A stretch of 64,000 nt of DNA from Methanomassiliicoccaceae archaeon. Its GTDB lineage: Archaea > Thermoplasmatota > Thermoplasmata > Methanomassiliicoccales > Methanomassiliicoccaceae. The translations under genes and the position numbers were made by a program. Position 1 is the stretch's first letter. Each line of letters opens with the position of its first letter. The notes below the pieces were generated by a model. That model saw nothing but the letters and a program-made list of their open reading frames with translations, was not told where the DNA came from and did no database searches. Shown here piece by piece: positions 1 to 64,000 of this stretch. The stretch spans positions 320,001 through 384,000 of the forward strand of contig JAXGZN010000002.1 in the NCBI GenBank assembly GCA_040776945.1. The letters are read 5' to 3'.

Positions 1-926
1 TGCCGGTATGATGCTATTGCCCGTTCCAAGACTTCCTTATAACGATGATTTACTGGGTTAATTATGAATGCGAGTGCCATTCGAGATACCATATTTATCA
101 AATCTCTTCTTTGATAGAAAAATGAACTCTCGTTCAGATTGAGGTTTGATTCAGCTCTTAGAAGATGGATCAATCTTATACGGGGTTTTGATGTTCGGTA
201 TTCCCTTCTTATTCTACGCCTTATTTCTCTTTCCATTGAAAGATTAAGTATTCTGTCGCTTGAAAGACATCGATGATTGCTACCTCGTCTAATCATTACC
301 AACGGTTTATGAATTTCATATAGGTCATAGTCGTGTGAAAGCCTTAAATGATGCTCGCAATCTGCCGAGGTAGGTAAGTCTTCACTAAATAACATGTCAC
401 CCCTCACATGTCTTCTCCTAAACATAACGGATGTATTTGGAATAAAATTATGGCATTCCGAAAAAATTTTATAAAATATCTCTTTTCCAGGTATCCTACC
501 TGCTCGCAATCCGCCCCAAATCCTAAACGGTTGATCAAAATCATCAAGGAAATATGCTTGACTATATACCATCTCTATATCGTGGTTATCTAACAAGACT
601 CGTACTTCTTCTTCTATCCTAGATGGCAGTGATAGGTCGTCAGCGTCTTGAAAGCATAGGAACTCTCCTTTTGCAGCTCGGTATGCTTGGTTATATGCTG
701 CAGCATATCCCACACCCGTTTGTTTAAAGTATTTTACTCTATTATCTGATTTGTATTTACTAACAATATTTTGAGTGTCGTCTTCCGGTCCATATTCTTT
801 ATGGACAATAATGATCTCAACATTTGAATAAGTTTGAGATAATATCGATTCAATCGCTCCGAGGATATATTTTTCATTATTAAACGTCGGTATTAAAACA
901 CTAACAAGCGGGTAATAATCATTCAT
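1..926 (-). CDS. Glycosyltransferase family 2 (partial, runs off window edge)
   Basis: Manual translation from ATG at 926: MNDYYPLVSVLIPTFNNEKYILGAIESILSQTYSNVEIIIV...GEFLCFQDADD (DxD motif). Frame is open to position 1, so it is missing from the ORF track. Confidence 0.9.
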   Translation of the reverse strand, partial: MNDYYPLVSVLIPTFNNEKYILGAIESILSQTYSNVEIIIVHKEYGPEDDTQNIVSKYKSDNRVKYFKQTGVGYAAAYNQAYRAAKGEFLCFQDADDLSLPSRIEEEVRVLLDNHDIEMVYSQAYFLDDFDQPFRIWGGLRAGRIPGKEIFYKIFSECHNFIPNTSVMFRRRHVRGDMLFSEDLPTSADCEHHLRLSHDYDLYEIHKPLVMIRRGSNHRCLSSDRILNLSMEREIRRRIRREYRTSKPRIRLIHLLRAESNLNLNESSFFYQRRDLINMVSRMALAFIINPVNHRYKEVLERAIASYR

Positions 927-1068
927 GTTTCTTAGCTCAATTTTTTACGGAGATATGGTTATAAAATATTTGATTTTGTTGACCCGAGATATGGTATCTC
1001 AATCAAATGATCATTACCTCTGGTAGGTAAGTTTATACTGATTAACTCGTTTCCTCCTAACAGATAAT

Positions 1069-1677
1069 ATGGGCCATTCATTAAACGATGCATTAATTTC
1101 TCTCACATCCCTGATACATAAAAAGAGAACGATTATCCCCCGTGGGGTCAAAATTTGAAAAGACGTTCATATAGGGTATTCGGTCGAATTTGATCACGCT
1201 AATAAAGGGAGATTGATTACTATCTGTGACGAAGTAACAATTTCTAATGGGGTAAAAATTATCTGTCATGATGCATCATGCAATCGCAGAATCCATGCAA
1301 CATATGTTGCTCCAGTACTGATAGGTAAAGGCTCTTTTATCGGTGCTGGCTCTATTATCCTTCCAGGAGTTGTAATAGGACCTAATTCGGTCATTGGAGC
1401 AGGTTCTGTGGTAACTCGAGACGTTCCTGAGGGAAAAGTTGTCGTGGGTTCACCTGCTCATGTAATTGGAGACACATTGAGTCTTGATAAAAAAAGAATG
1501 GAGCAAATGGAGAAACTGAAGGTCTTTGATTGGAATATATATGGTGACCACATACTAGACGAAGAAAGATCTATCGAGTTGTATAATATCGCTGGAACTG
1601 AAAAAGGATACTTTATTGCTGAACCACACGTTGTTGCTCATTTTAAGAAAGAAAAAGATGTAACACTATCAGATTAG
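1069..1677 (+). pseudogene. Hexapeptide-repeat (left-handed beta-helix) acyltransferase with in-frame TGA
   Basis: ATG 1069 is in frame with ORF 1213..1677 (IGAGSIILPGVVIGPNSVIGAGSVVTRDVP). TGA at 1156-1158 interrupts GVKI*KDVHIG where Gly (GGA) is expected. Confidence 0.7.
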
Positions 1678-1707
1678 ACTTGAAATGCATCTTCGGGAAG
1701 GAATAAA

Positions 1708-2436
1708 ATGAATAGTGACGTCTCAGATGTTGTGCCACAATATTTCAATGAAACTTCAAAATATAAAAACCGTAAGGGATTAAGGAATCCTGAGGACAAA
1801 ATCGCCCTGGATTATTTACTATCGAGGTGTAACAATACTAGTCGAGTGTTGGAAGTTGGAGGGGGGAGCGGAGCATTCCTAGACATTGTTCTTCAAAACA
1901 CCTCTGTAGATAGGGCAGTAAATTGTGAAATTGCAGCCGAAGCATATCGCGAACAAGCTAATTCACAGATTATTCTTGTCGAAGGATCCGTACTGAATTT
2001 ACCCTTTGAAAATGAATCATTTGATTGGATTGTAATGAAGAATGTCCTCCACCACCTAGTTGGAGAAACAGTGGATGATTCTAAGAGGAATGTCGAAAGA
2101 GCTTTATCTGAGCTTTCAAGGGTTAAAAGTGAAAAAGGTCATGTGGTAATAATCGAACAATACAACAAATATCGTCCATTTAGCATGATGATATTTTACT
2201 TAACAAAATTCCTTAGTATGGCTGGAATTGGATTGAATTTTTTTGAGTGCGAGAAAAATGTGATAGTCTCTTTTTTAACGCCGTTGGAAATTATAACCTG
2301 GACAAAGAAGATATTCAGTAAGTCAGAAATAGAATATGAGATACGGCCGCTTGCTGTTCGAAGGCGATTTAAGTATACTCTCTTAATGTCTAAGGTTGGT
2401 AATGTTGTGGCTTTCATCTCGCCATCAAACCAATGA
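1708..2436 (+). CDS. Class I SAM-dependent methyltransferase
   Basis: VLEVGGGSG motif I; LPFENESFD; NVLHHL. Confidence 0.85.
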   Translation: MNSDVSDVVPQYFNETSKYKNRKGLRNPEDKIALDYLLSRCNNTSRVLEVGGGSGAFLDIVLQNTSVDRAVNCEIAAEAYREQANSQIILVEGSVLNLPFENESFDWIVMKNVLHHLVGETVDDSKRNVERALSELSRVKSEKGHVVIIEQYNKYRPFSMMIFYLTKFLSMAGIGLNFFECEKNVIVSFLTPLEIITWTKKIFSKSEIEYEIRPLAVRRRFKYTLLMSKVGNVVAFISPSNQ

Positions 2437-2465
2437 TCAAGGGGAAGATGTTAGGGCACTTATGA

Positions 2466-4128
2466 CTTGACTTTGACAATGGGCTGAATTAAATATATCT
2501 CGTTTTGAACTAGACGATCGCGCTGACCTCCGCTGGAAAGCGGAGGCATGAGAAGGATTAAACGTGTCCTCAACCTCGTCTGAATTGTGTGGAAACAAAC
2601 CAAGCTGAGGACGTTCAAGCTCACGCCGAACGACAATAAATCATTTTCCATCGGCACCTCACTGATGGTCGACGATTGGTATGAATGCCTCGAACTGCCG
2701 GTCGTCATCGGCCGGCACAATGAGCGAGACGTCTCGCTCGACGCGTTGGTCCGAGGGACGCTCGCCTACAAGTTAGGAGATAACTTCTCAATCCTTCGAG
2801 CAGGCGAGTGGCTGATCCGCGAGGAAGTGCGTGAGCATTACGAGCTCAGGGAGTTCAACGTCAAGACGCTGTACCGCGCCATAGAGACGCTCGGCCAGAA
2901 TCGTGAATCGATAGTTCGAGAGCTTCAGGACCGTGTCTTGAAGCTGCTGAACTTGGAGACGACGGACGTGCTGATGGACTGGACCTCCATCCTGTACTAT
3001 GGCGATATGGCGAAGCTCGCCAAGTTCGGATACTCTCGCGACCATCGTCCGGACAAGAGGCAGGTGACGCTCGGGATCGCTTAACTAGCGCCGCCGGTGA
3101 GCGTGCCTATCTCGATGACCGTGGAACCGGGCAACGTGAACGACCAGGAGCACTTCCGACGCACTTACGATCAAGTGCGCAACGTGCTGAAAGATGGTTC
3201 GTTGATCGTCTTCGACAAGGGCGCGAATGACAAGAGGAACCTCGATGGCATTGCACTCGACCGGAACGACTACCTCACCTCGAAGAAGCTGAACTCCTCG
3301 GACGATGCCGTGTTCCAAACCTTCGACGCGAACGTCTGGGAGCTCGTTAACGAGGAAGATGGCGTCTACGCCTCGAAACGCGTGTTTCCATCGCGAGTGA
3401 ACTATTACTTCTTCTCTGAGAAGCTCAAGGAAGATTATCTTGCGTCTCGAAGACGCAAGGTCGAACGGCTCCTCCAGGAGGCACGCAGCACCCAGGACAG
3501 CCTGGATGACGGCATGGAGCTTCCGAAGCGGTTCCGGATCGACAATCCTCTCGTGAATGTGCGCTACGAGCATCAGACGAAGCTTGTTGGCATGGACGAG
3601 GAGGCGGCGCTCCGCTTCCTCCTTGACGAGGGCGTGGCCAGCCACGAAGGTTGTTTCGTTCTCACGTCCAGTCGAGATATGGCCGCGGCCGAGGCTCTAA
3701 AGATCTACCGCTCCAAGGACGCGGTGGAGAAGTTATTTCATTCGCTCAAGAGCGAGATCAAGGTTAGACCCCTCAGAGTATGGTCGCAGGACGCCGTGTA
3801 CGGCATCTTGCTCGTAGGCTTCATCGCTCAATTGATGATCTCCTTGACACGATATTTCGTTTCTCCAGTCAAGAGCGTGTCAACGAAGTTCATCTCGAAC
3901 TCGCTGCAAAAGTTGACAGTTACCTTCGTTTCGTCGAGCAACGGGCTCAGAAAGAAGATCTACTCGAACTTTGACTCGCTCAATCGAGCTGTTCTTTTCG
4001 AGTTCGTCGCGGAAACGTGACCGTTTCCGCCTCCGGACGTGGATCCGAAGGCGGTTTTAGACGGCCTCGGACGAAGCGTCAAAATCTAAAGATCTGTGAA
4101 AACGAGACGGTCAGTTGTCAAAGTTAAG
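2466..4128 (+). mobile_element. IS1634-family insertion sequence
   Basis: 14-bp terminal inverted repeats CTTGACTTTGACAA (2466-2479) / TTGTCAAAGTTAAG (4115-4128), 13/14 match. Flanked by a 6-bp target duplication TTATGA (2460-2465, 4129-4134). GC-richer than the flanks. Confidence 0.9.
2587..4020 (+). pseudogene. IS1634 DDE transposase interrupted by in-frame TAA
   Basis: DWTS..GYSRDHRPDKRQV, VFDKG and YRSKDAVEKLF motifs. ORFs 2587..3084 and 3097..4020 are in the same frame, separated by TAA at 3082-3084. Confidence 0.85.
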
Positions 4129-4178
4129 TTATGATAGAGACATCTATCGGCATATTAGGGATTAATCCATCTGATCTT

Positions 4179-5414
4179 TTAACTTCTTTTTGGATTGAGG
4201 AATAAGATTGCCACGGCACATATTCCGTAGCTCAGTATCCACGCATATCCAATTCCAAGTATTCCTTGTGTTTCAATAAGATAATAGCTAAGACCAATTA
4301 AAAGGCAGAAATTTAATACGCCCATATAAATGATTTGCATCGAATCTTTTTTTATACGTGCAATTGAGATATATGTTTGATATATGATTAAGAGGAAGCT
4401 TGAAATGCCAAAGAGCAACAATAGCTCATAACCATTCTCTACAAATTCAGGACCCATCAGGCCGAGTAACCACTTGCCAAACAAGACATAACTAATGAAT
4501 GCCGGAGCTAGTAGGATATATGAAGTCACTATGGTTTTAAAAATGGTTCGTCGTAGGCCCTCTCCGTAACTTCCTTCAACAAATAATGAAGTACTGCAGG
4601 CAATAGGTATCATAAACATCATTGTTGCGAATGAGTACGTGATATAATACACGCCAGCAGATGGTGCACCCAATATGTTGAAAACAACAATTGGTAATGC
4701 CATTGTCGGAATAGTCATGAGCAAACCAGAAAGATAATTAGCGGTAGAGAAATGAAGAGAATATCGAATATACTCAACATCTATAGATACTATCTTTATC
4801 CGCAATATATATAGAATAATTATTGAAAAAACAACCGAAATAAAATAAGCGGCAAGATATGAAATAAATAACGCAATAATTCCGACGGATATTAGTGGAA
4901 TGATAAAAATTAATCTAGAGCCAATTAAAATTGTTTGGATAGCACTATATTGAGATTTCCTGGCTGCAATAAAAGCGCTACTAGCGGACGAAGCGATTGA
5001 TGTAATGCTAAGGTAAATTAAAAAGAGCAACTCCTCATCCATCGAAGAAAATAAGTTTGGTGAAAAAAAGTCGATGCCTAGAATGAATATTGTTCCAGTA
5101 AATACTGCACAGATGGTGGAAATAAATACTGTCGTACTGAATATTTTCGATTGATCCCCATCAGGGAAGAATCGAATCATAGAATGTTCCATCCCTAATC
5201 GTGTTATTGTAATAATTAGGGCGGCTGCAGATACAAGGGCTGTTGTTCTCCCTATCTCTTCTTGGGAATAAAACATCGCAGCTACTACCCAAAAGGCAAG
5301 ACCAAGAATAGCTGCAAGGAGTTGGGAAATCAAAATGAACATGGAGCTTTTATAGAATGAGTCATTGATGATCTTACTAATATCATCAATATGAAATTTC
5401 TTTAATTTGTTCAT
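4179..5414 (-). CDS. Polysaccharide biosynthesis flippase (Wzx/MOP-like)
   Basis: Many hydrophobic helices; LGLAFWVVAA..YSQEEIG N-terminal pattern; glycan-gene context. ATG 5414 preferred over TTG 5456. Confidence 0.8.
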   Translation of the reverse strand: MNKLKKFHIDDISKIINDSFYKSSMFILISQLLAAILGLAFWVVAAMFYSQEEIGRTTALVSAAALIITITRLGMEHSMIRFFPDGDQSKIFSTTVFISTICAVFTGTIFILGIDFFSPNLFSSMDEELLFLIYLSITSIASSASSAFIAARKSQYSAIQTILIGSRLIFIIPLISVGIIALFISYLAAYFISVVFSIIILYILRIKIVSIDVEYIRYSLHFSTANYLSGLLMTIPTMALPIVVFNILGAPSAGVYYITYSFATMMFMIPIACSTSLFVEGSYGEGLRRTIFKTIVTSYILLAPAFISYVLFGKWLLGLMGPEFVENGYELLLLFGISSFLLIIYQTYISIARIKKDSMQIIYMGVLNFCLLIGLSYYLIETQGILGIGYAWILSYGICAVAILFLNPKRS

Positions 5415-5641
5415 TCCAGCTCGAATGAACTCTGCATTAATCCCAAAGTCACGCAATGATTCTACCAGTATATTCGCCCTTATTATTTTTCCTATAAGGA
5501 TGCTACTTCTGTTCTAGCTCCATGAACAATCAACCTCTTGTTTGTATATCAAGAATTATCGAAGTTTAAATGTCAAAGAAGCCTCCTATCTCTCAAGGAA
5601 GGGCACCGTGCTGATGCGGGCGACTTACTCGCTTCAAGAGC

Positions 5642-6451
5642 TCATGAGTTGGTTATCTCGAGCATATTTTCTTTACCCAATCTGCGCTTATGCCTGTCCT
5701 TGATGATGAATCCGGCGAGGTCGTCATGTGGAGACTCACTATTGATGGCATGAAGGATGATCACATCATCCGAAGTGTCGCTGGGATAATGGGTGTAGTA
5801 TGAGAAGCCTGCGCTCTCGAACCTCTTGAGCATCTCTGAGAACGGCTTACCAACATCGTGAATCTCCATTTCAATGCGACGTATCTTTTTCAGCTCTACA
5901 GCAGATATGTTCCACTCAGCACCCTCACAATCGCACTTTAGAAAATCGCATCTTCCTGCTTGTTTAATGAGATCAGTTAAGCTCCTGGTCTTTATCCGAA
6001 CCCTTTCGGTCATCCAGCATACCTCTTGCACCTCGCCATCACCCAGGGCATCAGGAATGACGGTTACGTTTTCGATTCCATTCAACGCTATCTGGTCCTT
6101 TATATCATCGACAAAGATAGGTTCGACGGAGAATACATGTGAAGAGAGCCTTGATGCAGGGAGGGAAAAACCGCCTATGCATCCACCGATGTCGATGACG
6201 ATATCATTTTTCTTTATATCATCCATTACGTAGTCATCAAAGACTTGGTTGACCGTGTTCAGCATCGGATGGAACCTATATTTTATTCCCTCATTAGTCA
6301 CGGCGTAATCGAACAACTTTTGGTTGATTCGGACATTGATGATATCTGTGGGATAAGGAGGGCTTATTTTCTCAACTAAATAATTTAAGATTCTGGTATA
6401 GTAATCAAACCTCCCCTTTAACGACATCAGAGGCCGATAATGATATCGCAT
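5642..6451 (-). CDS. FkbM-family methyltransferase
   Basis: VIDIGGCIGGFS, VEP and DFLKCDCEGAE motifs. Confidence 0.85.
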   Translation of the reverse strand: MRYHYRPLMSLKGRFDYYTRILNYLVEKISPPYPTDIINVRINQKLFDYAVTNEGIKYRFHPMLNTVNQVFDDYVMDDIKKNDIVIDIGGCIGGFSLPASRLSSHVFSVEPIFVDDIKDQIALNGIENVTVIPDALGDGEVQEVCWMTERVRIKTRSLTDLIKQAGRCDFLKCDCEGAEWNISAVELKKIRRIEMEIHDVGKPFSEMLKRFESAGFSYYTHYPSDTSDDVIILHAINSESPHDDLAGFIIKDRHKRRLGKENMLEITNS

Positions 6452-6513
6452 GAATAAAACTTTCTTAATTGAGAGCCATTAAACATTATGGGTCTCTTTT
6501 TCTTTCATTCTTG

Positions 6514-6820
6514 TCATTGAATGTTCTTGAGGGCGGCGTAGGCCACCGCCGCCCCGCTCAAGATGTCGTGCACCTCGTTGTACACGGGGGACAGGGAGGC
6601 GATGTAGTATCGGCCATTGGGCTGCCCGGAGAGCTCCTTGACCTTCTCCACGAACCCCGGGCCGTAGACGGTGTCCTCCGGTCGCCGGGGACCACGCCCA
6701 CATGACGTGGGCGCGGTATAGATCGAGTAACAGAGGGACAGAAGCCATCTCCGATTCCACGATGCTGTCGGAGCGGACGTCCTGCTCGTCGAAGGTCATG
6801 AAGGCGTCCCAGCGCGTCCC
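6514..6820 (-). pseudogene. Frameshifted GC-rich gene remnant, unknown function
   Basis: MTFDEQDVRSD...HVMWAWSP continues in another frame as PEDTVYGPGFVEKVKELSG...AYAALKNIQ* with coding-like codon bias. Confidence 0.4.
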
Positions 6821-7431
6821 TACGGCTTCATTGAAGGAGCTTGGTCAACATATGGCCTTGGCCGGGAAAATGACGAGAATGGCCGTTTCTGGGGCTCAGG
6901 CAGACGATGGTGAGAACCCAGGTAGGCGCTATCGATCAATCTCGACTAGGCCGGCAGTGTACGCCCTCCATTGCTGCGTTGGGCCGGCCCGACAGTTTAT
7001 CATGGAAGCGTCGTCGGCGCTCGCCATGGATTGTTAGGGCGTAAATGGGTACAGCATGAAGCCGATGGTGAACCGAACAAGATGTGGTCATCGCGGGCCT
7101 TCTCAACGCCCGTGGGTCGAGAGCGCCAATTCCCAATATTCCACCTAGATGGTACATGACGGGTCCGGGTCGTCAAGGGGCCCTACCGGGTCCTCCACTC
7201 CATTTGGCTCCAATCGGTCCCGGCTCCCGGAGGTTTTTCAATTATTTTCACCCGCTTCATGAACCAACAGGGTGGTTTCAGAGGTATTATCGAAAAGGAC
7301 GAAAACCTGGGACGAACGAGCATCTAGCCACGATAGGATCCAAGATATGAGAACCTGTGATAGACGCGACGGCTGAAGAGGAACAACTAGGAATGATCGC
7401 GGGCAAAGGCAAGCGATCGCCATGACGGCAG

Positions 7432-8955
7432 GGTGATAAAAGAAAAGGGCGGGAACTCGCTCCCGGAGGGGATGTCGGCCCGGCAACCTCACAGCCTGAA
7501 GATGGACACGTCAATGGCGATGCGGGGACTCGTGACCTGCAGCCGTAAAAAAAGACCATCGGGCTAAAAACGTGGCATTCGTTACCTAAAGTAACAACAC
7601 AAAAGGAAGGAATGCCGCATGAAATACTCTAGTTAGATAGATAAAGATAGCACGACCGCCTGCGCGGTCAGCGCAGGCGGGAAGGCCGTGATGAGCGCCG
7701 AGGTCACCACCGACGCTGCCGGCCTCAGCGAACTGCACGCGCGAATGAACGGATCGAAGTACGTGGTGATGATGGAATCGAGCACCTACTCCTACGTCGT
7801 CTACCGGTTCTTCTCAAAGCTCGGGATGGAGACGCACGTGGTCCACGCTCGCAGCCTCAAGATGATAACCGAAACAGACAAGAAGACCGATCTCCTGGAC
7901 GCCGAGCGGATCGCTCGCGTCTTGAGATTGTGGAAGCTCGGGGAGATCGAGCTGTCGATGTCGTACTTTCCTACGGAGAAGGAAGCGGAGCTGAAAGACC
8001 TGTGCCGGTTCAAGGAAGAATTATCGAACAAGCTGGGAGACGAGGTGCGGCAAATTCGTTCGCACATGAGCCGCAACTGTCTTGAGCTTCCGTCCGAATT
8101 CCAAAACCTCTCGACCAAGAGGTCCAGGGACTTCATCGTCAGGATGTACGCGAGCGATTACACTTTGATGAGGCGAGTGGAAGTTTACTCCGCGCTCCTG
8201 GACGAATCGGAGTTGGTGGCCAGGGAGATCGAGCGTCGAGGTAACGATGATAGGAACGTCACATTGCTTGAGTCTATTCCGGGCATCGGACGGCAGACCG
8301 CCGTCCAGCTGATGTCGATGATCGTGGATATCGCTCGCTTCGACGATCCTGAACGACTGTGCGCGTACTTCGGGATGGTGCCTCGCGTGCGTGACTCGGG
8401 AGGCAGGGAGCATCACGATCGAATGACGATCGAGGGCAACATGATGCGCTTCATCATGGAGCGCGTGACTCTCTCGCACATCCGGTTCTGCGATTCGACG
8501 ATAACCGCTTATTTCCGAAGGAAGTCGAAGGAGATGGGAGTAAAGAAGGCGCTCATGTCCTCGAGGTAAGATGCTGACCGTGATACACGCGGTGCTCCGG
8601 CGAGGCACGCCGTTCACCGCCTGAGCGATCTCAGGTGGTTCAACGTTCGATGACCACGGGCCGACATGAGGACGAGGACCGAGGACGATGCCGTCGATTA
8701 TTTTTACGGATGATGCCGCCTCAAAAAATCACGGAGACGTCCGAAGGTCCATACCTGGAATGTCATTCTGCGGATCTTGCCGCCCAAGTAAATTAGGTTG
8801 CTCCTGAACGTCGGAGACGCGCTCACGGACGAGCTGCTCAGCGGAAGCTATTAAGAACGAGCGTCACAATTCAGTAAAAGCCGCACTTTTAGCCAAAGTA
8901 AGAAAGGAGAGGCATCTCCACACGCGGAGACCTCTTTTAACAAAAGGTGATAAAA
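7432..8955 (+). mobile_element. IS110-family element (boundaries inferred)
   Basis: IS110 transposase flanked by long non-coding ends with no terminal inverted repeats seen. A 10-bp direct repeat GGTGATAAAA occurs at 7432-7441 and 8946-8955. Confidence 0.6.
7619..8624 (+). pseudogene. IS110 recombinase/transposase, degenerate
   Basis: VMMES, KTDLLDA, LESIPGIG and AYFGMVPRVRDSGG motifs. ATG 7619 is in frame but has TAG at codon 6. A frameshift near 8566 separates the tail KMLTVIHAVLRRGTPFTA*. Confidence 0.8.
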
Positions 8956-9025
8956 AGTGGTTGAAGGGATACCACTATAGGCGAGGGACCCCCTCAATAT
9001 GGAAGGAAAATGGTTTTTTTCTTAT

Positions 9026-10168
9026 CTACAGTGATTGAAGGTAGATCTGGAACCCCGGATGGGACATCCCATTGATGTGGGACATACAAAGACCGGTCGC
9101 TTCGTCCACCACGTAGTAATCGGCGGAGCTGTAGTGATATGGTCCGCCACCCTCGACACCAAGCTGGATCATCAAATGGGCCGTATGGCTGGAGATGCCT
9201 GGACAGTGGTACCAGTTCCAAGAGTAATAGCTGTTATAGCTTGAGTCTCCGGACCTTTCCAGTTCCGTCAGGGTACCATCATCGTTCACCATCCACACCT
9301 TCTCGAAATAGCTCGATGCGGTCAATGTAGAGCGGACCATGCCTTCGTAACGGGCGGTCCGGGAGGTATCGGTGAAGTTGAAGTGGTACACTCCGCCAGG
9401 TGTGAAGCCGTAGCTCGTTCCCACCACGACATGATCGAACATGTACGGTTGATCGTGATACTTGCCGCCGCTGCCGTATACCTTCATATCGTATGTCCGA
9501 GTTTCACTGATCTTCTGCCCGGTGTCCTGGTCGCAGGCGTAGGTCTTGAACTGGAACGCCCCCAGCTTGTAGACGGTCACTGTGATGGTTATGTTATGGT
9601 ACTCCGGAACGCATCTCCCAGTGTACATCCAGGTCCATCCCATCTTCTTATTTGTCGTGGTAGGATCATCCATCAGTAGGCCATGGCATCCCGTGGCATC
9701 GTTGTTCAGATTGACCTGCACCGTCCGGCCGTCCGGGGCGGTGGCGTTGACATACACCTCATTATTCGACAATCCGACGAACTGGACCGTTACGCCGATA
9801 TGTGCCGCGTCGGCCTGCCTCTCCACCCAGGTGTTGATACGCCCCAAGGTTGGGTCCCCGAAGGAGGGCGTTGCATAGTGGCCAATGTATGGCGTGAACG
9901 GTAATATTGTGTCCAGTTCGATGTTCACGAACGGCTCGTCCTTGCAAAGATCAGGGCATCTACACCAAGGCCCATACGCCGGAGCCGCGGCGACATCGCT
10001 GGAAAGCGGTGACGTCTCGCTCGATCCTAGGTTTGGAGCCAAGATCTCATCATCGTTGACATAGCCGCCTGATGTCGACGGCGACTGGTAAAGCAGCACA
10101 CCGGACACTCCGCCGATCATCAGAACCCCGACCAAAATGGTCGCTACTCTAGTATATCTCCCATCCAT
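9026..10168 (-). CDS. Secreted/membrane-anchored hypothetical protein
   Basis: 380-aa ORF with an N-terminal hydrophobic helix, Ser/Pro linker and beta-rich, aromatic-rich body; ends in TAG. Confidence 0.7.
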   Translation of the reverse strand: MDGRYTRVATILVGVLMIGGVSGVLLYQSPSTSGGYVNDDEILAPNLGSSETSPLSSDVAAAPAYGPWCRCPDLCKDEPFVNIELDTILPFTPYIGHYATPSFGDPTLGRINTWVERQADAAHIGVTVQFVGLSNNEVYVNATAPDGRTVQVNLNNDATGCHGLLMDDPTTTNKKMGWTWMYTGRCVPEYHNITITVTVYKLGAFQFKTYACDQDTGQKISETRTYDMKVYGSGGKYHDQPYMFDHVVVGTSYGFTPGGVYHFNFTDTSRTARYEGMVRSTLTASSYFEKVWMVNDDGTLTELERSGDSSYNSYYSWNWYHCPGISSHTAHLMIQLGVEGGGPYHYSSADYYVVDEATGLCMSHINGMSHPGFQIYLQSL

Positions 10169-10565
10169 CTCTCGTATCCTCCAGTTCCGGCCTCTTAGAT
10201 CGATGATCGCATGGCCGGCACTCAGGCCATATTGGAAACGCCCCTGATTGCTATTTCAGGGCCTCCCCCTAACCAGCCGCACGATAATGCGGAATCGTTT
10301 TTTAAAGATATAATAATGGTCGCATCTTGATAATTAGGCGGATGCTCGAACCTTAGAAGCTTGGCGAGGTTAACATCTATTGGCCTATTGCCCATGCAGG
10401 CATATTGACCGTCGCTGTTCGAGAACCGATCGGACCGACCTTCTGCTATCCACAAAGATCCGTATTATATGCGACATCTCAACCTAGACCACCTATCAAG
10501 ATGATCTCGCACTAAGAACAACTACTGGTTCATATCTGATAAGGTAATGGGGCATCTTCTTCCTG

Positions 10566-11701
10566 GCCGTGTTGTAAAAGTCAACTGACGAAATCTGAAG
10601 TCCGATTATCATCTGTTATCTATATTGTTATCAAAATGCATAAGTGTGGTCCAACCTATTGCCAGTTGTCCAAAAAGGTGATAGATTGGTTGCCACGACA
10701 CTAGCAATAACGAGCGAAGTATTCAAATTTTCCTGAGTTCGTCTCGACACGTTCGCGCTCGATCTCGAGCTCGTTACGGTCAACCTCGACCGCTACGACG
10801 ACGTGGCCAAGCACTCGTTCCGCTTGTCGCTCGAGGCGATTCGCCGGCACGCTAACGAGTTCGCTTTCTGGCAGCGTCGAGCGAGCAATGGACGACCGCC
10901 GACGGACGAGAGAACGCTTCTCGTGGCGTTCCTGCTCCGAGAGATTCTTAATCTGACGTTCCGCGAGACGGAGGGCATGCTGGAGATGTTCCGATCGCAT
11001 TACTCTCTGGATCGAATTCCGGACCACTCCACGCTCTCTCGCAAGCTGTCGTCCAGGCGTTGGACGACGGTGCCGGAGCGGTCCTTTAGGCATCTCGTGG
11101 ACGATATGCCGCCACGAGCAGCGGTCGTGGCGACGGACGCCACTGGCTACTCGGGACGCAAGCGCTCGTGGAGAGAAACGAAGCACGCTTGGCGGGCGAA
11201 AGAGGACTGGGTCAAGGTGCACGCGACCGTGGAGGTTGATGAGTTCATCGTTCTTTCGTACTCGCTCACGAAGTCGAACGTGCACGACAGCCAGGCGTTC
11301 GCTTCGGTCTGGGACCGGCTACCGAACAACGTGACGCCGAGGCGCAGTCTCGTCGATTCCGCTTACGTCGGCAACGACTGCCTGGAATCGGCTCGGAAGC
11401 ATGGAGCGACGCCGCTCCACGGCATCAAGAAGAACGCTCGCCTGGTCTCGAGGCCTTCGAACCTCTATCAAAAATTGGTCAACTTCGCTCGTCACTCACC
11501 TAACCGGTTCAAAGCGCAGTACACCAAGCGCGCGCACGCGGAGACGGTGTTCTCGATGATCTCCGCGCTGCTCGGGCACCGATCAAGATGCAGTACGAAG
11601 AATGGTAAGAAAAACGAGGTTCGGGCGAAGCTCGCCCTGTTCAACTTGATCCGGCTGGCCATGCGTAAGGAGTTCTGGTCATAGGAATTTTGCAACATGG
11701 C
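10566..11701 (+). mobile_element. IS5-family (archaeal ISH1-like) insertion sequence
   Basis: Right end TTTTGCAACATGGC (11688-11701). Best left match is GCCGTGTTGTAAAA (10566-10579, 12/14); a weaker alternative left end lies near 10684. Confidence 0.6.
10803..11684 (+). CDS. IS5-family DDE transposase
   Basis: IPDHSTL, VATDATG, WVKVH, VHDS, VDSAY and YTKRAHAETVFS motifs; start uncertain. Confidence 0.85.
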   Translation: MAKHSFRLSLEAIRRHANEFAFWQRRASNGRPPTDERTLLVAFLLREILNLTFRETEGMLEMFRSHYSLDRIPDHSTLSRKLSSRRWTTVPERSFRHLVDDMPPRAAVVATDATGYSGRKRSWRETKHAWRAKEDWVKVHATVEVDEFIVLSYSLTKSNVHDSQAFASVWDRLPNNVTPRRSLVDSAYVGNDCLESARKHGATPLHGIKKNARLVSRPSNLYQKLVNFARHSPNRFKAQYTKRAHAETVFSMISALLGHRSRCSTKNGKKNEVRAKLALFNLIRLAMRKEFWS

Positions 11702-11753
11702 TATACAATGATAGCACAGGCCACTTCAAAAATATGGGAGATGACATTACTAA

Positions 11754-12365
11754 TCATTTATTTAGATGGCATCCTATGGCAACCATTATTCTATCGATTG
11801 ATGGCTGAAGCATTGACTCCACAGTAATTTTACACCACGGTTTTGTCTTTTTTACGATAAATATGATAGAATAATCTGTTGTAATTATCTCAGTCTCAAC
11901 ATCAGAAGTGGCAGGGGGTAATACTGAAAGTCTGATTTTATATAACGGGTAACCAAATTTTGTCGTGTCTAGTTCTAGAATTTCAGATTTCTTGTTTTTC
12001 ACTTTATTCTCGCTCTTGAAACCGATATTATCTAATTTTACCATCGAGGCTTGATAAAGATCAACCTCCTCGTTTAATTGGAGCGGCGGAGGTAGTTTTT
12101 GAATCAGATCATTTGGACAATCATTTTCATCCTCATTTATTAAATGGATTTCCCCGCTGTTATGATATGACGCATGAGCTTTTTGGTAGCGACATTTTGG
12201 TATTCCTTTATCGTCTTTTTCCCAATATGGCAACTCAATGAACCAATAGATGTCTACTTGTGGGTCACCTGACGATTCTGTCAAGCTATTACGATATTCA
12301 ATCTTCAAAATACTCCTCTTTGAAGACTTATTTTTTGCGACTAGGCGAATTGTACAATCATTCAC
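11754..12365 (-). CDS. Hypothetical protein (AT-rich)
   Basis: 203-aa ORF in AT-rich DNA; no motif recognised. Confidence 0.6.
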   Translation of the reverse strand: MNDCTIRLVAKNKSSKRSILKIEYRNSLTESSGDPQVDIYWFIELPYWEKDDKGIPKCRYQKAHASYHNSGEIHLINEDENDCPNDLIQKLPPPLQLNEEVDLYQASMVKLDNIGFKSENKVKNKKSEILELDTTKFGYPLYKIRLSVLPPATSDVETEIITTDYSIIFIVKKTKPWCKITVESMLQPSIDRIMVAIGCHLNK

Positions 12366-12600
12366 ATAGACACAATTACCATTAACTAATAAAAACTGAC
12401 TTATTTGGTGGATGGGTGCGAACTGAGATCAACGGGCTGATCGTTTAGATTGGATGCTTATGACGAACCGCTTGGTTCGCCATTGTCCCCCCGGCATCTC
12501 CGTCCAGGAACCACATGGTGGAGAAGATATCGTCGTCCCCTGCTTGCCCATCACATTCATCTACCTTTGTTAAATAAGGGGTTCGATAGCGGATCGATAG

Positions 12601-13166
12601 GAGCGTTCCGTACGAGAGAGCATCATTGAACACATCGGCGCGCAATATGTCGGCGATGCTCTGAAGAAGTGGAACGAGTGCGAGCTGCTGGCAGCCTTTC
12701 TTGTCCTCAATGAACGTCAGGGAAGAGAATTTTGTGACAAAGAGGTCGATCCAATGCTCCCTGACAGAGGTCCGGGCGAACGCCCTATTGCTGATATTAC
12801 CTTAAAACGTGGTCTCCACTCAACCTCGTGAGGGTGATACATCTGCCTCACATCGTGGAAGAAGTCCACAGTTTACCAACCTTTGCGAGCAAGAGGAAGG
12901 AGCTCAGGGGCCGTAAACTTGATGGCGTTTACTTCGAGCTCGAGATGGCCCAATATTTTCACAACGAGAAGCTTCCTGGTTCATTCATCCCCCCTCTGAA
13001 GGGCCAGAGACAGTGCGAATTCATCCTATGCGATAAGATCTACATCGAATGCAGCGGCGGAGCTGATCTCAACCTCACATGCCTGGAAGGTAGATGGATT
13101 GAGTTCGACGGCCGTTCTAATCTTCGGTTGAGGAGCTTGAGAGCTAACGTCACTCGCCTTTCTTGA
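12601..13166 (+). pseudogene. Frameshifted remnant, possible PD-(D/E)XK nuclease-like protein
   Basis: Coding-like frame 12601-~12829 shifts into ORF 12828..13166 containing YFELEMA...CEFILCDKIYIECS, which resembles a degenerate E..PD..ExK pattern. Confidence 0.35.
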
Positions 13167-14027
13167 TCGATCTCTCATATCTCAGCAAGTGCTGGAGCCT
13201 GTTTGGTTCAACCTTCAGCTCGTTCAGCAGCCTCAGGATGTTCTGTTGCGGGCTGATATTATTCCTTGGAGGGTTCGTCTCGATTAAGCCAGAAATGTCC
13301 AGGCTAGGGTCCACCCTGATATTGTCTGGCGGCTTGGAGTAATCGGGGTGGCGGCCTATATGGTTGCATATGATCAACGTGGAAGGTGGAAAGCGCCCGA
13401 CCAGCCCTCTTATCCTTGGCGTTATTACATGGCCCACACTGGGCCCAGCCTTTCAATATCTTCCTTCACGACCATTTTTAACATCCCCTCCATGCGTACG
13501 CTGCCGTCCATGAACACGGTTCCAGGTGTTCCTACCGACTTCATGCAGATAAGGTTCAAACCGCCTACGATCTTGCCGCCCACCATTCCGGAGAACGCCA
13601 TGACTGCGGATATGTAGTCCTTGCTACCTTTCAGACAGGACAGGATCTCCGACGGGTCCATGTACCTGATCACTAGATATGGACGGTAGGCTATATTTTG
13701 GTCGATCACCGACTGTGCTAGGGCCGCTTTTTCAAGGTCGGTGGCCAAGTTGTAGGCGAACCAGTTAGCCATCCCTTCGACCATGGCCCAGTCCTCCCCG
13801 ATTTTCTTTATCATGTTGAACTCCTCCTCTGGCAGGTCCCCGTAGAGAAAGTGGTGCCATATCTCGTGCACGACCGCCATCCGGGCCTAGGCTCTGAAGC
13901 AATCCTCTCCGGGGAAGTCAAATAAACCGCTCTCAATCTTCTGAGCCCTATCCCTCAACAGCTCCGGGCACACGAAGATGTTGCCGCTCGCTCTCGACAC
14001 CTGAAGGATTATCCATCCACAATCCAT
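13150..14027 (-). pseudogene. HEXXH zinc-metallopeptidase-like protein, broken
   Basis: IFVCPELL...FRA*ARMAVVHEIWHH...VEGMANW. In-frame TAG at 13887-13889 and an apparent frameshift near 13435 into ORF 13150..13437. Confidence 0.55.
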
Positions 14028-14038
14028 CAGCAGACCGA

Positions 14039-14629
14039 ATGAAGAGATCGTACGATCCGCACCGTTCCTTCCGAACCACCACGCTAGCTATATCCATCGG
14101 CATCCTGCTGTACGCGATCATCACCATCCGCCTCAACGTCCTCATCGTCCCAGGCACCGAGCTGACCGCGGTGCGGCCGAGCGTGGTCGTGCCAATGCTG
14201 GTCGGCTTCCTGTTCGGCCCCCTGGCCGGCTTTATCACGGGGTTGGCAGGCAACGCCCTCGGCGACGCTATCACCTACGGCGAGTTCTTCTGGCCCTGGG
14301 ACCTCGGCAACAGGATCATGGGCGCGATCCCCGGTCTCGCCTATCTCTTCCTTGACGATGAGCGCCGGCTCGGCCGCACCGGTCTGCTGTGGGCGCCTCC
14401 CCTGGCCGTAGCGGCAGCGGTCATCGGCGTGGCCGTCGCCGTTCCTATTGATCTGGACCTCCAGATGACCGTGACCACCGCCTAGGACGCCTGGCGGGTG
14501 TACGTGGCGGCCGCGGCCACCGACGCCATCAACGGTGTTATTCTTCTCCCGATCCTCGTCACCGTCTACGCGCACCTCAGGCGGTTAGCGCACAGAAAGG
14601 TCTGCGGGGATGGTGAGCTATCGACCTGA
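14039..14629 (+). CDS. ECF transporter S-component with in-frame TAG (14483-14485)
   Basis: GFLFGPLAGFITGLAGNALGD..WPW signature. The frame continues past TAG into a typical last helix (AAATDAINGVILLPILVTVY) to TGA at 14627-14629. Confidence 0.75.
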
Positions 14630-15060
14630 GGCCTTCCGCCTGCGCACATCGACCGCAAGATAGCCGACCGCCCCCAGGCCCATGAAGGCGACCGCCAGGA
14701 GAATGTCCAGGGGGCCAACGTAGGCCATGATTGGAAGCGAGCAGGCGACCCCCAGCGCCGGAATGGTCCCCCCGAACCTCGAGACGTTGGTGCACTCCCG
14801 GCCCTGGACGAAGAAGGTGGCCGCCGAGATGCAAATCATCAGGTACACGAACGCCGGGAGGAACACCGACGCGTTGATGATGCTCTCCAACCGCCGAGGA
14901 AGGTAGCGATCAGGAGGGCGAGCACGTCCGCGACCAGCCACGCTATCAGGGAAGCGGGGCCGACCAGTGCGCTGGTCATCGATAGAATGATGAAGATTCC
15001 GGCCCCGCCGACCGGGCCGACGATGACTTCTGGCGTTCCACAACCCCCTGGCGTCCTCAT
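14618..15060 (-). pseudogene. APC-family amino acid permease remnant (internal deletion)
   Basis: N-terminal VGGAGIFII..GPASLIAW lies next to C-terminal helices (GGTIPALGVACS...) in a different frame. Confidence 0.6.
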
Positions 15061-15253
15061 ACCTGGTGTCGCCGGCGAACTAGACCATTCCCTCGATCCT
15101 GGAGACGGACCGGTCGGCGGCCGCTCCATCGATGGCGACCTTGTAGCCGTCGATATCTTCATGGCCAGCTAGACCATGGACGTTTTGTCCAGCCAAGGGC
15201 CTTAATGAGTATCTCTGAGCGGCCACGGCGGGCTTAAGATCTCGCCTGCTCTC

Positions 15254-15448
15254 ATGCCTGCGTTCACGCGCCGCCTATCATCAGAGTGCCCCGCCGATAT
15301 AATCACTGTATCGGTGCTGGACCTCGTGCCCATCGCCGCTGTCATCGCCTTCGAGATCTTGATCATCATCCAGTTCCCGCTGTGCTCGGCGCGGCATGCC
15401 TCGAAGCTCGGCCCGATGCAGGCTATCCTTCTGAAATTTGATCGGTGA
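15254..15448 (+). pseudogene. Possible ABC (FtsX-like) permease C-terminal remnant
   Basis: Hydrophobic helix followed by ARHASKLGPMQAIL, resembling the A.kA.kl.P.eAl terminus. Confidence 0.35.
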
Positions 15449-15859
15449 TCAAGATCGAAGATGAACCCCAAATCTCACAGAGTTCAGGCAGTTCAGCAGA
15501 CCCTGCCGCATCTCATTCACATCGGCGACTCAATAGCCACTAATGGTGAGAGAACCAGGTAAACGACCTGCCGGAGCCTATATCGAGCTCGACCGTCTCA
15601 CGGCCCGATCACCGCTACCGCTATGAGCGAAAAATACTCTCTCGGTACCGACCACGATCAACAGCTGTGAGCGTCATGATCGGCACGGGCGGAGGCCGAC
15701 GGATCATTCCGGCAATGATCCACGGTTCTAAAGAGCGGGGGGCAGATGAGTGATCCTTCGGTCGAGATGGCCGGCTGCCGCAATCGTCAACCGCACGGCG
15801 AACTCGCAGACAACCTTGCGGAGCAGGTCCGCGAACGCCCTTCCAACTCATCGGACCGC

Positions 15860-16459
15860 TCACGGCAGCCGCTTCTCCACCTCGTCCCAGTTCACCAGGT
15901 CCCACCAGCTCTCCACGAACTTGCCGCGGTCGTTCTTGTAATCCAAGTAGTACGCGTGCTCCCAGACATCGAGGACCAGCAAGATCTTCTGCTGCGCGTG
16001 CAGGTTCACGTTGTGCTTCTCCACCTGCACCAGCTGGGGCCTCTTGAGCTGGCCGCAGAACGACAGCGCGGCCCAGCCGGAGCCCTCGGCGCTCTTGGCC
16101 ACGGCCGAGAACTCCTTCTTGAAGCGGTCGAAGGAACCGAACTCCCTGTCGATGGTGTCTGCGATGCGCCCTCCCGGCCTTCCGCCGCCGGTCCCGGGCG
16201 GCGCCATGTTCTTCCAGAACAGGTAGTGGAGGAAGAGGCCTCCGAAGTTGAAGGAAAGCTCCTTGCACATCGCCTTCATGTCCAGATCGACGCCGGCCTT
16301 GCGCGCCTCCTCCATCTTCCCCAACACGCCGTTCGCTCCGTTGACGTAGGCGGCGTGGTGCTTGTCATGGTGCAGCCTCAGCAGGTCCTCGGAGATCACC
16401 GGGGCCAGCGCGTCGTAGCCGTACGGAAGTGGTTCCAACACATATCGGTTATCGTTCAA
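15860..16459 (-). CDS. sod: Fe/Mn superoxide dismutase
   Basis: LPYGYDALAP, HHDKHHAAYV, GSGWA and DVWEHAYY motifs; TTG start after a GGTGA RBS (ATG 16477 is an alternative). Confidence 0.95.
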   Translation of the reverse strand: MNDNRYVLEPLPYGYDALAPVISEDLLRLHHDKHHAAYVNGANGVLGKMEEARKAGVDLDMKAMCKELSFNFGGLFLHYLFWKNMAPPGTGGGRPGGRIADTIDREFGSFDRFKKEFSAVAKSAEGSGWAALSFCGQLKRPQLVQVEKHNVNLHAQQKILLVLDVWEHAYYLDYKNDRGKFVESWWDLVNWDEVEKRLP

Positions 16460-16753
16460 GTGCTCACCTCTCCCCATGAGTTCGAGCGGCCGGTATAAGC
16501 TCCTTTCCCATCTGCCCGAACCGCCGGGCCGGAGCAGCGCTCTCACGCCCGGAGCGACCGCTCGACTGCGCGCGGCGGTGTAACGAACAACGGTCGATCA
16601 ACGGCCTGAAGCGGTCGACCCGATCACTTGCCTTGCGACACCTCTTATTCGATAGCGCTCTCCCCGCAAGGCCACCATTGAGCGGACCCGCCTCAGCTCA
16701 CTGACGGGCGCACGACGGTCCAGCGAGAGTGGGTCCGAGAGGGACCGGACCGT

Positions 16754-17389
16754 TCATCCGTCGTTCATCGCGGACAGCATGAGCTTCGCCGCCTGCGCCT
16801 CGGCCGCCCTCTTCGAGGACCCCATGCCCAGGACGGCCTTCCCGTTCAGCTCGATGGCGCGATAGAAAACCCTCTTCTCGCCGAGCATCTCATCGAACCC
16901 CCTCGAGGCCGGCTTCCAGCGCTTGGCCTCCACCAGTTCCTTGAGCTCGGTCACCGGGTCCTGGTGCTCCTCCGCTCGCTGCAAGAGATCGGGAGTGAGC
17001 ACCATCTCTTCAACGAAGCTTCTGGCCGCCTCATAGCCGTTCCTCTCGAACACGGCGCCGATGGCCGCCTCCACCGCTCCGGCCAAGATCGAGCTGGCCG
17101 CCTTGACCTCCACGCCATTCCCCAGTTTCAGCTCCTTTTCGATCTCGATCCTCATTCCGACCTCGCTCAGCACCCGGTCGCTCCTCAGGAAGTTGGTCAT
17201 CACCGTGAGCCGGCCCTCCCGCTCTGAGCAGTGTTCATGAACATGATCGGCGATGGCCAGGTTCAGGACGGCGTTGCCCAAGAACTCCAGACGTTGGTTG
17301 TGCTCGCTCCCGGCGGACGCGTGGGTCATTGCGCGGCCCCACAGATCTCCGGCGGCCGCCCGCATTCGGTCAACGATGGTCTCGGACAT
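16754..17389 (-). CDS. RNase III-like protein 1 (nuclease domain + dsRBD), catalytic residues altered
   Basis: AMTHAS..NQRLEFLGNAVL, ILAGAVEAAIGA, DPVTELKE, GMGSSKRAAEAQAA; TATA-like TTAAATAA at 17410-17417. Confidence 0.85.
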   Translation of the reverse strand: MSETIVDRMRAAAGDLWGRAMTHASAGSEHNQRLEFLGNAVLNLAIADHVHEHCSEREGRLTVMTNFLRSDRVLSEVGMRIEIEKELKLGNGVEVKAASSILAGAVEAAIGAVFERNGYEAARSFVEEMVLTPDLLQRAEEHQDPVTELKELVEAKRWKPASRGFDEMLGEKRVFYRAIELNGKAVLGMGSSKRAAEAQAAKLMLSAMNDG

Positions 17390-17619
17390 AAAGGCCGGGA
17401 AGATATCCGTTATTTAACTGCTGTCGGCGTGAGCATCAATCGTGGTTCCCGGGAGGAAGCGCACCGAGGTCCGAAGGACCGTAGAAAAGCGGTCAACGGA
17501 CAGGCAGCGGAAGCCGCTCATCCCGGCCTATCGGCATGGCCGTCACGCCATCGTCCACCGTTGTCGCACTTGATAATGACCGGACGTCCGTTTAATACGC
17601 TCTCGCCTTCCCGGATGGC

Positions 17620-19530
17620 ATGGGCCCCGCCAGTCCCCGCTCATCGACCAGCTCGACGTACGCGCCGATCTCCGACTACGCGCCGATCGGCGACCTCCGC
17701 AGCCTCGCGCTGGTGTCCAGGGACGGCTCCATCGACTGGTGCTGCTTCCCCCACTTCGGTTCGGGCAGCGTCTTCGCGGCCCTGCTGGACTCCAGGAAGG
17801 GAGGACGCTTCAAAGTGTCGCCCTCGGCTCCCTCGCTCTCGGAGCAGAGATACATCGACTCCACCAATGTTCTTCAAACTGTCTTCACCACTTCTTCCGG
17901 CTCATTATGCGTGACGGACCTCATGCCCCTGCGCGGCGACCTCGAGGAGGAGACCGACGGCCCGCACCAGATCCTCCGCCTGCTGTCGTGCGACGACGGA
18001 GAGATCGATATCAGCGTCGAATGGTCCCCGCGCTTCGACTACGCCCGGCGGCCGGTGCGCATGGAGCGCGTGGCCGGAGATTGGATCGCCACCGGGGGCG
18101 ACGAGCGCATGGTGCTGCACGGCCTGGACCGCGGGACGGTCGAGAACGAGCTCGGTCCGGTGCTCCGCGCTTCGATCCGCCTCCGGGCGGGGGAGAAGCT
18201 TCCCCTGATGGCGAGGTGGGAGCCGGCGGCCTCCGAGCCCGGTCCGAGCTTCCCCACGGCGGAGGAGGCCGGCGACATGATCGCGGAGACGGTCGAGGCC
18301 TGGAGGTGCTGGGCGGCGCGCTGTCCTGCCGGCCGGATCGATTGGCGGCTGATGCCCCACCTGGTCCGATCCGAGCTGGTGCTCAAGCTTCTCACCTACT
18401 CGAAGACCGGGGCCATCGTCGCCGCACCGACCACATCGCTTCCCGAAGCGATAGGCGGCGTCCGCAACTGGGACTACCGCTTCGCGTGGATCCGCGACGC
18501 CTCGCTCACCGCGCACGCCCTGATATCGCTGGGACACCACCGCGAGGCGTTCGAGTTCCTGTGCTGGATCGAGCGCACGTCGAAGGCCTGGGGAAGGCGG
18601 GACCGCGGCATCCATATCCTCTTCGGGGTGCACGGCGAGGCCGAGCTCGAGGAGATCGAGCTCGACCACCTCGAGGGGTACAAGGGCTCTCGGCCGGTGC
18701 GAATCGGCAACGGGGCGTATTCCCAGGTCCAACTGGAGAGCTTCGGGGAGGTGCTCAACATCGCCTGCGAGCTCGTGGACCGCGGCATCAGCCTGTCGAA
18801 GGACCTCCAGGACTTCCTCGTTTCCGTCGCGGACATGGCCTGCGCGTCGTGGCAGGAGCCGGACCAGGGGATCTGGGAGATCAGAGGCGAGCCGAAGCAC
18901 TACGTGTACACAAAGGCAATGATCTGGATGGCTCTCGATAAGGCGGTCCGATTGCACCGCGCGTGCGGATGGCGAAACGACGTCCGGCGGTGGACCGCGG
19001 TGCAGGAGAAGGTTAAAGCGGAGATCCTCGACCGAGGCTACGATCCGGAACTGGGGAGCTTCGTGCAGTCCTATGGCTCCAAGGAGCTGGACGCCGCGAA
19101 CCTGCGCCTGCCGCTCATGGGACTCCTGCCTACCGACGACATCCGCGTGCAGGGGACCATCGACCGCACCATGGAAAAGCTGACGGAGAACGGACTGGTC
19201 TACCGATACCTCAACGATGATTCCTTCCCCCAGGGCGAGGGCACGTTCGCGCTGTGCACCTTCTGGCTCGTCGACGCGCTCGCTCTCTCCGGCCGCATGG
19301 ACGAAGCGAGGGCGATCTTCGAGAACGTGGTCAACCTGGGCAACCACGTCGGCCTGTTCGCCGAGCAGTACGACGCCGCCACCGGCGAGGCCCTTGGTAA
19401 CTTCCCGCAGGCGTTCACTCACGTCGGGCTGATCAACAGCGCCGTGAACCTCGCTCGAGCGGAGAGCCTCGGCGCGCCCGTCCCGGTGAAGGTGCCGGAG
19501 CCCAGGGTGGAGGCCACTCCGCCGGTGTGA
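17620..19530 (+). CDS. Glycoside hydrolase family 15 (trehalase/glucoamylase-like)
   Basis: ISDYAPIGD, GAIVAAPTTSLPE, RNWDYRFAWIRD, GIWE and GNFPQAFTH motifs. Confidence 0.92.
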   Translation: MGPASPRSSTSSTYAPISDYAPIGDLRSLALVSRDGSIDWCCFPHFGSGSVFAALLDSRKGGRFKVSPSAPSLSEQRYIDSTNVLQTVFTTSSGSLCVTDLMPLRGDLEEETDGPHQILRLLSCDDGEIDISVEWSPRFDYARRPVRMERVAGDWIATGGDERMVLHGLDRGTVENELGPVLRASIRLRAGEKLPLMARWEPAASEPGPSFPTAEEAGDMIAETVEAWRCWAARCPAGRIDWRLMPHLVRSELVLKLLTYSKTGAIVAAPTTSLPEAIGGVRNWDYRFAWIRDASLTAHALISLGHHREAFEFLCWIERTSKAWGRRDRGIHILFGVHGEAELEEIELDHLEGYKGSRPVRIGNGAYSQVQLESFGEVLNIACELVDRGISLSKDLQDFLVSVADMACASWQEPDQGIWEIRGEPKHYVYTKAMIWMALDKAVRLHRACGWRNDVRRWTAVQEKVKAEILDRGYDPELGSFVQSYGSKELDAANLRLPLMGLLPTDDIRVQGTIDRTMEKLTENGLVYRYLNDDSFPQGEGTFALCTFWLVDALALSGRMDEARAIFENVVNLGNHVGLFAEQYDAATGEALGNFPQAFTHVGLINSAVNLARAESLGAPVPVKVPEPRVEATPPV

Positions 19531-19835
19531 TGCTCTATTATCTCCTTCCGAGGGACCAGTGAACGGAAGGTGAGAGGGATCATACGCTCAAATGGCGTCA
19601 CCGCACAATGGAACTTTCAACGGGGCGAGGCTCCGCCGGACCTTTTATGGACCGGAAGGGGCGACGCCTTCAGGACGAAAGATGCAAAACGATGTCCTCA
19701 AGTGGATGACGGAATCCCATCCCGAGCGCGGGCAGGTCAGGAAGCCGTTCCTGTGCGCTCGCGACCACGTCGGCGTGGGTTGGTGCGAGCGGTGCGGCAG
19801 CCGGTCGAGCTCCAGTGCCCGCGTGGCCCCGACCA

Positions 19836-20480
19836 TCAGCTCGAGAATGGATCGATGATGCGGTCCAGGAGCATCTGGGATGCCTGAGCTTGGGCCTTCC
19901 TCTTGGAGGGCCCCCGGCCCATGAAGCCCACGCCCTCGATTTCCAGGCCATGGAAGAACACCCGCTCTCCGTCGATGACCTCTTCGTACGCCACGACCCT
20001 GGGCTGTAGCGGGCTCCCGTCGAACGCCTCCCGGATGATGGCGATCGGATCGGGATCGTTCTGCGCGCGCTCCAGTCTCTCGTCGGTAAACACCGCTTCC
20101 TCCATGAAGCCCTTGGCAATCTCGTAGCCCGACCTCTCGAGCACCGCGCCGATGACCGCTTCCATGGTCCCGGCCACCATCTCGTCCTCCAGCCTGCCGT
20201 CCCTGGGCGGCACGAAACGTACCGCCGCGTCAAGCCCAATCGCTCTGCCGGCCTCGCACAGTGTATCTTCGCATCGCAGGATGTCAAAGATCCTCGTCAG
20301 CTGCTCCCTCTTTCCCCAGAACCGGTGGTACAGCAGATCGGCGAGAGCAAGGTCCATCGCTCCGCCTCCGAGGAACCTCAGGCGCTGGTAGTAATCGTCA
20401 CCGAAAGAGGGGTGGACAGTGGCGCGGCCCCAGAGGTCTCCGGCGGCCGCGCGCATGCGGTCAATGACGTTCTCGCTCAT
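19836..20480 (-). CDS. RNase III-like protein 2, catalytic residues altered
   Basis: ATVHPS..YQRLRFLGGGAM, MVAGTMEAVIGA, GRGPSKRKAQAQAS; N-terminus nearly identical to paralog 1; TATA-like TTATAAAC at 20503-20510. Confidence 0.8.
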   Translation of the reverse strand: MSENVIDRMRAAAGDLWGRATVHPSFGDDYYQRLRFLGGGAMDLALADLLYHRFWGKREQLTRIFDILRCEDTLCEAGRAIGLDAAVRFVPPRDGRLEDEMVAGTMEAVIGAVLERSGYEIAKGFMEEAVFTDERLERAQNDPDPIAIIREAFDGSPLQPRVVAYEEVIDGERVFFHGLEIEGVGFMGRGPSKRKAQAQASQMLLDRIIDPFSS

Positions 20481-20699
20481 AGAGGCCGTGCAATAAATTA
20501 TCGTTTATAATGGATATTGATATGATAATCGATTCTGGTTCTGAGGAAGGCGACGAGGCGGTCCGGTCCAGAAAGGGACGGAAGGACCGGATGAGGATGG
20601 GAGGGGCCACATTGGGGCCGCTATCGCCATCATCGGCATGGCGCCCCGGACCGGTTGCCCGGCGGGGCACGGACGCGGCCCTATCTGTTGAGCGCCTCC

Positions 20700-21119
20700 T
20701 CAGCAGGCTCCCGCAACGATCTCCTTCAGGTTCTCCTGGGACGCCACGTACAGCTGGGCGGCATGGACGACGTCCGCGTCCATCTCGAGGCCATCATCGA
20801 GCGCGAAACGCATCTCGAACGGGAGGACCACCTCGTTCTTCCGAATGATGATCTGCGGCTTGGAGACAAGCCGGTACCCGAAATAGCCGACGCACTTGCC
20901 ACCGGACAGGATCCCGATGACCTTGAGGCCCTGGTCCAGGAAATCGAAGACCTGGTCGTCATGCTCCAGCACAACGCTCTGCCACTCAGGGTCGTCCTGG
21001 TAGATGGGATCGTACCTCGCCAGCCTGCTGGCGATATCAAGGCAGGTCTCGCCCTGCCCTCCAGTCAAAAGGCGCTCGTACACGTTGGGAATGCCCGGAC
21101 CCGCGATGATGCCGTTCAT
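20700..21119 (-). CDS. Hypothetical protein
   Basis: 139-aa ORF with host-like codon bias and an AT-rich upstream region. Confidence 0.65.
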   Translation of the reverse strand: MNGIIAGPGIPNVYERLLTGGQGETCLDIASRLARYDPIYQDDPEWQSVVLEHDDQVFDFLDQGLKVIGILSGGKCVGYFGYRLVSKPQIIIRKNEVVLPFEMRFALDDGLEMDADVVHAAQLYVASQENLKEIVAGAC

Positions 21120-21387
21120 TTATTCTATGCCCCCGATTTATTTTGGAGCGTCCGATATATAATATTTATTGGAAAATATTTTTTTACTCCGCGTACGGCA
21201 CGCACCTTAATGTTCACCCCACCGCCGGCCGGCGAACAGGCCGCAATATAGGCTGGATGCCGATCTCGTTTTCCAATGTGAGGCCCTTGGGGATGCAAGG
21301 CAAAATGCCGTCAGTGAAAGATATGGTTGAAAAAGGAACGGTCGAGGCCGGAGGGCCCCGACATACGTTGGCAGCGTCCCGATCGGC

Positions 21388-22425
21388 CTATCTGCGGAAC
21401 GCCTTGGTCGCCGTCGCCATCGCTCGGAGGTTGGCGGTAGGCGTTTCAGGCGGCAGCGCGCATCCCGGATGGATCACCTGGAACCCGGCGTCGATGCACC
21501 GCAGCGTGTCGCGCCTCACCTGCTCCGGCGTTCCGAGCATCAGCGGCTCCACGGGTCCAACGTTCCCGATGACCGCTGTCCTGCCAGCGACCTGCTCCAT
21601 GGCCTTGTAGGGATCGACCTTCTGCTCGATGGACAAGGCGATCGCTCCCGTCTGCGCCATCAGGGGCAGGTGCTCGGTGGTATCGCCGCATATGTGGAGG
21701 CAGGCGTTCGCCCCGGCCTCCTCGATCGCCCTCATCTCCACCTTCAGGTACGGCAATGAGTACTCCTCGAACATCTCCGGGGAGATGAGGTCCCCGGAGG
21801 CGGTCGGCTCGCCCGGCATGACCGAATCGCAATCGTCGATGTAGCCCGCCGCCAGCTCGGCCTTGTACGCTTCAGCGCTGTACTCGGCGCAGAACCTGAG
21901 GAGCTTCTTCACCTCGTCCGGTTCCATGGCGATCTGCATCATCAGTTCCTCCGTGCCTATCAGATGTCCGGCGTTGGTGAGCGGACCCCACGAGGTCACC
22001 ATCGTCACCGCGGTGTCCTTACCGGCGAGCTGCCGGGCCCTCTTGAACGCGCTGACGGTGCGGACGACCGCCGGGTGCTTCACATACCTGTCCATGTCCG
22101 GCATCTGATAATCGTCGCCGAGCTTGAACAGCGGCTGCCTGAGATACGGTATGCCCTTGCCCTCCTGATAGTTCACATCGGCGCCCAAGGCCTCAAGGTG
22201 CGTCCACACGGTGAACAGATTAAGGTCCTCGAAGCCGCACATATCGTGCTCCGCCTTCGCCAGCTTGGCCAGCGCATTGCCGTCCTGCCACATTGTTGCC
22301 GGGTCGATGCCCGCGTTCACGATGCCGTCGACGGTGATGGCGCCAGTACAGGTCACTGCCGGCCGTTCCAACACCTCTCTGTTGATGGAGGCTAGATACC
22401 TCTGTCTCTCGGTCATTGCGGCCAT
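21388..22425 (-). CDS. Methylcobamide:CoM methyltransferase (MtaA/MtbA family)
   Basis: URO-D-like fold features with zinc ligands LHICG and PGCAL; GGTGAGG RBS; ends in TAG. Confidence 0.88.
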   Translation of the reverse strand: MAAMTERQRYLASINREVLERPAVTCTGAITVDGIVNAGIDPATMWQDGNALAKLAKAEHDMCGFEDLNLFTVWTHLEALGADVNYQEGKGIPYLRQPLFKLGDDYQMPDMDRYVKHPAVVRTVSAFKRARQLAGKDTAVTMVTSWGPLTNAGHLIGTEELMMQIAMEPDEVKKLLRFCAEYSAEAYKAELAAGYIDDCDSVMPGEPTASGDLISPEMFEEYSLPYLKVEMRAIEEAGANACLHICGDTTEHLPLMAQTGAIALSIEQKVDPYKAMEQVAGRTAVIGNVGPVEPLMLGTPEQVRRDTLRCIDAGFQVIHPGCALPPETPTANLRAMATATKAFRR

Positions 22426-22594
22426 ATCCTCACCTATAACTCATATTAACAATTGTTTTCCATTTATCTATATCTTTTCCTCTCGGCCGATCGGACTGAG
22501 ACCACAACGCCGCATGCATCGCGCCTGCCAGGGGTGTTCAAGAGACGGCGTGCCGTCTCAGAACGCATGGTTCGATGCTTGGCCGGGCAATCTC

Positions 22595-23713
22595 TCATCC
22601 GTTGATCGTGAAGTAGAACGTCGTCCCCTTCCCGATCTCCGACTCGAACCACACGTGTCCGCCGTGCCTCTCCACGATCTTCTTGACCGTGGCCAGCCCC
22701 ATGCCCGTTCCCGGGTACTCATCCTGGGAGTGCAGGCGGGAGAACATCTTGAACAGCTTGTCCGCGTACTTCGGATCGATGCCGATGCCATTGTCCTTCA
22801 CGGAGAATCGCCACCCCTCCTCATCGCTTACGGCCGATAGATGCACGGCGGGCGGCTCCGGACCGTGGAACTTCAGAGCGTTGGCCACGAGATTCTGGAG
22901 AACCTGCACCATCTGCGAACGGTTTGCGTTCACCGTCGGCAGCGGATCGCTGGATATGGCCGCGCCCAGCTCGAGCACGGTGGCGCCAAGGCTCTCCTTT
23001 ACCTGTTCCAGGACCTCATTCATGTTCACAGGCCCGCTTTCAACGCGCCCCTGGTCGATGCTCGAGTACCGCAGCAGGTCGTCGATCAGACTGGCCATGT
23101 GCAGAGAGCCTCGGACGGCATGGGCGATGTACTCCTCGGCCTTCTGGTCCAGGACCTTGCCTCTGTACTTCTGCTGTAAAAGCTGCAGAAAAGCGGAGAC
23201 GGTGTTCAGGGGTGATTTCAGATCATGGGAGGCGAGATGAGCGAAATTAGTTAGGTCCTCGTTAGAGCGGTTGAGCGCCCTGACGTTCTCCTCCAGTCTC
23301 CGGTTGAGGTCCTCAAGCTCCAGCCTGGTCCTCTCCAAGTTCTCGTTGTTACGTTTCAGCTCGCCGTTCAGCCGTCCGAGCTTGACGGTCTGTCCGACGA
23401 TGTAGGATCCCAGGATGGTGGACGTGATCAGCGCCAAGATCGTGAACGCGAGGTCCGATGCGCTGTAGGCGCCGATGCCTGATCGCGCGAGGTAGAACCC
23501 GGCGATGGACAGGGCAACCGTGAGCAACCCCATCAGCAGGACGTGGGACCTCTTTATTCCATAAAAGGAGACGATCATTATCGGCACAATGTAAAGGACC
23601 GGGTCCGGGGCGCCCTGCGGCATCGTAATGTCGAACAGGAATATGGGGATGCACAAGAGGAACGAGAGGAAGACGACAATGGAACGAAACCGCTCCCCGG
23701 TCAGCTTCGACAT
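22595..23713 (-). CDS. Membrane-bound sensor histidine kinase
   Basis: N-terminal TM helices, coiled coil, ASHDLKSPL, NALKF, DNGIG and GTGMGL motifs. Confidence 0.92.
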   Translation of the reverse strand: MSKLTGERFRSIVVFLSFLLCIPIFLFDITMPQGAPDPVLYIVPIMIVSFYGIKRSHVLLMGLLTVALSIAGFYLARSGIGAYSASDLAFTILALITSTILGSYIVGQTVKLGRLNGELKRNNENLERTRLELEDLNRRLEENVRALNRSNEDLTNFAHLASHDLKSPLNTVSAFLQLLQQKYRGKVLDQKAEEYIAHAVRGSLHMASLIDDLLRYSSIDQGRVESGPVNMNEVLEQVKESLGATVLELGAAISSDPLPTVNANRSQMVQVLQNLVANALKFHGPEPPAVHLSAVSDEEGWRFSVKDNGIGIDPKYADKLFKMFSRLHSQDEYPGTGMGLATVKKIVERHGGHVWFESEIGKGTTFYFTING

Positions 23714-23820
23714 CGTTCTGTGAAGGGAAGTAAGTGCTTATCTACTATCGCGTAGGCCGGTCCGCGATGTGCAAAGAAATCGCTGCCACATCGCCCTCCC
23801 GCCTTGCCTGGCGAGCAGGC

Positions 23821-26108
23821 TCATGATGGAACGGTGAAGTGGAACGTCGTGCCCTCGCCCGGCACGCTCTCGAACCATATGCGCCGCCGTGCCTCTCCAC
23901 GATCCTCTTCGCTATGGCCAGCCCCATTCCGGTACCTGGATACTCGTCCCTGGTGTGCAGCCGGGAGAACATCTTGAACAGGCGGTCGGCGTGCTTCATG
24001 TCGATGCCAATGCCGTTATCGCGCACAGAGAAGACGATCTCGCCATCGACATTGCGGGACGATATCTCCACTCTGGGCGGCCGCTCGGAGTGGAACTTGA
24101 CGGCGTTCGAGAGGAGGTTCTGCATCAGGTGGATTAGCTGCGCCCGGTCGCCGTTGACCGTCGGCAGTTCGTTGACTACGATCTCCACGCCGCTCTCCGC
24201 GATCGACGAGCGTAGGACGCGAAGCGCCCTGTCCGCCACCTCGTTCATGTCCACCGGAGCGAAGCTCTGGCCCGCGGTGCCTACACGGGAGGACTCCGGC
24301 AGGTCGTCTATCAGCTCCCTCATTCGCGCCGTGCCGTCCAGAATCAGCCTGAGGTGTTCCCGCCCCCGTTCGTCCAGATTGCAGGACGCATCCCTCGCCA
24401 GCAGGTCGGCGAAGAAGGAGGCGGTCCGCAGCGGCTCCTGGAGGTCGTGAGAGGCCACGTAGGCGAACTGCTGCAGCTCCTCGTTGGAGCGCTCGAGCTT
24501 CTCGTTCGCTTTCCGAAGCGCTTCATTGTACTGCATGCTCTCGGTGACATCCCGGACCACTCCGCTACTCAAGACCCTTCCGTCGGCCGCCCGGATCACC
24601 GTGAACCGGTCGGACAGCCAACGGTAGCCTCCGTCTGTGGCCATGAACCGGTAGATCACGCTGCCCCTTCCGGCGGCGATGGAGCGCTCGAGCTCCGCGG
24701 CGACAGTCCCGCGATCATCGGGATGGATCCGTTCCAGCAGTTGGTGCATGCTCAAGGACATCATCTCCGCCACCGTCAGGCCGAGCATCTGCTCGATGAC
24801 CGGGCTCATGTAGTCATAGCGGTCGACAGCGAGGTCGCGCCGATATACGGCGTCCGCCGAGCTCTCCACGACCGCCCGGAGACGCTCCTCGCTGTCCTTT
24901 AACGCATCCTCCTGCCGCTTCCGCTCGGTGATGTCCTCATAGGTGCCGAGGACGCCGATGATCCTGCCGTTCGGATCGCGCAGCGGCAGCTTGCTGGTCC
25001 TCAGGACCAACCGCCCCCCGTCGGCCTGCACCTGCGGCTCCTCGTAGCTAAGCTTGGGAACGCCGGTCCTGATGATCTCGCGGTCGTCCGCCCGGTAGAT
25101 GTCCGCCGATGCCTTCCAAGCAAGGTCCAGATCGCTCTTGCCCACGATGTCCTCAGGGTCCGAGAGGCCCGCCTGCCTGGCGGCCACCCGGTTGCATCCC
25201 AGGTAGTTCAGCTCCAAGTCCTTCCAGAACACCGGGAGGGGCACTGTGTCCAGCACCTGCTTCAGCATAGATCGGGAGCGCAGGGCGGCCTCCTCCGCCC
25301 TCTTCCGCCCGGTGACGTCGTGGCCCACCACCAGCGCCCCCACCGGCCGCCCTTCCTCCATGTCGAAACGCATCTTCAGGGCGGCATCTATCCTTCCGCC
25401 GTCCTTTCTGATGACCACGTAATCCGCGGAACTCTCTATGTTCTCACCGGAGAGCGCCCTCTTGACCCGCTCCTTGAACCTTCTTCCGCTCTCCTCGTCC
25501 AGCAGGTCGATGGCGCTCATGGAGAGAAGTTCGTCCCGAGAATAGCCGGTCAGCTCGCTCATCGCGTCATTCACGCTCTTGAGCCTGCCGTCCCGGAAGT
25601 CGATCTCATAGATGGCCGTCGGGGCATGCTCCAGCAGGAGCTTGTACCGCGCCTCGCTCTCCCTGAGCGCATCCTCCATGCGCTTCCGTTCGGTCACGTC
25701 CCTCGATATGACGCCAACCTTCCCCGGACCGAACCTGAAGATGATGCTCTCGAAGCAGCGGTCGATCCGGGGATTGTACACCTCCCGTCTCTCCCCCTCT
25801 CCCGTTCTCTCGACCCGGCCGTAAGCATCGAAGAACCCCTGCCCCAAGGTGGCCCTCAGTTCCGTAATCTGCTCCCCGATCCTCTCGCGGGCCTCGTGCC
25901 CCAAGAGCCTCTCCGTCGCCAGGTTGGTTTCACGGAGGATGACGTCCACCACAGTGCCGCCCGCGTCCCTCAACAGCTCGAAGATGAAGAACGGGTCCAT
26001 CATGTGCTCGTAGAAAGGATGGTACCTATCCCTCAGCTCATGCTCGTCCTCCGGCGCCCCATTTCCTTTGCCGGCCTGCTCCTTCTCTTGGTAGTTCACA
26101 AGCCGCAT
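23821..26108 (-). pseudogene. Multi-PAS sensor histidine kinase with 1-nt frameshift near C-terminus
   Basis: About four PAS domains and ASHDLQEPL. After ERHGG the conserved tail IWFESVPGEGTTFHFTVPS* (TGA 23821-23823) is in another frame. Confidence 0.8.
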
Positions 26109-27451
26109 CCCCTTGGAGTCGATGGCCTAAACGGACCTTATTGGACGGAACGGCCCCGCATCCACCGCAATATCGATTTACGATGTAATAATCACATTGC
26201 TCGGACCGGTTTGAGTACCGCCGTCCTGCAGGTGCCCCCCCATCCTTCCCTTGACCGCCCCCGGCAATGGGGGCCGCCCCCTGGGCGGCCCATGCCGATG
26301 CCTTCACCGTGAGAACGAGAGAGGCCCCGGCCATGCGCGTTCGGCAGGAATGGGGCACGGGGACAAAGGTCCGCGGGCCGGCTGGGCTAAGGAATTGAGG
26401 GACGACCCCTCGCCTGACAGGGAATCTCCGCCCAGGCCGGCAAAACCTATTCAGCTTACAAGATATAAAGAAGTTCATGTCCGGGGAACAAAAAGTGGCC
26501 AAGGATGCCCGTTCCGAAATTTTGCGGCCTGCTGCCGCATGACCTTGGGATCATTTAGGCGCGATAGCTTGGAGGAGGCTTGGCATCCCCGGCCGATGAG
26601 GGTCCGTGAACGCTCCAAGTATTAGAACCCTGGGCCGTTCAGGGACGACAAGGGGTCCGCAAGACCGAGCATCGGGCGGGCCGGTGCGAGAAGATGGCCA
26701 AGGAACGGGCATCGACGGACCGGCAACTTGAGCGATGATCGGCCCCGGCCCGAAGGGAGGCGGAGAAGGCATCGGCCATCATCTTGCCGAGCGGCGGCCC
26801 GATCTCCCCTTCAGATCGGTACTGAGGTCCCTCAAGCCCGGCGAAGGGGAGGCGGGCGCCGAAGGTCTGAACCGACAATGCAATGCGCACCTCGGCAGCA
26901 GGTGCCGACAACGGTCCACGCGCCTTTACCGAGGTCCCGCCGGCCAGACTGTCCGGGGCCAGGAGCGCCCGACAAGGGGGGGGCCTTAGAAGCAGGATGC
27001 CGCTTCCTTTTTTCTCTTGACCTCTCAGCGCAATGTACCATGGAGAGGAGATGGAATGGGAACCTCGAAGCTTGGCGGACCGCTCATCACCATAACCGCG
27101 CGGGTGATGGCCGTGGTGTTGATAGCCATAGTGGCCACGTTCCTCGGGCTGTCCCGCTTCGGGAAGGAGCGGGTCCGCCTCGACAGGCGCTTCCCCGCGG
27201 TGCGCGCAGATCCGCTCGAGCGCCCGATGCTTCGCGCAGAGGCCCGGACCGGGCAGGCGGCCGCGCACAAGCGCCGCATCGCCAGGCCGTCGAGCCTGAC
27301 GACAGGCGTTCCCGGGACAGGTCAGTGCGTACAGGGGGCATCGGTCCCCGCCGAGCGCTTCCTGCCCACTGGTCCCAGCGGCCGTTCGCATATTATCAAG
27401 AAATTAATAAAAAAATATAATTATAGAGCGGTCCTATCCATAATCGATCGG

Positions 27452-28261
27452 ATGCCATCGAAAGAACTGCTGGGCCGGGCCGGGGTGGCCTCGGAGTGGA
27501 TCGAGAGCAAGGACGTGCTCCTGGACATAGGGTGCAATGACGGCCTGTTCCTTTCGCAAGCGGCGCCGAGGTGCCGCCTGGCATGGGGTGTGGACATCGA
27601 CCATGAACTGCTCGGCAAAGCAAGCGCGATGTACCCCGCCATCAGGTTCCAATACGCCTCCGCGGACCGCCTGCCGTTCCCTGACGCCTCGTTCTCCGTG
27701 ATATCCATGCTCGACGTTCTCGAGCACCTGCCGGACACCAAGGCCGCCATGATGGAGGTCAACAGGGTCCTTTGCCCGGGAGGCCGGCTGATAATCTCCG
27801 TGCCCCACAAGGGCACCTTCGGCTTCGTGGACGCCCAGCGCTCGACCATGTTCGCCGCCGGGCGGAGGGTCCGCCTGGGCAAAATGGACGAGGTGCTGGA
27901 GCACCGCCACTACGTGCTGCAGGAGGTCTCCGAGATCCTCGGCCCCGGATACAAGGTGGAGCGCCTTCGATACGGCGGCTTCCTGCTGTTCCCGCTTTGC
28001 GGGTTCGCCCTTATGTTCACCGACGGCCTGGGGATGAAGAGGGCATCGCGCATCCTCCGCGTCGTAGAGGACAAGGACTTCAACATCGATTACGGGACGA
28101 GGAGCTGGCACCTTATGGTCGAGTACCGCAAGGCCGGCGAGTACCAAGCCCCGTCGCCGTTCCGCGGCTCGCCCATCGCAGCGAGCTCCTCCGACGCCCT
28201 GACGACCAGGGACAGCCGCCGTGCGGCCGCCGGGAAGAGGAATGCCCCCGACGGCGGATGA
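27452..28261 (+). CDS. Class I SAM-dependent methyltransferase
   Basis: LLDIGCNDG, LPFPDASF, VLEHLPD and LCPGGRL motifs; ATG 27452 follows an AT-rich promoter-like tract. Confidence 0.85.
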   Translation: MPSKELLGRAGVASEWIESKDVLLDIGCNDGLFLSQAAPRCRLAWGVDIDHELLGKASAMYPAIRFQYASADRLPFPDASFSVISMLDVLEHLPDTKAAMMEVNRVLCPGGRLIISVPHKGTFGFVDAQRSTMFAAGRRVRLGKMDEVLEHRHYVLQEVSEILGPGYKVERLRYGGFLLFPLCGFALMFTDGLGMKRASRILRVVEDKDFNIDYGTRSWHLMVEYRKAGEYQAPSPFRGSPIAASSSDALTTRDSRRAAAGKRNAPDGG

Positions 28262-28461
28262 GGCCCGGACGGAAAACGGCCTACGAACGAAGGCAGGGAC
28301 GGTTCCTCGGGAGAGCGGATGAGGCCAACTTACGCGCGCATGGAGCGAGGCGCTCGAACCTCATGCGGGGGCAACGGTCGGCTGTTCCGGCCACTCGACG
28401 CGGCGCCTGGCCGCGGCCCGTTACGGGAACCGGTCAAGACGCTGTGGCTTTGGTTCGGTGG

Positions 28462-29376
<915 letters not shown>

Positions 29377-29697
29377 GATAGCGGACCAGGGGAGAGGATG
29401 AGCATCCATCATAAAAATAGAACGGTCCGGAAATATCGGGGACGGGGGCGCTCGGTCATGAGTCGCATGCCTCCGAACCCAGGATGGGCCTCCCGGGCCG
29501 GAGAACGGCGGTGAAGCCGCCCGTCCAGCAATGCCGGGGCCCCTGCGCCGAACCCCCTTGCTCAAGATCGACCTCAATGAACGAGGGGCGCCCCCTATCA
29601 GGTCGGCCGACGGTCCCGCCCCGATCGCGCCGGCCAGGTTATGAGGCCGCCTAGGACAACCATTAAGGCGGCCAGCGTGGATTCTTGGCCGAGGGAC

Positions 29698-30150
29698 ATG
29701 AGGCCTGTGGACCTAAGCCACTGTTACGGCTGCGGAGCGGAGAACCCCAAAGGGTTCCATCTCAAGAAAGCCTACGCGGGCGACCGGTCCCGCATCGAGT
29801 TCGATGTGCTCCCGGAGCACAGCAGCTACCCGGGGCTGATGCACGGCGGCGTGACCTGCGTCCTCATGGACGAGGCCATGTACCATGCCGTCGCCCGCCT
29901 GGGCATCGAGGCGGTGACCACCTCCCTGACCGTCGAGTTCAAGAGCCCGGCCCTGGTGGGACAGCATCTGGTATGCGAGGCATGGGTGGTGGAGAGGGAG
30001 GGAAAGCGCATCGAGGTGCGGGCGGCATTGGTCGAGGCGGGGAGCGGCGCCGCCATCGCCGACGGCCGAGGGTCGTTCCAAGAGATCGACCTGGACAGAT
30101 TCATGCGCAAGCATTCCCCCGGCACGGACGCCCCGCCCGGCCGTGCATGA
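29698..30150 (+). CDS. PaaI-family hotdog thioesterase
   Basis: CYGCGAENPKG and HGGVTCVLMDE motifs. Confidence 0.88.
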   Translation: MRPVDLSHCYGCGAENPKGFHLKKAYAGDRSRIEFDVLPEHSSYPGLMHGGVTCVLMDEAMYHAVARLGIEAVTTSLTVEFKSPALVGQHLVCEAWVVEREGKRIEVRAALVEAGSGAAIADGRGSFQEIDLDRFMRKHSPGTDAPPGRA

Positions 30151-30255
30151 ACCTCGTTGCCGGCCTCGTCCACCGTTCCGGCACGGCCGCGCGTCCGCCG
30201 TCAAGCAGCTCTCCCGAGGACCAACGTTCCTGGGACGGGGGAGGCGCGACAGGGC

Positions 30256-30864
30256 TCAGCGCCCCGTCCGCATCCTGACGCGTTCGATATCGTGAGCCTG
30301 TGCAAAGTGCCCTTTCAGCTCGCTGTTGAGCGCGTCCTCGTCACTGGCGGCCATCGGGGCCTTGCACACGGGGCACAGGAACGCCGGCCCCCGCTCGCCC
30401 TCCGGACCGACCCTCGGATACCTCCACTGCCTTACCTGTTCGAAGAGCGGACCTACGTCCGCCGGCCCGGGCTCGCACATGGTCGAGGAGAACGTCCTGG
30501 TAACGCACTCCTCCCTGCTCTCGCCGGCCGCGGGCCTCCTGAGCTTGGTGACCGATTCGATCTCCCTCTCCGAGGCCGAAGATACCTCCGCCGCTCCCCG
30601 TCCGGAGAAGGCCGCCACCTCCCTCTCCTCCACGGTCTCCCCGCTACGAGGGTACTTGAGCCGCGCCACCTCCTCCACCAGCGCTCCGGTCCCTGCGGCA
30701 TAGGCCTCGGCCCGCTCCCCGCTGAGGGTCCTGACCTCCCGCTCCTCCTCCGTTTCCCGCCCGAAGAGGTCATGCTCCTCGTCCAAATGCTCCCTTAACC
30801 TGGCGCTCAGGACATCGACCCTTCCGCTCACGACCTCGCCGCATATTGGACATTTGACATCCAA
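30256..30864 (-). CDS. Hypothetical protein with two CxxC...H...H zinc-binding modules and internal repeats
   Basis: CPICG...LREHLDEEH and CPVCK...LKGHFAQAH, with ETxEEREV repeats in between. Confidence 0.7.
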   Translation of the reverse strand: MDVKCPICGEVVSGRVDVLSARLREHLDEEHDLFGRETEEEREVRTLSGERAEAYAAGTGALVEEVARLKYPRSGETVEEREVAAFSGRGAAEVSSASEREIESVTKLRRPAAGESREECVTRTFSSTMCEPGPADVGPLFEQVRQWRYPRVGPEGERGPAFLCPVCKAPMAASDEDALNSELKGHFAQAHDIERVRMRTGR

Positions 30865-31142
30865 GACCGATCACCGGCGGTCCTCTTCCTAGAGGATATA
30901 TAGGATGGTTGGGTCCGCGGCCCGCGGAGGGCCGCGCCCTTTTTCGATGGGTTCATTAACCATCGGATGGAGAACGTACTAATTTACCGGCCCCATCGTT
31001 CCAAGCCCCGCTCAACGGGCAGGCGGCAGCGCGCGTTCCGTCCGGAGGCCTGTCGCTGCCGCCCCCTTCCCCGCCGGCCCGGCCGCAAGATGCGGGGGCA
31101 GCAGCGTCCCCGGGAAAAGTCCATCTTCCGAACGAGGAGGCC

Positions 31143-31700
31143 TTATCCCCTGTAGCCCTTGCCTATGGAGAACGCCTTGCCGACCAGGCCGCCGACCTGG
31201 AAGTACTCGCCTCCGGAGTAGACGATTGGATCGATCTTCCCCGTGTCCGGCGAACCATCGGTCAGGCACTCTTCGTCCACGTGCACGTCGACGACCTCTC
31301 CGACGTGCAGGTTATGGCTCCCGAGCTCGAGGGTATGGCGCAGCTCGCACTCGATGTTCACCGGGAACTCGCAGATCAACGGGGCGCTCTTGAGCTTGCC
31401 GTAATAGGTCTCGAAGACCGCGGACTTGTCGGACCTGCCGCCGGACACCAGGCCGCAATGGTCGAGCCCCACCGCGCTCCTGGTGGATGGAACGTTCACG
31501 CTGAACGCGCGGTTCTCCTTGATGCCCTTCTCAGTATGCCTCGCCTTGTTGATGGCCACCGCGATCATCGGAGGGTCCATGCATGCCACGCTGGTCCACG
31601 CTGCGGTCATGAAGTTCGGCCTGCCGCCCACGTTGGCTCCGACAAGGACCACGGGCATGGGCGTCATGTACGGTCTGGGACCTAGAGATGCCTTGCTCAA
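31143..31700 (-). CDS. Flavin reductase family protein (flavoredoxin-like)
   Basis: PMPVVLVG, NFMTAAW, FSVNVP and LGSHNLHVGEV motifs. Confidence 0.9.
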   Translation of the reverse strand: MSKASLGPRPYMTPMPVVLVGANVGGRPNFMTAAWTSVACMDPPMIAVAINKARHTEKGIKENRAFSVNVPSTRSAVGLDHCGLVSGGRSDKSAVFETYYGKLKSAPLICEFPVNIECELRHTLELGSHNLHVGEVVDVHVDEECLTDGSPDTGKIDPIVYSGGEYFQVGGLVGKAFSIGKGYRG

Positions 31701-31866
31701 TCATCCACCTTCTGCCGCCGAAATGACCCCCACGTTTATTTAATGGCCTTGAGGAGGCGAAGGACCGCCGTCACAGGTCCTTGGGACGGTGGCCGTTTCG
31801 GCTCTGAGAATCGGGAAAGCACTTGCGGGACGACATGCTTATTAGGCCGCCGCGGATGGCCGAGGC

Positions 31867-32277
31867 GTGTACTGGACCGATCCCCTTATCGGAACCAAAT
31901 GGTGCCTATGGGCCATCGTGATCGACGGCGATCCGGTCGAAGGGGTTCCCGAGGCGTGGGGAAACATCACTCTTGAGAAGGGCGGACGGGCGACCGGGCG
32001 GGGGGGATGCAGCTGGTTCGTCGCCCACTATGTGCTCGATCGCCGGGGGATCCAGTTCGGTCCTCCGTCCCAGACCAGGATATACGGCGACCGTTACGGG
32101 GAGGTGGAGAGGGCCTTCCTGTGCGCGCTGGAGAGGGCGCGCACGTACACCGTGGAAGGCCACATGATGAAGATGTTCTCGGAGGACCAGCGCACCAAGA
32201 TGGCCTTCCTGGACCATCCGTTCGTTAAGAAGCGCGTGTTCCCCAACGGCAGAAGGGTCCTTCCCCGCATGAGCTGA
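31867..32277 (+). CDS. META-domain (HslJ-like) protein
   Basis: LIGTKW.L, GRGGC..F and ERAFL.AL pattern. Confidence 0.7.
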   Translation: MYWTDPLIGTKWCLWAIVIDGDPVEGVPEAWGNITLEKGGRATGRGGCSWFVAHYVLDRRGIQFGPPSQTRIYGDRYGEVERAFLCALERARTYTVEGHMMKMFSEDQRTKMAFLDHPFVKKRVFPNGRRVLPRMS

Positions 32278-32344
32278 TCGGTCGACGGACCGGGAGGCCC
32301 GTCCCGCTGGCGCCACGTCCTTTTTCGTTCCCGGCCGCCGTGGC

Positions 32345-32548
32345 CTACCTGGCCCTGGTCATTGACCTCGAGTACCTGGCGTCGGCGCAGGTCTTGGACC
32401 CTCTCACCACTCCTGCCGCGGTGCACTCTTTCCTCAGATCGCAGAAGGAGCATCTCTCCCACATCCTGGGCCGTCCTCTCCATACTACGGCTGGCCTGCG
32501 GTCCTCCGGCAGCTCATCCCTTGCCTTCATATCATTGTTCAGTTCCAT
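32345..32548 (-). CDS. Small Cys-containing hypothetical protein
   Basis: 67 aa with CSFC...C...C; purine-rich upstream sequence; ends in TAG. Confidence 0.45.
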   Translation of the reverse strand: MELNNDMKARDELPEDRRPAVVWRGRPRMWERCSFCDLRKECTAAGVVRGSKTCADARYSRSMTRAR

Positions 32549-32778
32549 AGCATCCCATCCCTTGCTTGCAATGTCCGCTCTGCCACATCTACTCTTCCCT
32601 CAGGGTCTCACCGCTCAGGAACAAGTGCGGCCGAGCACGGCGAACATCACGAGGACCGACCATGGGGGCGAAACACCTCCTCCGATCCCCCTGCCAGTGC
32701 AGCCTTGCCCGCCCTCCCATGGATATAGAGAACGCGGGCCGGAGAGGTCGCCGACACCCCCTCCTCCGTCAACCGGCC

Positions 32779-33354
32779 TCACGACGAGGAGATGTCGAAC
32801 CCCACCATGCGCGTCCAGGTCCTTGGTGCGTTGAACCCCAGCATCTCCCTGACCGCTCCGTCGGTAAGGGTGGTCATGCTGCCGGACGTCGCGTTCCTGA
32901 CCTCCTCGATATCGTCAAGATCGTGGATCGGCATCTCGTCCAGGAGGAAGAAAGGCTCGCCCTGGGGGACGCGGTCAGCATACATCACGAAGTCCTCGGA
33001 CATGAAGAAGGCGTCCGGGTTCTCCTTCCTTACCTGCTCCCTCCGTTCCGGGCCGAGATATTCGCCGAGTATCTGCCCGCTGGGGTCGGTCATGTATACG
33101 ATCCCCCGGAGGTCATTGTCAAGGACCAGCCGGTCCTTGCAGACGAGCACCATGCAGACATCGCGCCCGAGGACCGCCTGAACTCCCCGATTGACGTACT
33201 TCATCAGGCCTCCGGCGGCCCCGTTCCTCTCCGCGACTGCCTCGAAATGCCTGATCTGGGCCTTAAGCTCGCTGTCCAGGATGCGCACGGCAAGCACGCC
33301 GGGAACGGACCTCATCCTCTCCTCGACGGCCGCGACCACCGAACCATGGTCCAT
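32779..33354 (-). CDS. Hypothetical protein
   Basis: Host-like codon bias from MDHGSVV onward; the upstream part of the ORF-track call looks non-coding. Confidence 0.7.
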   Translation of the reverse strand: MDHGSVVAAVEERMRSVPGVLAVRILDSELKAQIRHFEAVAERNGAAGGLMKYVNRGVQAVLGRDVCMVLVCKDRLVLDNDLRGIVYMTDPSGQILGEYLGPERREQVRKENPDAFFMSEDFVMYADRVPQGEPFFLLDEMPIHDLDDIEEVRNATSGSMTTLTDGAVREMLGFNAPRTWTRMVGFDISSS

Positions 33355-33719
33355 GGCGAGTGCGAAGGGGCTGCAGCAAAATAAGGGTTCACCGCTCCAG
33401 CCCCGCCGAACCCTCATGCCCAAGGCCGGGACGCGCCCCGCCCTGCATGGGCATGGGGCCGCAAGGTCGTCACGGACGTCCAGAAGGGCGACGGCATAAT
33501 GCGCCATCTGGGGGCCGGGGCGTCCCGTCGGCAGGAAGCGCCGAAGGCTGGGAAAGAGAGGCCCGCGGTCCAGAAAACATATATGATGCGGACCTTGGCG
33601 GTCGGACGTTAGGTGGGGTTGATTCCCGACCTCATCGCGGACCGGGCGCGGAGGGATGTCCATCAATGCGGAAGCGGACGGGGCTCCGACTGAAATACAT
33701 CGAAGACCATAACGCGCAC

Positions 33720-34052
33720 ATGTCCGCAAAGAAGTTCCGCTCGGCCTTCGTGGCAATGGCCCCAGATGTCGACCCCACTGTGCACAGGAGCGTCATCGAG
33801 ACCCCGATCTACTCGCTGACCTCGGTGCTGGTGAGGAACGAGGACGAGGCAGTGACGGTCTGCCGGGAGATGGCGAGAACGGACGGCGTTCATTCGTTCG
33901 TCCTGTGCCCCGGGTTCACCAACAGGGGAGTGGGACGCGTGGCCGAAGCGGTCGGCGACGGCGTCTCCGTCAACGTGGCCAGGGGGGACGGGCCCGGGAG
34001 CGCCGTGGTCCATAAGGTCATGAGCGAGGCCGGGTTCTTCGCTCGCCGGTGA
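33720..34052 (+). CDS. DUF6506-like small protein
   Basis: AFVAMAPDVDP..HR and GVHSFVLCPGF pattern. Confidence 0.7.
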   Translation: MSAKKFRSAFVAMAPDVDPTVHRSVIETPIYSLTSVLVRNEDEAVTVCREMARTDGVHSFVLCPGFTNRGVGRVAEAVGDGVSVNVARGDGPGSAVVHKVMSEAGFFARR

Positions 34053-34159
34053 GGCCGTCCGGGCAGGCCGCCGACGCATCCTTCGCCGGGTCCGGGGAAC
34101 TCCCGCCCAACCATTAAGCCCTCTCGGATGCGTTGTAAGCACGCCGGGACGGTGAAAGG

Positions 34160-34801
34160 ATGGTCCCCACCCTGGAGGACGAGGTAAAGAAGCTGATAGG
34201 GCTCGCGAGGAGCGAAGGAGCAGAGGCCCGGGCCATCGACGCCGCCAGCGTCATAGTCTCCGATTGGGTCAGGTTCAAGTGCAGCTGGGGGTGCAAGGGC
34301 TACGGGAAGCATCTGGGCTGCCCGCCCTATGCTCCGACCCCGGAGGAGACCCGGCGGGTCCTGAGGGAGTACGACGCTGCCCTTCTGCTCCGCTTCGAGG
34401 GGGTCCCGGACCTCAAGACCATCGATCCGGACAGCATCCCCGAGGACTTCCACCCGATGTACCGGAAGCTCATCCTGTGGATCAGCGATACGGTCCACAA
34501 GGTGGAAAAGACCGCGTTCTACGACGGATTCTACAAGGCCTTCGGCATGGGAGCGTACCCGTGCATCTACTGCGACCATTGCGTGGCCGAGGAGAGCGTC
34601 GGCCCGGTGGACAGGAGCATGAAGCGGCTGTGCCGGCATATGGACAAGGTGAGGCCGAGCATGGAGGCCGCCGGCATCGACGTGTTCAGCACGGCGAGGA
34701 ACGCCGGGTGGGAGCTTAGCACGATACCATGCAAGGACCTCGAGTACGGCAAGATCGTGCACGCCAATATTGTGTCCTTCGGCCTGGTGCTGATCGAGTG
34801 A
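34160..34801 (+). CDS. DUF2284 predicted metal-binding protein
   Basis: VRFKCSWGC..YG...CPP, CIYCDHC and RPSMEAAGIDV motifs. Confidence 0.85.
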   Translation: MVPTLEDEVKKLIGLARSEGAEARAIDAASVIVSDWVRFKCSWGCKGYGKHLGCPPYAPTPEETRRVLREYDAALLLRFEGVPDLKTIDPDSIPEDFHPMYRKLILWISDTVHKVEKTAFYDGFYKAFGMGAYPCIYCDHCVAEESVGPVDRSMKRLCRHMDKVRPSMEAAGIDVFSTARNAGWELSTIPCKDLEYGKIVHANIVSFGLVLIE

Positions 34802-34865
34802 GCGGCAGGCCGCCGCCCCCCGGCAATCATTTTGTCCTCATACGGGGTTCCCCCGACGATATGCG

Positions 34866-35786
34866 ATGAACGGCAAGGAAGAGCTGCAGAAGGTGTGCCG
34901 GACGACCAGAGTGGAGCCGGGCAAGAAGGTGGACATGAAGGACCATCCTTCCTCCTGGAAGGACGCCGGCCGATACTCGGTCAACGGCCTGCGGCTGTGC
35001 AAGGACAACTCCAGCGAACTGCTGGCGAGAAGCCGGGAGCGTCTTGCCAAGATGCAGGAGGTCCTATGGGCCGATGACCGCTTCTCGGTGCTCATCATCC
35101 TGCAGGGCATGGACGCGTCAGGCAAGGACGGGATCATCTCGCACGTCATGTCGGGTGTGAACCCCCAGGGCTGCCAGGTCACGTCCTTCAAGGCCCCGAC
35201 CGCCGAGGAGGCCGGCCATGACTTCCTGTGGCGGTGTGCCAAGGCCCTGCCCATCAAGGGAAAGATAGGCATCTTCAACCGCTCCTATTATGAGGAGGTC
35301 CTGATCACCAGGGTCCACCCTCGGTTCCTTGATGCCCAGAGGCTCCCGGCGAAGGAGTTCGACGAGGATTTCTGGAAAGAGAGGTACGAGGCCATCAACT
35401 GCTGGGAAAGGCACCTCGAGCGCAGCGGGACCAGGATCATCAAGTTCTTCCTGAACGTCTCCAGGGAGGAGCAGAGGGACCGCCTGATGGCCAGGATGGA
35501 CCAGCCTGAGAAGCGGTGGAAGTTCAGCCCGGGGGACGTGGAGGAGCGGCAGCTCTGGCCCAAGTACATGGAGGCGTACAGGAACATGCTCGAGGCCACC
35601 AGCACCAAGCATGCCCCTTGGCACGTGCTGCCTGCGGACCAGAAATGGCTCTCCCGGGTGCTCGCGGCCTTCGTAATAACGTCGAACATCGAGCAGCTGG
35701 GGCTGAGGTATCCCGCTCTCTCGGAGGAGAACGAGAGGGCGATGGCCGCGGCGAGGGAGTTGCTGGCCAAGGAAAAGGGCGGCTGA
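34866..35786 (+). CDS. ppk2: Polyphosphate kinase 2 family phosphotransferase
   Basis: QGMDASGKDG, FKAPT, HDFLWR and FNRSYYE motifs. Confidence 0.93.
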   Translation: MNGKEELQKVCRTTRVEPGKKVDMKDHPSSWKDAGRYSVNGLRLCKDNSSELLARSRERLAKMQEVLWADDRFSVLIILQGMDASGKDGIISHVMSGVNPQGCQVTSFKAPTAEEAGHDFLWRCAKALPIKGKIGIFNRSYYEEVLITRVHPRFLDAQRLPAKEFDEDFWKERYEAINCWERHLERSGTRIIKFFLNVSREEQRDRLMARMDQPEKRWKFSPGDVEERQLWPKYMEAYRNMLEATSTKHAPWHVLPADQKWLSRVLAAFVITSNIEQLGLRYPALSEENERAMAAARELLAKEKGG

Positions 35787-35905
35787 GGCTCAAGCTCCTC
35801 TCTAGAGCGGAACGGAACCATAGGAGGGAGCTTCCCCTCTTCAAGGATGCCGACCGCCCACGCCTAACCTATAATTATCGTTCTAGACAATCTCCGGTCG
35901 AGACC

Positions 35906-37366
35906 ATGGGGACCAAGAAGCTGACGGTGCTGCACGCAAATGACCTGCATGGGGATTTCTTCGAAGAGACCGGCCTCTCGGGGAAGCGCATCGGCGGGCT
36001 GGCCTTGCTCTCTGCTTACATCAGCAAAGTGAGGCAGGAGGAGGAGAACGTGCTGTTCGTCATCGCCGGGGACATCATGCAGGGAAACATCATCGACGCA
36101 GAGTACCGCGGCATCTCCACCATGGCCATCATCAATTACCTCTCTCCTGACGTCATCTGCCTCGGGAACCACGAGTTCGACTACGGCCTCTCGCACCTGC
36201 TTTTCCTCGAGAAGGTGGCGAACTTCCCCATCGTGAACGCGAACCTATACATCAAGCCGTTCAGCAAGCGGCTGATGAGGCCGTTCGTGACGCTCGAGAA
36301 GGCCGGGTTGGACATCCTGATCACCGGCATAATCACCGAGAAGGTCATGGACTCCATAAGGACGGACGCGCTGATCAGCAGCTTCGTCTCCCTGGAGGAG
36401 GCGAGCAACGAGGTGGGCAGGATCTGCAACGCCTACAAGGGAGAGGACATCGAGCTCACCATCCTGCTGACCCACATCGGCATCGATTCAGACCTAGAGC
36501 TGGCCCGGCTCCTCAGGCCGGAGTGGGGGGTGGACCTGATAATCGGCGGGCACTCCCACACCTACCTCGAGCGGCCCCTGTTGGAGAACGGAGTGATCAT
36601 AGTCACCGCCGGAGAGGGCACCAACCAGATCGGCCGGCTCGACCTTGTGGTGGACGAGGACACGAACTCCGTGGCGGACTACCAGTGGCAGCTGGTGCCC
36701 ATCGACGACACCCATCTCCGGCCGGACGAGGGGCTGAAAAGGTACATCGAGTCGTTCCAGCAGAAGGTGGACGACAAGTACAACACCATGATCACCCGCC
36801 TGACCAAGAAGCACACCCATCCCCGGAGGGAGATCGAGACCTCCCTGGGGAACCTGTTCGCCGACGCGCTGGAGGAGATGACCGAGAGCGACATCATGCT
36901 CGTCGGGAGCGGCTCCATACGTTCCAAGGAGCTAGGCCCCGCGGTCACCCTCAAGGACATCGCCACCTGCTTCCCGTACAACGACCCACTGTACAAATCC
37001 ATAGTGTCAGGGGCGCAGCTGAGGTCGATGTTCGGGCACATCATGCGCCGGGAGAACCGAAACGGGGAGGGGGAGTGCTACCAGGTGAACGGCCGCGTAA
37101 GGGCGATCTACGATGATGCGGAGGAAGAGCTTATCTCCCTGACCTTCGACAACCGCGAGGTCACCGACGACCAGCGGTTCAGCGTCTGCCTCCAGGGGCA
37201 CCACCACAAGAACGCCCAGGCCTACCTGGGCGTGTCGCCGGAGGAGCTGGGGGCGGTGCGCTCGAAGATGGTCGCCACCGGCTCCACCGAGGTGCTCGAG
37301 GAGTGGCTGCGCAATCACCAGAACTGCGGCCGCTCGGTCGAGGGCCGCCTGGTGTACATGGGCTGA
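35906..37366 (+). CDS. Bifunctional metallophosphatase/5'-nucleotidase
   Basis: HANDLHG, AGD, GNHEFD, LTHIG and GGHSH motifs. Confidence 0.92.
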   Translation: MGTKKLTVLHANDLHGDFFEETGLSGKRIGGLALLSAYISKVRQEEENVLFVIAGDIMQGNIIDAEYRGISTMAIINYLSPDVICLGNHEFDYGLSHLLFLEKVANFPIVNANLYIKPFSKRLMRPFVTLEKAGLDILITGIITEKVMDSIRTDALISSFVSLEEASNEVGRICNAYKGEDIELTILLTHIGIDSDLELARLLRPEWGVDLIIGGHSHTYLERPLLENGVIIVTAGEGTNQIGRLDLVVDEDTNSVADYQWQLVPIDDTHLRPDEGLKRYIESFQQKVDDKYNTMITRLTKKHTHPRREIETSLGNLFADALEEMTESDIMLVGSGSIRSKELGPAVTLKDIATCFPYNDPLYKSIVSGAQLRSMFGHIMRRENRNGEGECYQVNGRVRAIYDDAEEELISLTFDNREVTDDQRFSVCLQGHHHKNAQAYLGVSPEELGAVRSKMVATGSTEVLEEWLRNHQNCGRSVEGRLVYMG

Positions 37367-37376
37367 GGCGGGGCGC

Positions 37377-37643
37377 TCAGCGGCCCTTGTACGCCCTCAG
37401 CAAGGCCTCGCTGTACTCCGCGGACCGCTTGGTCGGGACGTAGTTGTATTTCCTGGCCGCCCGGAGCAGCGCTTCCGCGATGGACCTCTCGTCCCCCAGG
37501 CCGAGGGCGCGGACCTCGCCGAGTATATCGTCGAGCTTGTTGATCCCTATCTCCGTTCCGCCGATCTCGATCTTCTTTGTGGTCACCTTGCCGGGGGATA
37601 TGCCCCCGCATACGCCGCAATAATCGCCGTCCTTGTCGCTCAT
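37377..37643 (-). CDS. Small CxxC conserved hypothetical protein
   Basis: YCGVCGG...YNYVP...Y..AL; closely spaced with the upstream cupin gene. Confidence 0.7.
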   Translation of the reverse strand: MSDKDGDYCGVCGGISPGKVTTKKIEIGGTEIGINKLDDILGEVRALGLGDERSIAEALLRAARKYNYVPTKRSAEYSEALLRAYKGR

Positions 37644-37644
37644 G

Positions 37645-38004
37645 TCACTGCCTTATCATGGTCAAGGTCATCTTGAACCTGGTGACCGCGCTGAGCGCGT
37701 GGGGCACGTTGGCCGGGAGGATGATGCTCTCCCCCTCCTTCACGCTGAAGGTCTCGCCTCCGATCCATATCTCCGACTCGCCGTCCAGTATGGTCACCAG
37801 TGCATCGTACGGAGCGGTGTGCTCCGACAGTCCCTCTCCCTCGTCGAACGAGAATATGGTAATGGTCCCGGCCTTCTTGTTGACCAGCATGCGGCTCGCC
37901 ACCGTGCCGGCCTGGTAGGCCACCAGGTCCTTGAGCTTAAGCACCTTGGCGTACAGTTCGTTCTTCTCCTTCGCCTCTATCTTGATCGGCTCATTGTCAG
38001 CCAT
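37645..38004 (-). CDS. Cupin-domain protein
   Basis: FSFDEGEGLSEHTAP and PANVPHAL motifs. Confidence 0.9.
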   Translation of the reverse strand: MADNEPIKIEAKEKNELYAKVLKLKDLVAYQAGTVASRMLVNKKAGTITIFSFDEGEGLSEHTAPYDALVTILDGESEIWIGGETFSVKEGESIILPANVPHALSAVTRFKMTLTMIRQ

Positions 38005-38017
38005 GTCATTTCCCCTT

Positions 38018-38380
38018 TCATTTGTCAAAGATGACCGTAACATCCCTCTTCAATGCGAGCTGGGCCGCCGCCTCCATGCCCTTGAGGACCGCCATGGGCA
38101 TGGGGCAGGTGGAATGCTTCAGGGTCCTCCCGCCGGCCTGGTATACCTTGTTCTCGGAGAACGGCATGGTCATGATGTCCATCATCCCGATCGGTTCCAG
38201 CGCCGCTCCGAACTCCTGCACGTGCTTGCACTTGCTGGTTATGGAGCACCTCACGTTCAGGCCCTCGACCCAGCACTCCACGGTCGCCGGGAAGCGGCAC
38301 ACCCCGGTGTCCACGGTCAGCCTGACCCTCTCGGAGCCCATGAACGCGCCGAGGCCTTCCTCCTCATCCTTTGAACCCAT
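38018..38380 (-). CDS. Cys-rich conserved hypothetical protein (DUF6951-like)
   Basis: GVCRF, SKCKHV and HSTCPMP.A..K..E pattern. Confidence 0.7.
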   Translation of the reverse strand: MGSKDEEEGLGAFMGSERVRLTVDTGVCRFPATVECWVEGLNVRCSITSKCKHVQEFGAALEPIGMMDIMTMPFSENKVYQAGGRTLKHSTCPMPMAVLKGMEAAAQLALKRDVTVIFDK

Positions 38381-38529
38381 ATGATCCTCCTGCCAGGCCC
38401 CTTTCGCCCGATATGCTCCGCGGCCGTTCCATTCAACAAGCGTGGAATCTCCCTTGCCGGTTATAGATGCTTCCCCGAACCGAAGGGTTCCGTCCTCCCT
38501 TGCCGCATGGGCGGGCCGGCGGGAGGTCC

Positions 38530-40593
38530 TTAGTACAAGCGGCGGGACCTCATCAGGACGATCAGCACGGCGGCAAGCACTCCGAAGATGGCCGCGCCGC
38601 CGACGATGATCATATCCTGGCCGATCCCCGCTCCCTCGGAGGACGCCTTGGCCTTGACGGTGAGGATGGCGCTCCGCTCCGCGGTGAGGCCGTCGGCCAT
38701 GACCGCCAGCACCGCTATCTTGTGGCTCCCCTCGGTGAGGCCCGTGATGTCGTATCCGGCGGCATCGCTTCCCAACGTTGCGACGACATGATCGTCCACC
38801 AGCACCTCGATGCGGTCAACCTCGGCCCCGGAAGCGCTGAAGACCCAGGTCAGCCGAACGGCATCGCCGACCGAGTACGAAGGGCTCAGGGGGCCCAACA
38901 TCAAGGACACGCTTCCGAGGGGGCCGTCCGGCCAGCCCCCGGATGCCGCGGTGAATGAGGTCATGTTCTGACCCCAGCGGCCGTCGGCGTCCATGGCCCA
39001 GATGGTCACGCGGTGCTCCCCGGCGCTCAGTCCGATGAAGGTGACGGACCTGAGGGCCGGATCGACCGTCCTGTTCTCCTCCCCGTCCAGGGAGGCGCGG
39101 AGTTCGGCGATGCCCGACATCGAGGTCACTTGGAACGGGACAGTGGCGGTGGTGGACGGGTACGCTCTCCCCGGTTCGGAGAAGGTGATCACCGGGTCCA
39201 TGGTCTCGATCGCTATGACCTCGGTCCTCTCGCTCTCGATGTTGCCGGCCCGGTCGGTGGAGTAGTACCGAACCAGGTGAGCACCGCCATTGGAGATGGT
39301 GACCTCCCCGGCATAGCGGGTCCAGGCGCTGGAATCGACCCGATAGTACGTCGAATCGACGCCCGATCCCTCGTCCACCGGGGTCAGCGAGAACGTGGCG
39401 GGGCCAGCGTAGGTGCTCTCGCCAACGCTGTCGCCGCTCACCGAGATGTCGGTTGCCGGAGCGGCGGTGTCCACCACGGTATAGGCTTCAGGCTCGGACC
39501 TCATGGCCTCGTTCTCCCCGTTCACGTCGAATCCCTGGGTGAAGAACTCGTACCTTCCGTCGGCCGGTGCGGTGAACGATATCGGGCTCGAGTAATGGTT
39601 CCCGCCGTACATGGTCCATCCGCCGCTGCTCCCCTGCCGGTAGTAAAGGTTGACATGGTCGAACGGCACGGAGGGCTGGTTCACGGTGAAGCCGATCTTG
39701 AACGTACGGGAGCCCTGCGCTGAGGCCAGGTTGTCCACGCTTGTGCTCACCGGAACGTTGCCGGGTGCGTCCGACCCGGTGACGATTATGTCATCAAGGT
39801 AGACGCCCTCCCTCATGCCGCCGTTGATGATGCGGACTCCTTGGGCGGCGAAGGCGTCGTCGGCGTCGCCGCCCTCCGGAGCAATGGTCCCGGACACGAA
39901 CTCGAAGCCGATGGCATCGATATCGTTGGGCACACCGATGCTCACATGGATCCATGTCCTAGCCGAGGCCTGGAACTCGCTGTCCGTCCACAGGACCCTT
40001 TTGGTCGCGGGGTCATTGCGGTCGGTCCAATAGAGCACGTTCAGGAAGTCGTACCCCACGCTCTCGCCGGTCAAGGGCTGCTTGGCGTCCGAGGCCCCGG
40101 TGTCGGACCAGAACCAGAAGCTGAGGGTCACGGTGCTGAAGGCGGACGCTCCGACCACCGCCTTCTTCATTATGGAGTCCTGGCCGGTATCGTACCTCGG
40201 CACCCACTGGGACTGGGGCGTGGTGCCCGGAAGGCCGGTGACATTGACGTTCCATGCCTGGGTGTATCCTATGTTGCCGTCGGCCTGGGTGACCGGGACA
40301 AGATAATGGCTGTTGTACCCGGTCCTGGACGCGTAGATGGCGTGGGCGCTATTGAGCAGATTGTGCGCGGAGCGGCACCAATAGTCCTCATTGACCATGC
40401 CGCCGGCGGCGTCCTTGTTCAGATCGAACCGTTGCCAGCTCGCGTCCCATTCAGCGTAGGTCGCTTGTTCCGCGTCCTCCCGGAGGAGGACCGCGGACGC
40501 CGGCGCTGCGGACGTGTTCACGGGCACGGACGTCAGGACAAGGAGCGAGAGCAGGACCAGTGTGCAGGCGGCGGTCAGCCTTTGACGGAGCAT
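38530..40593 (-). CDS. Cell-surface protein: signal peptide, beta-sandwich/Ig-like domains, C-terminal TM anchor
   Basis: N-terminal signal, DTAAP and YYSTDRAGN.E Ig-like motifs, hydrophobic tail followed by RSRR. Confidence 0.85.
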   Translation of the reverse strand: MLRQRLTAACTLVLLSLLVLTSVPVNTSAAPASAVLLREDAEQATYAEWDASWQRFDLNKDAAGGMVNEDYWCRSAHNLLNSAHAIYASRTGYNSHYLVPVTQADGNIGYTQAWNVNVTGLPGTTPQSQWVPRYDTGQDSIMKKAVVGASAFSTVTLSFWFWSDTGASDAKQPLTGESVGYDFLNVLYWTDRNDPATKRVLWTDSEFQASARTWIHVSIGVPNDIDAIGFEFVSGTIAPEGGDADDAFAAQGVRIINGGMREGVYLDDIIVTGSDAPGNVPVSTSVDNLASAQGSRTFKIGFTVNQPSVPFDHVNLYYRQGSSGGWTMYGGNHYSSPISFTAPADGRYEFFTQGFDVNGENEAMRSEPEAYTVVDTAAPATDISVSGDSVGESTYAGPATFSLTPVDEGSGVDSTYYRVDSSAWTRYAGEVTISNGGAHLVRYYSTDRAGNIESERTEVIAIETMDPVITFSEPGRAYPSTTATVPFQVTSMSGIAELRASLDGEENRTVDPALRSVTFIGLSAGEHRVTIWAMDADGRWGQNMTSFTAASGGWPDGPLGSVSLMLGPLSPSYSVGDAVRLTWVFSASGAEVDRIEVLVDDHVVATLGSDAAGYDITGLTEGSHKIAVLAVMADGLTAERSAILTVKAKASSEGAGIGQDMIIVGGAAIFGVLAAVLIVLMRSRRLY

Positions 40594-41116
40594 TATGGCC
40601 GGCGAGCGACCTTCTCGGACTTAGCGATTGCCATTGCCGTTATCTTCATTGAGAACAGTAAGCGCGTACCGACCGGTCTAGGCGCTCCGGCGGAGCACGG
40701 GGTCCTGCCAGGGTGATGGAAATGGCCGGTCGAACATCAGGGAGGTCATCAAAGCCAGGGACGCGGAATGGTTCGATCAAGGACAATGGGACGGAGTTTG
40801 CTCTGGCTGGTCAGGGAGGTCATTATCCATGCTGATGCTCACGTCAATCCCAATATCTATGTAGATAACAGATGTAGATCGCTGTCACGGTCCGCAGCCC
40901 GCCTTCGAAGGCGAGAGCCTAGCGGTCATCTCTTGTTCGACCGAACCGATCATGGGCTCGGGCGCCATTTCGCCTGGACCTCCCGCCCGGGCCCCCTTCC
41001 ATCAGCATCCTGTGGAGATCGAACGGCGCCGAGCTTCGCTTGTGAAAGCTCACAGCTACCTTGGGCCGCCATGTTCTCTGCTCTTCGACGCGGTCCTCGA
41101 CTCCTGTACTGTCCCC

Positions 41117-42499
41117 CTACGGCAGGTCCAGCCCCAGTAGCCTGAGGGTGTCGCACGCCGAGTCGTAGATCTTTAGGTGCTCCTTGGTCGGGAGCACGGT
41201 CTTCACGTTGTAGCACTCCTGGAACGTTCTTCCCTGGGGGGCGGTGAGATAGCGCCGCTCATAGCCGCGGACGATCTTGTGGACCATCCTGTTCACCTCG
41301 TCCACGCTCATGCCCGCCGCCAGGGTGGCGACCTCGCCGAGCATGCGCGCCTCCATTCCCGTGGTGTAGTCCTCCAGCACGCCCTTGGCGGACGCGCAGC
41401 CCGATAAAAGCTCTCGCCCGCTGGCGGTGTCCAGGAGCGCCTGGGCGGCGATCTCGTGCAGGCACATCTCGGTGCACGGGCCGGAGATGGTGTAGAACTG
41501 GTTAGCGATCAGCAGGTCCGTGTTCGCGTCGATCGCGGCGGCAGAGTGGCCGGCGACCTGCAGCGTCTCCCGTGAGGTGGTCATACCCCAGCGTATGTGT
41601 ATGGGGCCAGATAGGTGATAGCTGGCGTTGAGCAGGGTGAACGAGGCCAAGGTGGTCGCCACGTCGCAGATGGCCGTCTCCTCGATTCCGCCTATGTAGC
41701 CGCCGAGGATCGGCATCTGCTCAACCATGATAACGTTCCCGTTGTGGAGCCAGCCGGAGATCATCACCAGGCTCATGTTGTCGATCTTCAGCTCGTTGAG
41801 CTGAGACACCTCGTGGCTGTCGGTCGGCTTCATGCCGTCCTTGCCATCACAAGCGAGACGCCCCGCTGCGGACAGCGGTGTCTCAGGTCCCTATATGGCC
41901 ATGTATGGTCGTCCGGCCCGGTTGCACGCTTCCCGCACCGCCCTTATCTCGGCGAGCGTGGCCTTGATCTCGAACGGCGTGTTGGTGCTCGACGGGATCC
42001 CCCCGACCGTGGCCATGACTCCGTTGACAAGGGTGTCCACGACCGGCTCCTGGGCGTAGCTCTGCATCATTGGCACGAACACGTCCTCGGAGACCGTGGC
42101 CCCGGTCGGCCCGCCCTGGATGACCGGCTTCTTCGGAGCATTGGCCCGGCGGGGCTCCAGGACCACCTTCTCCCCGTACTCTCCCAGCTGTATGCGCTTG
42201 GGAGCCCCTCTGATTCCCGCCTTGACCTCGTCCTCTGTGACCCTTATGACGCGCTGGGTATCGACGTTGAGGATGCCGACCGATACCAGCATCTCCATTC
42301 CCGCCTGGAACAGCCTCTTCTTCAGGTCAGGGTCCACCGGGATGAACTTATCTCCAAAGTCCAGCTGGTACTTCTCTTTGAGTTCCGCCGCGGCGTCGGG
42401 CACGGTCTTGTTGTCCCATACGTTCTCGGTGGTCATGGGACCCCGCTCCGAGCGCAGGTAGGTCTCATAGACGGTCAATGCCTTCTCGATCGACGCCAA
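41117..42499 (-). CDS. mtmB: Monomethylamine:corrinoid methyltransferase 2 (Pyl at in-frame TAG 41891-41893)
   Basis: ORFs 41891..42565 and 41117..41833 are in one frame; RPYMAI-TAG-GPE. Likely TTG start 42499 after GGAGAG puts Pyl at codon 203. The terminal codon is also TAG. Confidence 0.93.
41855..41884 (-). promoter_or_regulatory. Candidate Pyl-insertion stem-loop downstream of mtmB2 UAG
   Basis: GAGAC-A-CCGCTG-TCCG-CAGCGG-GGC-GTCTC, starting 6 nt after UAG; identical to the copy in mtmB1. Confidence 0.6.
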
Positions 42500-42519
42500 A
42501 GTTGCTCTCTCCAATGCTC

Positions 42520-43161
42520 TCACATCATCAGCGCGTTGACCCTCTGGACCACCATGGACCCGCACTCACAGTACGCGTCACCGCCGATGTTCTCCACCCA
42601 CTTGCTGGTGCAGCAGGCGCCACCGAATATGGTCTTAACATTGAAAAGTTTTTCTTCCTTGAGACGCTCGATGATCTTCCTCTGGCCGACTAGGGTGGTG
42701 GTCATGAGCGCCGAGGCTCCGACGATGCTGGCGTTCATCTCCTTCGCCGCCTGGGTGAACAGGTGAGGGGGAACGTCCTTTCCTAAGTCATATACCAGGA
42801 ACCCGGCGCTCCTAAGGAACGCGGACACAACGTGCTTCCCGATCTCATGTATGTCCCCCTCCACGGTCCCTATGACCACCACGCCCTTGGACGGGATTTT
42901 CTCCTCGCCCATATGCCTCTCGTAGATGTTGATGGCCTGGGACATCGCCTGGGACGCGGCCAGGACCTGGGGCAAGAACATCCTGCCCTCGTTGAACATG
43001 TCGCTTATCTCCGCCATGCCCGCGCCGAGCCCCTTCTCGATGGCTTCCGCCGGACTGATGCCCATCCGCACCGCCTCCGTGGCGGCAGACACAGCCAACT
43101 TCTTATCGTATCTCATCACTGCCTCTTTCAATAAGGCCAGTATCTCGTCCTTGCTTCTCAA
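42520..43161 (-). CDS. mtmC: Methylamine corrinoid protein 2
   Basis: MFLPQVL, GDIHEIGK (DxHxxG) and SALMTTT motifs; TTG start after GGAGGAG; directly upstream of mtmB2. Confidence 0.9.
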   Translation of the reverse strand: MRSKDEILALLKEAVMRYDKKLAVSAATEAVRMGISPAEAIEKGLGAGMAEISDMFNEGRMFLPQVLAASQAMSQAINIYERHMGEEKIPSKGVVVIGTVEGDIHEIGKHVVSAFLRSAGFLVYDLGKDVPPHLFTQAAKEMNASIVGASALMTTTLVGQRKIIERLKEEKLFNVKTIFGGACCTSKWVENIGGDAYCECGSMVVQRVNALMM

Positions 43162-43338
43162 ACTATCTCCTCCCACACTCCGTTCCCACCGTTCCCTCCA
43201 AACGATAATCGCGAAGTCCCACTCAGTGTTTCGTGATTGTTAAGATATGCACCTGTAAGTACAGAATGATTTCGGGAAGAAGAGAGCAAGACTCCGCCGG
43301 GACTCCGGCTACAGCATGGCCTGCAGGGGCGCCTCATA

Positions 43339-44976
43339 TCACGCCTCTCCGCTCTCACCGGCCCTAAGTATCTTGATCTTCATCACATGCTCCGGGCATA
43401 CCAGCTCGCAGCGCTTGCACGCCGTCCCCAAGCATAGGTCGGACCGGACCCTGACGCGGGGCACATCGCCGTCGACGATGACCAGGGCCTTCTCGGGGCA
43501 GGACGCCTCGCACTTGCGGCACAGGATGCATCCATCGAGCTTTCCGGTGAGCACGGTACCCGGGTCCCGGAGCACGGTGATCCCCAGCTCCCCGAGGTCG
43601 GGGATGTCCCGGCTGACCTTCCTCTCGACCATGGCCTCCACCGGCTCAAGCCGCAGATGCGGCAGCGAATAGATGTCCAGCATGTCATTGTACGACGCCA
43701 TCGGCATGCCGTAGGACCACAGGGAAAGCTCGATGGAGTAGAGGTTCTTGAAGGTCTCCGAGGTCGCGAACATGCAGTGGGTCGCCCGGAGCTTCTTCGC
43801 GAACTCTCTCAGCTCGTCCAGGTCCTTTCTCCCGGTGGTGATGTCGCGGGCCATGGCCAGGGATGTGTTCCCATACTGAATTATCCTGGTCGAGCCCGGC
43901 GACACCATCCCCACCCGCTGGGCCTTCCCGGCGTCGACGTACAGCCCGGACGCGCCGGACATGAACGAGGTCGGCACGTCGTCCACCCATATGCCCGCTT
44001 CCCTCATCAGCGTGAGGTAGCCGGAGCGCAGGGCGCCGATGGCCTTCCCTGCCTCGGCCACGTCCCCCTCGGTGATGAAAACGCCGTCCTGCAGATGCAC
44101 CCTTGCGTCCGGCGTGGTGATGCGGGGCAGCCGGACGAGCCCGCTCCGCAATCCGCAGTCCAGGGCCGCCACCACCCCGGTACCGGTGATGCCCTTGGCC
44201 CGGCTGTGCATCTCCCCTCTCGCCTTCAGACCTCCGTTCTCCGGTGCGATCACGTCGCCCCGCCTAGCCTCGTAACCCTCGTCGAGGACCCAGCACTCCC
44301 AGCCGTCCTCGGTGATGTTGGCGTCCGAAATCGTCCCCGGAGCGGCTAGCATGCCCATCTCGATTTGCTGCCCCTCCAGAGCCGGCCCGGCGGCGGCCGA
44401 GCCCGAATAGATCTCGCCGTCCTTGATCAGCGCCATCTCCGCGTTGGTGCCATAGTCGATGACCAGGCACGGCTCCTCCTGCTCCAACGCCCCAGTCATG
44501 AGCAGCATCGCCAGAGCGTCCGCTCCGATCTCGTGCCCGACCGCCGGAGGTATGATCACCGAGGCGTCGCCTATCAGCCCCAGGCCGAGCTCGGCGGCGC
44601 CCACGATATCACCGTCCCTCTTAGGAGGGACGACCTTGAGCGTCTCTAGCATCCGCTTTCCGGCGTACGCCAGGTCACGGATCTCTATCTTCTGGAAGAG
44701 CGAGAGCTGGAACGGGTTCCCGCATACCCCTAAGGTGGTGACCTTTCCCAGATCGACCTTCAGGAGAGGGAACAGCCTGGAGACCGTATCGATGATGAGC
44801 CGGTTCGCCTCGTCCTCGCCCGCGTCAATGGCGAAGTTGATGTGGTCGATGACGTTCGAGCCGGGAATGGGATGCCTCGAGGTTATGGCGGTGGAGATGG
44901 TCCTGCCGTCAGCTAGGTCGATGGCCTGTGCCCGGAACCCGCTGGTCCCCAGGTCGAGAGCGATCCCCAGCGGCAT
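43339..44976 (-). CDS. ramA: Methylamine corrinoid protein reductive activase
   Basis: LDLGTSGFR, DYGTNAE and SAAAGPALEGQ motifs plus a C-terminal 2x[4Fe-4S] domain (CILCRKCEASCP, CLGTACKRCELVCP); TGATG overlap with pylD. Confidence 0.93.
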   Translation of the reverse strand: MPLGIALDLGTSGFRAQAIDLADGRTISTAITSRHPIPGSNVIDHINFAIDAGEDEANRLIIDTVSRLFPLLKVDLGKVTTLGVCGNPFQLSLFQKIEIRDLAYAGKRMLETLKVVPPKRDGDIVGAAELGLGLIGDASVIIPPAVGHEIGADALAMLLMTGALEQEEPCLVIDYGTNAEMALIKDGEIYSGSAAAGPALEGQQIEMGMLAAPGTISDANITEDGWECWVLDEGYEARRGDVIAPENGGLKARGEMHSRAKGITGTGVVAALDCGLRSGLVRLPRITTPDARVHLQDGVFITEGDVAEAGKAIGALRSGYLTLMREAGIWVDDVPTSFMSGASGLYVDAGKAQRVGMVSPGSTRIIQYGNTSLAMARDITTGRKDLDELREFAKKLRATHCMFATSETFKNLYSIELSLWSYGMPMASYNDMLDIYSLPHLRLEPVEAMVERKVSRDIPDLGELGITVLRDPGTVLTGKLDGCILCRKCEASCPEKALVIVDGDVPRVRVRSDLCLGTACKRCELVCPEHVMKIKILRAGESGEA

Positions 44977-45833
44977 CAGATGGCCTCCATCCACACCGCT
45001 CTGCCCTCTAGCAGAGGGGCGCGCGGCAGGGACAGACTGGCGCTCCAAACCGCCATCACCGAAACTCCGATCTGCAGGGGATCGTGCACCAGCGTCGCCA
45101 TCTTGCGGATGCCGATCTCGTCGAAGGAGAAAGGCATCCCCGGGGACGATACCACGCATCCTTGCTGGACCCACTCCCCTGGTATCCTAGCCGGTGAAGC
45201 GTTCAATATGAGGTCGTGACCCTTGACTGCCTCCATCAGGTCATCGCAGACCGTGAACTCCCTGAACTTCGATCTCAGGGCTTCCGCCTTGGAGCGATCG
45301 ACGTCGACCACCGTGACCTTCGCGCCATTCCTCGCCAGCAGCTCGGCCGAACAGCTCCCGACCCGTCCAGCGCCGATCAGCAGGACGTCCCTGCCTCTCA
45401 GGCCGCCGGCGGCCTCCCGCAGGGCGGTGAAGTAGCCAAGAGCGGTGGACCTGATGTTGTTGACGGCCCGCCGGGCCCGGCAATTGATCGCCAGGAACTC
45501 GTTGTCGTCGGCCATGAAGATGAGGTCGGCCCCGGACCCCAGCGCCTCGCCGAGGCCGGCAACGTCGGTCTCCTCGGTGACATATGCCTTCGGCCCAAGG
45601 TGCTCGACGATGGCGCAGACCGATTCCGAGAAGCCCGCGGTCGCGCCGAGGCCAGCGGTGACAGGGACGCACGCGGCCGTAAGGCCCTCCATGTCCAGTT
45701 CGTGGAGGTCTATCCCCACGGAGGTGTAGGCAAGCTCCTTCATGGTCATTCCCAGGGCCCTGGCGAGGGACGAGTCCCGCCCCTGTGAGGAGGATGGCAC
45801 GTCCCTGATCATCTCCGGCGTAAGTCTGGTCAT
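44976..45833 (-). CDS. pylD: Pyrrolysine synthase (dehydrogenase)
   Basis: MTRLT, VPVTAGLG...GFS, FMADD, IGAGRVG and HDPLQIGV motifs; position in the pyl operon. Confidence 0.93.
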   Translation of the reverse strand: MTRLTPEMIRDVPSSSQGRDSSLARALGMTMKELAYTSVGIDLHELDMEGLTAACVPVTAGLGATAGFSESVCAIVEHLGPKAYVTEETDVAGLGEALGSGADLIFMADDNEFLAINCRARRAVNNIRSTALGYFTALREAAGGLRGRDVLLIGAGRVGSCSAELLARNGAKVTVVDVDRSKAEALRSKFREFTVCDDLMEAVKGHDLILNASPARIPGEWVQQGCVVSSPGMPFSFDEIGIRKMATLVHDPLQIGVSVMAVWSASLSLPRAPLLEGRAVWMEAI

Positions 45834-46987
45834 CAGATAACCTCCTCTGAACCCTCGAGACCCTCGGCGCGCGCGATCTCCCGGATGCACCTGGTCCTCT
45901 TCTCCCTGACGAGCTCAGAAGTGCTGCCGGAGAACATCAGCGTCCCCCTCCAGCTCCTTGCTCCGGGCCTGTGATCGGTCATCGCGTCATCAGCGCCGAA
46001 AAGGCCAGGAGCTATCCTGGGGGATCGGACCTCGGCGAACCCCCTCTCTCCGCACGACCGCATGCGGCCATCGTCGGCGGCGATGTGCTCGTAGACCGAC
46101 GCGCCCTGCCTGACGGGGCCGGCATCCTCCAAGCGGCCATGGACCAGCGCTCCCACCAGCCGCTCCAGGAGATTGACTCCGGTAGCGTGGTATACCGCCG
46201 CGGGGGTCTGGCTGGGGATCCGCGCGTCGATCTCCAGCACCTTTGGGACGCCGCCGCACACGATGGCCTCAACGTCCATGATGCCCCGGAGCCCCATCCC
46301 TTCCGCGATCTTCCTCGCGATGCCGGCGAAGGCAGCCTCGACCGAAGGTTCCAGCCCCTCAGGGGGGCAGCGGACCATGCGGCAGTCGTACCCTGCGTCC
46401 AGAACAACCTCGGTGATCACCATGGGCACCGCCCGAGCTCCGTCCCCGATGACCTCGATGGAGATGTTCGGCCCTTCCACGAACTCCTGGACTATGGGCT
46501 CCTCACCCAGCGCCCTGACCGCCTCAATGCCCATCTCCAGCTCCTCCGGCCCGCTCGCCTTCGCCACCCCTACGCTCCCGCTCTGCCCGGAGGGCTTCAC
46601 CACCACGGGGAAGCCGCAGTTCGGCCAGGGTGACGGAACAGGGACCCCCATCCGCTCGAACAGCTGATTGGAGTGCAGCTTGGACGACGAGATCTCGTAG
46701 GCCCTCATATCGAAGAGAAGGGGCGTTTCCAGCTCTCGGAACATATCGCTCAGGCATATGAGCGCAGCGTAGTTTTCGTTGGCCGGGAGGACGGCATCGC
46801 AATCCTCCAGGACCTTGGCCGCCCGTCCGCGTTCCAAGGTCACGTCCAGAACGACAGCCTCGTCCGCCAGCGACAGAGCGGGGGCGTCCGTTCGGCGGTC
46901 CACCACGAGGGTCTCATAGCCCGCCTTCCGGGCCAGATAGGCGGCTTCCATCCCCTGCAGGGCCCCTCCCACGATGCCAAGCTTCAT
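45833..46987 (-). CDS. pylC: 3-methylornithine--L-lysine ligase (ATP-grasp)
   Basis: GGALQGMEAAYLA, VKPSGQSGSVGV and LEIDARIPSQTP motifs. Confidence 0.95.
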   Translation of the reverse strand: MKLGIVGGALQGMEAAYLARKAGYETLVVDRRTDAPALSLADEAVVLDVTLERGRAAKVLEDCDAVLPANENYAALICLSDMFRELETPLLFDMRAYEISSSKLHSNQLFERMGVPVPSPWPNCGFPVVVKPSGQSGSVGVAKASGPEELEMGIEAVRALGEEPIVQEFVEGPNISIEVIGDGARAVPMVITEVVLDAGYDCRMVRCPPEGLEPSVEAAFAGIARKIAEGMGLRGIMDVEAIVCGGVPKVLEIDARIPSQTPAAVYHATGVNLLERLVGALVHGRLEDAGPVRQGASVYEHIAADDGRMRSCGERGFAEVRSPRIAPGLFGADDAMTDHRPGARSWRGTLMFSGSTSELVREKRTRCIREIARAEGLEGSEEVI

Positions 46988-48087
46988 GTCCTGACCCCCC
47001 TGTCCGCGGCCTTCCAGTTCTCTACCAGCGACGAGTAGGCGGAAGGCATCGCCATCCTGAGACCCAAGCCGTCCAGGATCTCCTCTACCTGAGGGACCGT
47101 CCGTCCGCCGGCCTCGATATCTAGGTCATGCTGCGCCACCCCGGCCAGACCGTGGCTGGGAGGTATTATCGAAGTGATGACATTGGCCCCCGCCACCAGC
47201 CTGGACCGTAGGCCGCCGATCCCCTCAACGTCCAGGCTCGCCGGTATCAGCCGGTCGGGGTACATCAACCTCATTATCGCTATGGCTGTCAGCTCATCTC
47301 GGAACAGGGCATGGTCGCGCTCGGCCATGGGCGTATTGCTCTGGGGAACGAACCCCATCGCCCTCACCTGCCGGACGCCCAGCTCGCCCATGATCTGGAC
47401 CGATCTTGCTCGATCGGCCGCGGTCTCCCCCACGCCGACCATGATCCCCTCCTCGGCCAGCATCCCGGAGTTCATCGCCCATTTCTTCTGGGCGAGCCTC
47501 GTGTCATAATCCTGCCCCGGCCGGAGGAAGGAGAACAGGGCGCGGTTATGTGTTTCCTGGTAGCAGGCGAACCAGTCCCCTCCGGCCTGCCTGAGCCTGG
47601 GGAACACCTCCTGGGGGACAACGCCCGGAGAGACCATCAGGGGAACCTCGACCGCATCGTTCACCCTCTGCACAAGGTCCACGAGATTGGAGCAATCGCC
47701 CCCCTGGTGCATATGAGGGTCCTCCCCCATGGTGAGGTCGACCAGATGCACCCCGGAGTCCTCAAGGGCGGTGGACAGGTCAATGATCTCCTCCAGGGTC
47801 TTGCGGTACCTTACGCTATGGTGGTTCGTGCTGCGATAGAAGCAGAACGAGCAGTTGTTGCGGCAGTAGGTCGAGAAGTACACGAACCCGTAGCAGAACA
47901 CCGCACTGCCGAAGTGCCTCTCCTTGACCTCCCTGGCCGCAGCGAACAGGTCGTCCAGCAGGGTCTGGTCCTTGATCGAGAAGAGAACCTCAAGGTCCTC
48001 TGCAGACGCTTTCGACCCATTCTTCAGACCGGATATCAATTCCTGCGCGCGGCAGGCGTCCGGTGAGCTCCGCCCCCTATATGTCAA
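46984..48087 (-). CDS. pylB: 3-methylornithine synthase (radical SAM)
   Basis: YGFVYFSTYCRNNCSFC, LTMGED, YQETHN, IPASLDVEG and GANVITSIIP motifs. No ATG near the start: TTG 48087 (overlapping the pylS end) or TTG 48039. Confidence 0.93.
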   Translation of the reverse strand: MTYRGRSSPDACRAQELISGLKNGSKASAEDLEVLFSIKDQTLLDDLFAAAREVKERHFGSAVFCYGFVYFSTYCRNNCSFCFYRSTNHHSVRYRKTLEEIIDLSTALEDSGVHLVDLTMGEDPHMHQGGDCSNLVDLVQRVNDAVEVPLMVSPGVVPQEVFPRLRQAGGDWFACYQETHNRALFSFLRPGQDYDTRLAQKKWAMNSGMLAEEGIMVGVGETAADRARSVQIMGELGVRQVRAMGFVPQSNTPMAERDHALFRDELTAIAIMRLMYPDRLIPASLDVEGIGGLRSRLVAGANVITSIIPPSHGLAGVAQHDLDIEAGGRTVPQVEEILDGLGLRMAMPSAYSSLVENWKAADRGVRT

Positions 48088-48904
48088 GGCGGGCCCCCCG
48101 CAAGTACATGAGGCTTCGCCCAACCTTCTTGATGTTGCTAGCTCCGGTCTTCACCATGAGCAGGCGTTCCAGTCCATAACCGGCTCCCACCCAGGCATCG
48201 GTAATCCCATGAGCGCCATCGAGCCTGTGGGGCCCACATGCCGCCGAGGCCACCTCGATCCCGTTGACTTCCACGTCCAGAGTGTCGCCGTATACCTCGG
48301 AATCGGTGGTGCACAGTTCGTAGTCCAGACCGACGGTCCTCATTATAAGGTCGATATGCGCCCTAAGGCAGGTCATGGGATCGCCTTCCGGGGCCATCTC
48401 CACCAGGTTGAGCATGGTGAACTCCTCGAGATGGTCTGAGCCGCGGCTCTCCTTCCGATAGCAGGTCCCGATCTCGAACATGCGCAGGGGCATCTTCGCC
48501 GTGCGCTTCAGATGACGCATCAAGAAATACAGGTTCGGGGCGAGCATAGGTCGGAGGCAGCGCCCCTCGTCCAGCCAGAACACCTGGTGATGAAGAGGGT
48601 GCGAATCGTCGATCCCCATCTTGGACAGCGCTCTTGAGGAGATTATGGTCGGGGTCCTGACCTCGAGGAAACCGTTGCTGATGAGAGCATGAGCGAGGAC
48701 CTCCTCCAAGTGGGCCAATCGGTCCCGCTCGGGCCGTTTCTGAACATACCTTATCTCCTTCCGGTTGGCGGCCTGGTGATGCGCAACCTCAACAGCGAAC
48801 GCCTCATCCCGTTCCTCGCTGGTCTCGAACCTCTTGATCACATCAGGGGTCCCGCCGAGCTCCCTCAGCCTCTGCTTCTGAGATGACGTCCACTCAATGG
48901 CCAT
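48077..48904 (-). CDS. pylS: Pyrrolysyl-tRNA synthetase lacking the N-terminal domain
   Basis: 275 aa; QKQRLREL, LRPMLAPNLY, YRKESRGSDHLEEFTMLN and GAGYGLERL motifs; ends in TAG. Confidence 0.97.
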   Translation of the reverse strand: MAIEWTSSQKQRLRELGGTPDVIKRFETSEERDEAFAVEVAHHQAANRKEIRYVQKRPERDRLAHLEEVLAHALISNGFLEVRTPTIISSRALSKMGIDDSHPLHHQVFWLDEGRCLRPMLAPNLYFLMRHLKRTAKMPLRMFEIGTCYRKESRGSDHLEEFTMLNLVEMAPEGDPMTCLRAHIDLIMRTVGLDYELCTTDSEVYGDTLDVEVNGIEVASAACGPHRLDGAHGITDAWVGAGYGLERLLMVKTGASNIKKVGRSLMYLRGARLDI

Positions 48905-48946
48905 TGGAATCCCCCCTGTAAGGGCTGAATGATAATGGCAAATTTA

Positions 48947-49018
48947 TGGCGAAGTGCCCGGGAGTCGAACCCGGCTGCCGCGGCTGTAGAGGCCTGGTGG
49001 TCGCCGGACCAACACTCC
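48947..49018 (-). tRNA. pylT: tRNA-Pyl (anticodon CUA)
   Basis: GGAGTGT T GGTC CGGC GACC A CCAGGC CT CTA CA GCCGCGG CAG CCGGG TTCGACT CCCGG GCACTTC G CCA: folds as a cloverleaf with a 4-nt D loop, 3-nt variable loop, G discriminator and encoded CCA. Confidence 0.97.
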
Positions 49019-49199
49019 ATCCATTACGAAGCATGTGCAGTATGTCCGCCTTTGGATAGATATCAGGAGATTTATCACTTGTCAAGAACAGGGAACGCAG
49101 ATAGGCTCGTCCGGCGTTCGGCCTCGAAGATCCCTCAGTACCCGGAGCGGATTGAGAAATGGCCTTATACCTCTCGTTTTTCATCTGTTCCCCATTTTG

Positions 49200-49400
49200 A
49201 AGAATGTGAATGATAATATAAAGACTTTTTGCCTTATCGTTGGCCATCAAAATAATACATATTTAAAATTATCTTTTTTTCCTTTTATATGGCATTAAAA
49301 TGTTATATAAAGTTTGTTACTCGATACTATTGTTTTATATACATAATTAGCAATAGGTAGGTTAGCCATTAATATTTTGAATAATGGCATATTCGGAGGA
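49200..49400. promoter_or_regulatory. AT-rich divergent promoter region for the pyl operon (-) and mtmC1B1 (+)
   Basis: TATA-like boxes at ~49215-49222 (minus strand TTTATATT preceded by an A-rich BRE-like run), 49303-49311 and 49333-49341 (plus strand). Confidence 0.65.
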
Positions 49401-49406
49401 TACAGA

Positions 49407-50045
49407 ATGAGCAACAAAGCTGAAATACTGGGACGTCTCAAGAAATCCGTAGAGACTTGGGACGTCAAGTTGGCCGAATCGGCGGCAAAAGAGGCTTTGG
49501 CGGCCGGGATCGAGCCGGGAGAGGCTGTGGAGAAGGGCCTTGGAAAGGGCATGGAGACCATCAGCAACCTGTTCGATGACGCCAAGATCTTCCTGCCCCA
49601 GGTTCTGGCCGCGTCCCAGGCCATGGAGAAGGCGCTGAAGATCTTCGAGCCGGCCATGACCAAGGGAAAGTCCGCGCTCAGGGGAACCGTGGTCATCGCC
49701 ACTGTTCTGGGCGACATCCACGAGATCGGGAAGAACGTGGTTGCGGCCATGCTGAAGGGCGCTGGATACAATGTGATCGACCTTGGCAGAGATGTAGCTC
49801 CAGAGAAGTTCGTGGAGGCGGCCAAGGAGAACAATGCCGATGTGGTAGGTGCCTCTGCGCTGATGACCACCACGGTAGTCGTTCAGAAGGACATCGTTGA
49901 AATGCTCAAGGCAGAGAAGGTCAAAGTGAAGACGATCTTCGGAGGCGCTCCTGCCAACGAGGAATGGGTCCAGAGCATCGGCGGGGACAAGTACTGCCCA
50001 TCTGGCGCCGAGGCGGTTGAGATGGTCAACGCTCTAGTGGGGTGA
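49407..50045 (+). CDS. mtmC: Methylamine corrinoid protein 1
   Basis: IFLPQVL, GDIHEIGKN and SALMTTT motifs; GGAGG RBS before ATG 49407. Confidence 0.93.
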   Translation: MSNKAEILGRLKKSVETWDVKLAESAAKEALAAGIEPGEAVEKGLGKGMETISNLFDDAKIFLPQVLAASQAMEKALKIFEPAMTKGKSALRGTVVIATVLGDIHEIGKNVVAAMLKGAGYNVIDLGRDVAPEKFVEAAKENNADVVGASALMTTTVVVQKDIVEMLKAEKVKVKTIFGGAPANEEWVQSIGGDKYCPSGAEAVEMVNALVG

Positions 50046-50051
50046 TATGAA

Positions 50052-51431
50052 ATGGCACTTGCAAGACCACTATCAGTCTTTGATGTGTACGACCGCTTCA
50101 TGAAGGGCAAGAAGGTCACCGAAGCGGAGTGGGACTACCAGATCATACCCACCAACGCGGCGGCGATGAAGAAGAAGTACAACATCAAGTTCGGCAAGGA
50201 AATGATCCCCGAGGACAAGGATCTGAAGAACCGGCTGTTCCAGGCTGGAATGGAGATGCTGGTCACCACCGGGTTCTACAACTCCGATCTCGGCCGTGTC
50301 ATGAACATAACCGAGGAAGAAATCCGGGAAGGGATTAAGAAGACCCCCACCAAGCTTCTCCTGGGAGAGTACCGTGACGCAGCCAGGTTCGAGCCCAGGC
50401 ACGGCAACGACAGGAGAAAACCGATCATCCAGGGAGGGCCGACCGGAGCGCCTGTCTCTGAGGAAGTGTTCGTCCAAGTCATGCAGAGCTACGCCCAGGA
50501 GGCTACTGTAGATACCCTGGTGAACGGCGTCATGGCCACCATCGAAGGCCACAGCGCTACCACCAACACTCCATGGGAGATCAAGGCGGAGCTCGCAGAG
50601 CTCAGGGCAGTGAGGGAGGCCAGAATAAGGGCCGGACGACCATACATGGCCATATAGGGACCTGAGACACCGCTGTCCGCAGCGGGGCGTCTCGCTACGA
50701 ACCTTCTTGGCGGGCTGAGGCCTTGTGACTCCCACGAGTGCTCGCAGCTCAATGAACTAAAGATAGACATGGCAGCCCTCAACATGCTTTCCGGATGGAT
50801 CCTCAACGGGGATACCATCATGATCGAGCAGATGCCGATCTTCGGGGGGTACTGCGGAGGGGTCGAGGAAACTGCCATCTGCGATGTGGCCACCCACCTG
50901 GCGTCGTTCACCCTGTTCAACGGGAACTTCCACCTGGACGGTCCGATCCACATCCGCTGGGGCATCACCACTTCTCGGGAGACGCTGCAGATCGCCGGCC
51001 ACGTGGCCGCCGCGGTCGATGCGAACACCGACCTGTTGATCGCCAACCAGTACTACCCCATATCGGGTCCCTGCACCGAGATGTGTCTACTCGAGACGGC
51101 CGCTCAGGCCATGGTGGACACTGCCTCCGGTCGGGAACTGCTGTCCGGGTCCGCGGCCGCCAAGGGCGTGGCCATGGACAAGACCACCGGTATGGAAGCC
51201 AGGATCATGGGCGAAGCTTCGATTGCGACCTGTGGCATGAAGATCTCCGACGTCAACGAGATACTCGAGAAGCTGGTCAGCTCCTACGAGGGCAACTACC
51301 ACAAGCCTCCTGCCGGCAAGCGCTTCCAGGAGTGCTATGACGTCAATACCGTCAAGCCCACCGACGAGTACCTGAAGGTCTACGACAACGTTGTCAAGAC
51401 CCTGAGGGACCTCGGCCTAGCGATCAAGTGA
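50052..51431 (+). CDS. mtmB: Monomethylamine:corrinoid methyltransferase 1 (Pyl202, TAG 50655-50657)
   Basis: In-frame TAG at codon 202, the same position as Pyl202 of Methanosarcina MtmB; GPE, SHE, IEQMP and NQYY motifs follow. Confidence 0.96.
50664..50693 (+). promoter_or_regulatory. Candidate Pyl-insertion stem-loop downstream of mtmB1 UAG
   Basis: GAGAC/GTCTC and CCGCTG/CAGCGG stems with a UCCG loop, starting 6 nt after UAG. Confidence 0.6.
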
Positions 51432-51450
51432 GCCTAGGGCTCCAGAAACC

Positions 51451-51468
51451 TTTTTTCCTTTTATTTTT
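51451..51468 (+). terminator. Oligo-T archaeal terminator-like tract after mtmB1
   Basis: TTTTTTCCTTTTATTTTT about 20 nt after the stop codon. Confidence 0.5.
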
Positions 51469-51495
51469 AACAACTGGACGGCTAACAGGAGGAGA

Positions 51496-52755
51496 ATGGA
51501 AATGCGAATAGGAGCAAAGATCGGAGTAATCTTGATAATCGCGTGCCTAGCGATGTTATTGGTGCCAGTAGGCCACGCCTCCGCTTTTGGTGAGGAGCTG
51601 ACCACTCCTACCGGAGGCACGGGAGCTACGGGCGACCAATCGTTGCTGGAGGATGAGCTGCATAAATACAACAAGAACCAGGACGTCTGGTTCATGCTCA
51701 TGCTGGTCGCCTTCCTGATGATGTTCATCCGGAAGTTCGAGTGGGGCGTCGCGCTCGCGGTGCTCCTGGTGACAGTCACCAGCTTTCTGGCATACATGGC
51801 CGTCGAGGAGTTCTTCTTCGATAAAGCGTGGAACCAGGACCTGATGTTGATGGGAGTGATATGTTCGATCACCGTGGTCATCGCGATAGGGATGTTCCTT
51901 GGGACGGTGAAGATGTGGCAGTACTTGCTCGTCGGAGCCATATTCGGTCCGATGTTCGCTTTTATCGAGTGGTTCATGTTCACCTATCTGGACGGTGTTG
52001 TCGACCCCGGTGGATCGATCCTGGTGCACATGTGCGCGGCGTACTTCGGCATGGGCGTTATATTGACTATCAGGGAGAAAAGAGCGTTCCATGAGCCGAT
52101 GTACACCACAACACATAGCGTCACCTTCGTCTGGTTGGCGTCAATGCTATTATGGATGTTGTGGCCTTCCTTCGTGACCGCCCTGCTTCCCGCGGACCAG
52201 GTCACTTGGGGAATGATCACCTGCTACATGGCAGGCATAGGCTCGATAATCACCACCTATATCATATGTCAGCTGGTGCAGAAGAAGGTCAATCCGCTGA
52301 TCTATACATACGCGATGCTGGCCGGCCCGGTGGCAATCGGTTCACCGCTGCTATCGGTCAACCAGTGGGGAGCGCTCATAATCGGATTGATCGCCGGTGC
52401 CCTGTCCGCCCTGGCGTTCATCTACCTGCAGCCGTGGCTGTGCAAGAAGATCGGAGCGCTCGACGTCATGGGCGTGCACAACCTGCATGGTGTCGGAGGA
52501 TGGATCGGTGCCCTATCCGCTGCGATAATCATCGGTAGCGTGACCAACGCTATCGCCGCGGTCGGTGTCGTCATAATAACCATGGTCGTCGGCGGCATAA
52601 CCGGCGGCATCGTGAGACTGACCAGGGGGACCATCACCGATGACATGCTGTTCACCGATGACAGCGACTTCATAAAGACCGAGGCCCCACCGCTGGAGGC
52701 TCTGCCCAGGGAGGTGATTGTGGCAGGCGGGACAGTTCCTGCAGACCAACGTTGA
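51496..52755 (+). CDS. Amt/Rh-family ammonium/methylammonium channel (Rh-like)
   Basis: QDVWFM..FLMMF, DPGGSILVH..AAYFG, LWMLWPSF and DVMGVHNLHG motifs; cleavable-looking N-terminal signal. Confidence 0.88.
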   Translation: MEMRIGAKIGVILIIACLAMLLVPVGHASAFGEELTTPTGGTGATGDQSLLEDELHKYNKNQDVWFMLMLVAFLMMFIRKFEWGVALAVLLVTVTSFLAYMAVEEFFFDKAWNQDLMLMGVICSITVVIAIGMFLGTVKMWQYLLVGAIFGPMFAFIEWFMFTYLDGVVDPGGSILVHMCAAYFGMGVILTIREKRAFHEPMYTTTHSVTFVWLASMLLWMLWPSFVTALLPADQVTWGMITCYMAGIGSIITTYIICQLVQKKVNPLIYTYAMLAGPVAIGSPLLSVNQWGALIIGLIAGALSALAFIYLQPWLCKKIGALDVMGVHNLHGVGGWIGALSAAIIIGSVTNAIAAVGVVIITMVVGGITGGIVRLTRGTITDDMLFTDDSDFIKTEAPPLEALPREVIVAGGTVPADQR

Positions 52756-53039
52756 TTCCTCCTCAAGAAAAACGAAGCGTGCTCCCACACGTGTTCGATA
52801 CTTCCACCAAAACCCCTTCAAAACCTTTTCCCAATCACTTACCCGCATCGCCCCCTGTTCTGTTCTCAGCGCGTTCCGTTCGCGTAGGGTGATGGAAGGC
52901 CGGACGATCTTCCGGTCCGTGCGACCTGTTCTTCGATCCCCGATCCCCTCTACGCCTGAAGGCACGCCGGAGGCCATGATGATTATAACTATGTAGAATG
53001 AGCTAGAATAAGACCATCAAAGGCCCATTTTGGTGAGAC

Positions 53040-55298
53040 ATGGTCCCCATAGACAGATTATCGGCTGGTAGTCTCAGGGAGATCGTTCATCTGTCCGGAG
53101 AGGGCATAATGGTCCTGGACCAGGACGGGCGGATAGATGACATCAATGAGCGCGGGGCCTCGATGCTGGGCAAACGTCCGGAGGACCTGATCGGGCGCGT
53201 ACTGGACCAGGCGGGCCTTCCAGCCGCGGCGGCCTCGGCAGGCCATCGAGAGGAACTTGTACTACTTGACGGCGGTCGAGCGGCCCGGTTTTCCTTGACC
53301 TCCGCGCCCCTCCGCGGCGACGAGGAAGGAAGAGGGACCCTGATCATCTTCCGGGAAATCACCGGCGCCTGGGAGGCCGAGGCCAGGTATCGCTCCCTGT
53401 TCCAGAACCCCCACGAGGTCGTGGCGCTGATGAGGTATGTGCTCGACAGCGAGGACAATGTCATCGACGCGGTCTTCGCCGACGTGAACGAACTGTTCAC
53501 GGCCGCGACAGGGCTGACAAGGGCAGAGGTGGCGGAAAGGACGGCCACCGAGGTGCTCGGCCTCGATGCCGTGCGGGAGCACCTGTCCATCCTTCAACAT
53601 GTCCGGTCGAGGAACGAGAGGATGTCCTGCGAGACCTATTATGCTCCGCTCGATGCGACCGTCCGCAACTTCTTCGCACCGGCAGGTCCGGACATGTTCA
53701 TCCTTTCCTCGATGAACGTAACCAAGGTCGCAAGGGCCATGAAGGCATTAGAGGAGAAGGCCGAGGTCGCCCGCCGAAAGACCGAGGAGATGGAGGCATT
53801 GATGGACATCGTCCCATCGGCCATTTGGATCGCCGATGATCCTGAGTGCAAGGTCATCACCGGCAATAGGGCCGCCGATCTTCTCTACGAGTCCGAGGAC
53901 GACGAGAACGTTTCCGCCGGGACCTCCAAAGGAGTGGAGCTCAACCCAACGAGGCGTTTTTTCAAGAACGGTCGGGAGCTTAGGCCGGAGGAGCTTCCGA
54001 TGCAGGCCGCGGCCGCCACGGGAGCGCCACATCTCAATTGTGAGATCGACGTCCTGGTGCCCAGCGGTAAAAGGAAAACGATTCTGGGCAACGCGATCCC
54101 TCTATTCGACAATGACGGCAAGGTTCGCGGCAGCGTTGCATCGTTCCTCGACATCACCGAGCGCAAGACGACCGAACAGCGGCTCAAGGAGAGCGAGGCC
54201 AAATACCATGGGCTGTTCGATTGCCTGCACGAGGCGGTGAGCATATCGGAATACCTATTTGATGAGCAGGGAGAGGTAATCGACTGGAAATGCCTCGATG
54301 CCAATCGAAGGGCCTCTATGTTGTTCGGGAAGAGGAAGGAGGAGCTTATAGGCCTTAAGGCCTCCCAGATGGTTGGAGAGGCCACGGTGGCCAAGCTGCT
54401 CCCGATGGTGAGGGACATGAGAGCTTCCGGCCTCCCGCAGATGTTCGAGGACCGCTTCGAGCCATTGAAAAGGGACTTCCTCAACATGTTCAATCCCTTC
54501 GGCAAGGACCTCTTCATCTCCACATCGTTGGACATCACTGTGATCAAGGAGGCCCAGAGGCGGGCGGAGGACTACTCCAAAAAGCTCGAGCGCTCCAACG
54601 AGGAGCTGCAGCAGTTCGCCTACGTGGCCTCTCACGACCTGCAGGAACCGCTGCGCATGGTGACCATCTATATCGGCCTGCTGGAGAAGAGGCACGGCAG
54701 GGAGCTTAGCGATGAGGCAAGGAGATGCATGGACACCGCGGTCGAAGGGGCCCACCGCATGCGGCAGCTGGTGAACGACCTATTGGCCTACTCGCGCGTG
54801 GACTCGTTCACCGTAGACCTTGTTCCGGTCGATCTGGGAGAAGCGACCATGTCGGTGATGGCCGAGCTACGGCCGTCGATCATGGAGGCAGAGGCCGACA
54901 TAATCATCGATCGACTTCCGATCGTGCGCGCGGACGAGGCCCAGATGAGGCAGTTGCTGACCAATCTGGTCGGCAACGCAATCAAGTTCCGCAGGGGACC
55001 TGCGCCGGTGGTCCGCATCTCCGCCGCCGCCACTCGGGAGCATCATCATATCTCGATCGAGGACAACGGCATCGGCATAGATCCCAGGCACTCCGACAAG
55101 TTGTTCCATATGTTCCAGCGGCTGCACACCAGGGAGGAGTACCCCGGCACCGGCATCGGCCTAGCCATAAGCAAGAAGATCGTGGAGCGGCACGGCGGAC
55201 GCATCTGGTTCGAGTCGGAGGTCGGGAAGGGTACGACGTTCCATTTCACCCTGCCGCGGTCAGGGGAAGGCGATCAAGGACCGGTCGGGCCGCAATGA
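53040..55298 (+). CDS. Multi-PAS sensor histidine kinase
   Basis: Several PAS domains, ASHDLQEPL, NAIKF and FQRLHTREEYPGTGIGL motifs. Confidence 0.92.
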   Translation: MVPIDRLSAGSLREIVHLSGEGIMVLDQDGRIDDINERGASMLGKRPEDLIGRVLDQAGLPAAAASAGHREELVLLDGGRAARFSLTSAPLRGDEEGRGTLIIFREITGAWEAEARYRSLFQNPHEVVALMRYVLDSEDNVIDAVFADVNELFTAATGLTRAEVAERTATEVLGLDAVREHLSILQHVRSRNERMSCETYYAPLDATVRNFFAPAGPDMFILSSMNVTKVARAMKALEEKAEVARRKTEEMEALMDIVPSAIWIADDPECKVITGNRAADLLYESEDDENVSAGTSKGVELNPTRRFFKNGRELRPEELPMQAAAATGAPHLNCEIDVLVPSGKRKTILGNAIPLFDNDGKVRGSVASFLDITERKTTEQRLKESEAKYHGLFDCLHEAVSISEYLFDEQGEVIDWKCLDANRRASMLFGKRKEELIGLKASQMVGEATVAKLLPMVRDMRASGLPQMFEDRFEPLKRDFLNMFNPFGKDLFISTSLDITVIKEAQRRAEDYSKKLERSNEELQQFAYVASHDLQEPLRMVTIYIGLLEKRHGRELSDEARRCMDTAVEGAHRMRQLVNDLLAYSRVDSFTVDLVPVDLGEATMSVMAELRPSIMEAEADIIIDRLPIVRADEAQMRQLLTNLVGNAIKFRRGPAPVVRISAAATREHHHISIEDNGIGIDPRHSDKLFHMFQRLHTREEYPGTGIGLAISKKIVERHGGRIWFESEVGKGTTFHFTLPRSGEGDQGPVGPQ

Positions 55299-55781
55299 CC
55301 TGCATGGCGGCCTCAATGTCAATTACGGACATCTGCGCCCGGCAGGGCCCTTTCAAAGGTCGCCACCTTTCCGCAGAGCACGCATCTCTCGACGACCTGG
55401 ACCTTATCCATCCTGAACCTGATGTCCTGCAGATGTCCGCACCCTGGACATGGGACCGTTCTCAGGACATAATGACGCATCCTCATATGCTCGTTCCATT
55501 GAGCGCCCGGTCAGGTTATTCCGCTTTCGGGGGGAGGTGTCCGAAAATGGCCCCGCCGAGGCACAGCCCGTCCGGACCGGCCAGCGGGCTGCCGTTCCCA
55601 TGCTTCTAGCGCGGGAGGAAAGCGAACCTCTCCAATCTATCGAACTGGAAAGATCACTTGGGTTCGGGCGGCCATCATCAGAGACCATTAAATACATCCA
55701 GTTCTACTTATTATCTCAACATTAAGATTTATGACGCCGGCCTGGGGCGGGCCAAAGGGCGTTCTAGAGCGGGGGGCGGAC

Positions 55782-57341
55782 ATGAGCATCGCGAGGATAT
55801 GGTCGATCAGGAGGCCCGGTGGCAATGTGGACACCGGCCGCAGGCAAATGGGCCCGCTATGGGCGGTCATCCTGCTATCAGCAGCACTGCTGGCCCCGCT
55901 CGCCGCAGCCCAAGGCGCGGCGGAGGCCGGAACGGAGCCGGTGATGGCGGTCGAGACCATAAGGACGGGAAGCTCATCGGACTGCGATATCGCCGTGGAC
56001 CCCAACGGCAACCCTCACGTCTGCTATTTCGACGTCGACAGCGGAAGCCTGATGTACGCCACCGGCCACAGGGGCACATGGTCCATCGAGGCCATCGCCG
56101 GCCCGGGACTGACAGGGAGCGCATTCTCCCTGGCGGTGGACGCGGAAGGAAACGCCCACGTATCGTACGTCGGAACCTATGGGACGAGCTACGACGACCT
56201 CATCTATGCCACCAATAAAGGCGGGAGGTGGCACCATCAGCTAATAGATGACGCGGAAGTGCTGGGATATACCTCTGCGGCTGTCGACGGCCAGGGAAGC
56301 GTCCACATCAGCTATCACACCGGCGGCAGCTATGAGGACGACAACCTCATGTATGCCACGAACGCGGGCGGCACATGGAGGACCGAGGTCGTGGATGCCG
56401 GGCAGGCCGGATACTACAACGCCATCGCCATCGGTCCGAACGGGACCGTCCACATCGCAGCCTACGCCGGGATCGGAAGCAAGCCGCTCAGGCACAGCAC
56501 CAATGAGGGCGGCCTGTGGAGCAGCGAGGACATCGAGGGAAGCGTGTGGGTCGGAAGCTTCTGCTCGATAGCGTTGGACCCTCATGGCCACCCCCGCGTT
56601 GCGGCGTCCACAAGCGACCATATCGGCCAAGTGGACCTGAAGCACGTCATCCGCTCTGACGGTGCATGGTCTCCGGAGATCATCGAGCACGGAGGCTACG
56701 TATGGGGCCGCTCCATAGCCATCGATGGCAATGACAGCTCCCACATTTGCTATCGCTCCTATGCCGACAACGCGCTCATGTACCAGACCAATGCCGGAGG
56801 GCAGTGGAGCGCCAGGACCGTCGACCTTCTCGGCTCGGCGAACTCCTGCGGCTCGATAGCCGTCAGCAGCGACGGCGTCGTTCACATGTGCTATATAACT
56901 AAGGACGCTGGCGGCACACGTCTCAAGCACGCCACGATCGGAGACGTCCAGAACATCGAGGCGCCGTCCGCCCCGACCGGCCTGGCGGCATCGGTCGTCA
57001 ACGGCTCGGTGCAGCTCAGCTGGACCTCCCAGTCCAGCGGCTCTGCGTTCAACGTGTATCGCGGGACCGACCCCAGCGCGATGAGCCTCATCGCCACGGT
57101 CAACGGGACCTCATACCTGGACAGGGAGCCCGGAGGGGCCGGTTCGTTCTTCTACCGGGTCGAAGCGGTGGACGGCGGCGGCGCGAGCGAGGCGGTCCAG
57201 GCGGTCGTGAACATCACGGCATCCGACAGCTTGGTCAGGGACGAACCTCTCCTGCCGGTGTCTCTCGCGGGCATCATCGGAGCGGGGGCCGTCGTTGCCA
57301 TGCTTGCTCTGGGCGCGATCATCCTGATGAAGCGGAAATGA
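55782..57341 (+). CDS. Cell-surface protein: repeat beta-propeller-like domain + FN3 + C-terminal TM anchor
   Basis: About seven repeats of AVD..G..H.sY...L.YAT..GG.W; APSAPTGL..V.LSW..FNVYRG FN3 motif; hydrophobic tail followed by KRK; start uncertain. Confidence 0.85.
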   Translation: MSIARIWSIRRPGGNVDTGRRQMGPLWAVILLSAALLAPLAAAQGAAEAGTEPVMAVETIRTGSSSDCDIAVDPNGNPHVCYFDVDSGSLMYATGHRGTWSIEAIAGPGLTGSAFSLAVDAEGNAHVSYVGTYGTSYDDLIYATNKGGRWHHQLIDDAEVLGYTSAAVDGQGSVHISYHTGGSYEDDNLMYATNAGGTWRTEVVDAGQAGYYNAIAIGPNGTVHIAAYAGIGSKPLRHSTNEGGLWSSEDIEGSVWVGSFCSIALDPHGHPRVAASTSDHIGQVDLKHVIRSDGAWSPEIIEHGGYVWGRSIAIDGNDSSHICYRSYADNALMYQTNAGGQWSARTVDLLGSANSCGSIAVSSDGVVHMCYITKDAGGTRLKHATIGDVQNIEAPSAPTGLAASVVNGSVQLSWTSQSSGSAFNVYRGTDPSAMSLIATVNGTSYLDREPGGAGSFFYRVEAVDGGGASEAVQAVVNITASDSLVRDEPLLPVSLAGIIGAGAVVAMLALGAIILMKRK

Positions 57342-57494
57342 CGGCCATCCACGAGGGTTGTCCGCTGTGCACAGCCATCCTCTCCCAGGCGGCCGCGGTT
57401 CTAGCGTCCATAACCTCTCTCCAGGCCTTAGGCTACGCAAGAGATTAAGATAGTTCGAGCGCGTTATGTCCCTAAGCACTGCGGCGGACCTCCT

Positions 57495-58433
57495 ATGATG
57501 CCCATCGAAGTAAGGGAGCTCGTTAAGCACTATGGGGACGTAAAGGCTGTAGATGGCATCTCCTTTTCCGTCAAGGAGGGCGAGATATTCGGGCTCCTGG
57601 GGCCCAACGGCGCTGGTAAAACGACCACCATCGAGATCCTGGAAGGTCTGAGGAAGAAGGACGGGGGCGAGGCCCTTGTGCTCGGCATCGACCCCTGGAG
57701 CGATGGACGCCGCCTTCACCGCAGGATCGGGGTGATCCCCCAGGAGTTCAACTTCTTCGAGAAGACCACCCCGAGAGAGGCGGTCATCTACTATGCCAGC
57801 CTCTTCGGCGTCAAGGTCGATGCGGACGAGATCCTGAGGTCGGTGCTGCTGGAGAGCTCTTCGAACACGCTGTTCGAGAACCTTTCGGGAGGGCAGAAGC
57901 AGAAGACCGGCCTTGCTCTTTCCCTGGTGAACTCCCCGGACCTGCTTTTCCTTGACGAGCCGACCACGGGCCTGGACCCCAACGCCCGGAGGGCGATCTG
58001 GGAGGTCATAGAGAACCTCAAGGTCAAGGGCAAGACCATCGTGCTCACGACCCATTACCTGGATGAGGCCCAGCGGCTGTCGGACAGGGTCGCGATCATG
58101 GACCAAGGGCGGATCGTGGCGATGGGCACCTCTGAGGAGATCATCGCCCGGCACGGCTCCGGAGAGAGGCTGGAGATCCAGGGAAGCGAGGCCCTTGCGA
58201 ACTACATCCGCGCGGACACCGGCCTGGATGTCGGGCATGCCGGGAACGAGATAAGCATCGCCATCGGGACAAAGAACGATGCGCTGGCGGCCCTCGAGTC
58301 GGCGGAACGGTCCAAGATGGATTGGGGGGACATACGGACCAGGAGGGACAGCCTGGACGATGTGTTCGTAAGGCTGGTAAGAGGAGAGGTCGACGAGACC
58401 GGGGATCTGGTAGGGGGCGAGAGGGATGGATGA
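57495..58433 (+). CDS. ABC transporter ATP-binding protein (ABC-2/drug-export type)
   Basis: GPNGAGKTT, LSGGQ, FLDEPT and TTH motifs. Confidence 0.95.
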   Translation: MMPIEVRELVKHYGDVKAVDGISFSVKEGEIFGLLGPNGAGKTTTIEILEGLRKKDGGEALVLGIDPWSDGRRLHRRIGVIPQEFNFFEKTTPREAVIYYASLFGVKVDADEILRSVLLESSSNTLFENLSGGQKQKTGLALSLVNSPDLLFLDEPTTGLDPNARRAIWEVIENLKVKGKTIVLTTHYLDEAQRLSDRVAIMDQGRIVAMGTSEEIIARHGSGERLEIQGSEALANYIRADTGLDVGHAGNEISIAIGTKNDALAALESAERSKMDWGDIRTRRDSLDDVFVRLVRGEVDETGDLVGGERDG

Positions 58434-59565
58434 GCCTCGCTCCGGCCGAGGGATAAGCGGCAGGCGGATCCTTGCCGACTTCCTGGTGTACAGCCGGGGG
58501 TACCTGCGGAACCGCATAGGGGTCTTCTTCGGCCTGGTCTTCCCGGTAGTACTGATACTGATCTTCGGGGCCATCTTCTCCGGCACCTCCTCCGGGACGG
58601 TGACGGTCTACGTGCAGAACTTGGACGCCGGCCCCTTCCCATCCCCAGAGATGGACATCTCGGGACATCTCATCGACGCCCTGAACAGGTCAGGCACGGT
58701 GAACGTGGTCATGGTGTCGCCCTCTGAGGACCTTCCGAGGTACATGGCCAACCGCTCCGCGTCGGACGGCGTGGTGATACCGGCGGACTTCTCGTCCGAC
58801 TACCTCGCCGCCCGGCCGATCAACCTGACCGTTTACGGCAACCCCGCCTCCAGCAGCAGCGCCATAGTATCGGGCACGCTCGGCGGGATAGCCAACCTCT
58901 TCAACCTGCAGCGGTTCAACGGGACGAGCGTCATCGGCCTGGACCATGCGACCGTCAGCGCCCAGCAGACCGAGTACGTGGATTTCCTGATCCCAGGGCT
59001 GATAGGCTTCTCCATCCTCGTCAGCCCCATGTTCTCGCTGGTCAACGTGACCTCGGAATATAAGAAGACCAAGCTGTTCAAGCAGCTCAGCCTCACCCCC
59101 CTCACCAAGATGGAATGGCTGGCCGCGAAGGTCATGTGGTACATTGTCCTCTCGGCGGCGTCGTTCGTGCTGATGGTCATCGTGGGCATAGCCGCCTTCG
59201 GGGCCCACATCACGCTCACCGCATGGATAGTTCCGTTCTTGGTCCTGGGCCCCATGCTGTTCGCCGCGATCGGCATGCTCGTCGGCACGGTGTCGAAGAA
59301 CCCTGAGACGGCAGGAGTGGTCGGGAACATAGTCACCTTCCCCATGATGTTCCTGTCCGGTACCTTCTTCCCCATCAGCATCATGCCCGATTACCTTCAG
59401 ACCATCGCCCACGTCCTCCCGCTCTTCTACGTCATCGAGGGCTTGAACAACGTCATGGTCTACGACAATGTTGCGGGGGCGATGATCGACATCGCCGTGG
59501 TCGCGGTGCTGACCGCGGTATTCTTCATCGCCGCAGTGATGCTGTTCAAGTGGAGAGAGGATTGA
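58426..59565 (+). CDS. ABC-2 type permease
   Basis: FLIPGLIG and PMMFLSGTFFP motifs; overlaps the ATPase gene. Confidence 0.92.
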   Translation: MDEPRSGRGISGRRILADFLVYSRGYLRNRIGVFFGLVFPVVLILIFGAIFSGTSSGTVTVYVQNLDAGPFPSPEMDISGHLIDALNRSGTVNVVMVSPSEDLPRYMANRSASDGVVIPADFSSDYLAARPINLTVYGNPASSSSAIVSGTLGGIANLFNLQRFNGTSVIGLDHATVSAQQTEYVDFLIPGLIGFSILVSPMFSLVNVTSEYKKTKLFKQLSLTPLTKMEWLAAKVMWYIVLSAASFVLMVIVGIAAFGAHITLTAWIVPFLVLGPMLFAAIGMLVGTVSKNPETAGVVGNIVTFPMMFLSGTFFPISIMPDYLQTIAHVLPLFYVIEGLNNVMVYDNVAGAMIDIAVVAVLTAVFFIAAVMLFKWRED

Positions 59566-60056
59566 GCCGTCCTTTGCCTTGGCCGGCCTGATAGCAAAGG
59601 TCTCAGAGGAGGATCGCCCCCGGTGCTACGGAACGGTCTCACGTTGCGGCGAAGGTGCGATGCCTCCGGAGCGCTGCCGGACATGGTCCATCGCCTCAAC
59701 GTCGAAAGGGAGGTCCGTACCCGGTCCGACCAGGCCAATGGAGGGCCGGGCGACGATGTCGGCCTCAACTGCCACATATTTGATGATGGGACGGAAGGCG
59801 TTCAGAACGTCGTCGTAGCTGCCGCCGTCGGGCCCGGAAGGGCTTCCAACCTTGCCTACGGGACCGGCAACGGATGCGGCGCAGCCCGTCCCGTCCGTCT
59901 CGTCGGGCCTTGCAGCCTGCACTTGCCGTCTCGGCATGAAGGACCGGCGGGCCGTTCCTTATCTCCCCCGGCGACAGGGACCATGCTCAAGGGGAACATA
60001 TTATCACCCATCTCCTCCAACGTGGCATCGGCATCGAGCGAACGAAGGGTGATGAT

Positions 60057-60368
60057 ATGAGATCGACAGAGGCGGTGGAGAAGAGGAGCGAAGTATCGAA
60101 CGGTCCGGCCGGAAGACCGCTCCTCGAGAACGACAGAGTGAGGATCATAAGATCGATCATCGGGCCGGGAGAGAGGAAGGCCATGCACTCCCATCCCGAT
60201 CACGCGATCTATGTGGTCAAGGGCGGAAAGGTGCGCTCGACCTCCCCGGGGGGCTCTCAGGACCTAGACCTGGTGGGAGGCGAAGCGCTGTTCATGGGAC
60301 CGATGTCGCACGAGGTCGCCAACATCGGCGACACCGAGGTCGAGCTGGTGGTCATCGAGATCAAGTGA
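60057..60368 (+). CDS. Cupin-domain protein
   Basis: LLENDRVR, MHSHP and HEVANIG motifs. Confidence 0.85.
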   Translation: MRSTEAVEKRSEVSNGPAGRPLLENDRVRIIRSIIGPGERKAMHSHPDHAIYVVKGGKVRSTSPGGSQDLDLVGGEALFMGPMSHEVANIGDTEVELVVIEIK

Positions 60369-60431
60369 TCCATCGGGCCCTCGTCCGCGCATAGGCACGA
60401 CCGAGCCCCGGCCTGGAGAGCGGAGGCCCGG

Positions 60432-60968
60432 TCAGGGCGCCGGTTCGCTGTACCGCCGGTACATCCCGCGGAGATGCTCGTCCCGCAGCGAGTGGTAGGC
60501 GCGGGCGTTGGCCTCCGCCCGGTCGTGGATGCTGGCGTCATCGTACCGTATGATCTTGCCGGGAACGCCAACGACCACTGAGCGGGGAGGGATGTCCATG
60601 TTGCCGGTGATGACCGCGTTGGCGCCGATTATGCAGTCATCGCCTATGATCGCGCCCTCGATCACCGTCGAGTTCATCCCGATTATGCAGCTGTCGCCGA
60701 CGGTAGCGCCGTTGATGATCGCCCCGTGCCCGATGGTGACGTTCTTCCCTATGATCGTCGGAAAGCCGGTCTCCACGTGAAGGACGGCATGCTCCTGCAC
60801 GTTGCTTCCCTCCCCGACCACCACTCGGTCATGGTCGGCGCGTATCACCGCGTAGGGCCATATGCTCACTCCATCACCCAGTTCGTAGTTGCCGATCAGC
60901 ACCGCTGTCGGATCGATGTACCTGCTCACGCGATCGTCCTCTGGACCGATATCGGGCGGGAAGGCCAT
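60432..60968 (-). CDS. Gamma-class carbonic anhydrase family protein
   Basis: AVIRAD, SNVQE..VLH and VTIGHGA hexapeptide repeats; start uncertain. Confidence 0.88.
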   Translation of the reverse strand: MAFPPDIGPEDDRVSRYIDPTAVLIGNYELGDGVSIWPYAVIRADHDRVVVGEGSNVQEHAVLHVETGFPTIIGKNVTIGHGAIINGATVGDSCIIGMNSTVIEGAIIGDDCIIGANAVITGNMDIPPRSVVVGVPGKIIRYDDASIHDRAEANARAYHSLRDEHLRGMYRRYSEPAP

Positions 60969-61037
60969 ATACTATCTCGTTGCCGGGAAATGGGCAGCAC
61001 AATCAATATCCATGCGAGGACATGACGATCATAGTAC

Positions 61038-61589
61038 ATGTTGTCCAAAGAGAGCGCCTTGGCCATCGTTCGCGAGCACATACGGAAGGAGAGCAACATC
61101 AAGCACATGATCGCCGTGGGAGCGATCATGGGCGAGCTCGCCGCTCGCTTCGGCGAGGATGCAGTCCGCTGGGAACTGGCAGGGCTGCTGCATGACATCG
61201 ACCTGGAGGAGTGCTCGTCCATGGAGGACCACGGCGTCATAGCGAAGGGCATCCTCTCCGGCAAGGTGGACGATGAGATCATCGATGTCATCATGGCGCA
61301 CAACCACGAGGCGACCGGCGTGCCGGTGGACAGCCGGGCGAAGACCGCCCTTATCGCCTCCGATGCCGCCTCCGGACTGATCATGGCCTGCGCCCTGGTC
61401 ATGCCGTCGAAGAAGCTCGCGGACGTACGGGCCAGTTCATTGCGGAAGAGGTTCGGCAGCAAGGACTTCGCAAGGAACGTGAGCCGCGAGCGGATAATGA
61501 GATGCGAGGAACTTGGCCTGTCCCGGGACGATTTCCTGGAGATATCCCTGGAAGGGCTGAGGAAGGTCTCAGATGAGCTGGGGCTGTGA
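61038..61589 (+). CDS. HD (HDIG-like) domain metal-dependent hydrolase
   Basis: KHMIAV, GLLHDID, AH and FARNVSR motifs. Confidence 0.88.
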   Translation: MLSKESALAIVREHIRKESNIKHMIAVGAIMGELAARFGEDAVRWELAGLLHDIDLEECSSMEDHGVIAKGILSGKVDDEIIDVIMAHNHEATGVPVDSRAKTALIASDAASGLIMACALVMPSKKLADVRASSLRKRFGSKDFARNVSRERIMRCEELGLSRDDFLEISLEGLRKVSDELGL

Positions 61590-62303
61590 TCCCGCACATC
61601 GGAACGGCGATCATCGTTGCCTCCCCGCACCCGCATGCCGTCCGACGCGGCACCGTTCCCCGGATACCCGTTCGAGCGGTCTCCCGTCCTGCATTGGGCG
61701 ATCGATATGCTCGTCCCGCCCCTCCCCCTCCGATCGCCGAACATGAACGGAGCTTCAGCCTCTCGGCCATCCTCTCGATCCATGAGCAAAGGAACCGTTC
61801 GACCGGCGCGAACCTGTCCGGACCGCCGGGGACGGGCTCCAGGCCCCTGTGGGACCGACAACTTGGGGCCGGGGGAAGGAGTTGCACCTTCGAACACGGA
61901 CTTGCGGTCCGCTCCATTGATGCTCTGGCACCCCGGCATTGATGCAAGCTGCCGACCATAGAACTCCGGCATTCGCAGGATGCCAACATGGTACAAGGTT
62001 CCATTGATATTAAACCTGCCTCGCCGACATCGTTGACGATACAGCTGGGGCTGCTCGATGGTCGATGCCATCGATGCCCATCTCAAGGGCCCCTCGAGCT
62101 CATCGCCTAGTGATTCCACAATGCGAAACATCATGACATTAGTTTTATCAATGCATAGAAGAATGAAAGAACGCCCCCCGGCTGAGGGGCCGCCAAGATT
62201 CCAATCCTTGTAGCTCATATGTTTCCTCCAAAATCCCTCTCAGCCGGGCCGGTCCTTTTCTCTCAGCGGATGGCCTCTGCGAGACCGTGGCGCGCAGGTC
62301 GAC

Positions 62304-64000
62304 CTATCCACGTCTCCGCAGGCCGAACACGACCGCGATGGCCCCTGAGGAGACCAGGGCCGCGATGCCCAAATATGCCAGGGGCGGGCCGCTCTCCGCC
62401 TCCATCCTCAGCGAGATCGGCACGCTCGCCTGCGCCGCAGAGATGTTCACGTCAGCCGTCATTACCTGATAACCGTCCTTGGTAACGCTTATGGCATATC
62501 GGCCCGGCGGGACGTCGGCGAAAAGGAAGGAACCATCCCTGTCCGTCGTCGTCCTCATGCCGTTGCTCAAGGCCACAACGGCATCCGACACTGCCTTGCC
62601 GCCGCTGTCAAGGACCACCCCACTGATGCTTTGCCCGTTCCCCTCGGTGGTGAACGACCAACTGTGGCTGAAGGCCCTGCCCTCGATGTCCACGCCGGCC
62701 ACGGTGGCCTGGTAGACCGTGTTCGACGAGAGGGGGACGGAGGGAGTGAAGATCGCCTCGCAGCCTTTCCACGAAACGGAGCCGGAAACCCCCCCAACGA
62801 CGATGCTCACCGTGCTCCTGGCGACCTGGTCCTTGAACGATACGACCACCGGGGCGTCTCGCGGGGCATCGGCGCCGGACGGGAAGACGGTCATAGTGGG
62901 AACGCCAAGGCTCACGGTGAAGGCGGTGGAGGCCTCCACGATGTTGCCTGCCCGGTCCTGGACCCTGACGACCGCGGTGTGTGCTCCGCTGGACAGGGAA
63001 CGGAAGGTATACGACGAGCCGGCAGCGGTCGCCGGGGCGCCGCCGTCCAGCGATACGGTCGCCTTCCCGATCCCGGTGCCGACATCGGACGCTGACCATT
63101 CCACCGTGACCATGGCCGACCCGAAGATGGTGCTTGGGTCCGGAGCGGTCAAGGAAAGCGCAGGCGGGACGGTGTCAACGGTCACCGCCGCCTCGGCCGC
63201 GGCCGGCTTCCTCTCGACATCGGTCGAGTTCCTGGCCAATGAATAGAGCTCGTACCTCCCATCGGCCGGCACCTTGAACTGGACGGGCGACAAGGTGAAC
63301 ATGCCGTCAGGGGCAGAGGGATCGGAATACATCGTCCAAGGGGATCCGCCAGTGCGGTAGTAGAGGGAGAAGCGGTCCGCATCGGTCACGCTCACAGGCA
63401 CCTGGACGGTGCGGCTGTTGGAGTAAGGGCTCAGCCCGCTGATGCGGGATGTCATCGGGGCGGGGAGGACCTTTCCGGTGGTGAGGACCATGTCGTCGAT
63501 CATCACCCCGGGATAGTGGCCCACAGTGTCCATGCTGGTCTTGTACTCCCACTCCATCCAGACCGTCCCGGGCGGCAGCTCGATGACCACCTGCTGCCAG
63601 CCGCCGCTGTCGGCCGCCGGCTGCTTCCACGCCGTCCAGGTCGAGAGGCCGTTGTTGAGGTTAACGCACAGATAGTCGGTGAGCTCGCCGGTGTAGCCAG
63701 GGTCATGCGTCTTGGCCCAGTACCAGAACGACAGCGTCATGCCGTCATAGCGGGCGGCGTTCGGCGGAGCATACCTGACCCAGGAGTCCATGCCTGGGTC
63801 GGGGTAGCCGTTCACCAGGTTGCTGACGCCATTTATGGAGTTCGTCCCAATCTTGGCGCCGTACAGCACAGATGAGGAGGAATGGGCGGTGACGGTGTAA
63901 CCCACCGCTCGGGAGAGCGTGTTCAGCGAGTCGGCGTTGGCACGGCACCACTGGTCGTCATCATGTCCCGCGGCATACTCTCCACGGGACCATCCCAGGG
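62304..64000 (-). CDS. Cell-surface protein (partial, 5' end outside window), paralog of 38530..40593
   Basis: Frame open to the window edge (..DDQWCR..); shares LSFWYW, DYL, PADGRYE and VDT.PP with the 38.5-kb protein; carboxypeptidase-regulatory-like domain; TM tail followed by RRR; ends in TAG. Confidence 0.85.
   Translation of the reverse strand, partial: LGWSRGEYAAGHDDDQWCRANADSLNTLSRAVGYTVTAHSSSSVLYGAKIGTNSINGVSNLVNGYPDPGMDSWVRYAPPNAARYDGMTLSFWYWAKTHDPGYTGELTDYLCVNLNNGLSTWTAWKQPAADSGGWQQVVIELPPGTVWMEWEYKTSMDTVGHYPGVMIDDMVLTTGKVLPAPMTSRISGLSPYSNSRTVQVPVSVTDADRFSLYYRTGGSPWTMYSDPSAPDGMFTLSPVQFKVPADGRYELYSLARNSTDVERKPAAAEAAVTVDTVPPALSLTAPDPSTIFGSAMVTVEWSASDVGTGIGKATVSLDGGAPATAAGSSYTFRSLSSGAHTAVVRVQDRAGNIVEASTAFTVSLGVPTMTVFPSGADAPRDAPVVVSFKDQVARSTVSIVVGGVSGSVSWKGCEAIFTPSVPLSSNTVYQATVAGVDIEGRAFSHSWSFTTEGNGQSISGVVLDSGGKAVSDAVVALSNGMRTTTDRDGSFLFADVPPGRYAISVTKDGYQVMTADVNISAAQASVPISLRMEAESGPPLAYLGIAALVSSGAIAVVFGLRRRG

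Follow-up and report, generated by a model that had tools for sequence, protein, structure and literature searches.

Internal and terminal UAG codons in mtmB2 of a pyrrolysine-using archaeon with frequent TAG stops

The pyl-mtm cluster and the reading frame of mtmB2

The window, meaning the whole 64,000-nucleotide stretch analyzed (contig JAXGZN010000002.1 of assembly GCA_040776945.1, from a member of the Methanomassiliicoccaceae), contains the genes of the pyrrolysine (Pyl) system together with two paralogous monomethylamine methyltransferase genes. The features of the cluster are as follows.

40844..40846, minus strand: TGA, the first in-frame stop other than TAG, 90 codons past the terminal TAG of mtmB2
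40919..40921, minus strand: second in-frame TAG, beyond the end of mtmB2 (the third TAG of the frame)
41117..41119, minus strand: terminal TAG of mtmB2, in the context CCG UAG GGG
41117..42499, minus strand: mtmB2, monomethylamine methyltransferase paralog, 460 aa with Pyl, TTG start and TAG stop
41891..41893, minus strand: Pyl codon of mtmB2, an internal TAG at the conserved site
42520..43176, minus strand: mtmC-type corrinoid protein gene, TGA stop
43339..45174, minus strand: ramA, corrinoid reductive activase (TIGR04270, 714 bits), TGA stop
44976..48123, minus strand: pylD, pylC, and pylB (ORF limits, with uncertain true starts), TGA stops in all
48077..48904, minus strand: pylS, 275 aa, lacking the N-terminal domain; TIGR02367 matches with 280 bits up to its last position (242/242), reached at residue 275, right at the stop
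48947..49018, minus strand: pylT, tRNA-Pyl (CUA), found with ARAGORN, sole copy in the genome
50052..51431, plus strand: mtmB1 (Pfam MtmB, 798 bits), TGA stop
50655-50657, plus strand: Pyl TAG of mtmB1

The Pyl system is complete. The tRNA gene pylT is one of 37 tRNA genes in the genome, and pylS, pylB, pylC, and pylD were found by NCBIfam matches above the cut-offs (TIGR03911 for pylD, TIGR03909 for pylC, and TIGR03910 for pylB). The match of PylS to the full-length model is confined to the C-terminal part, and a PylS class without the N-terminal domain has been described for Methanomassiliicoccales in the available text of two papers (PMC3941956, PMC9630628). The genome has two ORFs with eRF1 domains, which are taken to be aRF1 and Pelota. 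No Pfam match to MttB or MtbB was found in the genome, which is 99.8% complete, so the recognizable Pyl genes here appear to be the two mtmB genes only.

The mtmC-type protein has a Pfam B12-binding domain and matches TIGR02370 with 213.0 bits (E 2.6e-63), slightly below the cut-off of 215.3. As mtmC and ramA lie directly upstream, MtmB2 is predicted to transfer the methyl group of monomethylamine to its cognate corrinoid protein. The mtmB1 gene is 7.5 kb distant on the opposite (plus) strand, and a spacing of about 9 kb from mtmB2 to mtmB1 is also found in G005, G010, and G012. Throughout the family mtmB2 adjoins the pyl genes.

The mtmB2 gene encodes a full-length methyltransferase when its internal TAG is read as Pyl. 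It matches MtmB (PF05369) over the entire profile (1-450/450) and scores 736.2 bits where the cut-off is 25, and the match ends four residues short of the terminal TAG. Identity to mtmB1 is 64% in amino acids, 68% in nucleotides over the whole gene, and 54% at third positions. In an alignment of 76 mtmB sequences from the order, mtmB2 included, the internal TAG falls in a column that is TAG in all 76. With TAG read as Pyl, the maximal ORF spans 40844..42565 on the minus strand, and translation of 40700-42565 in this way places Pyl at codon 225, further TAGs at 483 and 549, and TGA at 574. The start of mtmB2 is likely the TTG at 42499 and not the GTG at 42565, as judged by alignment with the start of mtmB1. 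Recomputing the reading frame reproduced every mtmB2 coordinate of a preliminary description of this DNA. The gene ends in TAG at the aligned position where mtmB1 ends in TGA (LRDLGLAIK-TGA), and read-through would add 65 residues before the TAG at 40919-40921, with TGA only later.

The terminal TAG of mtmB2 is not a miscall, since it recurs in DNA contigs of two studies and in RNA contigs of two studies. The DNA runs X12 and X14 come from different studies and the RNA libraries X15 and X17 from two studies, and all three TAGs are unchanged in the contigs of these four runs. The DNA contigs cover 40400-42958 (X12) and 40400-41881 (X14), while the RNA contigs that cross the terminal TAG span 40973-41881 (X15) and 40940-41120 (X17). 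The presence of mtmB2 in the RNA libraries of two studies may include DNA carry-over. Nothing was found to suggest that the sequence or its assembly is wrong or that the gene is a decaying pseudogene, and the agreement of the four studies, the full-length Pfam match with no frameshift, and the same stop in orthologs of four other species leave such readings practically no chance.

TAG as a stop codon in the genome and the family

TAG appears to be a genuine stop codon of conserved genes in this genome (G000), the termination event itself being deduced from the sequences. Among 1776 ORF ends there are 1180 TGA, 399 TAG (about 22%), and 197 TAA. These are ORFs of at least 100 aa called with a self-trained codon model by a home-made caller, which may inflate the TAG share; the share is 18% among ORFs of at least 500 aa and also 18% in the best-scoring quartile. 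In relatives it is 16-22%. Domain-complete proteins end at TAG, and their orthologs have TAA or TGA at the corresponding position. A set of 17 TAG junctions was selected for a coding-scoring in-frame extension downstream. No Pfam match spans the TAG in any of the 17, and in nine of them unrelated families lie on either side (for example, ArgC and ArgJ, TiaS and a thiolase, GDH and an HTH protein). There is no enrichment of backup stops after TAG: the next stop follows at a median of 28 codons, versus 25 for TGA, and in 26% of TAG ORFs it is at least 65 codons away. With about 22% TAG stops and two Pyl genes, the probability that at least one Pyl gene ends in TAG is about 0.4, so the coincidence in mtmB2 is not beyond chance.

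The terminal codon of mtmB2 is not conserved above background in the family. The preliminary description had proposed comparing it among orthologs, which were sought in every species genome that the collection has for the family (24). Five of the 15 mtmB2 orthologs end in TAG (G000, G005, G006, G010, and G015), three in TAA (G002, G012, and G017), and seven in TGA (G014, G016, G018, G019, G021, G022, and G023). Four control genes end in TAG in 22 of 89 cases pooled, some rows being duplicate pieces of one genome (argC 5/23, tiaS 9/25, otsA 6/21, and sufBD 2/20). As the proportion in mtmB2 is similar to that in the controls, nothing indicates that a TAG stop is selected, either positively or negatively.

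Among closer relatives the TAG is retained somewhat more often. Ordinary orthologs of TAG-ending G000 genes keep TAG in 11/28 cases in G005, 18/30 in G010, and 3/7 in G015. The mtmB2 TAG is kept in three of four same-genus orthologs and in G015, which belongs to a neighboring genus, and this within-genus retention agrees with the 39-60% background. In the close clade as a whole TAG is found in five of six mtmB2 genes, somewhat above this background, and in G005 and G006 it lies one codon further on. Given this retention and the shift, there may be weak selection on the TAG in the close clade. At operon-internal junctions TAG is kept in 4/8 cases versus 28/57, but the numbers are small.

When 35 mtmB genes were compared in a quick maximum-likelihood tree, the five TAG-ending mtmB2 genes grouped in a single clade with that of G002, the sister of G000. 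This implies that the mtmB2 TAG probably had one origin, followed by one change to TAA in G002. The mtmB1-type genes of G010 and G015 gained TAG independently, giving a total of seven TAG-ending genes among the 35. The G010 gene ends in TAG-GTC-TAG, and its next non-TAG stop is 265 codons downstream. A scan of 67 metagenomic loci gave one more TAG-ending close ortholog, L042, whose tail is identical to that of G005. The distant MtmB-like genes L080 and L091 (31-34% identity) likewise end in TAG. Overall it is concluded that the terminal TAG of mtmB2 is probably an inherited, neutral character, neither avoided nor favored.

The sequence beyond the terminal TAG does not resemble coding DNA. The 65-codon read-through extension (40922..41116, minus strand) is of non-coding character, with a coding score of -0.078 per codon versus 0.151 for the 5% quantile of genes. 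The 330 nt after the stop cannot be aligned among the six closest mtmB2 loci, and forced alignments give 32-41% nucleotide identity. The read-through peptides of the orthologs are unrelated to one another, and between 23 and 90 codons separate the gene end from the first stop other than TAG. A conserved, coding-like extension, the mark of programmed read-through, is therefore lacking at mtmB2, and the extension is non-homologous, as the preliminary description had it. These data also bear on whether the terminal TAG is itself a Pyl codon, the true MtmB2 having a C-terminal tail up to the next stop. The frame does stay open for 65 codons, and the UAG-GG context is that of the Pyl site. However, the codon score is non-coding, none of the five orthologs has a homologous tail, the Pfam profile and mtmB1 extend no further than this point, and the tail would have to terminate at another TAG. 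Such a tail is highly improbable.

Could the terminal UAG have been selected as a regulator? As a band-pass or governor, it would act when Pyl-tRNA is abundant, giving an extended, inactive or unstable MtmB2 and so limiting output or sensing Pyl. The retention of TAG in the closest clade despite the one-codon shift in G005 and G006 is in line with this, as are the position of mtmB2 beside the pyl genes family-wide and the nearly constant TAG stop in another cluster gene, pylS. In addition, the RNA contigs end at 40973 (X15) and 40940 (X17), ahead of the TAG at 40919-40921, and read-through ribosomes would then run off the mRNA. The depth there is low and contigs cannot show ends, so this hints only weakly that the mRNA might end ahead of the second TAG, and no T-run or defined 3' end was found where the X15 and X17 contigs stop. 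Against a regulator, the family-wide frequency equals that of the controls, the sister species G002 has TAA, nothing downstream is conserved in sequence or length, and mtmB1-type genes freely gain and lose TAG. We regard selection of the terminal UAG as a regulator as improbable. The band-pass of the preliminary description, with clean MtmB2 mainly at intermediate Pyl-tRNA levels, depends on an assumed equal read-through at both UAGs and draws no support from the sequence.

Context of the internal UAG and competition for UAG

The internal and terminal UAGs of mtmB2 differ in their downstream context. The following elements surround the Pyl codons.

41794..41893, minus strand: PYLIS_1-like element of mtmB2 (RF01982, 63.7 bits, E 1.4e-12)
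50655-50754, plus strand: PYLIS_1-like element of mtmB1 (RF01982, 50.0 bits, E 9.3e-9)
41855..41884, minus strand: local hairpin GAGAC-CCGCUG / CAGCGG-GUCUC, 6 nt past the Pyl codon
41852..41919, minus strand: 68 nt around the Pyl codon, identical to mtmB1 50629-50696

Both PYLIS_1 matches are full length (1-100), and model position 1 aligns to the Pyl UAG in each gene; both scores are below the Rfam gathering score of 70. PYLIS_1 is known from the sequence after the mtmB1 UAG of Methanosarcina, and the element here likewise starts at the mtmB Pyl codon. The Rfam search gave no PYLIS_1 match at the terminal TAG or the third TAG of mtmB2. Compared with shuffled sequences, the 103 nt after the internal UAGs have fold z-scores of -2.68 (mtmB2) and -1.61 (mtmB1), versus +0.11 and +0.15 after the terminal and third TAGs. 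The preliminary description had held that the terminal TAG is without the hairpin of the internal site, and both measures agree with this.

That the element is a structure is less certain. Several consensus pairs of PYLIS_1 are non-standard here, and the shorter local hairpin fits the family better. In the 76 sequences 83.3% of the hairpin cells are paired versus 34-57% for slid partners, a count made on a structure that the analyst had named beforehand, which leans towards that structure. Covariation is weak, with changes on both sides in four of 12 pairs (nine cells; matched by 1/500 shuffles), and RNAalifold on the 76 Pyl-site contexts gives no consensus structure (0 pairs). Third-position entropy at the paired sites is modestly lower (1.21 versus 1.54 bits).

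The 68-nt identity between the paralogs has a further possible source. Synonymous variants after the TAG are common to both paralogs within each genome (GGA CCT in G000, GGT CCG in G005, and GGC CCG in G010), and this sharing indicates that gene conversion contributes to the identity. Assembly graphs break exactly at the 68 nt. In the RNA libraries the shared unitig has a depth of 266 versus about 10 in X15 and 42 versus 7-14 in X17, which, as a rough reading of contig depths, suggests that mtmB1 transcripts are far more numerous than mtmB2 transcripts.

These observations have to be weighed between two forms of competition. In the simpler one, both UAGs of mtmB2 would be read through equally, as set only by the supply of Pyl-tRNA versus aRF1. 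A mixture of truncated, correct, and extended MtmB2 would be tolerated, and the conserved nucleotides would reflect protein constraint and gene conversion. Reviews state in their available text that Pyl insertion needs no cis element (PMC8211752, PMC9499178), and the accessible part of a preprint is also of the opinion that PYLIS is not required (bioRxiv 10.1101/2024.09.30.615893). The weak covariation, the RNAalifold result, and the concerted evolution of the paralogs agree with this, and both UAGs, internal and terminal, are immediately followed by GG (UAG-GG). Other evidence favors a role of context. Where the stem encodes Arg with a CGN codon (61 sequences), that codon is CGU in 53; at four nearby Arg columns in this alignment, by contrast, AGG is used most often. 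PYLIS_1 matches with E-values of 1e-12 and 9e-9 occur only at Pyl codons, and the fold z-score after the mtmB2 Pyl codon is -2.68. PYLIS reportedly raised the amount of full-length product in vivo in work by Longstaff et al. in 2007. In M. acetivorans, mtmB has the clearest ribosome peak at a UAG among three methyltransferase genes, according to the available text of PMC13663744. Competition with equal read-through at both sites is thus unlikely, with a small but real chance of being correct; the PYLIS_1-like context fits a competition between Pyl-tRNA and release factor that may be assisted by context.

The probable explanation is that mtmB2 is a normal Pyl-dependent gene whose terminal TAG is a neutral heritage and whose UAGs are contested, with assistance from context at the internal one. 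The host would be a Methanomassiliicoccales-type archaeon in which TAG is not avoided as a stop. The terminal TAG would already have been present in the ancestor of an mtmB2 clade spanning two neighboring genera and would persist neutrally, in the manner of the TAG stops found in about a fifth of the genes. Each UAG would be contested between Pyl-tRNA(Pyl) and a single aRF1, by analogy with Methanosarcina. At the internal UAG the PYLIS_1-like structure and the long conserved nucleotide context may favor Pyl, and early termination there would give a useless fragment of 202 residues. At the terminal UAG, which has no such context, most ribosomes would terminate. A minority would insert Pyl and add 65 unconserved residues up to the further UAG, and these products are presumably tolerated or degraded.

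The preliminary description had called mtmB2 a natural internal control for context-dependent decoding. It does contain two UAGs with different required outcomes and differing contexts, but there is no sign of design or selection behind the arrangement. The evidence from mtmB2 brings no new principle. Unbiased use of TAG predicts such an arrangement, which exemplifies the known UAG ambiguity in a high-TAG Pyl archaeon. In the two closest genera seven of the 15 sampled mtmB genes end in TAG. TAG stops are thus not avoided even in mRNAs that depend on UAG suppression, which argues that read-through at ordinary UAG stops would be either rare or cheap.

The closest known system is M. acetivorans, where UAG is read as both stop and Pyl under a competition model, as given in the available text of Shalvarjian et al. 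2025 (PMC12626013) and Britt et al. 2026 (PMC13663744). The same texts report that the pyl genes are induced on methylamines and that ribosomes pause strongly at the mtmB UAG. As described there, a single tRNA-Pyl and the release factor compete for every UAG, long protein forms coexist with short ones, and a bona fide TAG stop (rnfA) occurs beside Pyl sites. PylB of M. acetivorans has an in-frame C-terminal TAG, for which a tuning role has been the subject of speculation (PMC12626013). There are also differences. TAG is used by about 5% of genes in M. acetivorans according to these sources and about 22% here, PylS here lacks the N-terminal domain, and the mtmB genes are the only recognizable Pyl genes. 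Unlike in M. acetivorans, both kinds of UAG are found in one ORF.

The TAG share places this genome with the high-TAG Pyl archaea of Group A, defined by more than 15% TAG in the available text of bioRxiv 10.1101/2024.09.30.615893, and above M. luminyensis, for which 11.3% TAG stops are given (PMC4153887). It falls inside the range of 1-27% reported in PMC12626013. In common with these organisms, as far as the accessible text describes them, the genome has complete Pyl machinery, Pyl confined to methylamine methyltransferases, and TAG as a frequent stop. The papers on Group A and M. luminyensis propose regulation of the pyl genes as a safeguard, and their available text does not describe a TAG-ending Pyl gene or a TAG stop of pylS. 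How TAG-rich Pyl users choose between inserting Pyl and stopping is treated as an open question in the available text of PMC9499178 and bioRxiv 10.1101/2024.09.30.615893. As both kinds of UAG are on one mRNA in mtmB2, differences in mRNA level and tRNA supply are removed, so a cultured relative would be a convenient test-bed for context effects.

The stop codon of pylS

The stop codon of pylS is more striking than that of mtmB2 and is offered as a lead, not a result. The feature is the following.

48077-48079, minus strand: pylS stop TAG, context AUA UAG GG, next stop TGA at 47990-47992

In the family, 21 of 22 pylS copies from five genera end in TAG at the same position, including second copies that are 55% identical; the sole exception is one G015 copy, which ends in TGA. 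The four control genes, by comparison, have TAG in 22 of 89 cases. TGA is found in all 14 pylS copies given loci in two other families of the order, these 14 being taken from 55 genomes with a match. No statement of a TAG stop in pylS, or of a Pyl gene ending in TAG, was found in the available text of the literature searched.

It is quite doubtful that UAG stops in the pyl-mtm cluster serve as gauges of Pyl-tRNA supply; if they do, pylS would be the strong candidate and mtmB2 at most a weaker second on the demand side. Read-through or slow termination at pylS would send ribosomes over the start of pylB in another frame or park them there, and Pyl synthesis would then match the level of charged tRNA-Pyl. 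The release factor RF2 (prfB) autoregulates through its own stop codon, by means of an internal UGA and a +1 frameshift. The analogy is with pylS only: in both cases the gene for a decoding factor holds a codon whose reading depends on that factor. Unlike in prfB, the UAG of pylS is terminal and lies just ahead of the pylB start.

The rival to a sensor is an overlapping ribosome-binding site. The pylB ATG is 10-20 nt past the pylS TAG in most copies, and a GGAGG-like motif often starts at the G of the TAG, so the binding site for pylB alone could hold the TAG in place. However, in about nine pylS copies the motif is elsewhere or absent and the TAG is still kept. The sequence AUA-UAG-GG is found at four of the 399 TAG ORF ends, two of which are Pyl sites and one pylS, and an 8-nt context, AUAUAGGG, is common to the pylS stop and the Pyl sites.

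Pyl use and TAG stops in the genome

Pyl seems to be used only in the two MtmB proteins of this genome, since no match to Pfam MttB or MtbB was found in the assembly, which is 99.8% complete. TAG is also a frequent stop codon, ending approximately 22% of the open reading frames. At 17 places (L098-L114, including G000:C2:959441-961690), neighboring genes lie in the same frame with only a TAG between them. Examples are ArgC and ArgJ, TiaS and a thiolase, and GDH and HTH. Read-through of TAG at these loci would produce fusions of the neighboring gene products.

Genes of the mtmB1 type can also end at TAG, as seen in two relatives, in mtmB1 of G010 (L146) and an mtmB paralogue of G015 (L150). The only in-frame stops after these terminal TAG codons are further TAGs, until TGA or TAA is reached 265 codons on in L146 and 453 codons on in L150.

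The Pyl-codon site of the mtmB paralogues

Sequence comparison of the paralogues indicates that their Pyl-codon site has undergone concerted evolution. The two genes are identical over 68 nt around this codon (mtmB2 41852-41919, mtmB1 50629-50696), and in the relatives G005, G010, and G015 synonymous variants directly 3' of the TAG are specific to each genome and common to both paralogues.

Contig depths from two RNA libraries suggest that mtmB1 is the major transcript, because the unitig common to both paralogues (41852-41919) is far deeper than contigs found only in mtmB2. The depths are 266 versus approximately 10 in library X15, and 42 versus 7-14 in library X17.

The stop codon of pylS

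The end of pylS has the following feature:

48077-48079 (surrounding region 47990-48123): TAG stop codon of pylS

Stop-codon counts across the family Methanomassiliicoccaceae show TAG in 21 of 22 pylS copies, compared to a combined 22 of 89 copies of the control genes argC, tiaS, otsA, and sufBD. In two other families, all 14 copies examined end at TGA. The pylB ATG lies 10-20 nt 3' of the pylS TAG in most copies, and a GGAGG-like motif often overlaps this TAG. The codon is a candidate sensor of Pyl-tRNA supply, or else it reflects a ribosome-binding-site constraint.

Features downstream of mtmB2 and at the low-G+C end

Two features lie downstream of mtmB2:

40900-40913, minus strand: 14-nt palindrome CGCCTTCGAAGGCG, a few bases 3' of the second in-frame TAG
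38530-40593, minus strand: 687-amino-acid open reading frame with an NCBIfam match to one domain

The palindrome folds into a 7-bp hairpin, which may resemble a terminator in function or serve as a binding site. The open reading frame is separated from mtmB2 by 523 nt. A Pfam search with it gave no match, and its sole NCBIfam match is to one OmpL47-type beta-barrel domain (residues 395-460).

Positions 1-14000 may be an acquired island. Their G+C content is 38-54%, compared to approximately 62% elsewhere in the window, and they include one open reading frame with a sub-threshold match:

4179-5552: open reading frame with a Pfam match to polysaccharide synthesis (23.4 bits, cut-off 28.2)

Follow-up and report, generated by a model that had tools for sequence, protein, structure and literature searches.

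The pyrrolysyl-tRNA synthetase gene pylS in the 64,000-nucleotide stretch of a Methanomassiliicoccaceae genome analyzed here (the window) ends in an amber codon that lies on the start of pylB, and the relatives surveyed keep this TAG almost throughout the family. We tentatively propose that selection maintains the amber codon of pylS as an ambiguous stop on the pylB start, making PylB output dependent on how UAG is read and thus acting as a feedback switch. The sequence comparisons place this reading among the possible explanations of the junction, somewhat short of an even chance.

Gene order and the pylS-pylB junction

The genes pylT, pylS, pylB, pylC, pylD and ramA form one tightly overlapped minus-strand cluster (Table 1). 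The pylS product comprises 275 aa before the TAG stop and is a catalytic domain only, with no PylSn. It matches PylS_Cterm TIGR02367 at 280 bits (NCBIfam cut-off 178), and PylRS chains of 273–283 residues in the PDB match it at E 1e-82 in an end-to-end alignment that includes the last residues. NCBIfam matches above cut-off were likewise obtained for PylB (TIGR03910, 432 bits, cut-off 348), PylC (TIGR03909, 338 bits, cut-off 248), PylD (TIGR03911, 202 bits, cut-off 150) and RamA (715 bits). With a CUA tRNA-Pyl and PylS, PylB, PylC and PylD equivalogs in order, the cluster is a pylTSBCD cassette of the Methanomassiliicoccales type, carrying a PylRS devoid of the N-terminal domain. RNA-library contigs from four studies span the pylS-pylB junction with zero differences; such libraries can hold DNA, and the contigs speak to the presence of the junction sequence, with translation, strand and a single transcript beyond their reach.

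Table 1. Positions of the cluster genes, the flanking mtmB copies and the junction elements within the window
Feature	Position	Strand	Basis or remark
pylT, tRNA-Pyl, anticodon CUA	48947..49018	-	ARAGORN; first cluster gene, adjoins pylS
pylS, pyrrolysyl-tRNA synthetase without N-terminal domain	48077..48904	-	ORF list, translation, NCBIfam TIGR02367, PDB
pylB, methylornithine synthase, likely start TTG 48087-48085	46984..48087	-	NCBIfam TIGR03910, relatives' starts
pylC	45833..46987	-	ATGA overlap with pylB; NCBIfam
pylD	44976..45833	-	TGATG overlap with pylC; NCBIfam
ramA, corrinoid reductive activase	43339..44976	-	TGATG overlap with pylD; NCBIfam
mtmB copy 1, Pyl UAG 50655-50657	50070..51419	+	PYLIS_1-like element 50655-50754
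mtmB copy 2, Pyl UAG 41893-41891	41129..42478	-	PYLIS_1-like element 41893-41794
GGGGGG, Shine-Dalgarno-like run, within pylS codons	48094..48099	-	Six bases ahead of TTG 48087
ATA, last pylS sense codon	48080..48082	-	Also precedes Pyl UAG of family mtmB, mttB, mtbB
TAG, pylS stop, within pylB codons 3-4 (TAT AGG)	48077..48079	-	Sequence; family comparison
pylS read-through tail, 28 sense codons, then TGA 47992-47990	47990..48076	-	Out of pylB frame

As the initial annotation had read it, pylS ends GAC ATA TAG on the minus strand (ATA TAG at 48082-48077), and the downstream junctions are ATGA (pylB/pylC) and TGATG (pylC/pylD and pylD/ramA) overlaps. Its remark that amber is used only at the pylS-pylB junction holds within the operon and fails genome-wide, TAG being the stop of about one gene in five. 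By a rough gene caller, TAG accounts for 441 of 1951 stops (22.6%) in the window's genome and for 18–25% by length class. The same rough calls place 52 TAG stops at −20 to +14 nt from the next same-strand start, so that Pyl-tRNA would disturb many operons, pylS-pylB among them. No closer back-up stops were seen after TAG genes genome-wide, the median distance being 28 codons compared with 24 for TGA and 21 for TAA.

The pylB-frame ORF runs from 48123 to 46984 and offers in-frame TTG codons at 48123, 48087 and 48039; neither ATG nor GTG occurs in frame ahead of the radical-SAM motif, in line with the earlier remark that pylB has no ATG. Judged against relatives, the start is likely TTG 48087 rather than 48039. 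TTG 48087, already singled out as the best start, is kept in all five subclade genomes, has GGGGGG six bases upstream and lies 8 nt upstream of the UAG, pylB overlapping pylS by 11 nt. Relatives start pylB with an ATG at +10 to +16 past the stop, in most cases 10 nt downstream of UAG. The 5/5 subclade loci that have lost the +10 ATG all retain TTG at −11, preceded at 6–8 nt by GGGGGG or GGAGG. In locus L004 no other canonical start was found in the interval from the preceding in-frame stop to the residue at which the match to the pylB query begins. Homology to the N-termini of relatives extends to the position of the lost ATG. The GGGGGG-N6/7-start layout also occurs at pylS and pylC, and the 16S 3' end reads ...GGATCACCTCCT, also given as ...CACCUCCU. 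The pylS-pylB pair has the layout of a coupled pair: same strand, an 11-nt stop/start overlap, and a Shine-Dalgarno sequence inside pylS at working distance.

Other starts were considered. An independent start at TTG 48039 is less likely, as this codon is GTG in one relative (L002) and absent in three (L003–L005), and the AGGA ahead of it leaves 1 nt of spacing. TTG 48123 was rejected because it is lost in relatives and an AGG abuts the codon with no spacer. An internal TATA-type promoter at CATATAG was also rejected, since a start ~25 nt downstream would postdate the pylB start. Homology still permits TTG 48039, since the match to the PylB profile sets in just 2 residues ahead of it.

Reading the TAG as Pyl yields O+GAELTGRLPRAGIDIRSEEWVESVCRGP and ends at TGA 47992-47990 inside pylB, exactly as annotated. 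Over the TAG copies the tail spans 1–50 codons, but 364 in L018; in 18 of the 21 it crosses the pylB start in a different frame and is 25–50 codons long. In L020 and L021 a second stop follows 1–2 codons past TAG, and in L018 the read-through frame is the pylB frame; with this geometry an uncoupling of pylB by read-through is impossible in those three copies. No conservation of the tail as protein was detected: post-stop differences fall 92 times on pylB wobble positions and 65 and 57 times on the other positions. Of nine pairs compared, seven have a lower identity in the tail than in pylB, L008/L013 has the same (0.92 each) and L001/L002 a higher one (0.35 vs 0.28). A functional tail was rejected, neither its sequence nor its length being conserved. 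Solved PylRS chains lacking the N-terminal domain end at the residue aligned with the natural C-terminus, and any tail would therefore be an addition to a complete fold.

An Rfam scan of 40500-52000 returned no PYLIS match at pylS up to E = 1. Both mtmB copies match Rfam PYLIS_1 from the UAG on, at 63.7 and 50 bits (E 1e-12 and 9e-9), short of the gathering score of 70. Local folds at pylS were no better than shuffles (z −0.29), and a hairpin looping out TTG and TAG was rejected on this value and on the absence of its 3' arm in L002.

Retention of the amber stop and of the ATA before it

The family survey covered 24 genomes, 19 of them bearing pylS, with 22 pylS copies in total. A free exchange of the pylS stop for TAA or TGA in close relatives, named at the outset as an observation that would count against a switch, was not seen: TAG ends 21 of the 22 copies, the relatives counted being non-independent samples. 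The sole family exception is a TGA in L006, copy 1 of two in genome G048. TGA ends all 59 pylS copies of the other two families (51 of them from family f7); the three copies of genus g22 end in TGA. On a quick IQ-TREE tree of PylS, TAG spans two old clades, in 8/8 and 13/14 rows.

Five control TAG stops were scored in the same 24 family genomes. Where the ribosome-binding site lies off the stop, TAG was found in 5/26 rows (PAD-type deiminase) and 9/25 (proteasome alpha); where it overlaps the stop, TAG was found in 60–74% of rows (ribosomal L1 17/23, transketolase-like beta 10/16, ArgJ 15/25). The pylS TAG (21/22) is kept better than all five (5/26 to 17/23). Most family pylS junctions read TAGGAGG...ATG, and TAG also persists where the Shine-Dalgarno sequence does not use its G, in copies L002, L004, L018 and L021. 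In the window's subclade the position of TAG within pylB codons 3-4 is an additional coding constraint. Taken across these comparisons, the family-wide retention of TAG is, to all appearances, no chance pattern.

The codon ahead of the stop is kept as well. An mtmB-like context CATATAGGG with GAG as third codon had been noted for pylS, and both window mtmB copies agree with it, reading gccATA TAG GGA CCT GAG where pylS reads gacATA TAG GGG GCG GAG. The GAG likeness turned out to be trivial, the mtmB GAG being the 5' arm of the PYLIS hairpin that is missing from pylS. ATA precedes the Pyl UAG in 48/49 family genes (mtmB 29/29 distinct segments, mttB 9/10, mtbB 10/10); a contig scan aimed beyond the order returned mtmB of the Methanomassiliicoccales type only. 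These three unrelated methyltransferase families have ATA-TAG in common, and the codons neighboring it vary freely.

ATA makes up 25% of Ile codons in the window's genome. The last pylS codon is ATA in 18/20 Ile-ending copies, compared with 38/174 at nine other conserved PylS Ile columns; by this measure the ATA at the pylS end is kept at the nucleotide level. Of the 21 pylS copies ending in TAG, 18 read ATA TAG G. The motif is rare in the window's genome, accounting for 5/441 TAG "stops", three of them belonging to pylS and to the 5' halves of the two mtmB genes. Within the clade, L006 and the three g22 copies have lost both TAG and ATA. The three TAG copies that lack ATA are L018, L020 and L021, those lacking an out-of-frame read-through across the pylB start (3/3). 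Four pylS copies of g8 have ATA followed by TGA. The L1 control, of the same TAGGAGG layout, has ATC, ATT, CTC, CTG or ATG ahead of its stop, never ATA. Ordinary TAG stops genome-wide showed neither avoidance of nor preference for ATA, Ile-ending TAG genes having ATC in 11 cases and ATA in 6, and A at −1 was not avoided either. ATA-UAG by itself is not clearly leaky.

A candidate feedback switch and its rivals

We hypothesize that the two outcomes at the pylS UAG would have different consequences for pylB. A ribosome terminating there would sit on the pylB start and could re-initiate, aided by the Shine-Dalgarno run. With charged tRNA-Pyl present, a share of ribosomes would instead insert Pyl and translate 28 further codons within pylB in the wrong frame, stopping at the UGA 47992-47990. 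This lies 85–87 nt past the UAG and 93–97 nt past the TTG, probably too far for re-initiation; in Haloferax volcanii and E. coli, termination-reinitiation is all but lost at a distance of ~20 nt (PMC10666635). Upon read-through PylRS would gain a 29-residue, non-conserved tail. A rise in Pyl-tRNA would thereby lower PylB, and perhaps PylC, PylD and RamA as well through the ATGA/TGATG chain, constituting negative feedback. The effect could be small, since the Shine-Dalgarno run might let pylB initiate on its own as well. Copies of pylS ending in TGA, in G048 copy 1, g22 and family f7, imply that no amber stop is required there. The switch as first suggested has partial support: its sequence facts agree, and neither of the two observations named as counting against it was made, the stop not being freely exchanged and TTG 48039 not being the better start. 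Amber is not rare, and the likeness in GAG is weaker than claimed.

A broader form of the proposal, which we consider unlikely, would make AUA-UAG a lineage-wide signal favoring Pyl-tRNA over release factor, used at all methylamine methyltransferase genes and at the pylS terminator, with UAG still a common stop. At pylS the signal would serve as a hard-wired sensor of charged tRNA-Pyl, acting in cis to hold down translation of PylB, PylC and PylD. The AUA in the P site is presumably read by an agmatidine-bearing tRNA-Ile2.

Nearly as likely as the feedback switch is an ordinary stop, its TAG bases locked by the pylB ribosome-binding site or, in the subclade, by the first pylB codons, with read-through as harmless noise. 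The lineage would then have three stops at its disposal, TAG among them, and would produce Pyl-tRNA on demand only. The commonness of TAG (22.6% of stops, 52 tight junctions) is consistent with this reading, as are its frequent retention at the three Shine-Dalgarno-overlapping controls, the lack of PYLIS at pylS, the non-conserved tail, and the TGA that ends pylS in L006 and in 59/59 copies of the two other families. Ordinary TAG stops, moreover, do not avoid ATA or A at −1. However, an ordinary stop leaves unexplained both the fixed ATA of pylS (18/20), given that nine other Ile columns drift (38/174), and the joint loss of ATA and the out-of-frame run in three of three copies. The absence of ATA from the L1 control with its TAGGAGG, the retention of TAG in four copies without Shine-Dalgarno contact, and a level of retention exceeding that of each control also argue against it.

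Selection for read-through could alternatively have PylRS as its target, an unstructured tail of 25–50 residues cutting activity or stability when Pyl-tRNA is abundant and the pylB effect being secondary. TAG and ATA conservation are equally accounted for in this way, the tail would extend a complete PylRS fold, and a tail of that length is possible in 18/21 TAG copies. We nevertheless regard it as improbable: tail sequence and length are non-conserved, their variation tracks pylB coding only, and two copies permit just 1–2 extra residues. Less probable still is pausing, in which scarce Pyl-tRNA makes ribosomes dwell at the pylS UAG over the pylB start, so that PylB responds oppositely, in a positive loop, or reinitiation improves. 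TTG 48087 is within the ribosome footprint of the UAG, and strong UAG pausing at low Pyl demand and tRNA-Pyl charging is described for Methanosarcina acetivorans in PMC13663744. Yet with a positive loop, read-through at the ~440 other TAG stops would become worse, and the pylB start of most relatives is 10 nt downstream of UAG, not upstream.

Known systems and significance for Pyl decoding

Autoregulatory recoding is known from RF2 (prfB), with its frameshift at an in-frame UGA, and from Sec-containing selenophosphate synthetase. The proposed switch resembles both in that a gene of the decoding apparatus carries the stop codon that is decoded, its output reporting the activity of the apparatus. 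It differs in that the RF2 and selenophosphate synthetase sites are inside the coding sequence and decide on the full protein, whereas the pylS codon is a terminator and its proposed target is the next gene. With the two mtmB copies, whose UAG is followed by the PYLIS structure (Rfam RF01982), pylS shares ATA UAG G, without a comparable hairpin.

The junction otherwise resembles termination-reinitiation pairs as described in PMC6728339 and PMC10666635: same strand, stop and start overlapping or near, and a Shine-Dalgarno sequence in the upstream gene. The usual coupled overlaps are of 4 or 1 nt (ATGA, TGATG), as at the other three junctions of the operon, whereas that of pylS-pylB is 11 nt and involves a stop decodable by a dedicated tRNA.

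A further parallel is M. acetivorans, also a Pyl-decoding archaeon in which UAG serves as stop and as Pyl and a pyl gene itself contains TAG. According to PMC12626013, UAG is read both ways there and pyl gene expression is up at zero read-through; sensing of read-through efficiency was inferred, the sensor was not found, and a Pyl-containing repressor was proposed. The same paper reports an in-frame TAG near the C-terminus of M. acetivorans pylB, suggested by its authors to tune Pyl synthesis. The M. acetivorans response is transcriptional and its TAG is in pylB; the TAG described here is the pylS terminator, lies on the pylB start, and would exert its effect on translation in cis. The stem "Methanomassiliicocc" is absent from the main text of PMC12626013, supplementary tables aside. 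In the literature searched, the stop codon of pylS in Methanomassiliicoccaceae is nowhere mentioned, although the supplements of PMC4153887 (Table S12) and PMC12626013 (TAG-ORF tables) might list it.

How archaea that decode Pyl can live with an ambiguous UAG and yet spare their proteome is an open problem. It is acute in this family: in the window's genome TAG ends about one-fifth of genes, and Pyl is needed for just two mtmB genes. At the point where PylRS translation gives way to the first biosynthetic gene, the conserved amber codon with its Pyl context offers a candidate sensor that is simple and can be tested directly. Should the switch fail, the junction would still be a clear example of a ribosome-binding site freezing a stop codon. 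The AUA-UAG rule, for its part, would be a first sequence determinant besides PYLIS telling Pyl codons from stops, and could matter for the many genetic-code-expansion tools using PylRS/tRNA pairs of the Methanomassiliicoccales. Under the broader form of the proposal, the pylS-pylB junction would give concrete shape to what has been postulated for Methanosarcina as a "read-through efficiency sensor".

The pyl cluster and the pylS–pylB junction

The pyl genes are flanked by two mtmB copies, which are the only Pyl genes found in this 99.8%-complete genome; no Pfam match to mttB or mtbB was found there. Lacking the N-terminal domain, the 275-residue PylS aligned over its full length with solved PylRS structures of the same class (E 1e-82). 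RNA-library contigs from four studies cover the cluster, are identical to the window and each span the pylS/pylB junction. Contig ends lie at 49183 in two studies and 49164 in one, upstream of pylT and downstream of a TATA-like CTTTATATT in the AT-rich spacer before pylT (49164–49223, minus strand). Transcription of the pylT–ramA operon may begin here. The contigs fit one transcript from pylT onward but cannot prove it, and RNA libraries can contain DNA.

Features of the pyl cluster (scores exceed NCBIfam cut-offs at equivalog or subfamily level; Pfam was also run)
Feature	Position	Strand	NCBIfam score	Remark
mtmB	50070–51419	plus		one in-frame TAG
pylT (tRNA-Pyl)	48947–49018	minus		
pylS	48904–48077	minus	PylS_Cterm, 280 bits	
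pylB	start TTG 48087 (taken)	minus	PylB, 432 bits	
pylC	46987–45833	minus	PylC, 338 bits	
pylD	45833–44976	minus	PylD, 202 bits	
ramA-type corrinoid activase	44976–43339	minus	RamA, 715 bits	
mtmB	41129–42478	minus		one in-frame TAG

As the initial annotation had described, pylS ends in amber (GAC ATA TAG, with TAG at 48079–48077), and decoding it as Pyl gives 28 further codons before TGA 47992–47990. Its account of the other junctions, one ATGA and two TGATG, was likewise borne out; each has a G-rich Shine-Dalgarno 6–7 nt upstream. The pylB frame indeed has no ATG, and no GTG either, ahead of the radical-SAM cysteine motif, the canonical starts there being TTG 48123, 48087 and 48039 only. Most of the family has a pylB ATG 10–16 nt past the pylS stop with GGAGG or GGTGA ahead, and the G of the pylS TAG is often the first base of this motif. 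That ATG (+10 after the stop) is lost in 5/5 genomes of the window's subclade (G000, the window genome, G037, G081, G075 and G029; one clade on the PylS tree), and the homologous codon in the window is TCA (48064–48066, minus).

All five carry a TTG 11 nt upstream of the end of the pylS stop (cTTGAcATATAG), with GGGGGG or GGAGG 6–8 nt ahead of it. At locus L004 no other canonical start lies between the preceding in-frame stop and the point where the match to the pylB query begins. The window's GGGGGG-N6-TTG layout matches those of pylS (GGGGGG-N6-ATG) and pylC (GGGGGG-N7-ATG); the 16S 3' end reads ...GGATCACCTCCT. Between the close relatives L003 and L005, 14 of the 18 differences just past the pylS stop fall on pylB wobble positions, so this stretch is pylB coding from the stop onward. 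TTG 48123 was found in the window alone, and TTG 48039 is not conserved (GTG in one relative, missing in three). We take TTG 48087, the start favoured initially, as the putative pylB start, with an 11-nt overlap with pylS. The shift from ATG to the upstream TTG (48085–48087, minus; also L002–L005) gained seven residues and created the overlap. In the Methanomethylophilaceae-type family, pylS and pylB often share a frame, with TGA and 2–3 codons between them, and the frame past the pylS TGA is open for 355–357 codons (L023, L024, L026, L027, L029, L030 and several of L034–L081).

Amber stops and their context

The proposed survey of pylS stops covered 151 genomes of the order Methanomassiliicoccales. 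The gene was present in 78, at 81 places, and all 81 stops were read: 21 TAG, 60 TGA and no TAA. All amber stops lie within Methanomassiliicoccaceae, the window's own family (22 copies, 19 of 24 genomes), where TAG is not freely exchanged; only G048 departs from this, in one of its two copies. The two other families use TGA throughout (8 and 51 copies), which for the Methanomethylophilaceae-type family fits its general TAG avoidance. In a quick maximum-likelihood tree built from 80 PylS sequences, the family forms two old clades, one of 8 rows with TAG throughout and one of 14 rows with TAG in 13. Genus g22 of another family (three TGA) groups with them, and three changes between TAG and TGA are needed. 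Three genomes carry both clades (L018–L022, L031–L033 versus L001–L017). By housekeeping genes, G051 and G045 stand closest to the window (84–96% identity, five controls), but their pylS is just 56–60% identical to the window's and falls in the other clade. The history of the pyl cluster thus differs from that of the genome, through either paralogue sorting or transfer.

The surroundings of the pylS amber codon recall those in mtmB, as first noted (gacATA TAG GGG GCG GAG versus gccATA TAG GGA CCT GAG). Within the family, ATA precedes the Pyl UAG in 29/29 distinct mtmB segments, 9/10 mttB and 10/10 mtbB, three unrelated protein families (window 50652–50657, plus, and 41896–41891, minus; family loci L165–L194 and L236–L255). 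Neighbouring codons use 3–6 synonyms each, and ATA makes up 25% of Ile codons in the window genome. Across the order, 80 mtmB loci have ATA (25), GTT (25), GTC (17), GTA (11), ATG (1) or TCA (1); outside the ATA genomes Val codons drift, GTG never being seen. Judged from these loci, ATA is a trait of part of the order, mostly Methanomassiliicoccus-type genomes by record titles, and possibly marks a Pyl decoding context peculiar to the lineage.

In pylS, ATA is the last codon in 18 of 20 Ile-ending family copies, compared with 38/174 at nine further Ile columns conserved in the alignment. TAG loss inside the clade (L006, g22) coincides with ATA loss. Precisely the three TAG copies that lack ATA would give no out-of-frame read-through over the pylB start: in L020 and L021 another stop follows 1–2 codons on, and L018 shares its frame with pylB. 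The remaining 18 have 25–50 out-of-frame codons past the stop. The tandem stops read TAG GCG TGA (L020, in G051) and TAG CTG GGG TAA (L021, in G084), with ATC before TAG. Against a special context, four pylS copies of genus g8 have ATA before TGA, and A at −1 is equally common before TAG, TGA and TAA. Ordinary Ile-ending TAG genes have ATC (11) or ATA (6), so ATA is neither avoided nor preferred there. ATA-TAG-G occurs at 5 of 441 TAG 'stops' in the window genome, three being pylS and the mtmB halves; tails past the other two are noise-like.

Synonymous sites of mtmB hardly vary from codon +3 to +12, and they form a hairpin 6 nt past the UAG (GAGAC-A-CCGCUG-UCCG-CAGCGG-GGC-GUCUC; window 50655–50754, plus, and 41893–41794, minus; order loci L256–L335). 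Over 70 distinct sequences from the whole order, 85% of its cells pair in register, against 38–47% with a slid partner. Rfam PYLIS_1 matches both mtmB copies from the UAG, with scores (63.7 and 50 bits) that stay under the gathering score of 70; neither a match nor a comparable fold was found at pylS. GAG, initially singled out as the shared third codon after UAG, is present in both genes, but in mtmB it belongs to the hairpin's first arm and in pylS it is coincidence. The pylS site lacks both a downstream structure and a conserved extension, which usually mark programmed read-through.

Proposed feedback on PylB and its rivals

UAG in this organism would have two readings as long as Pyl-tRNA is available, an ambiguity demonstrated for M. 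acetivorans (PMC12626013). Ribosomes terminating at the pylS UAG would have passed the first base of the pylB start by 8 nt and could re-initiate with its Shine-Dalgarno; termination–reinitiation has been described for archaea (PMC6728339). Those inserting Pyl would stop 28 codons on, 85–87 nt beyond the UAG; in Haloferax and E. coli, ~20 nt of separation is already enough to abolish reinitiation (PMC10666635). Being too far away to re-initiate, they would lower PylB output as charged tRNA-Pyl rises, and perhaps that of the remaining genes through the ATGA/TGATG chain. The junction geometry and its conservation are read directly; that they form a feedback switch on PylB is quite possible, if somewhat short of an even chance. 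Autoregulatory recoding is known from the RF2 frameshift and from Sec in selenophosphate synthetase, and the proposed switch would work like these. The nearest published idea is read-through sensing in M. acetivorans, where pyl gene expression rises at zero read-through by way of a postulated sensor (PMC12626013). A conserved amber pylS terminator on the pylB start of Methanomassiliicoccaceae was not found in the article texts searched.

Nearly as likely is an ordinary stop that constraints at the junction keep in place. For five TAG-ending genes of this genome, orthologue stops were read across the family's 24 genomes; some few rows represent two pieces of a single gene end, and an L1 row not reaching the C-terminus was dropped. 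Where the stop does not overlap a Shine-Dalgarno, TAG was kept in 5/26 rows (PAD-type deiminase) and 9/25 (proteasome alpha). Where it does, retention was 17/23 for ribosomal L1 (TAGGAGG...ATG, laid out as in pylS), 10/16 for transketolase-like beta and 15/25 for ArgJ. Such overlap largely freezes TAG in these comparisons and is the strongest ordinary explanation of the pylS stop. However, pylS retains TAG better (21/22) than all five, although relatives are not independent and no p-value is given, and keeps it even where the Shine-Dalgarno bypasses its G (L002, L004, L018, L021). The L1 control, with the identical TAGGAGG layout, never uses ATA before its stop. A read-through tail acting on PylRS itself is unlikely. 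Pausing at the UAG is strong under low Pyl supply in M. acetivorans (PMC13663744); here it would have the opposite sign, and we consider it very improbable.

TAG as a stop in this genome

A rough, purpose-built codon-usage gene caller gave 1951 genes ending in TGA (1278), TAG (441; 22.6%) or TAA (232), with a TAG share of 18–25% in every gene-length class. Fifty-two TAG stops lie −20 to +14 nt from the next same-strand start, distances being approximate because starts were set at the first start codon of each ORF. No closer back-up stops were found after TAG genes than after other genes of this genome. Stop codon identity alone does not make pylS special. Reported TAG shares are 1 to 27% in Pyl-positive archaea (PMC12626013), 11.3% in M. 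luminyensis and 1.6% in Ca. M. alvus (PMC4153887); the ~22.6% of rough calls resembles Pyl-free archaea. TAG serves as a normal stop in this organism, and Pyl-tRNA is presumably made only on need. Together with only two mtmB Pyl genes, the high TAG share suggests that Pyl decoding is conditional, not constant.

Follow-up and report, generated by a model that had tools for sequence, protein, structure and literature searches.

The mtmB locus and its pyl genes

The window analyzed here is a stretch of 64,000 nucleotides from a Methanomassiliicoccaceae genome. It carries two monomethylamine methyltransferase genes, mtmB1 and mtmB2, as inverted paralogs that lie 8.2 kb apart, with a gene for the pyrrolysine (Pyl) tRNA between them and a set of pyl genes nearby (Table 1). 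Over 459 aligned codons, the paralogs share 68.2% DNA and 62.7% protein identity, in line with the divergence originally claimed for them. Among the pyl genes, pylD has the sole family-specific match, while the names pylB and pylC follow from domain and position; the class II aminoacyl-tRNA synthetase core adjoining pylT is, on the same grounds, presumably pylS. Two mtmB genes were counted in the whole 2.17-Mb genome (Methanomassiliicoccus). Since mtbB and mttB were not found in this genome (99.84% complete), the comparison of the three methyltransferase families was made through relatives. Long antisense ORFs overlap the mtmB hairpin region described below.

Table 1 Coordinates of the mtmB and pyl features in the window (position 1 is its first nucleotide).
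Feature	Position	Strand	Basis or remark
mtmB1, monomethylamine methyltransferase, 459 aa	50052..51431	+	PF05369, 798.5 bits; in-frame TAG is codon 202
68-nt block, mtmB1 copy	50629..50696	+	68/68 match to mtmB2 copy
Upstream 26 nt of block	50629..50654	+	gene-conversion flank; varies between species except -1 ATA (50652-50654)
Pyl codon UAG of mtmB1	50655..50657	+	in-frame TAG
Hairpin of mtmB1, 30 nt	50664..50693	+	MFE and centroid structure; silent-site constraint
P1 of mtmB1 hairpin	50664-50668 with 50689-50693	+	predicted fold
P2 of mtmB1 hairpin	50670-50675 with 50680-50685	+	predicted fold
Internal loop of mtmB1 hairpin	A50669 opposite GGC 50686-50688	+	predicted fold
UCCG loop of mtmB1 hairpin	50676-50679	+	predicted fold
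mtmB2 ORF	41117..42565	-	PF05369, 737.3 bits; mtmB1-homologous part 41120-42496
68-nt block, mtmB2 copy	41852..41919	-	reverse complement equals mtmB1 copy
Pyl codon UAG of mtmB2	41891..41893	-	in-frame TAG
Hairpin of mtmB2	41855..41884	-	folding; same sequence as mtmB1 hairpin
Distal 10-nt partner GGUGUCUCAG	41801..41810	-	mtmB2 only; predicted; able to pair with 41877-41886 (hairpin 5' arm)
Terminal TAG of mtmB2	41117..41119	-	sits where homologs end
pylT, tRNA-Pyl, anticodon CUA	48947..49018	-	between both mtmB genes
pyl gene set	44976..48904	-	Pfam matches
pylD	44976-45890	-	PylD_N
pylC-like ATP-grasp	45833-46987	-	domain and position
pylB-like radical SAM	46984-48123	-	domain and position
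Class II aaRS core, 275 aa, presumably pylS	48077-48904	-	domain and position; adjoins pylT

A 68-nt block is identical in both paralogs

The original prediction described a block around the Pyl codon that both paralogs share without a single difference and that ends abruptly on either side. All 68 bases of the mtmB1 copy match the reverse complement of the mtmB2 copy, and the edges are sharp: AGA ATA AG in mtmB1 faces TGC AAC CG in mtmB2 upstream, and ACG AAC CTT faces TGT GAT GGC downstream. The block occurs only twice in the whole 2.17-Mb genome. Outside it, degenerate codons for the same residue are identical in 143 of 253 cases (56.5%), so that 20 identical codons of this kind in a row have a probability of ~1e-5 per position; in a Sawyer-type permutation, a run of concordant polymorphic sites as long as the actual one, 25, was reached in 0/2000 shuffles. 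The rarity of the block's A/T-ending codons was borne out by codon usage in long ORFs of this genome (CGT 6.5% and CGA 7.2% of Arg; GCA 9.4% and GCT 9.1% of Ala, where GCC and GCT together make up 58%; ACA 7.3% of Thr; CCA 9.5% of Pro; ATA 24% of Ile).

An assembly collapse had been named as one way in which such identity could arise. Contigs from metatranscriptome libraries in 3/4 runs extend across the mtmB1 block into its unique flanks at 0 differences, and the block is therefore no assembly collapse. These contigs inform on sequence and bridging only, as their depth cannot rank genes and DNA carry-over is possible; for the mtmB2 block there was no bridging contig among those listed.

A predicted hairpin follows the Pyl codon

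The claimed hairpin of 5 + 6 bp, with a 1x3 internal loop and a UCCG loop, was recovered as both the MFE and the centroid structure (-17.2 kcal/mol), beginning 6 nt after UAG and ending 3 nt before the end of the block as had been stated. Its 5' arm GAGAC pairs with GUCUC in the codons of Arg213-Leu214, 25 nt downstream. The folding energy is unremarkable for the G+C content when compared with dinucleotide shuffles (z -1.15; 33/200 shuffles equally good), and none of the single-sequence folds was significant by this measure (z -1.15, -0.66, -1.40, and -1.56).

In mtmB2, the 5' arm can also pair with a distal partner, the counterpart of the outer stem of Rfam PYLIS_1, and in a 108-nt context the distal pairing is predicted to win (distal 0.88, local 0.10). 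Such distal pairing is dominant in 6/102 genes across the order, mtmB2 of this window included. Two further ideas were dropped: a pseudoknot between the UCCG loop and an upstream CGGA, because the Gly codon involved varies (GGA 17, GGC 14 of 35), and a terminator or attenuator role, because on inspection no conserved T-run follows the hairpin.

Silent sites in the hairpin are constrained in two families

To evaluate constraint we used 44 mtmB genes of Methanomassiliicoccaceae (f1, which includes this genome, G000) and a second family (f3), with Methanomethylophilaceae (f7) as a further family. In f1 and f3, the codons whose third base is paired are nearly fixed, namely CGT (44/44), GCG (43/44), CTC (42/44), CTG (41/44), CCG (40/43), and GAG (44/44), as is the loop codon TCC (39/42). 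Several of these oppose the genomic codon bias, such as CGT at 6.5% of Arg. The proposed search for a dip in synonymous substitution returned a clear one: parsimony on a tree of the flanks counted 0, 1, 2, 2, 2, and 0 changes at the six paired codons (in the order given) and 3 at the loop codon, against a mean of 15.2 (5-95% range 10-20) at 115 conserved 4/6-fold columns elsewhere. The six lowest-change columns of this kind all fall within the hairpin, and a window-permutation test reached the observed constraint in 0/5000 trials.

The pattern also distinguishes paired from unpaired positions. At codons 203, 204, 206, 212, and 215, whose third positions are unpaired, there were 8-14 changes each, and all five exceed all eight paired or loop positions in codon entropy (exact p = 1/1287). 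One U:A/U:G pair in the hairpin underwent 8 silent changes on the tree. Ala210, present in 42/44 genes, uses GCA in 32 and GCG in 7, codons that each pair with U16, and GCT in 2. From this comparison of sequences, we conclude that the hairpin part of the block is under nucleotide-level purifying selection in f1 and f3, although part of the constraint could stem from sequence-specific recognition and not from structure. There was no synonymous dip in f7 (permutation p 0.82 and 0.19), and the rest of mtmB showed neither a conserved partner sequence nor a second element.

Gene conversion accounts for the upstream flank

The original prediction had proposed RNA-level selection on a compact signal that included about 26 nt upstream of UAG. 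This holds for the hairpin, but the upstream part behaves as the rest of the gene does: codons 194-197 show a gene-typical 10-19 synonymous changes, and codon choice varies normally at codons 198-200, which failed the residue-conservation filter of the tree count. The one fixed codon upstream of UAG is ATA at -1.

In G000, G002, and G023, the paralogs of each genome match over the 26 nt upstream of UAG, which points to repeated short-tract conversion with the conserved core as its seed. Specifically, the runs of concordant polymorphic sites at the Pyl site between the two paralog clades (T1 and T2) are 25 in G000, 26 in G002, 28 in G023, and 16 in G022 (permutation p <= 0.0095 within genomes), while 110 between-genome pairs had a median run of 8 and a maximum of 18. 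Furthermore, the same three silent differences set both G002 paralogs apart from both G000 paralogs. For the five free silent hairpin sites, identity by chance has a probability of ~0.013, as estimated from column frequencies. By sequence comparison, recent conversion between the paralogs has made both the 26 nt upstream and these free silent sites identical in this genome.

Conversion, which had been raised as an explanation that would refute selection, thus does occur, but it acts alongside selection. That the block is a recent conversion tract or an assembly artefact and nothing more, with no RNA selection, has very little chance of being right, even though conversion is demonstrable and accounts for the identity of the 26 nt before UAG as well as of the free silent sites. 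A process confined to single genomes cannot explain why, in 44 genes of two families, paired silent sites have just 0-2 changes and the silent sites next to them have 8-14, and the T1 and T2 clades split before the divergence of f1 and f7. Recent transfers of a single allele are argued against by the interleaved variable sites, and an artefact by the bridging contigs.

With selection and conversion both acting, selection holds ~36-40 nt near-identical in inverted paralogs that are otherwise 68% identical, and because of this the core may nucleate short-tract conversion. Seeding by the selected RNA element, the only long stretch of identity, is likely in our reading; if so, the locus would provide a clean example of a selected RNA element that seeds recurrent micro-conversion between old paralogs.

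The hairpin is conserved, altered, or lost in different lineages

A scan of genome contigs for mtmB loci, of which the best 80 of 393 matches were considered, returned Methanomassiliicoccales-like sequences with the exception of one Hydrothermarchaeum contig, whose mtmB copy retains a 10-bp version of the hairpin. Pairing was found in 87.2% of 1067 helix cells, as compared with 32-61% when the partner was slid. The helices of 97 distinct sequences include 35 U:G and 11 G:U cells, which would be A:C mismatches on the other strand; the sense RNA is therefore the selected molecule. A constraint on the DNA itself (a cruciform or a protein-binding palindrome) or on an antisense transcript would draw on the fact that an inverted repeat reads alike on both strands and on the antisense ORFs that overlap the region. 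This is very improbable given the 46 mismatches expected in DNA or on the other strand, the purine-only rule at Ala210, which fits U:R pairing in the sense RNA, and the restriction of constraint to only 30 nt.

Structure is also maintained where the sequence has changed. Eighteen distinct variant interiors depart from the reference at >=2 stem positions and keep P1; against 300 synonymous recodings of the residues that each encodes, 17/18 have the better fold and 14/18 reach z < -1.64 (mean z -2.42). Some of the lineages concerned have altered residues (PLTTGG, PLSEAA, and PLSVGG), and in f7 the hairpin is kept with altered interiors in much of the family. The spacer between UAG and hairpin is 6 nt in 108/108 sequences, where the conserved protein leaves no indels.

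Covariation, proposed as a test in the original prediction, did not appear in its classical form. For 42 f1 and f3 sequences RNAalifold found a consensus structure whose covariation term is -0.03 and in which 0 pairs are compensated, and it found none for 32 f7 sequences or for all 108. In the fixed register just 3 pairs (6 cells) are altered on both sides, and the covariation score of 0.080, compared with 0.072 for shuffles, was reached by 10/500 shuffles. Structural support comes from register-shifted alternative stems and not from compensatory pairs in a common register. The hairpin has been lost in several lineages: its mean z in 26 f7 T2 genes is -0.74, and G029, G033, G047, and G127 lie near z 0. 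Because of these losses within f7, we regard the hairpin as dispensable.

TAG stops and the other methyltransferase genes

TAG terminates ~18-23% of long ORFs in this genome. When 100 kb were sampled from each of 12 genomes, it made up 22-29% of stops in 4/5 f1 or f3 genomes and 1-5% in 5/7 f7 genomes; the strongest hairpin constraint falls in the TAG-rich families. Eight of 102 mtmB genes (mtmB2 and 7 others) themselves end in TAG with no structure after it, and no strong structure follows the terminal TAG of mtmB2 (-4.8 kcal/mol). In f1 and f3, the codon preceding UAG is ATA in 50/50 mtmB, 8/9 mttB, and 9/9 mtbB genes, near-invariant though ATA is 24% of the Ile codons in G000.

These observations would suit a true discriminating signal, composed of the hairpin and the fixed -1 AUA and possibly read by a trans-acting factor in the manner of SECIS, that tells Pyl from stop. 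We consider such a signal distinctly improbable. The mttB genes of the same genomes lack a hairpin of this kind; across the order, no mttB hairpin comparable to that of mtmB was found in 20 genes (mean z -0.81), and the hairpin is therefore no general Pyl signal. Retention does not track TAG usage within families, as it is intact in G012 (5% TAG stops) and in G053, G079, and G093 (all within 1-5%) but lost in G047 despite 16%, with one copy lost in G097 at 14%. The contrast between families amounts to about two independent clades, and a link to TAG usage is therefore not established. In addition, earlier work, in the parts available, describes Pyl-tRNA as relying on the normal elongation factor and PYLIS as unnecessary (PMC2933860, PMC9499178, bioRxiv 10.1101/2024.09.30.615893).

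A related proposal, quite unlikely in our estimation, is that in TAG-rich Methanomassiliicoccaceae the hairpin and the invariant P-site AUA serve as a context signal that gives UAG two meanings per cell, even per mRNA. If true, the internal UAG of mtmB2 would be decoded as Pyl and the terminal one as a stop, and the signal would be the validated mechanism for a dual-message TAG that, in the parts available of a 2024 preprint, is said to be lacking (10.1101/2024.09.30.615893).

The mtbB genes of the order show a tendency to hairpins starting 3-5 nt after UAG. A genome scan for other in-frame TAGs followed by a hairpin gave 1229 candidates, mostly in antisense frames, as this genome is rich in G+C, and was set aside as the GC3 filter did not discriminate among them.

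A possible role in decoding UAG

We favour, with moderate confidence, an origin in two layers, a selected hairpin and gene conversion, in which the hairpin enhances the decoding of UAG as pyrrolysine; enhancement is the function that we infer as most likely from the sequences. With UAG in the A site, the 6-nt spacer would let the helix begin at about +13, counted from the first nucleotide in the P site, that is, at the mRNA entrance and helicase site of the ribosome, a geometry like that of known read-through and frameshift stimulators. There the hairpin could slow or bias the ribosome so that Pyl-tRNA(CUA), brought in by the normal elongation factor, wins over the release factor aRF1. The outcome would be a greater yield of full-length MtmB, with the hairpin as an enhancer and not an obligatory signal. 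The mtmB hairpin has the stable structure at fixed short 3' spacing, conserved beyond what the protein needs, that a recoding stimulator should show; compensatory double substitutions in a common register, which it should also show, were not seen. An obligatory signal of the SECIS type should accompany each recoded codon and have a dedicated factor to read it, and the 20 mttB genes and several mtmB lineages do without a hairpin of this kind.

The constraint data show selection on RNA and say nothing of its purpose. The hairpin may instead serve a role other than recoding, in mRNA stability or processing, as the site of a regulator (protein or small RNA), or in a programmed pause for folding or maturation around Pyl, and we give this a modest chance. 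It would fit with mttB decoding UAG in the absence of such a hairpin, with the many f7 mtmB copies that lack one, with retention that does not follow TAG-stop usage, and with a loop that is as fixed in f1 and f3 as a recognised motif would be. A decoding role better explains why the 6-nt distance to UAG is kept in every lineage examined (though the protein leaves no indels) and why mtbB hairpins tend to start so close to UAG. The lack of any conserved partner or second element elsewhere in mtmB also speaks against a non-recoding role, as does homology to the 5' part of PYLIS, whose replacement in Methanosarcina shifted the ratio of full-length to truncated product (PMC2933860, available part).

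Whether an mRNA signal aids the reading of UAG as pyrrolysine has been an open question for about twenty years. What is new here is that a 30-nt piece of the PYLIS region, in a second order of methanogens, is among the most constrained silent-site stretches of mtmB, that the constraint fits the hairpin base by base, and that about one gene in five of the organisms concerned has TAG as its ordinary stop. Hairpin-less lineages, mttB, and the terminal TAG of the same mRNA offer natural controls. With these findings, a small element suffices for a direct test of the question. Genetic-code expansion, a heavy user of PylRS/tRNA pairs from this order, may profit from the hairpin because its efficiency depends on sequence context.

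Comparison with known recoding elements and concerted evolution

The closest known element is PYLIS. Positions 1-100 of the Rfam model RF01982 (PYLIS_1), through which alone the comparison with Methanosarcina was made, align from UAG in both mtmB genes (mtmB1 50.0 bits, E 4.7e-10; mtmB2 63.7 bits, E 7.1e-14), and at the gathering cut-off of 70 bits there was no match in the whole window. Non-canonical model pairs number 7/15 in mtmB1 and 6/15 in mtmB2 (cmscan). The inner 7-bp hairpin of the model is not matched, as 3/7 pairs are non-canonical in each gene; in its outer 8-bp stem, 4/8 pairs are non-canonical in mtmB1, and mtmB2 has the predicted, perfect 10-bp distal pairing. The codons of the distal 3' arm, Val230 and Ser231, evolve freely across the order.

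Judged by these alignments, the mtmB hairpin is homologous to the 5' part of Methanosarcina PYLIS and may be regarded as its compact, locally closed relative. Both lie directly 3' of the in-frame mtmB UAG and have the 6-nt spacer and the GAGAC 5' arm in common, both are dispensable in some lineages, and both are absent from mttB. They differ in that PYLIS finds its 3' partner ~70 nt away in a structure of ~80 nt, whereas the hairpin here is local and spans 30 nt. Reviews, in the parts available, describe PYLIS as non-essential and weakly conserved (PMC2933860, PMC9499178), in contrast to the extreme silent-site conservation in f1 and f3; in M. barkeri mtmB1, replacement of PYLIS gave less full-length and more truncated product (PMC2933860, available part). 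The hairpin is undescribed in the literature searched, and Table S4 (PYLIS searches) of 10.1101/2024.09.30.615893 may bear on its novelty.

As a case of concerted evolution by short-tract conversion, the locus shows the usual derived silent changes common to paralogs, sharp edges, and flanks that follow the gene tree; it differs in the shortness of the tract, just ~70 nt, and in its recurrence at one site across several lineages.

Bacterial SECIS, also a hairpin within a coding sequence, resembles that of mtmB in its place right after a recoded stop, where protein and RNA constraints combine. SECIS is nonetheless obligatory and read by SelB, while the mtmB hairpin is absent from mttB and often lost; we know of no dedicated elongation factor for Pyl. 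Viruses and certain cellular genes employ 3' stem-loops or pseudoknots to stimulate stop read-through and -1 frameshifting. The mtmB hairpin, in the role proposed for it, would share with these stimulators a stable helix ~5-9 nt 3' of the recoded codon, positioned at the mRNA entrance when the stop is in the A site, and an enhancing rather than absolutely required action. It would differ from them in the decoding agent, as they rely on near-cognate tRNAs or slippage whereas mtmB has a dedicated suppressor tRNA, pylT.

Sampling of mtmB genes

Genes for monomethylamine methyltransferase (mtmB) were detected at E <= 1e-100 in 116 of 201 genomes of the order (18/23 in Methanomassiliicoccaceae, f1; 9/47 in a second family, f3; 88/114 in Methanomethylophilaceae, f7). 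We drew genes from 61 of these 116 genomes, among them all f1 genomes found, 8 from f3 and 33 from f7; the latter were chosen from the top part of the match list with tandem pairs favoured, and the sample is not random. The non-redundant set comprised 111 genes, 108 with the UAG region and 102 of full length. Further public loci were the best 80 of 393, of which 7 were inspected.

Silent-site constraint and structure of the hairpin

Codon choice is almost frozen at the paired third bases and in the tetraloop of the 30-nt hairpin that starts 6 nt after the pyrrolysine (Pyl) UAG, codon 202. In the 44 full-length f1 and f3 genes, the fixed codons were GAG205 (44/44), CCG207 (40/43), CTG208 (41/44), TCC209 in the loop (39/42), GCG211 (43/44), CGT213 (44/44) and CTC214 (42/44), and Ala210 was GCA or GCG in 39/41, either of which pairs with U16. 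On the tree, the frozen codons underwent 0-3 synonymous changes and Ala210 underwent 8, with the pair kept in all but two, compared with a mean of 15.2 at the remaining 115 conserved four- and sixfold degenerate columns. The six lowest such columns of the gene all lie within the hairpin, and no second constrained stretch was found elsewhere in mtmB. Unpaired third bases (codons 203, 204, 206, 212 and 215, in the spacer, internal loop and 3' flank) showed 8-14 changes, and all five exceeded the eight paired or loop positions in codon entropy (exact p = 1/1287).

The fixed codons oppose the genomic bias, as originally noted: CGT makes up 6.5% of Arg codons and GCA 9.4% of Ala codons, while GCC and GCT together account for 58% of Ala codons genome-wide. 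Pairing of its U with A9 of the 5' arm accounts for the rare CGT. The expected synonymous dip was present in the f1 and f3 hairpin but not in f7, and the proposal that the signal includes about 26 nt upstream of UAG was not supported, with 10-19 synonymous changes at codons 194-197, like the rest of the gene, and ordinary variation in codon choice at codons 198-200.

Pairing in the fixed register was found in 87.2% of cells, versus 32-61% with slid partners, and the 46 G:U or U:G cells argue for the sense RNA as the selected molecule. Classical covariation was nil: RNAalifold recovered the 5-bp helix (P1) and four pairs of the 6-bp helix (P2) in f1 and f3 with a covariation term of -0.03, and gave no consensus for f7 alone or for the full set of 108. 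Support for the structure comes instead from 18 distinct alternative interiors, in which P1 is kept and at least two stem positions are changed. These represent roughly eight lineage groups, with residues changed in some; 17/18 folded better than 300 synonymous recodings of the same residues (z < -1.64 in 14/18). When the 42 nt following UAG were compared with synonymous recodings, z averaged -2.3 in f1 type 1 (19 genes), -1.6 in f1 type 2 (13), -2.7 and -2.6 in f3 (12), -1.6 in f7 type 1 (32) and -0.74 in f7 type 2 (26), and the hairpin has disappeared from several f7 lineages. These comparisons show selection on the sense-strand hairpin.

A contig of Candidatus Hydrothermarchaeum profundi (L139), from a different phylum, has an mtmB with 68% identity to mtmB1, in which a 10-bp form of the hairpin occupies the corresponding position; this suggests acquisition by transfer, element included. 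Methanomethylophilaceae-like mtmB genes with in-frame TAG also occur on contigs binned as Eggerthellaceae (L158) and Bacteroides ovatus (L162); these are probably mis-binned archaeal contigs.

Gene conversion between the paralogs

The 68-nt stretches around the Pyl codons of mtmB1 and mtmB2 are indeed identical, with sharp edges. The two genes share 68.2% DNA and 62.7% protein identity over 459 codons, and outside the block only 56.5% of their same-residue degenerate codons match. RNA-library contigs from three of four runs spanned the mtmB1 block without a single difference; those of the fourth break within the stretch common to both genes, as expected of an assembler that meets a repeat. The identity is not a relic of a young duplication, because in a tree of the 102 full-length genes (codons 190-220 left out) the two paralog clades split earlier than f1 and f7 diverged.

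The upstream stretch is identical in both paralogs of the window's own genome (G000) despite normal variability between species, and both paralogs of a second genome, G002, differ from both G000 copies in the same way at three silent sites. Across 829 polymorphic sites, within-genome concordant runs at the Pyl site spanned 25 (G000), 26 (G002), 28 (G023) and 16 (G022) sites (permutation p <= 0.0095), whereas runs in the 110 between-genome pairs had a median of 8 and never exceeded 18. These comparisons show recurrent gene conversion at the Pyl site. The G000 upstream sequence also occurs in type-2 orthologs (G005, G006) but not in type-1 orthologs (G005, G006, G010); type 2 was therefore the donor in the G000/G002 lineage, with later events following. 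The G000 paralogs also agree at the five free silent sites within the hairpin, with a chance of ~0.013 from column frequencies, and the conversion tract therefore covers the whole block. The selected core, as the only long identical stretch between the paralogs, probably seeds conversion.

The pyl cassette

The entire pyrrolysine cassette lies inside the window, and mtmB1 and mtmB2 form an inverted pair around it, with repeat arms of 431 and 306 nt that are 77-78% complementary. Recombination between the two genes would invert the cassette.

Features of the pyl cassette and its two mtmB genes
Feature	Coordinates	Strand	Remarks
ORF, 687 aa	38530-40593	-	Beside cassette; no Pfam match at E <= 1e-5
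mtmB2 ORF	41117-42565	-	First in cassette order
mtmB2 terminal TAG	41117-41119	-	Where homologs end
Repeats, mtmB2 side	within 41334-42157
68-nt block, mtmB2	41852-41919	-
-1 codon ATA, mtmB2	41894-41896	-
Corrinoid protein, RamA-like activase			After mtmB2, before pylD
pylD, pylC-like, pylB-like genes			After RamA-like activase
Class II synthetase core, 275 aa			Adjoins pylT
pylT	48947-49018
ORF, 192 aa	49295-49873	-	Beside cassette; no Pfam match at E <= 1e-5
mtmB1	50052-51431	+
Repeats, mtmB1 side	within 50391-51214
68-nt block, mtmB1	50629-50696	+
-1 codon ATA, mtmB1	50652-50654	+
Amt-family transporter, histidine kinase			After mtmB1

These are the only mtmB copies in the 2.17-Mb genome (99.84% complete), and no mtbB or mttB was found in it despite the full cassette. 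Monomethylamine may be the sole methylamine substrate of this archaeon, and the two MtmB its only known Pyl proteins.

Other Pyl genes, codon context and TAG usage

After UAG, mttB showed only weak structure (mean z -0.81; 20 genes of the order). In mtbB of relatives (L251-L272), hairpins of -12 to -22.6 kcal/mol tend to start 3-5 nt after UAG, with a modest excess over synonymous recodings (mean z -1.42; z < -1.64 in 6/21). The -1 codon in f1 and f3 is ATA in 50/50 mtmB, 8/9 mttB and 9/9 mtbB, which are unrelated enzyme families (L226-L272), and ATA accounts for just 24% of G000 Ile codons; the preference may reflect context at the P site or at the -1 nucleotide. In f7 type-1 mtmB the third base of the -1 codon, GTN, is free, and the codon after UAG is GGA in 34/34, the lowest-entropy fourfold column of the gene in that clade; in f1 and f3 this codon is freely variable.

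G000 shows no avoidance of TAG as a stop. About 18-23% of its long ORFs terminate in TAG, matching the 22.9% share of TAG among stop trinucleotides, and nearby back-up stops show no excess. TAG stop shares in 12 other genomes of the order range from 1% to 29% (L166-L225), and hairpin retention does not track TAG usage within families. A single mtmB2 mRNA carries one UAG read as Pyl and another that should stop. TAG ends 8 of the 102 mtmB genes (mtmB2 and seven others), none with strong structure after the terminal TAG (-0 to -8 kcal/mol).

Relation to PYLIS

With a 6-nt spacing, a helix sits at the mRNA entrance of the ribosome while UAG occupies the A site. We infer a recoding role for the hairpin from this fixed spacing, its PYLIS homology and the effect of PYLIS replacement in M. 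barkeri, as reported in PMC2933860. No description of this hairpin in the order was found in the freely accessible article texts searched, and the terms PYLIS, hairpin and 'downstream' are all absent from Borrel 2014 (PMC3941956).

The Rfam model PYLIS_1 aligned over its full length from UAG, scoring 50.0 bits in mtmB1 and 63.7 in mtmB2, both under the cut-off of 70 bits, with 7 and 6 of its 15 pairs non-canonical, respectively. Unlike the local hairpin, the outer stem of PYLIS_1 has its 3' arm ~70 nt downstream. This distal stem is a perfect 10 bp in mtmB2, where it is predicted to dominate in a 108-nt context (0.88 vs 0.10); across the order, the local pairing is predicted dominant in 62/102 genes and the distal in 6/102, and codons of the distal arm are unconstrained. 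What the local hairpin has in common with PYLIS_1 is the GAGAC-containing 5' arm of the outer stem and the same 6-nt spacer.
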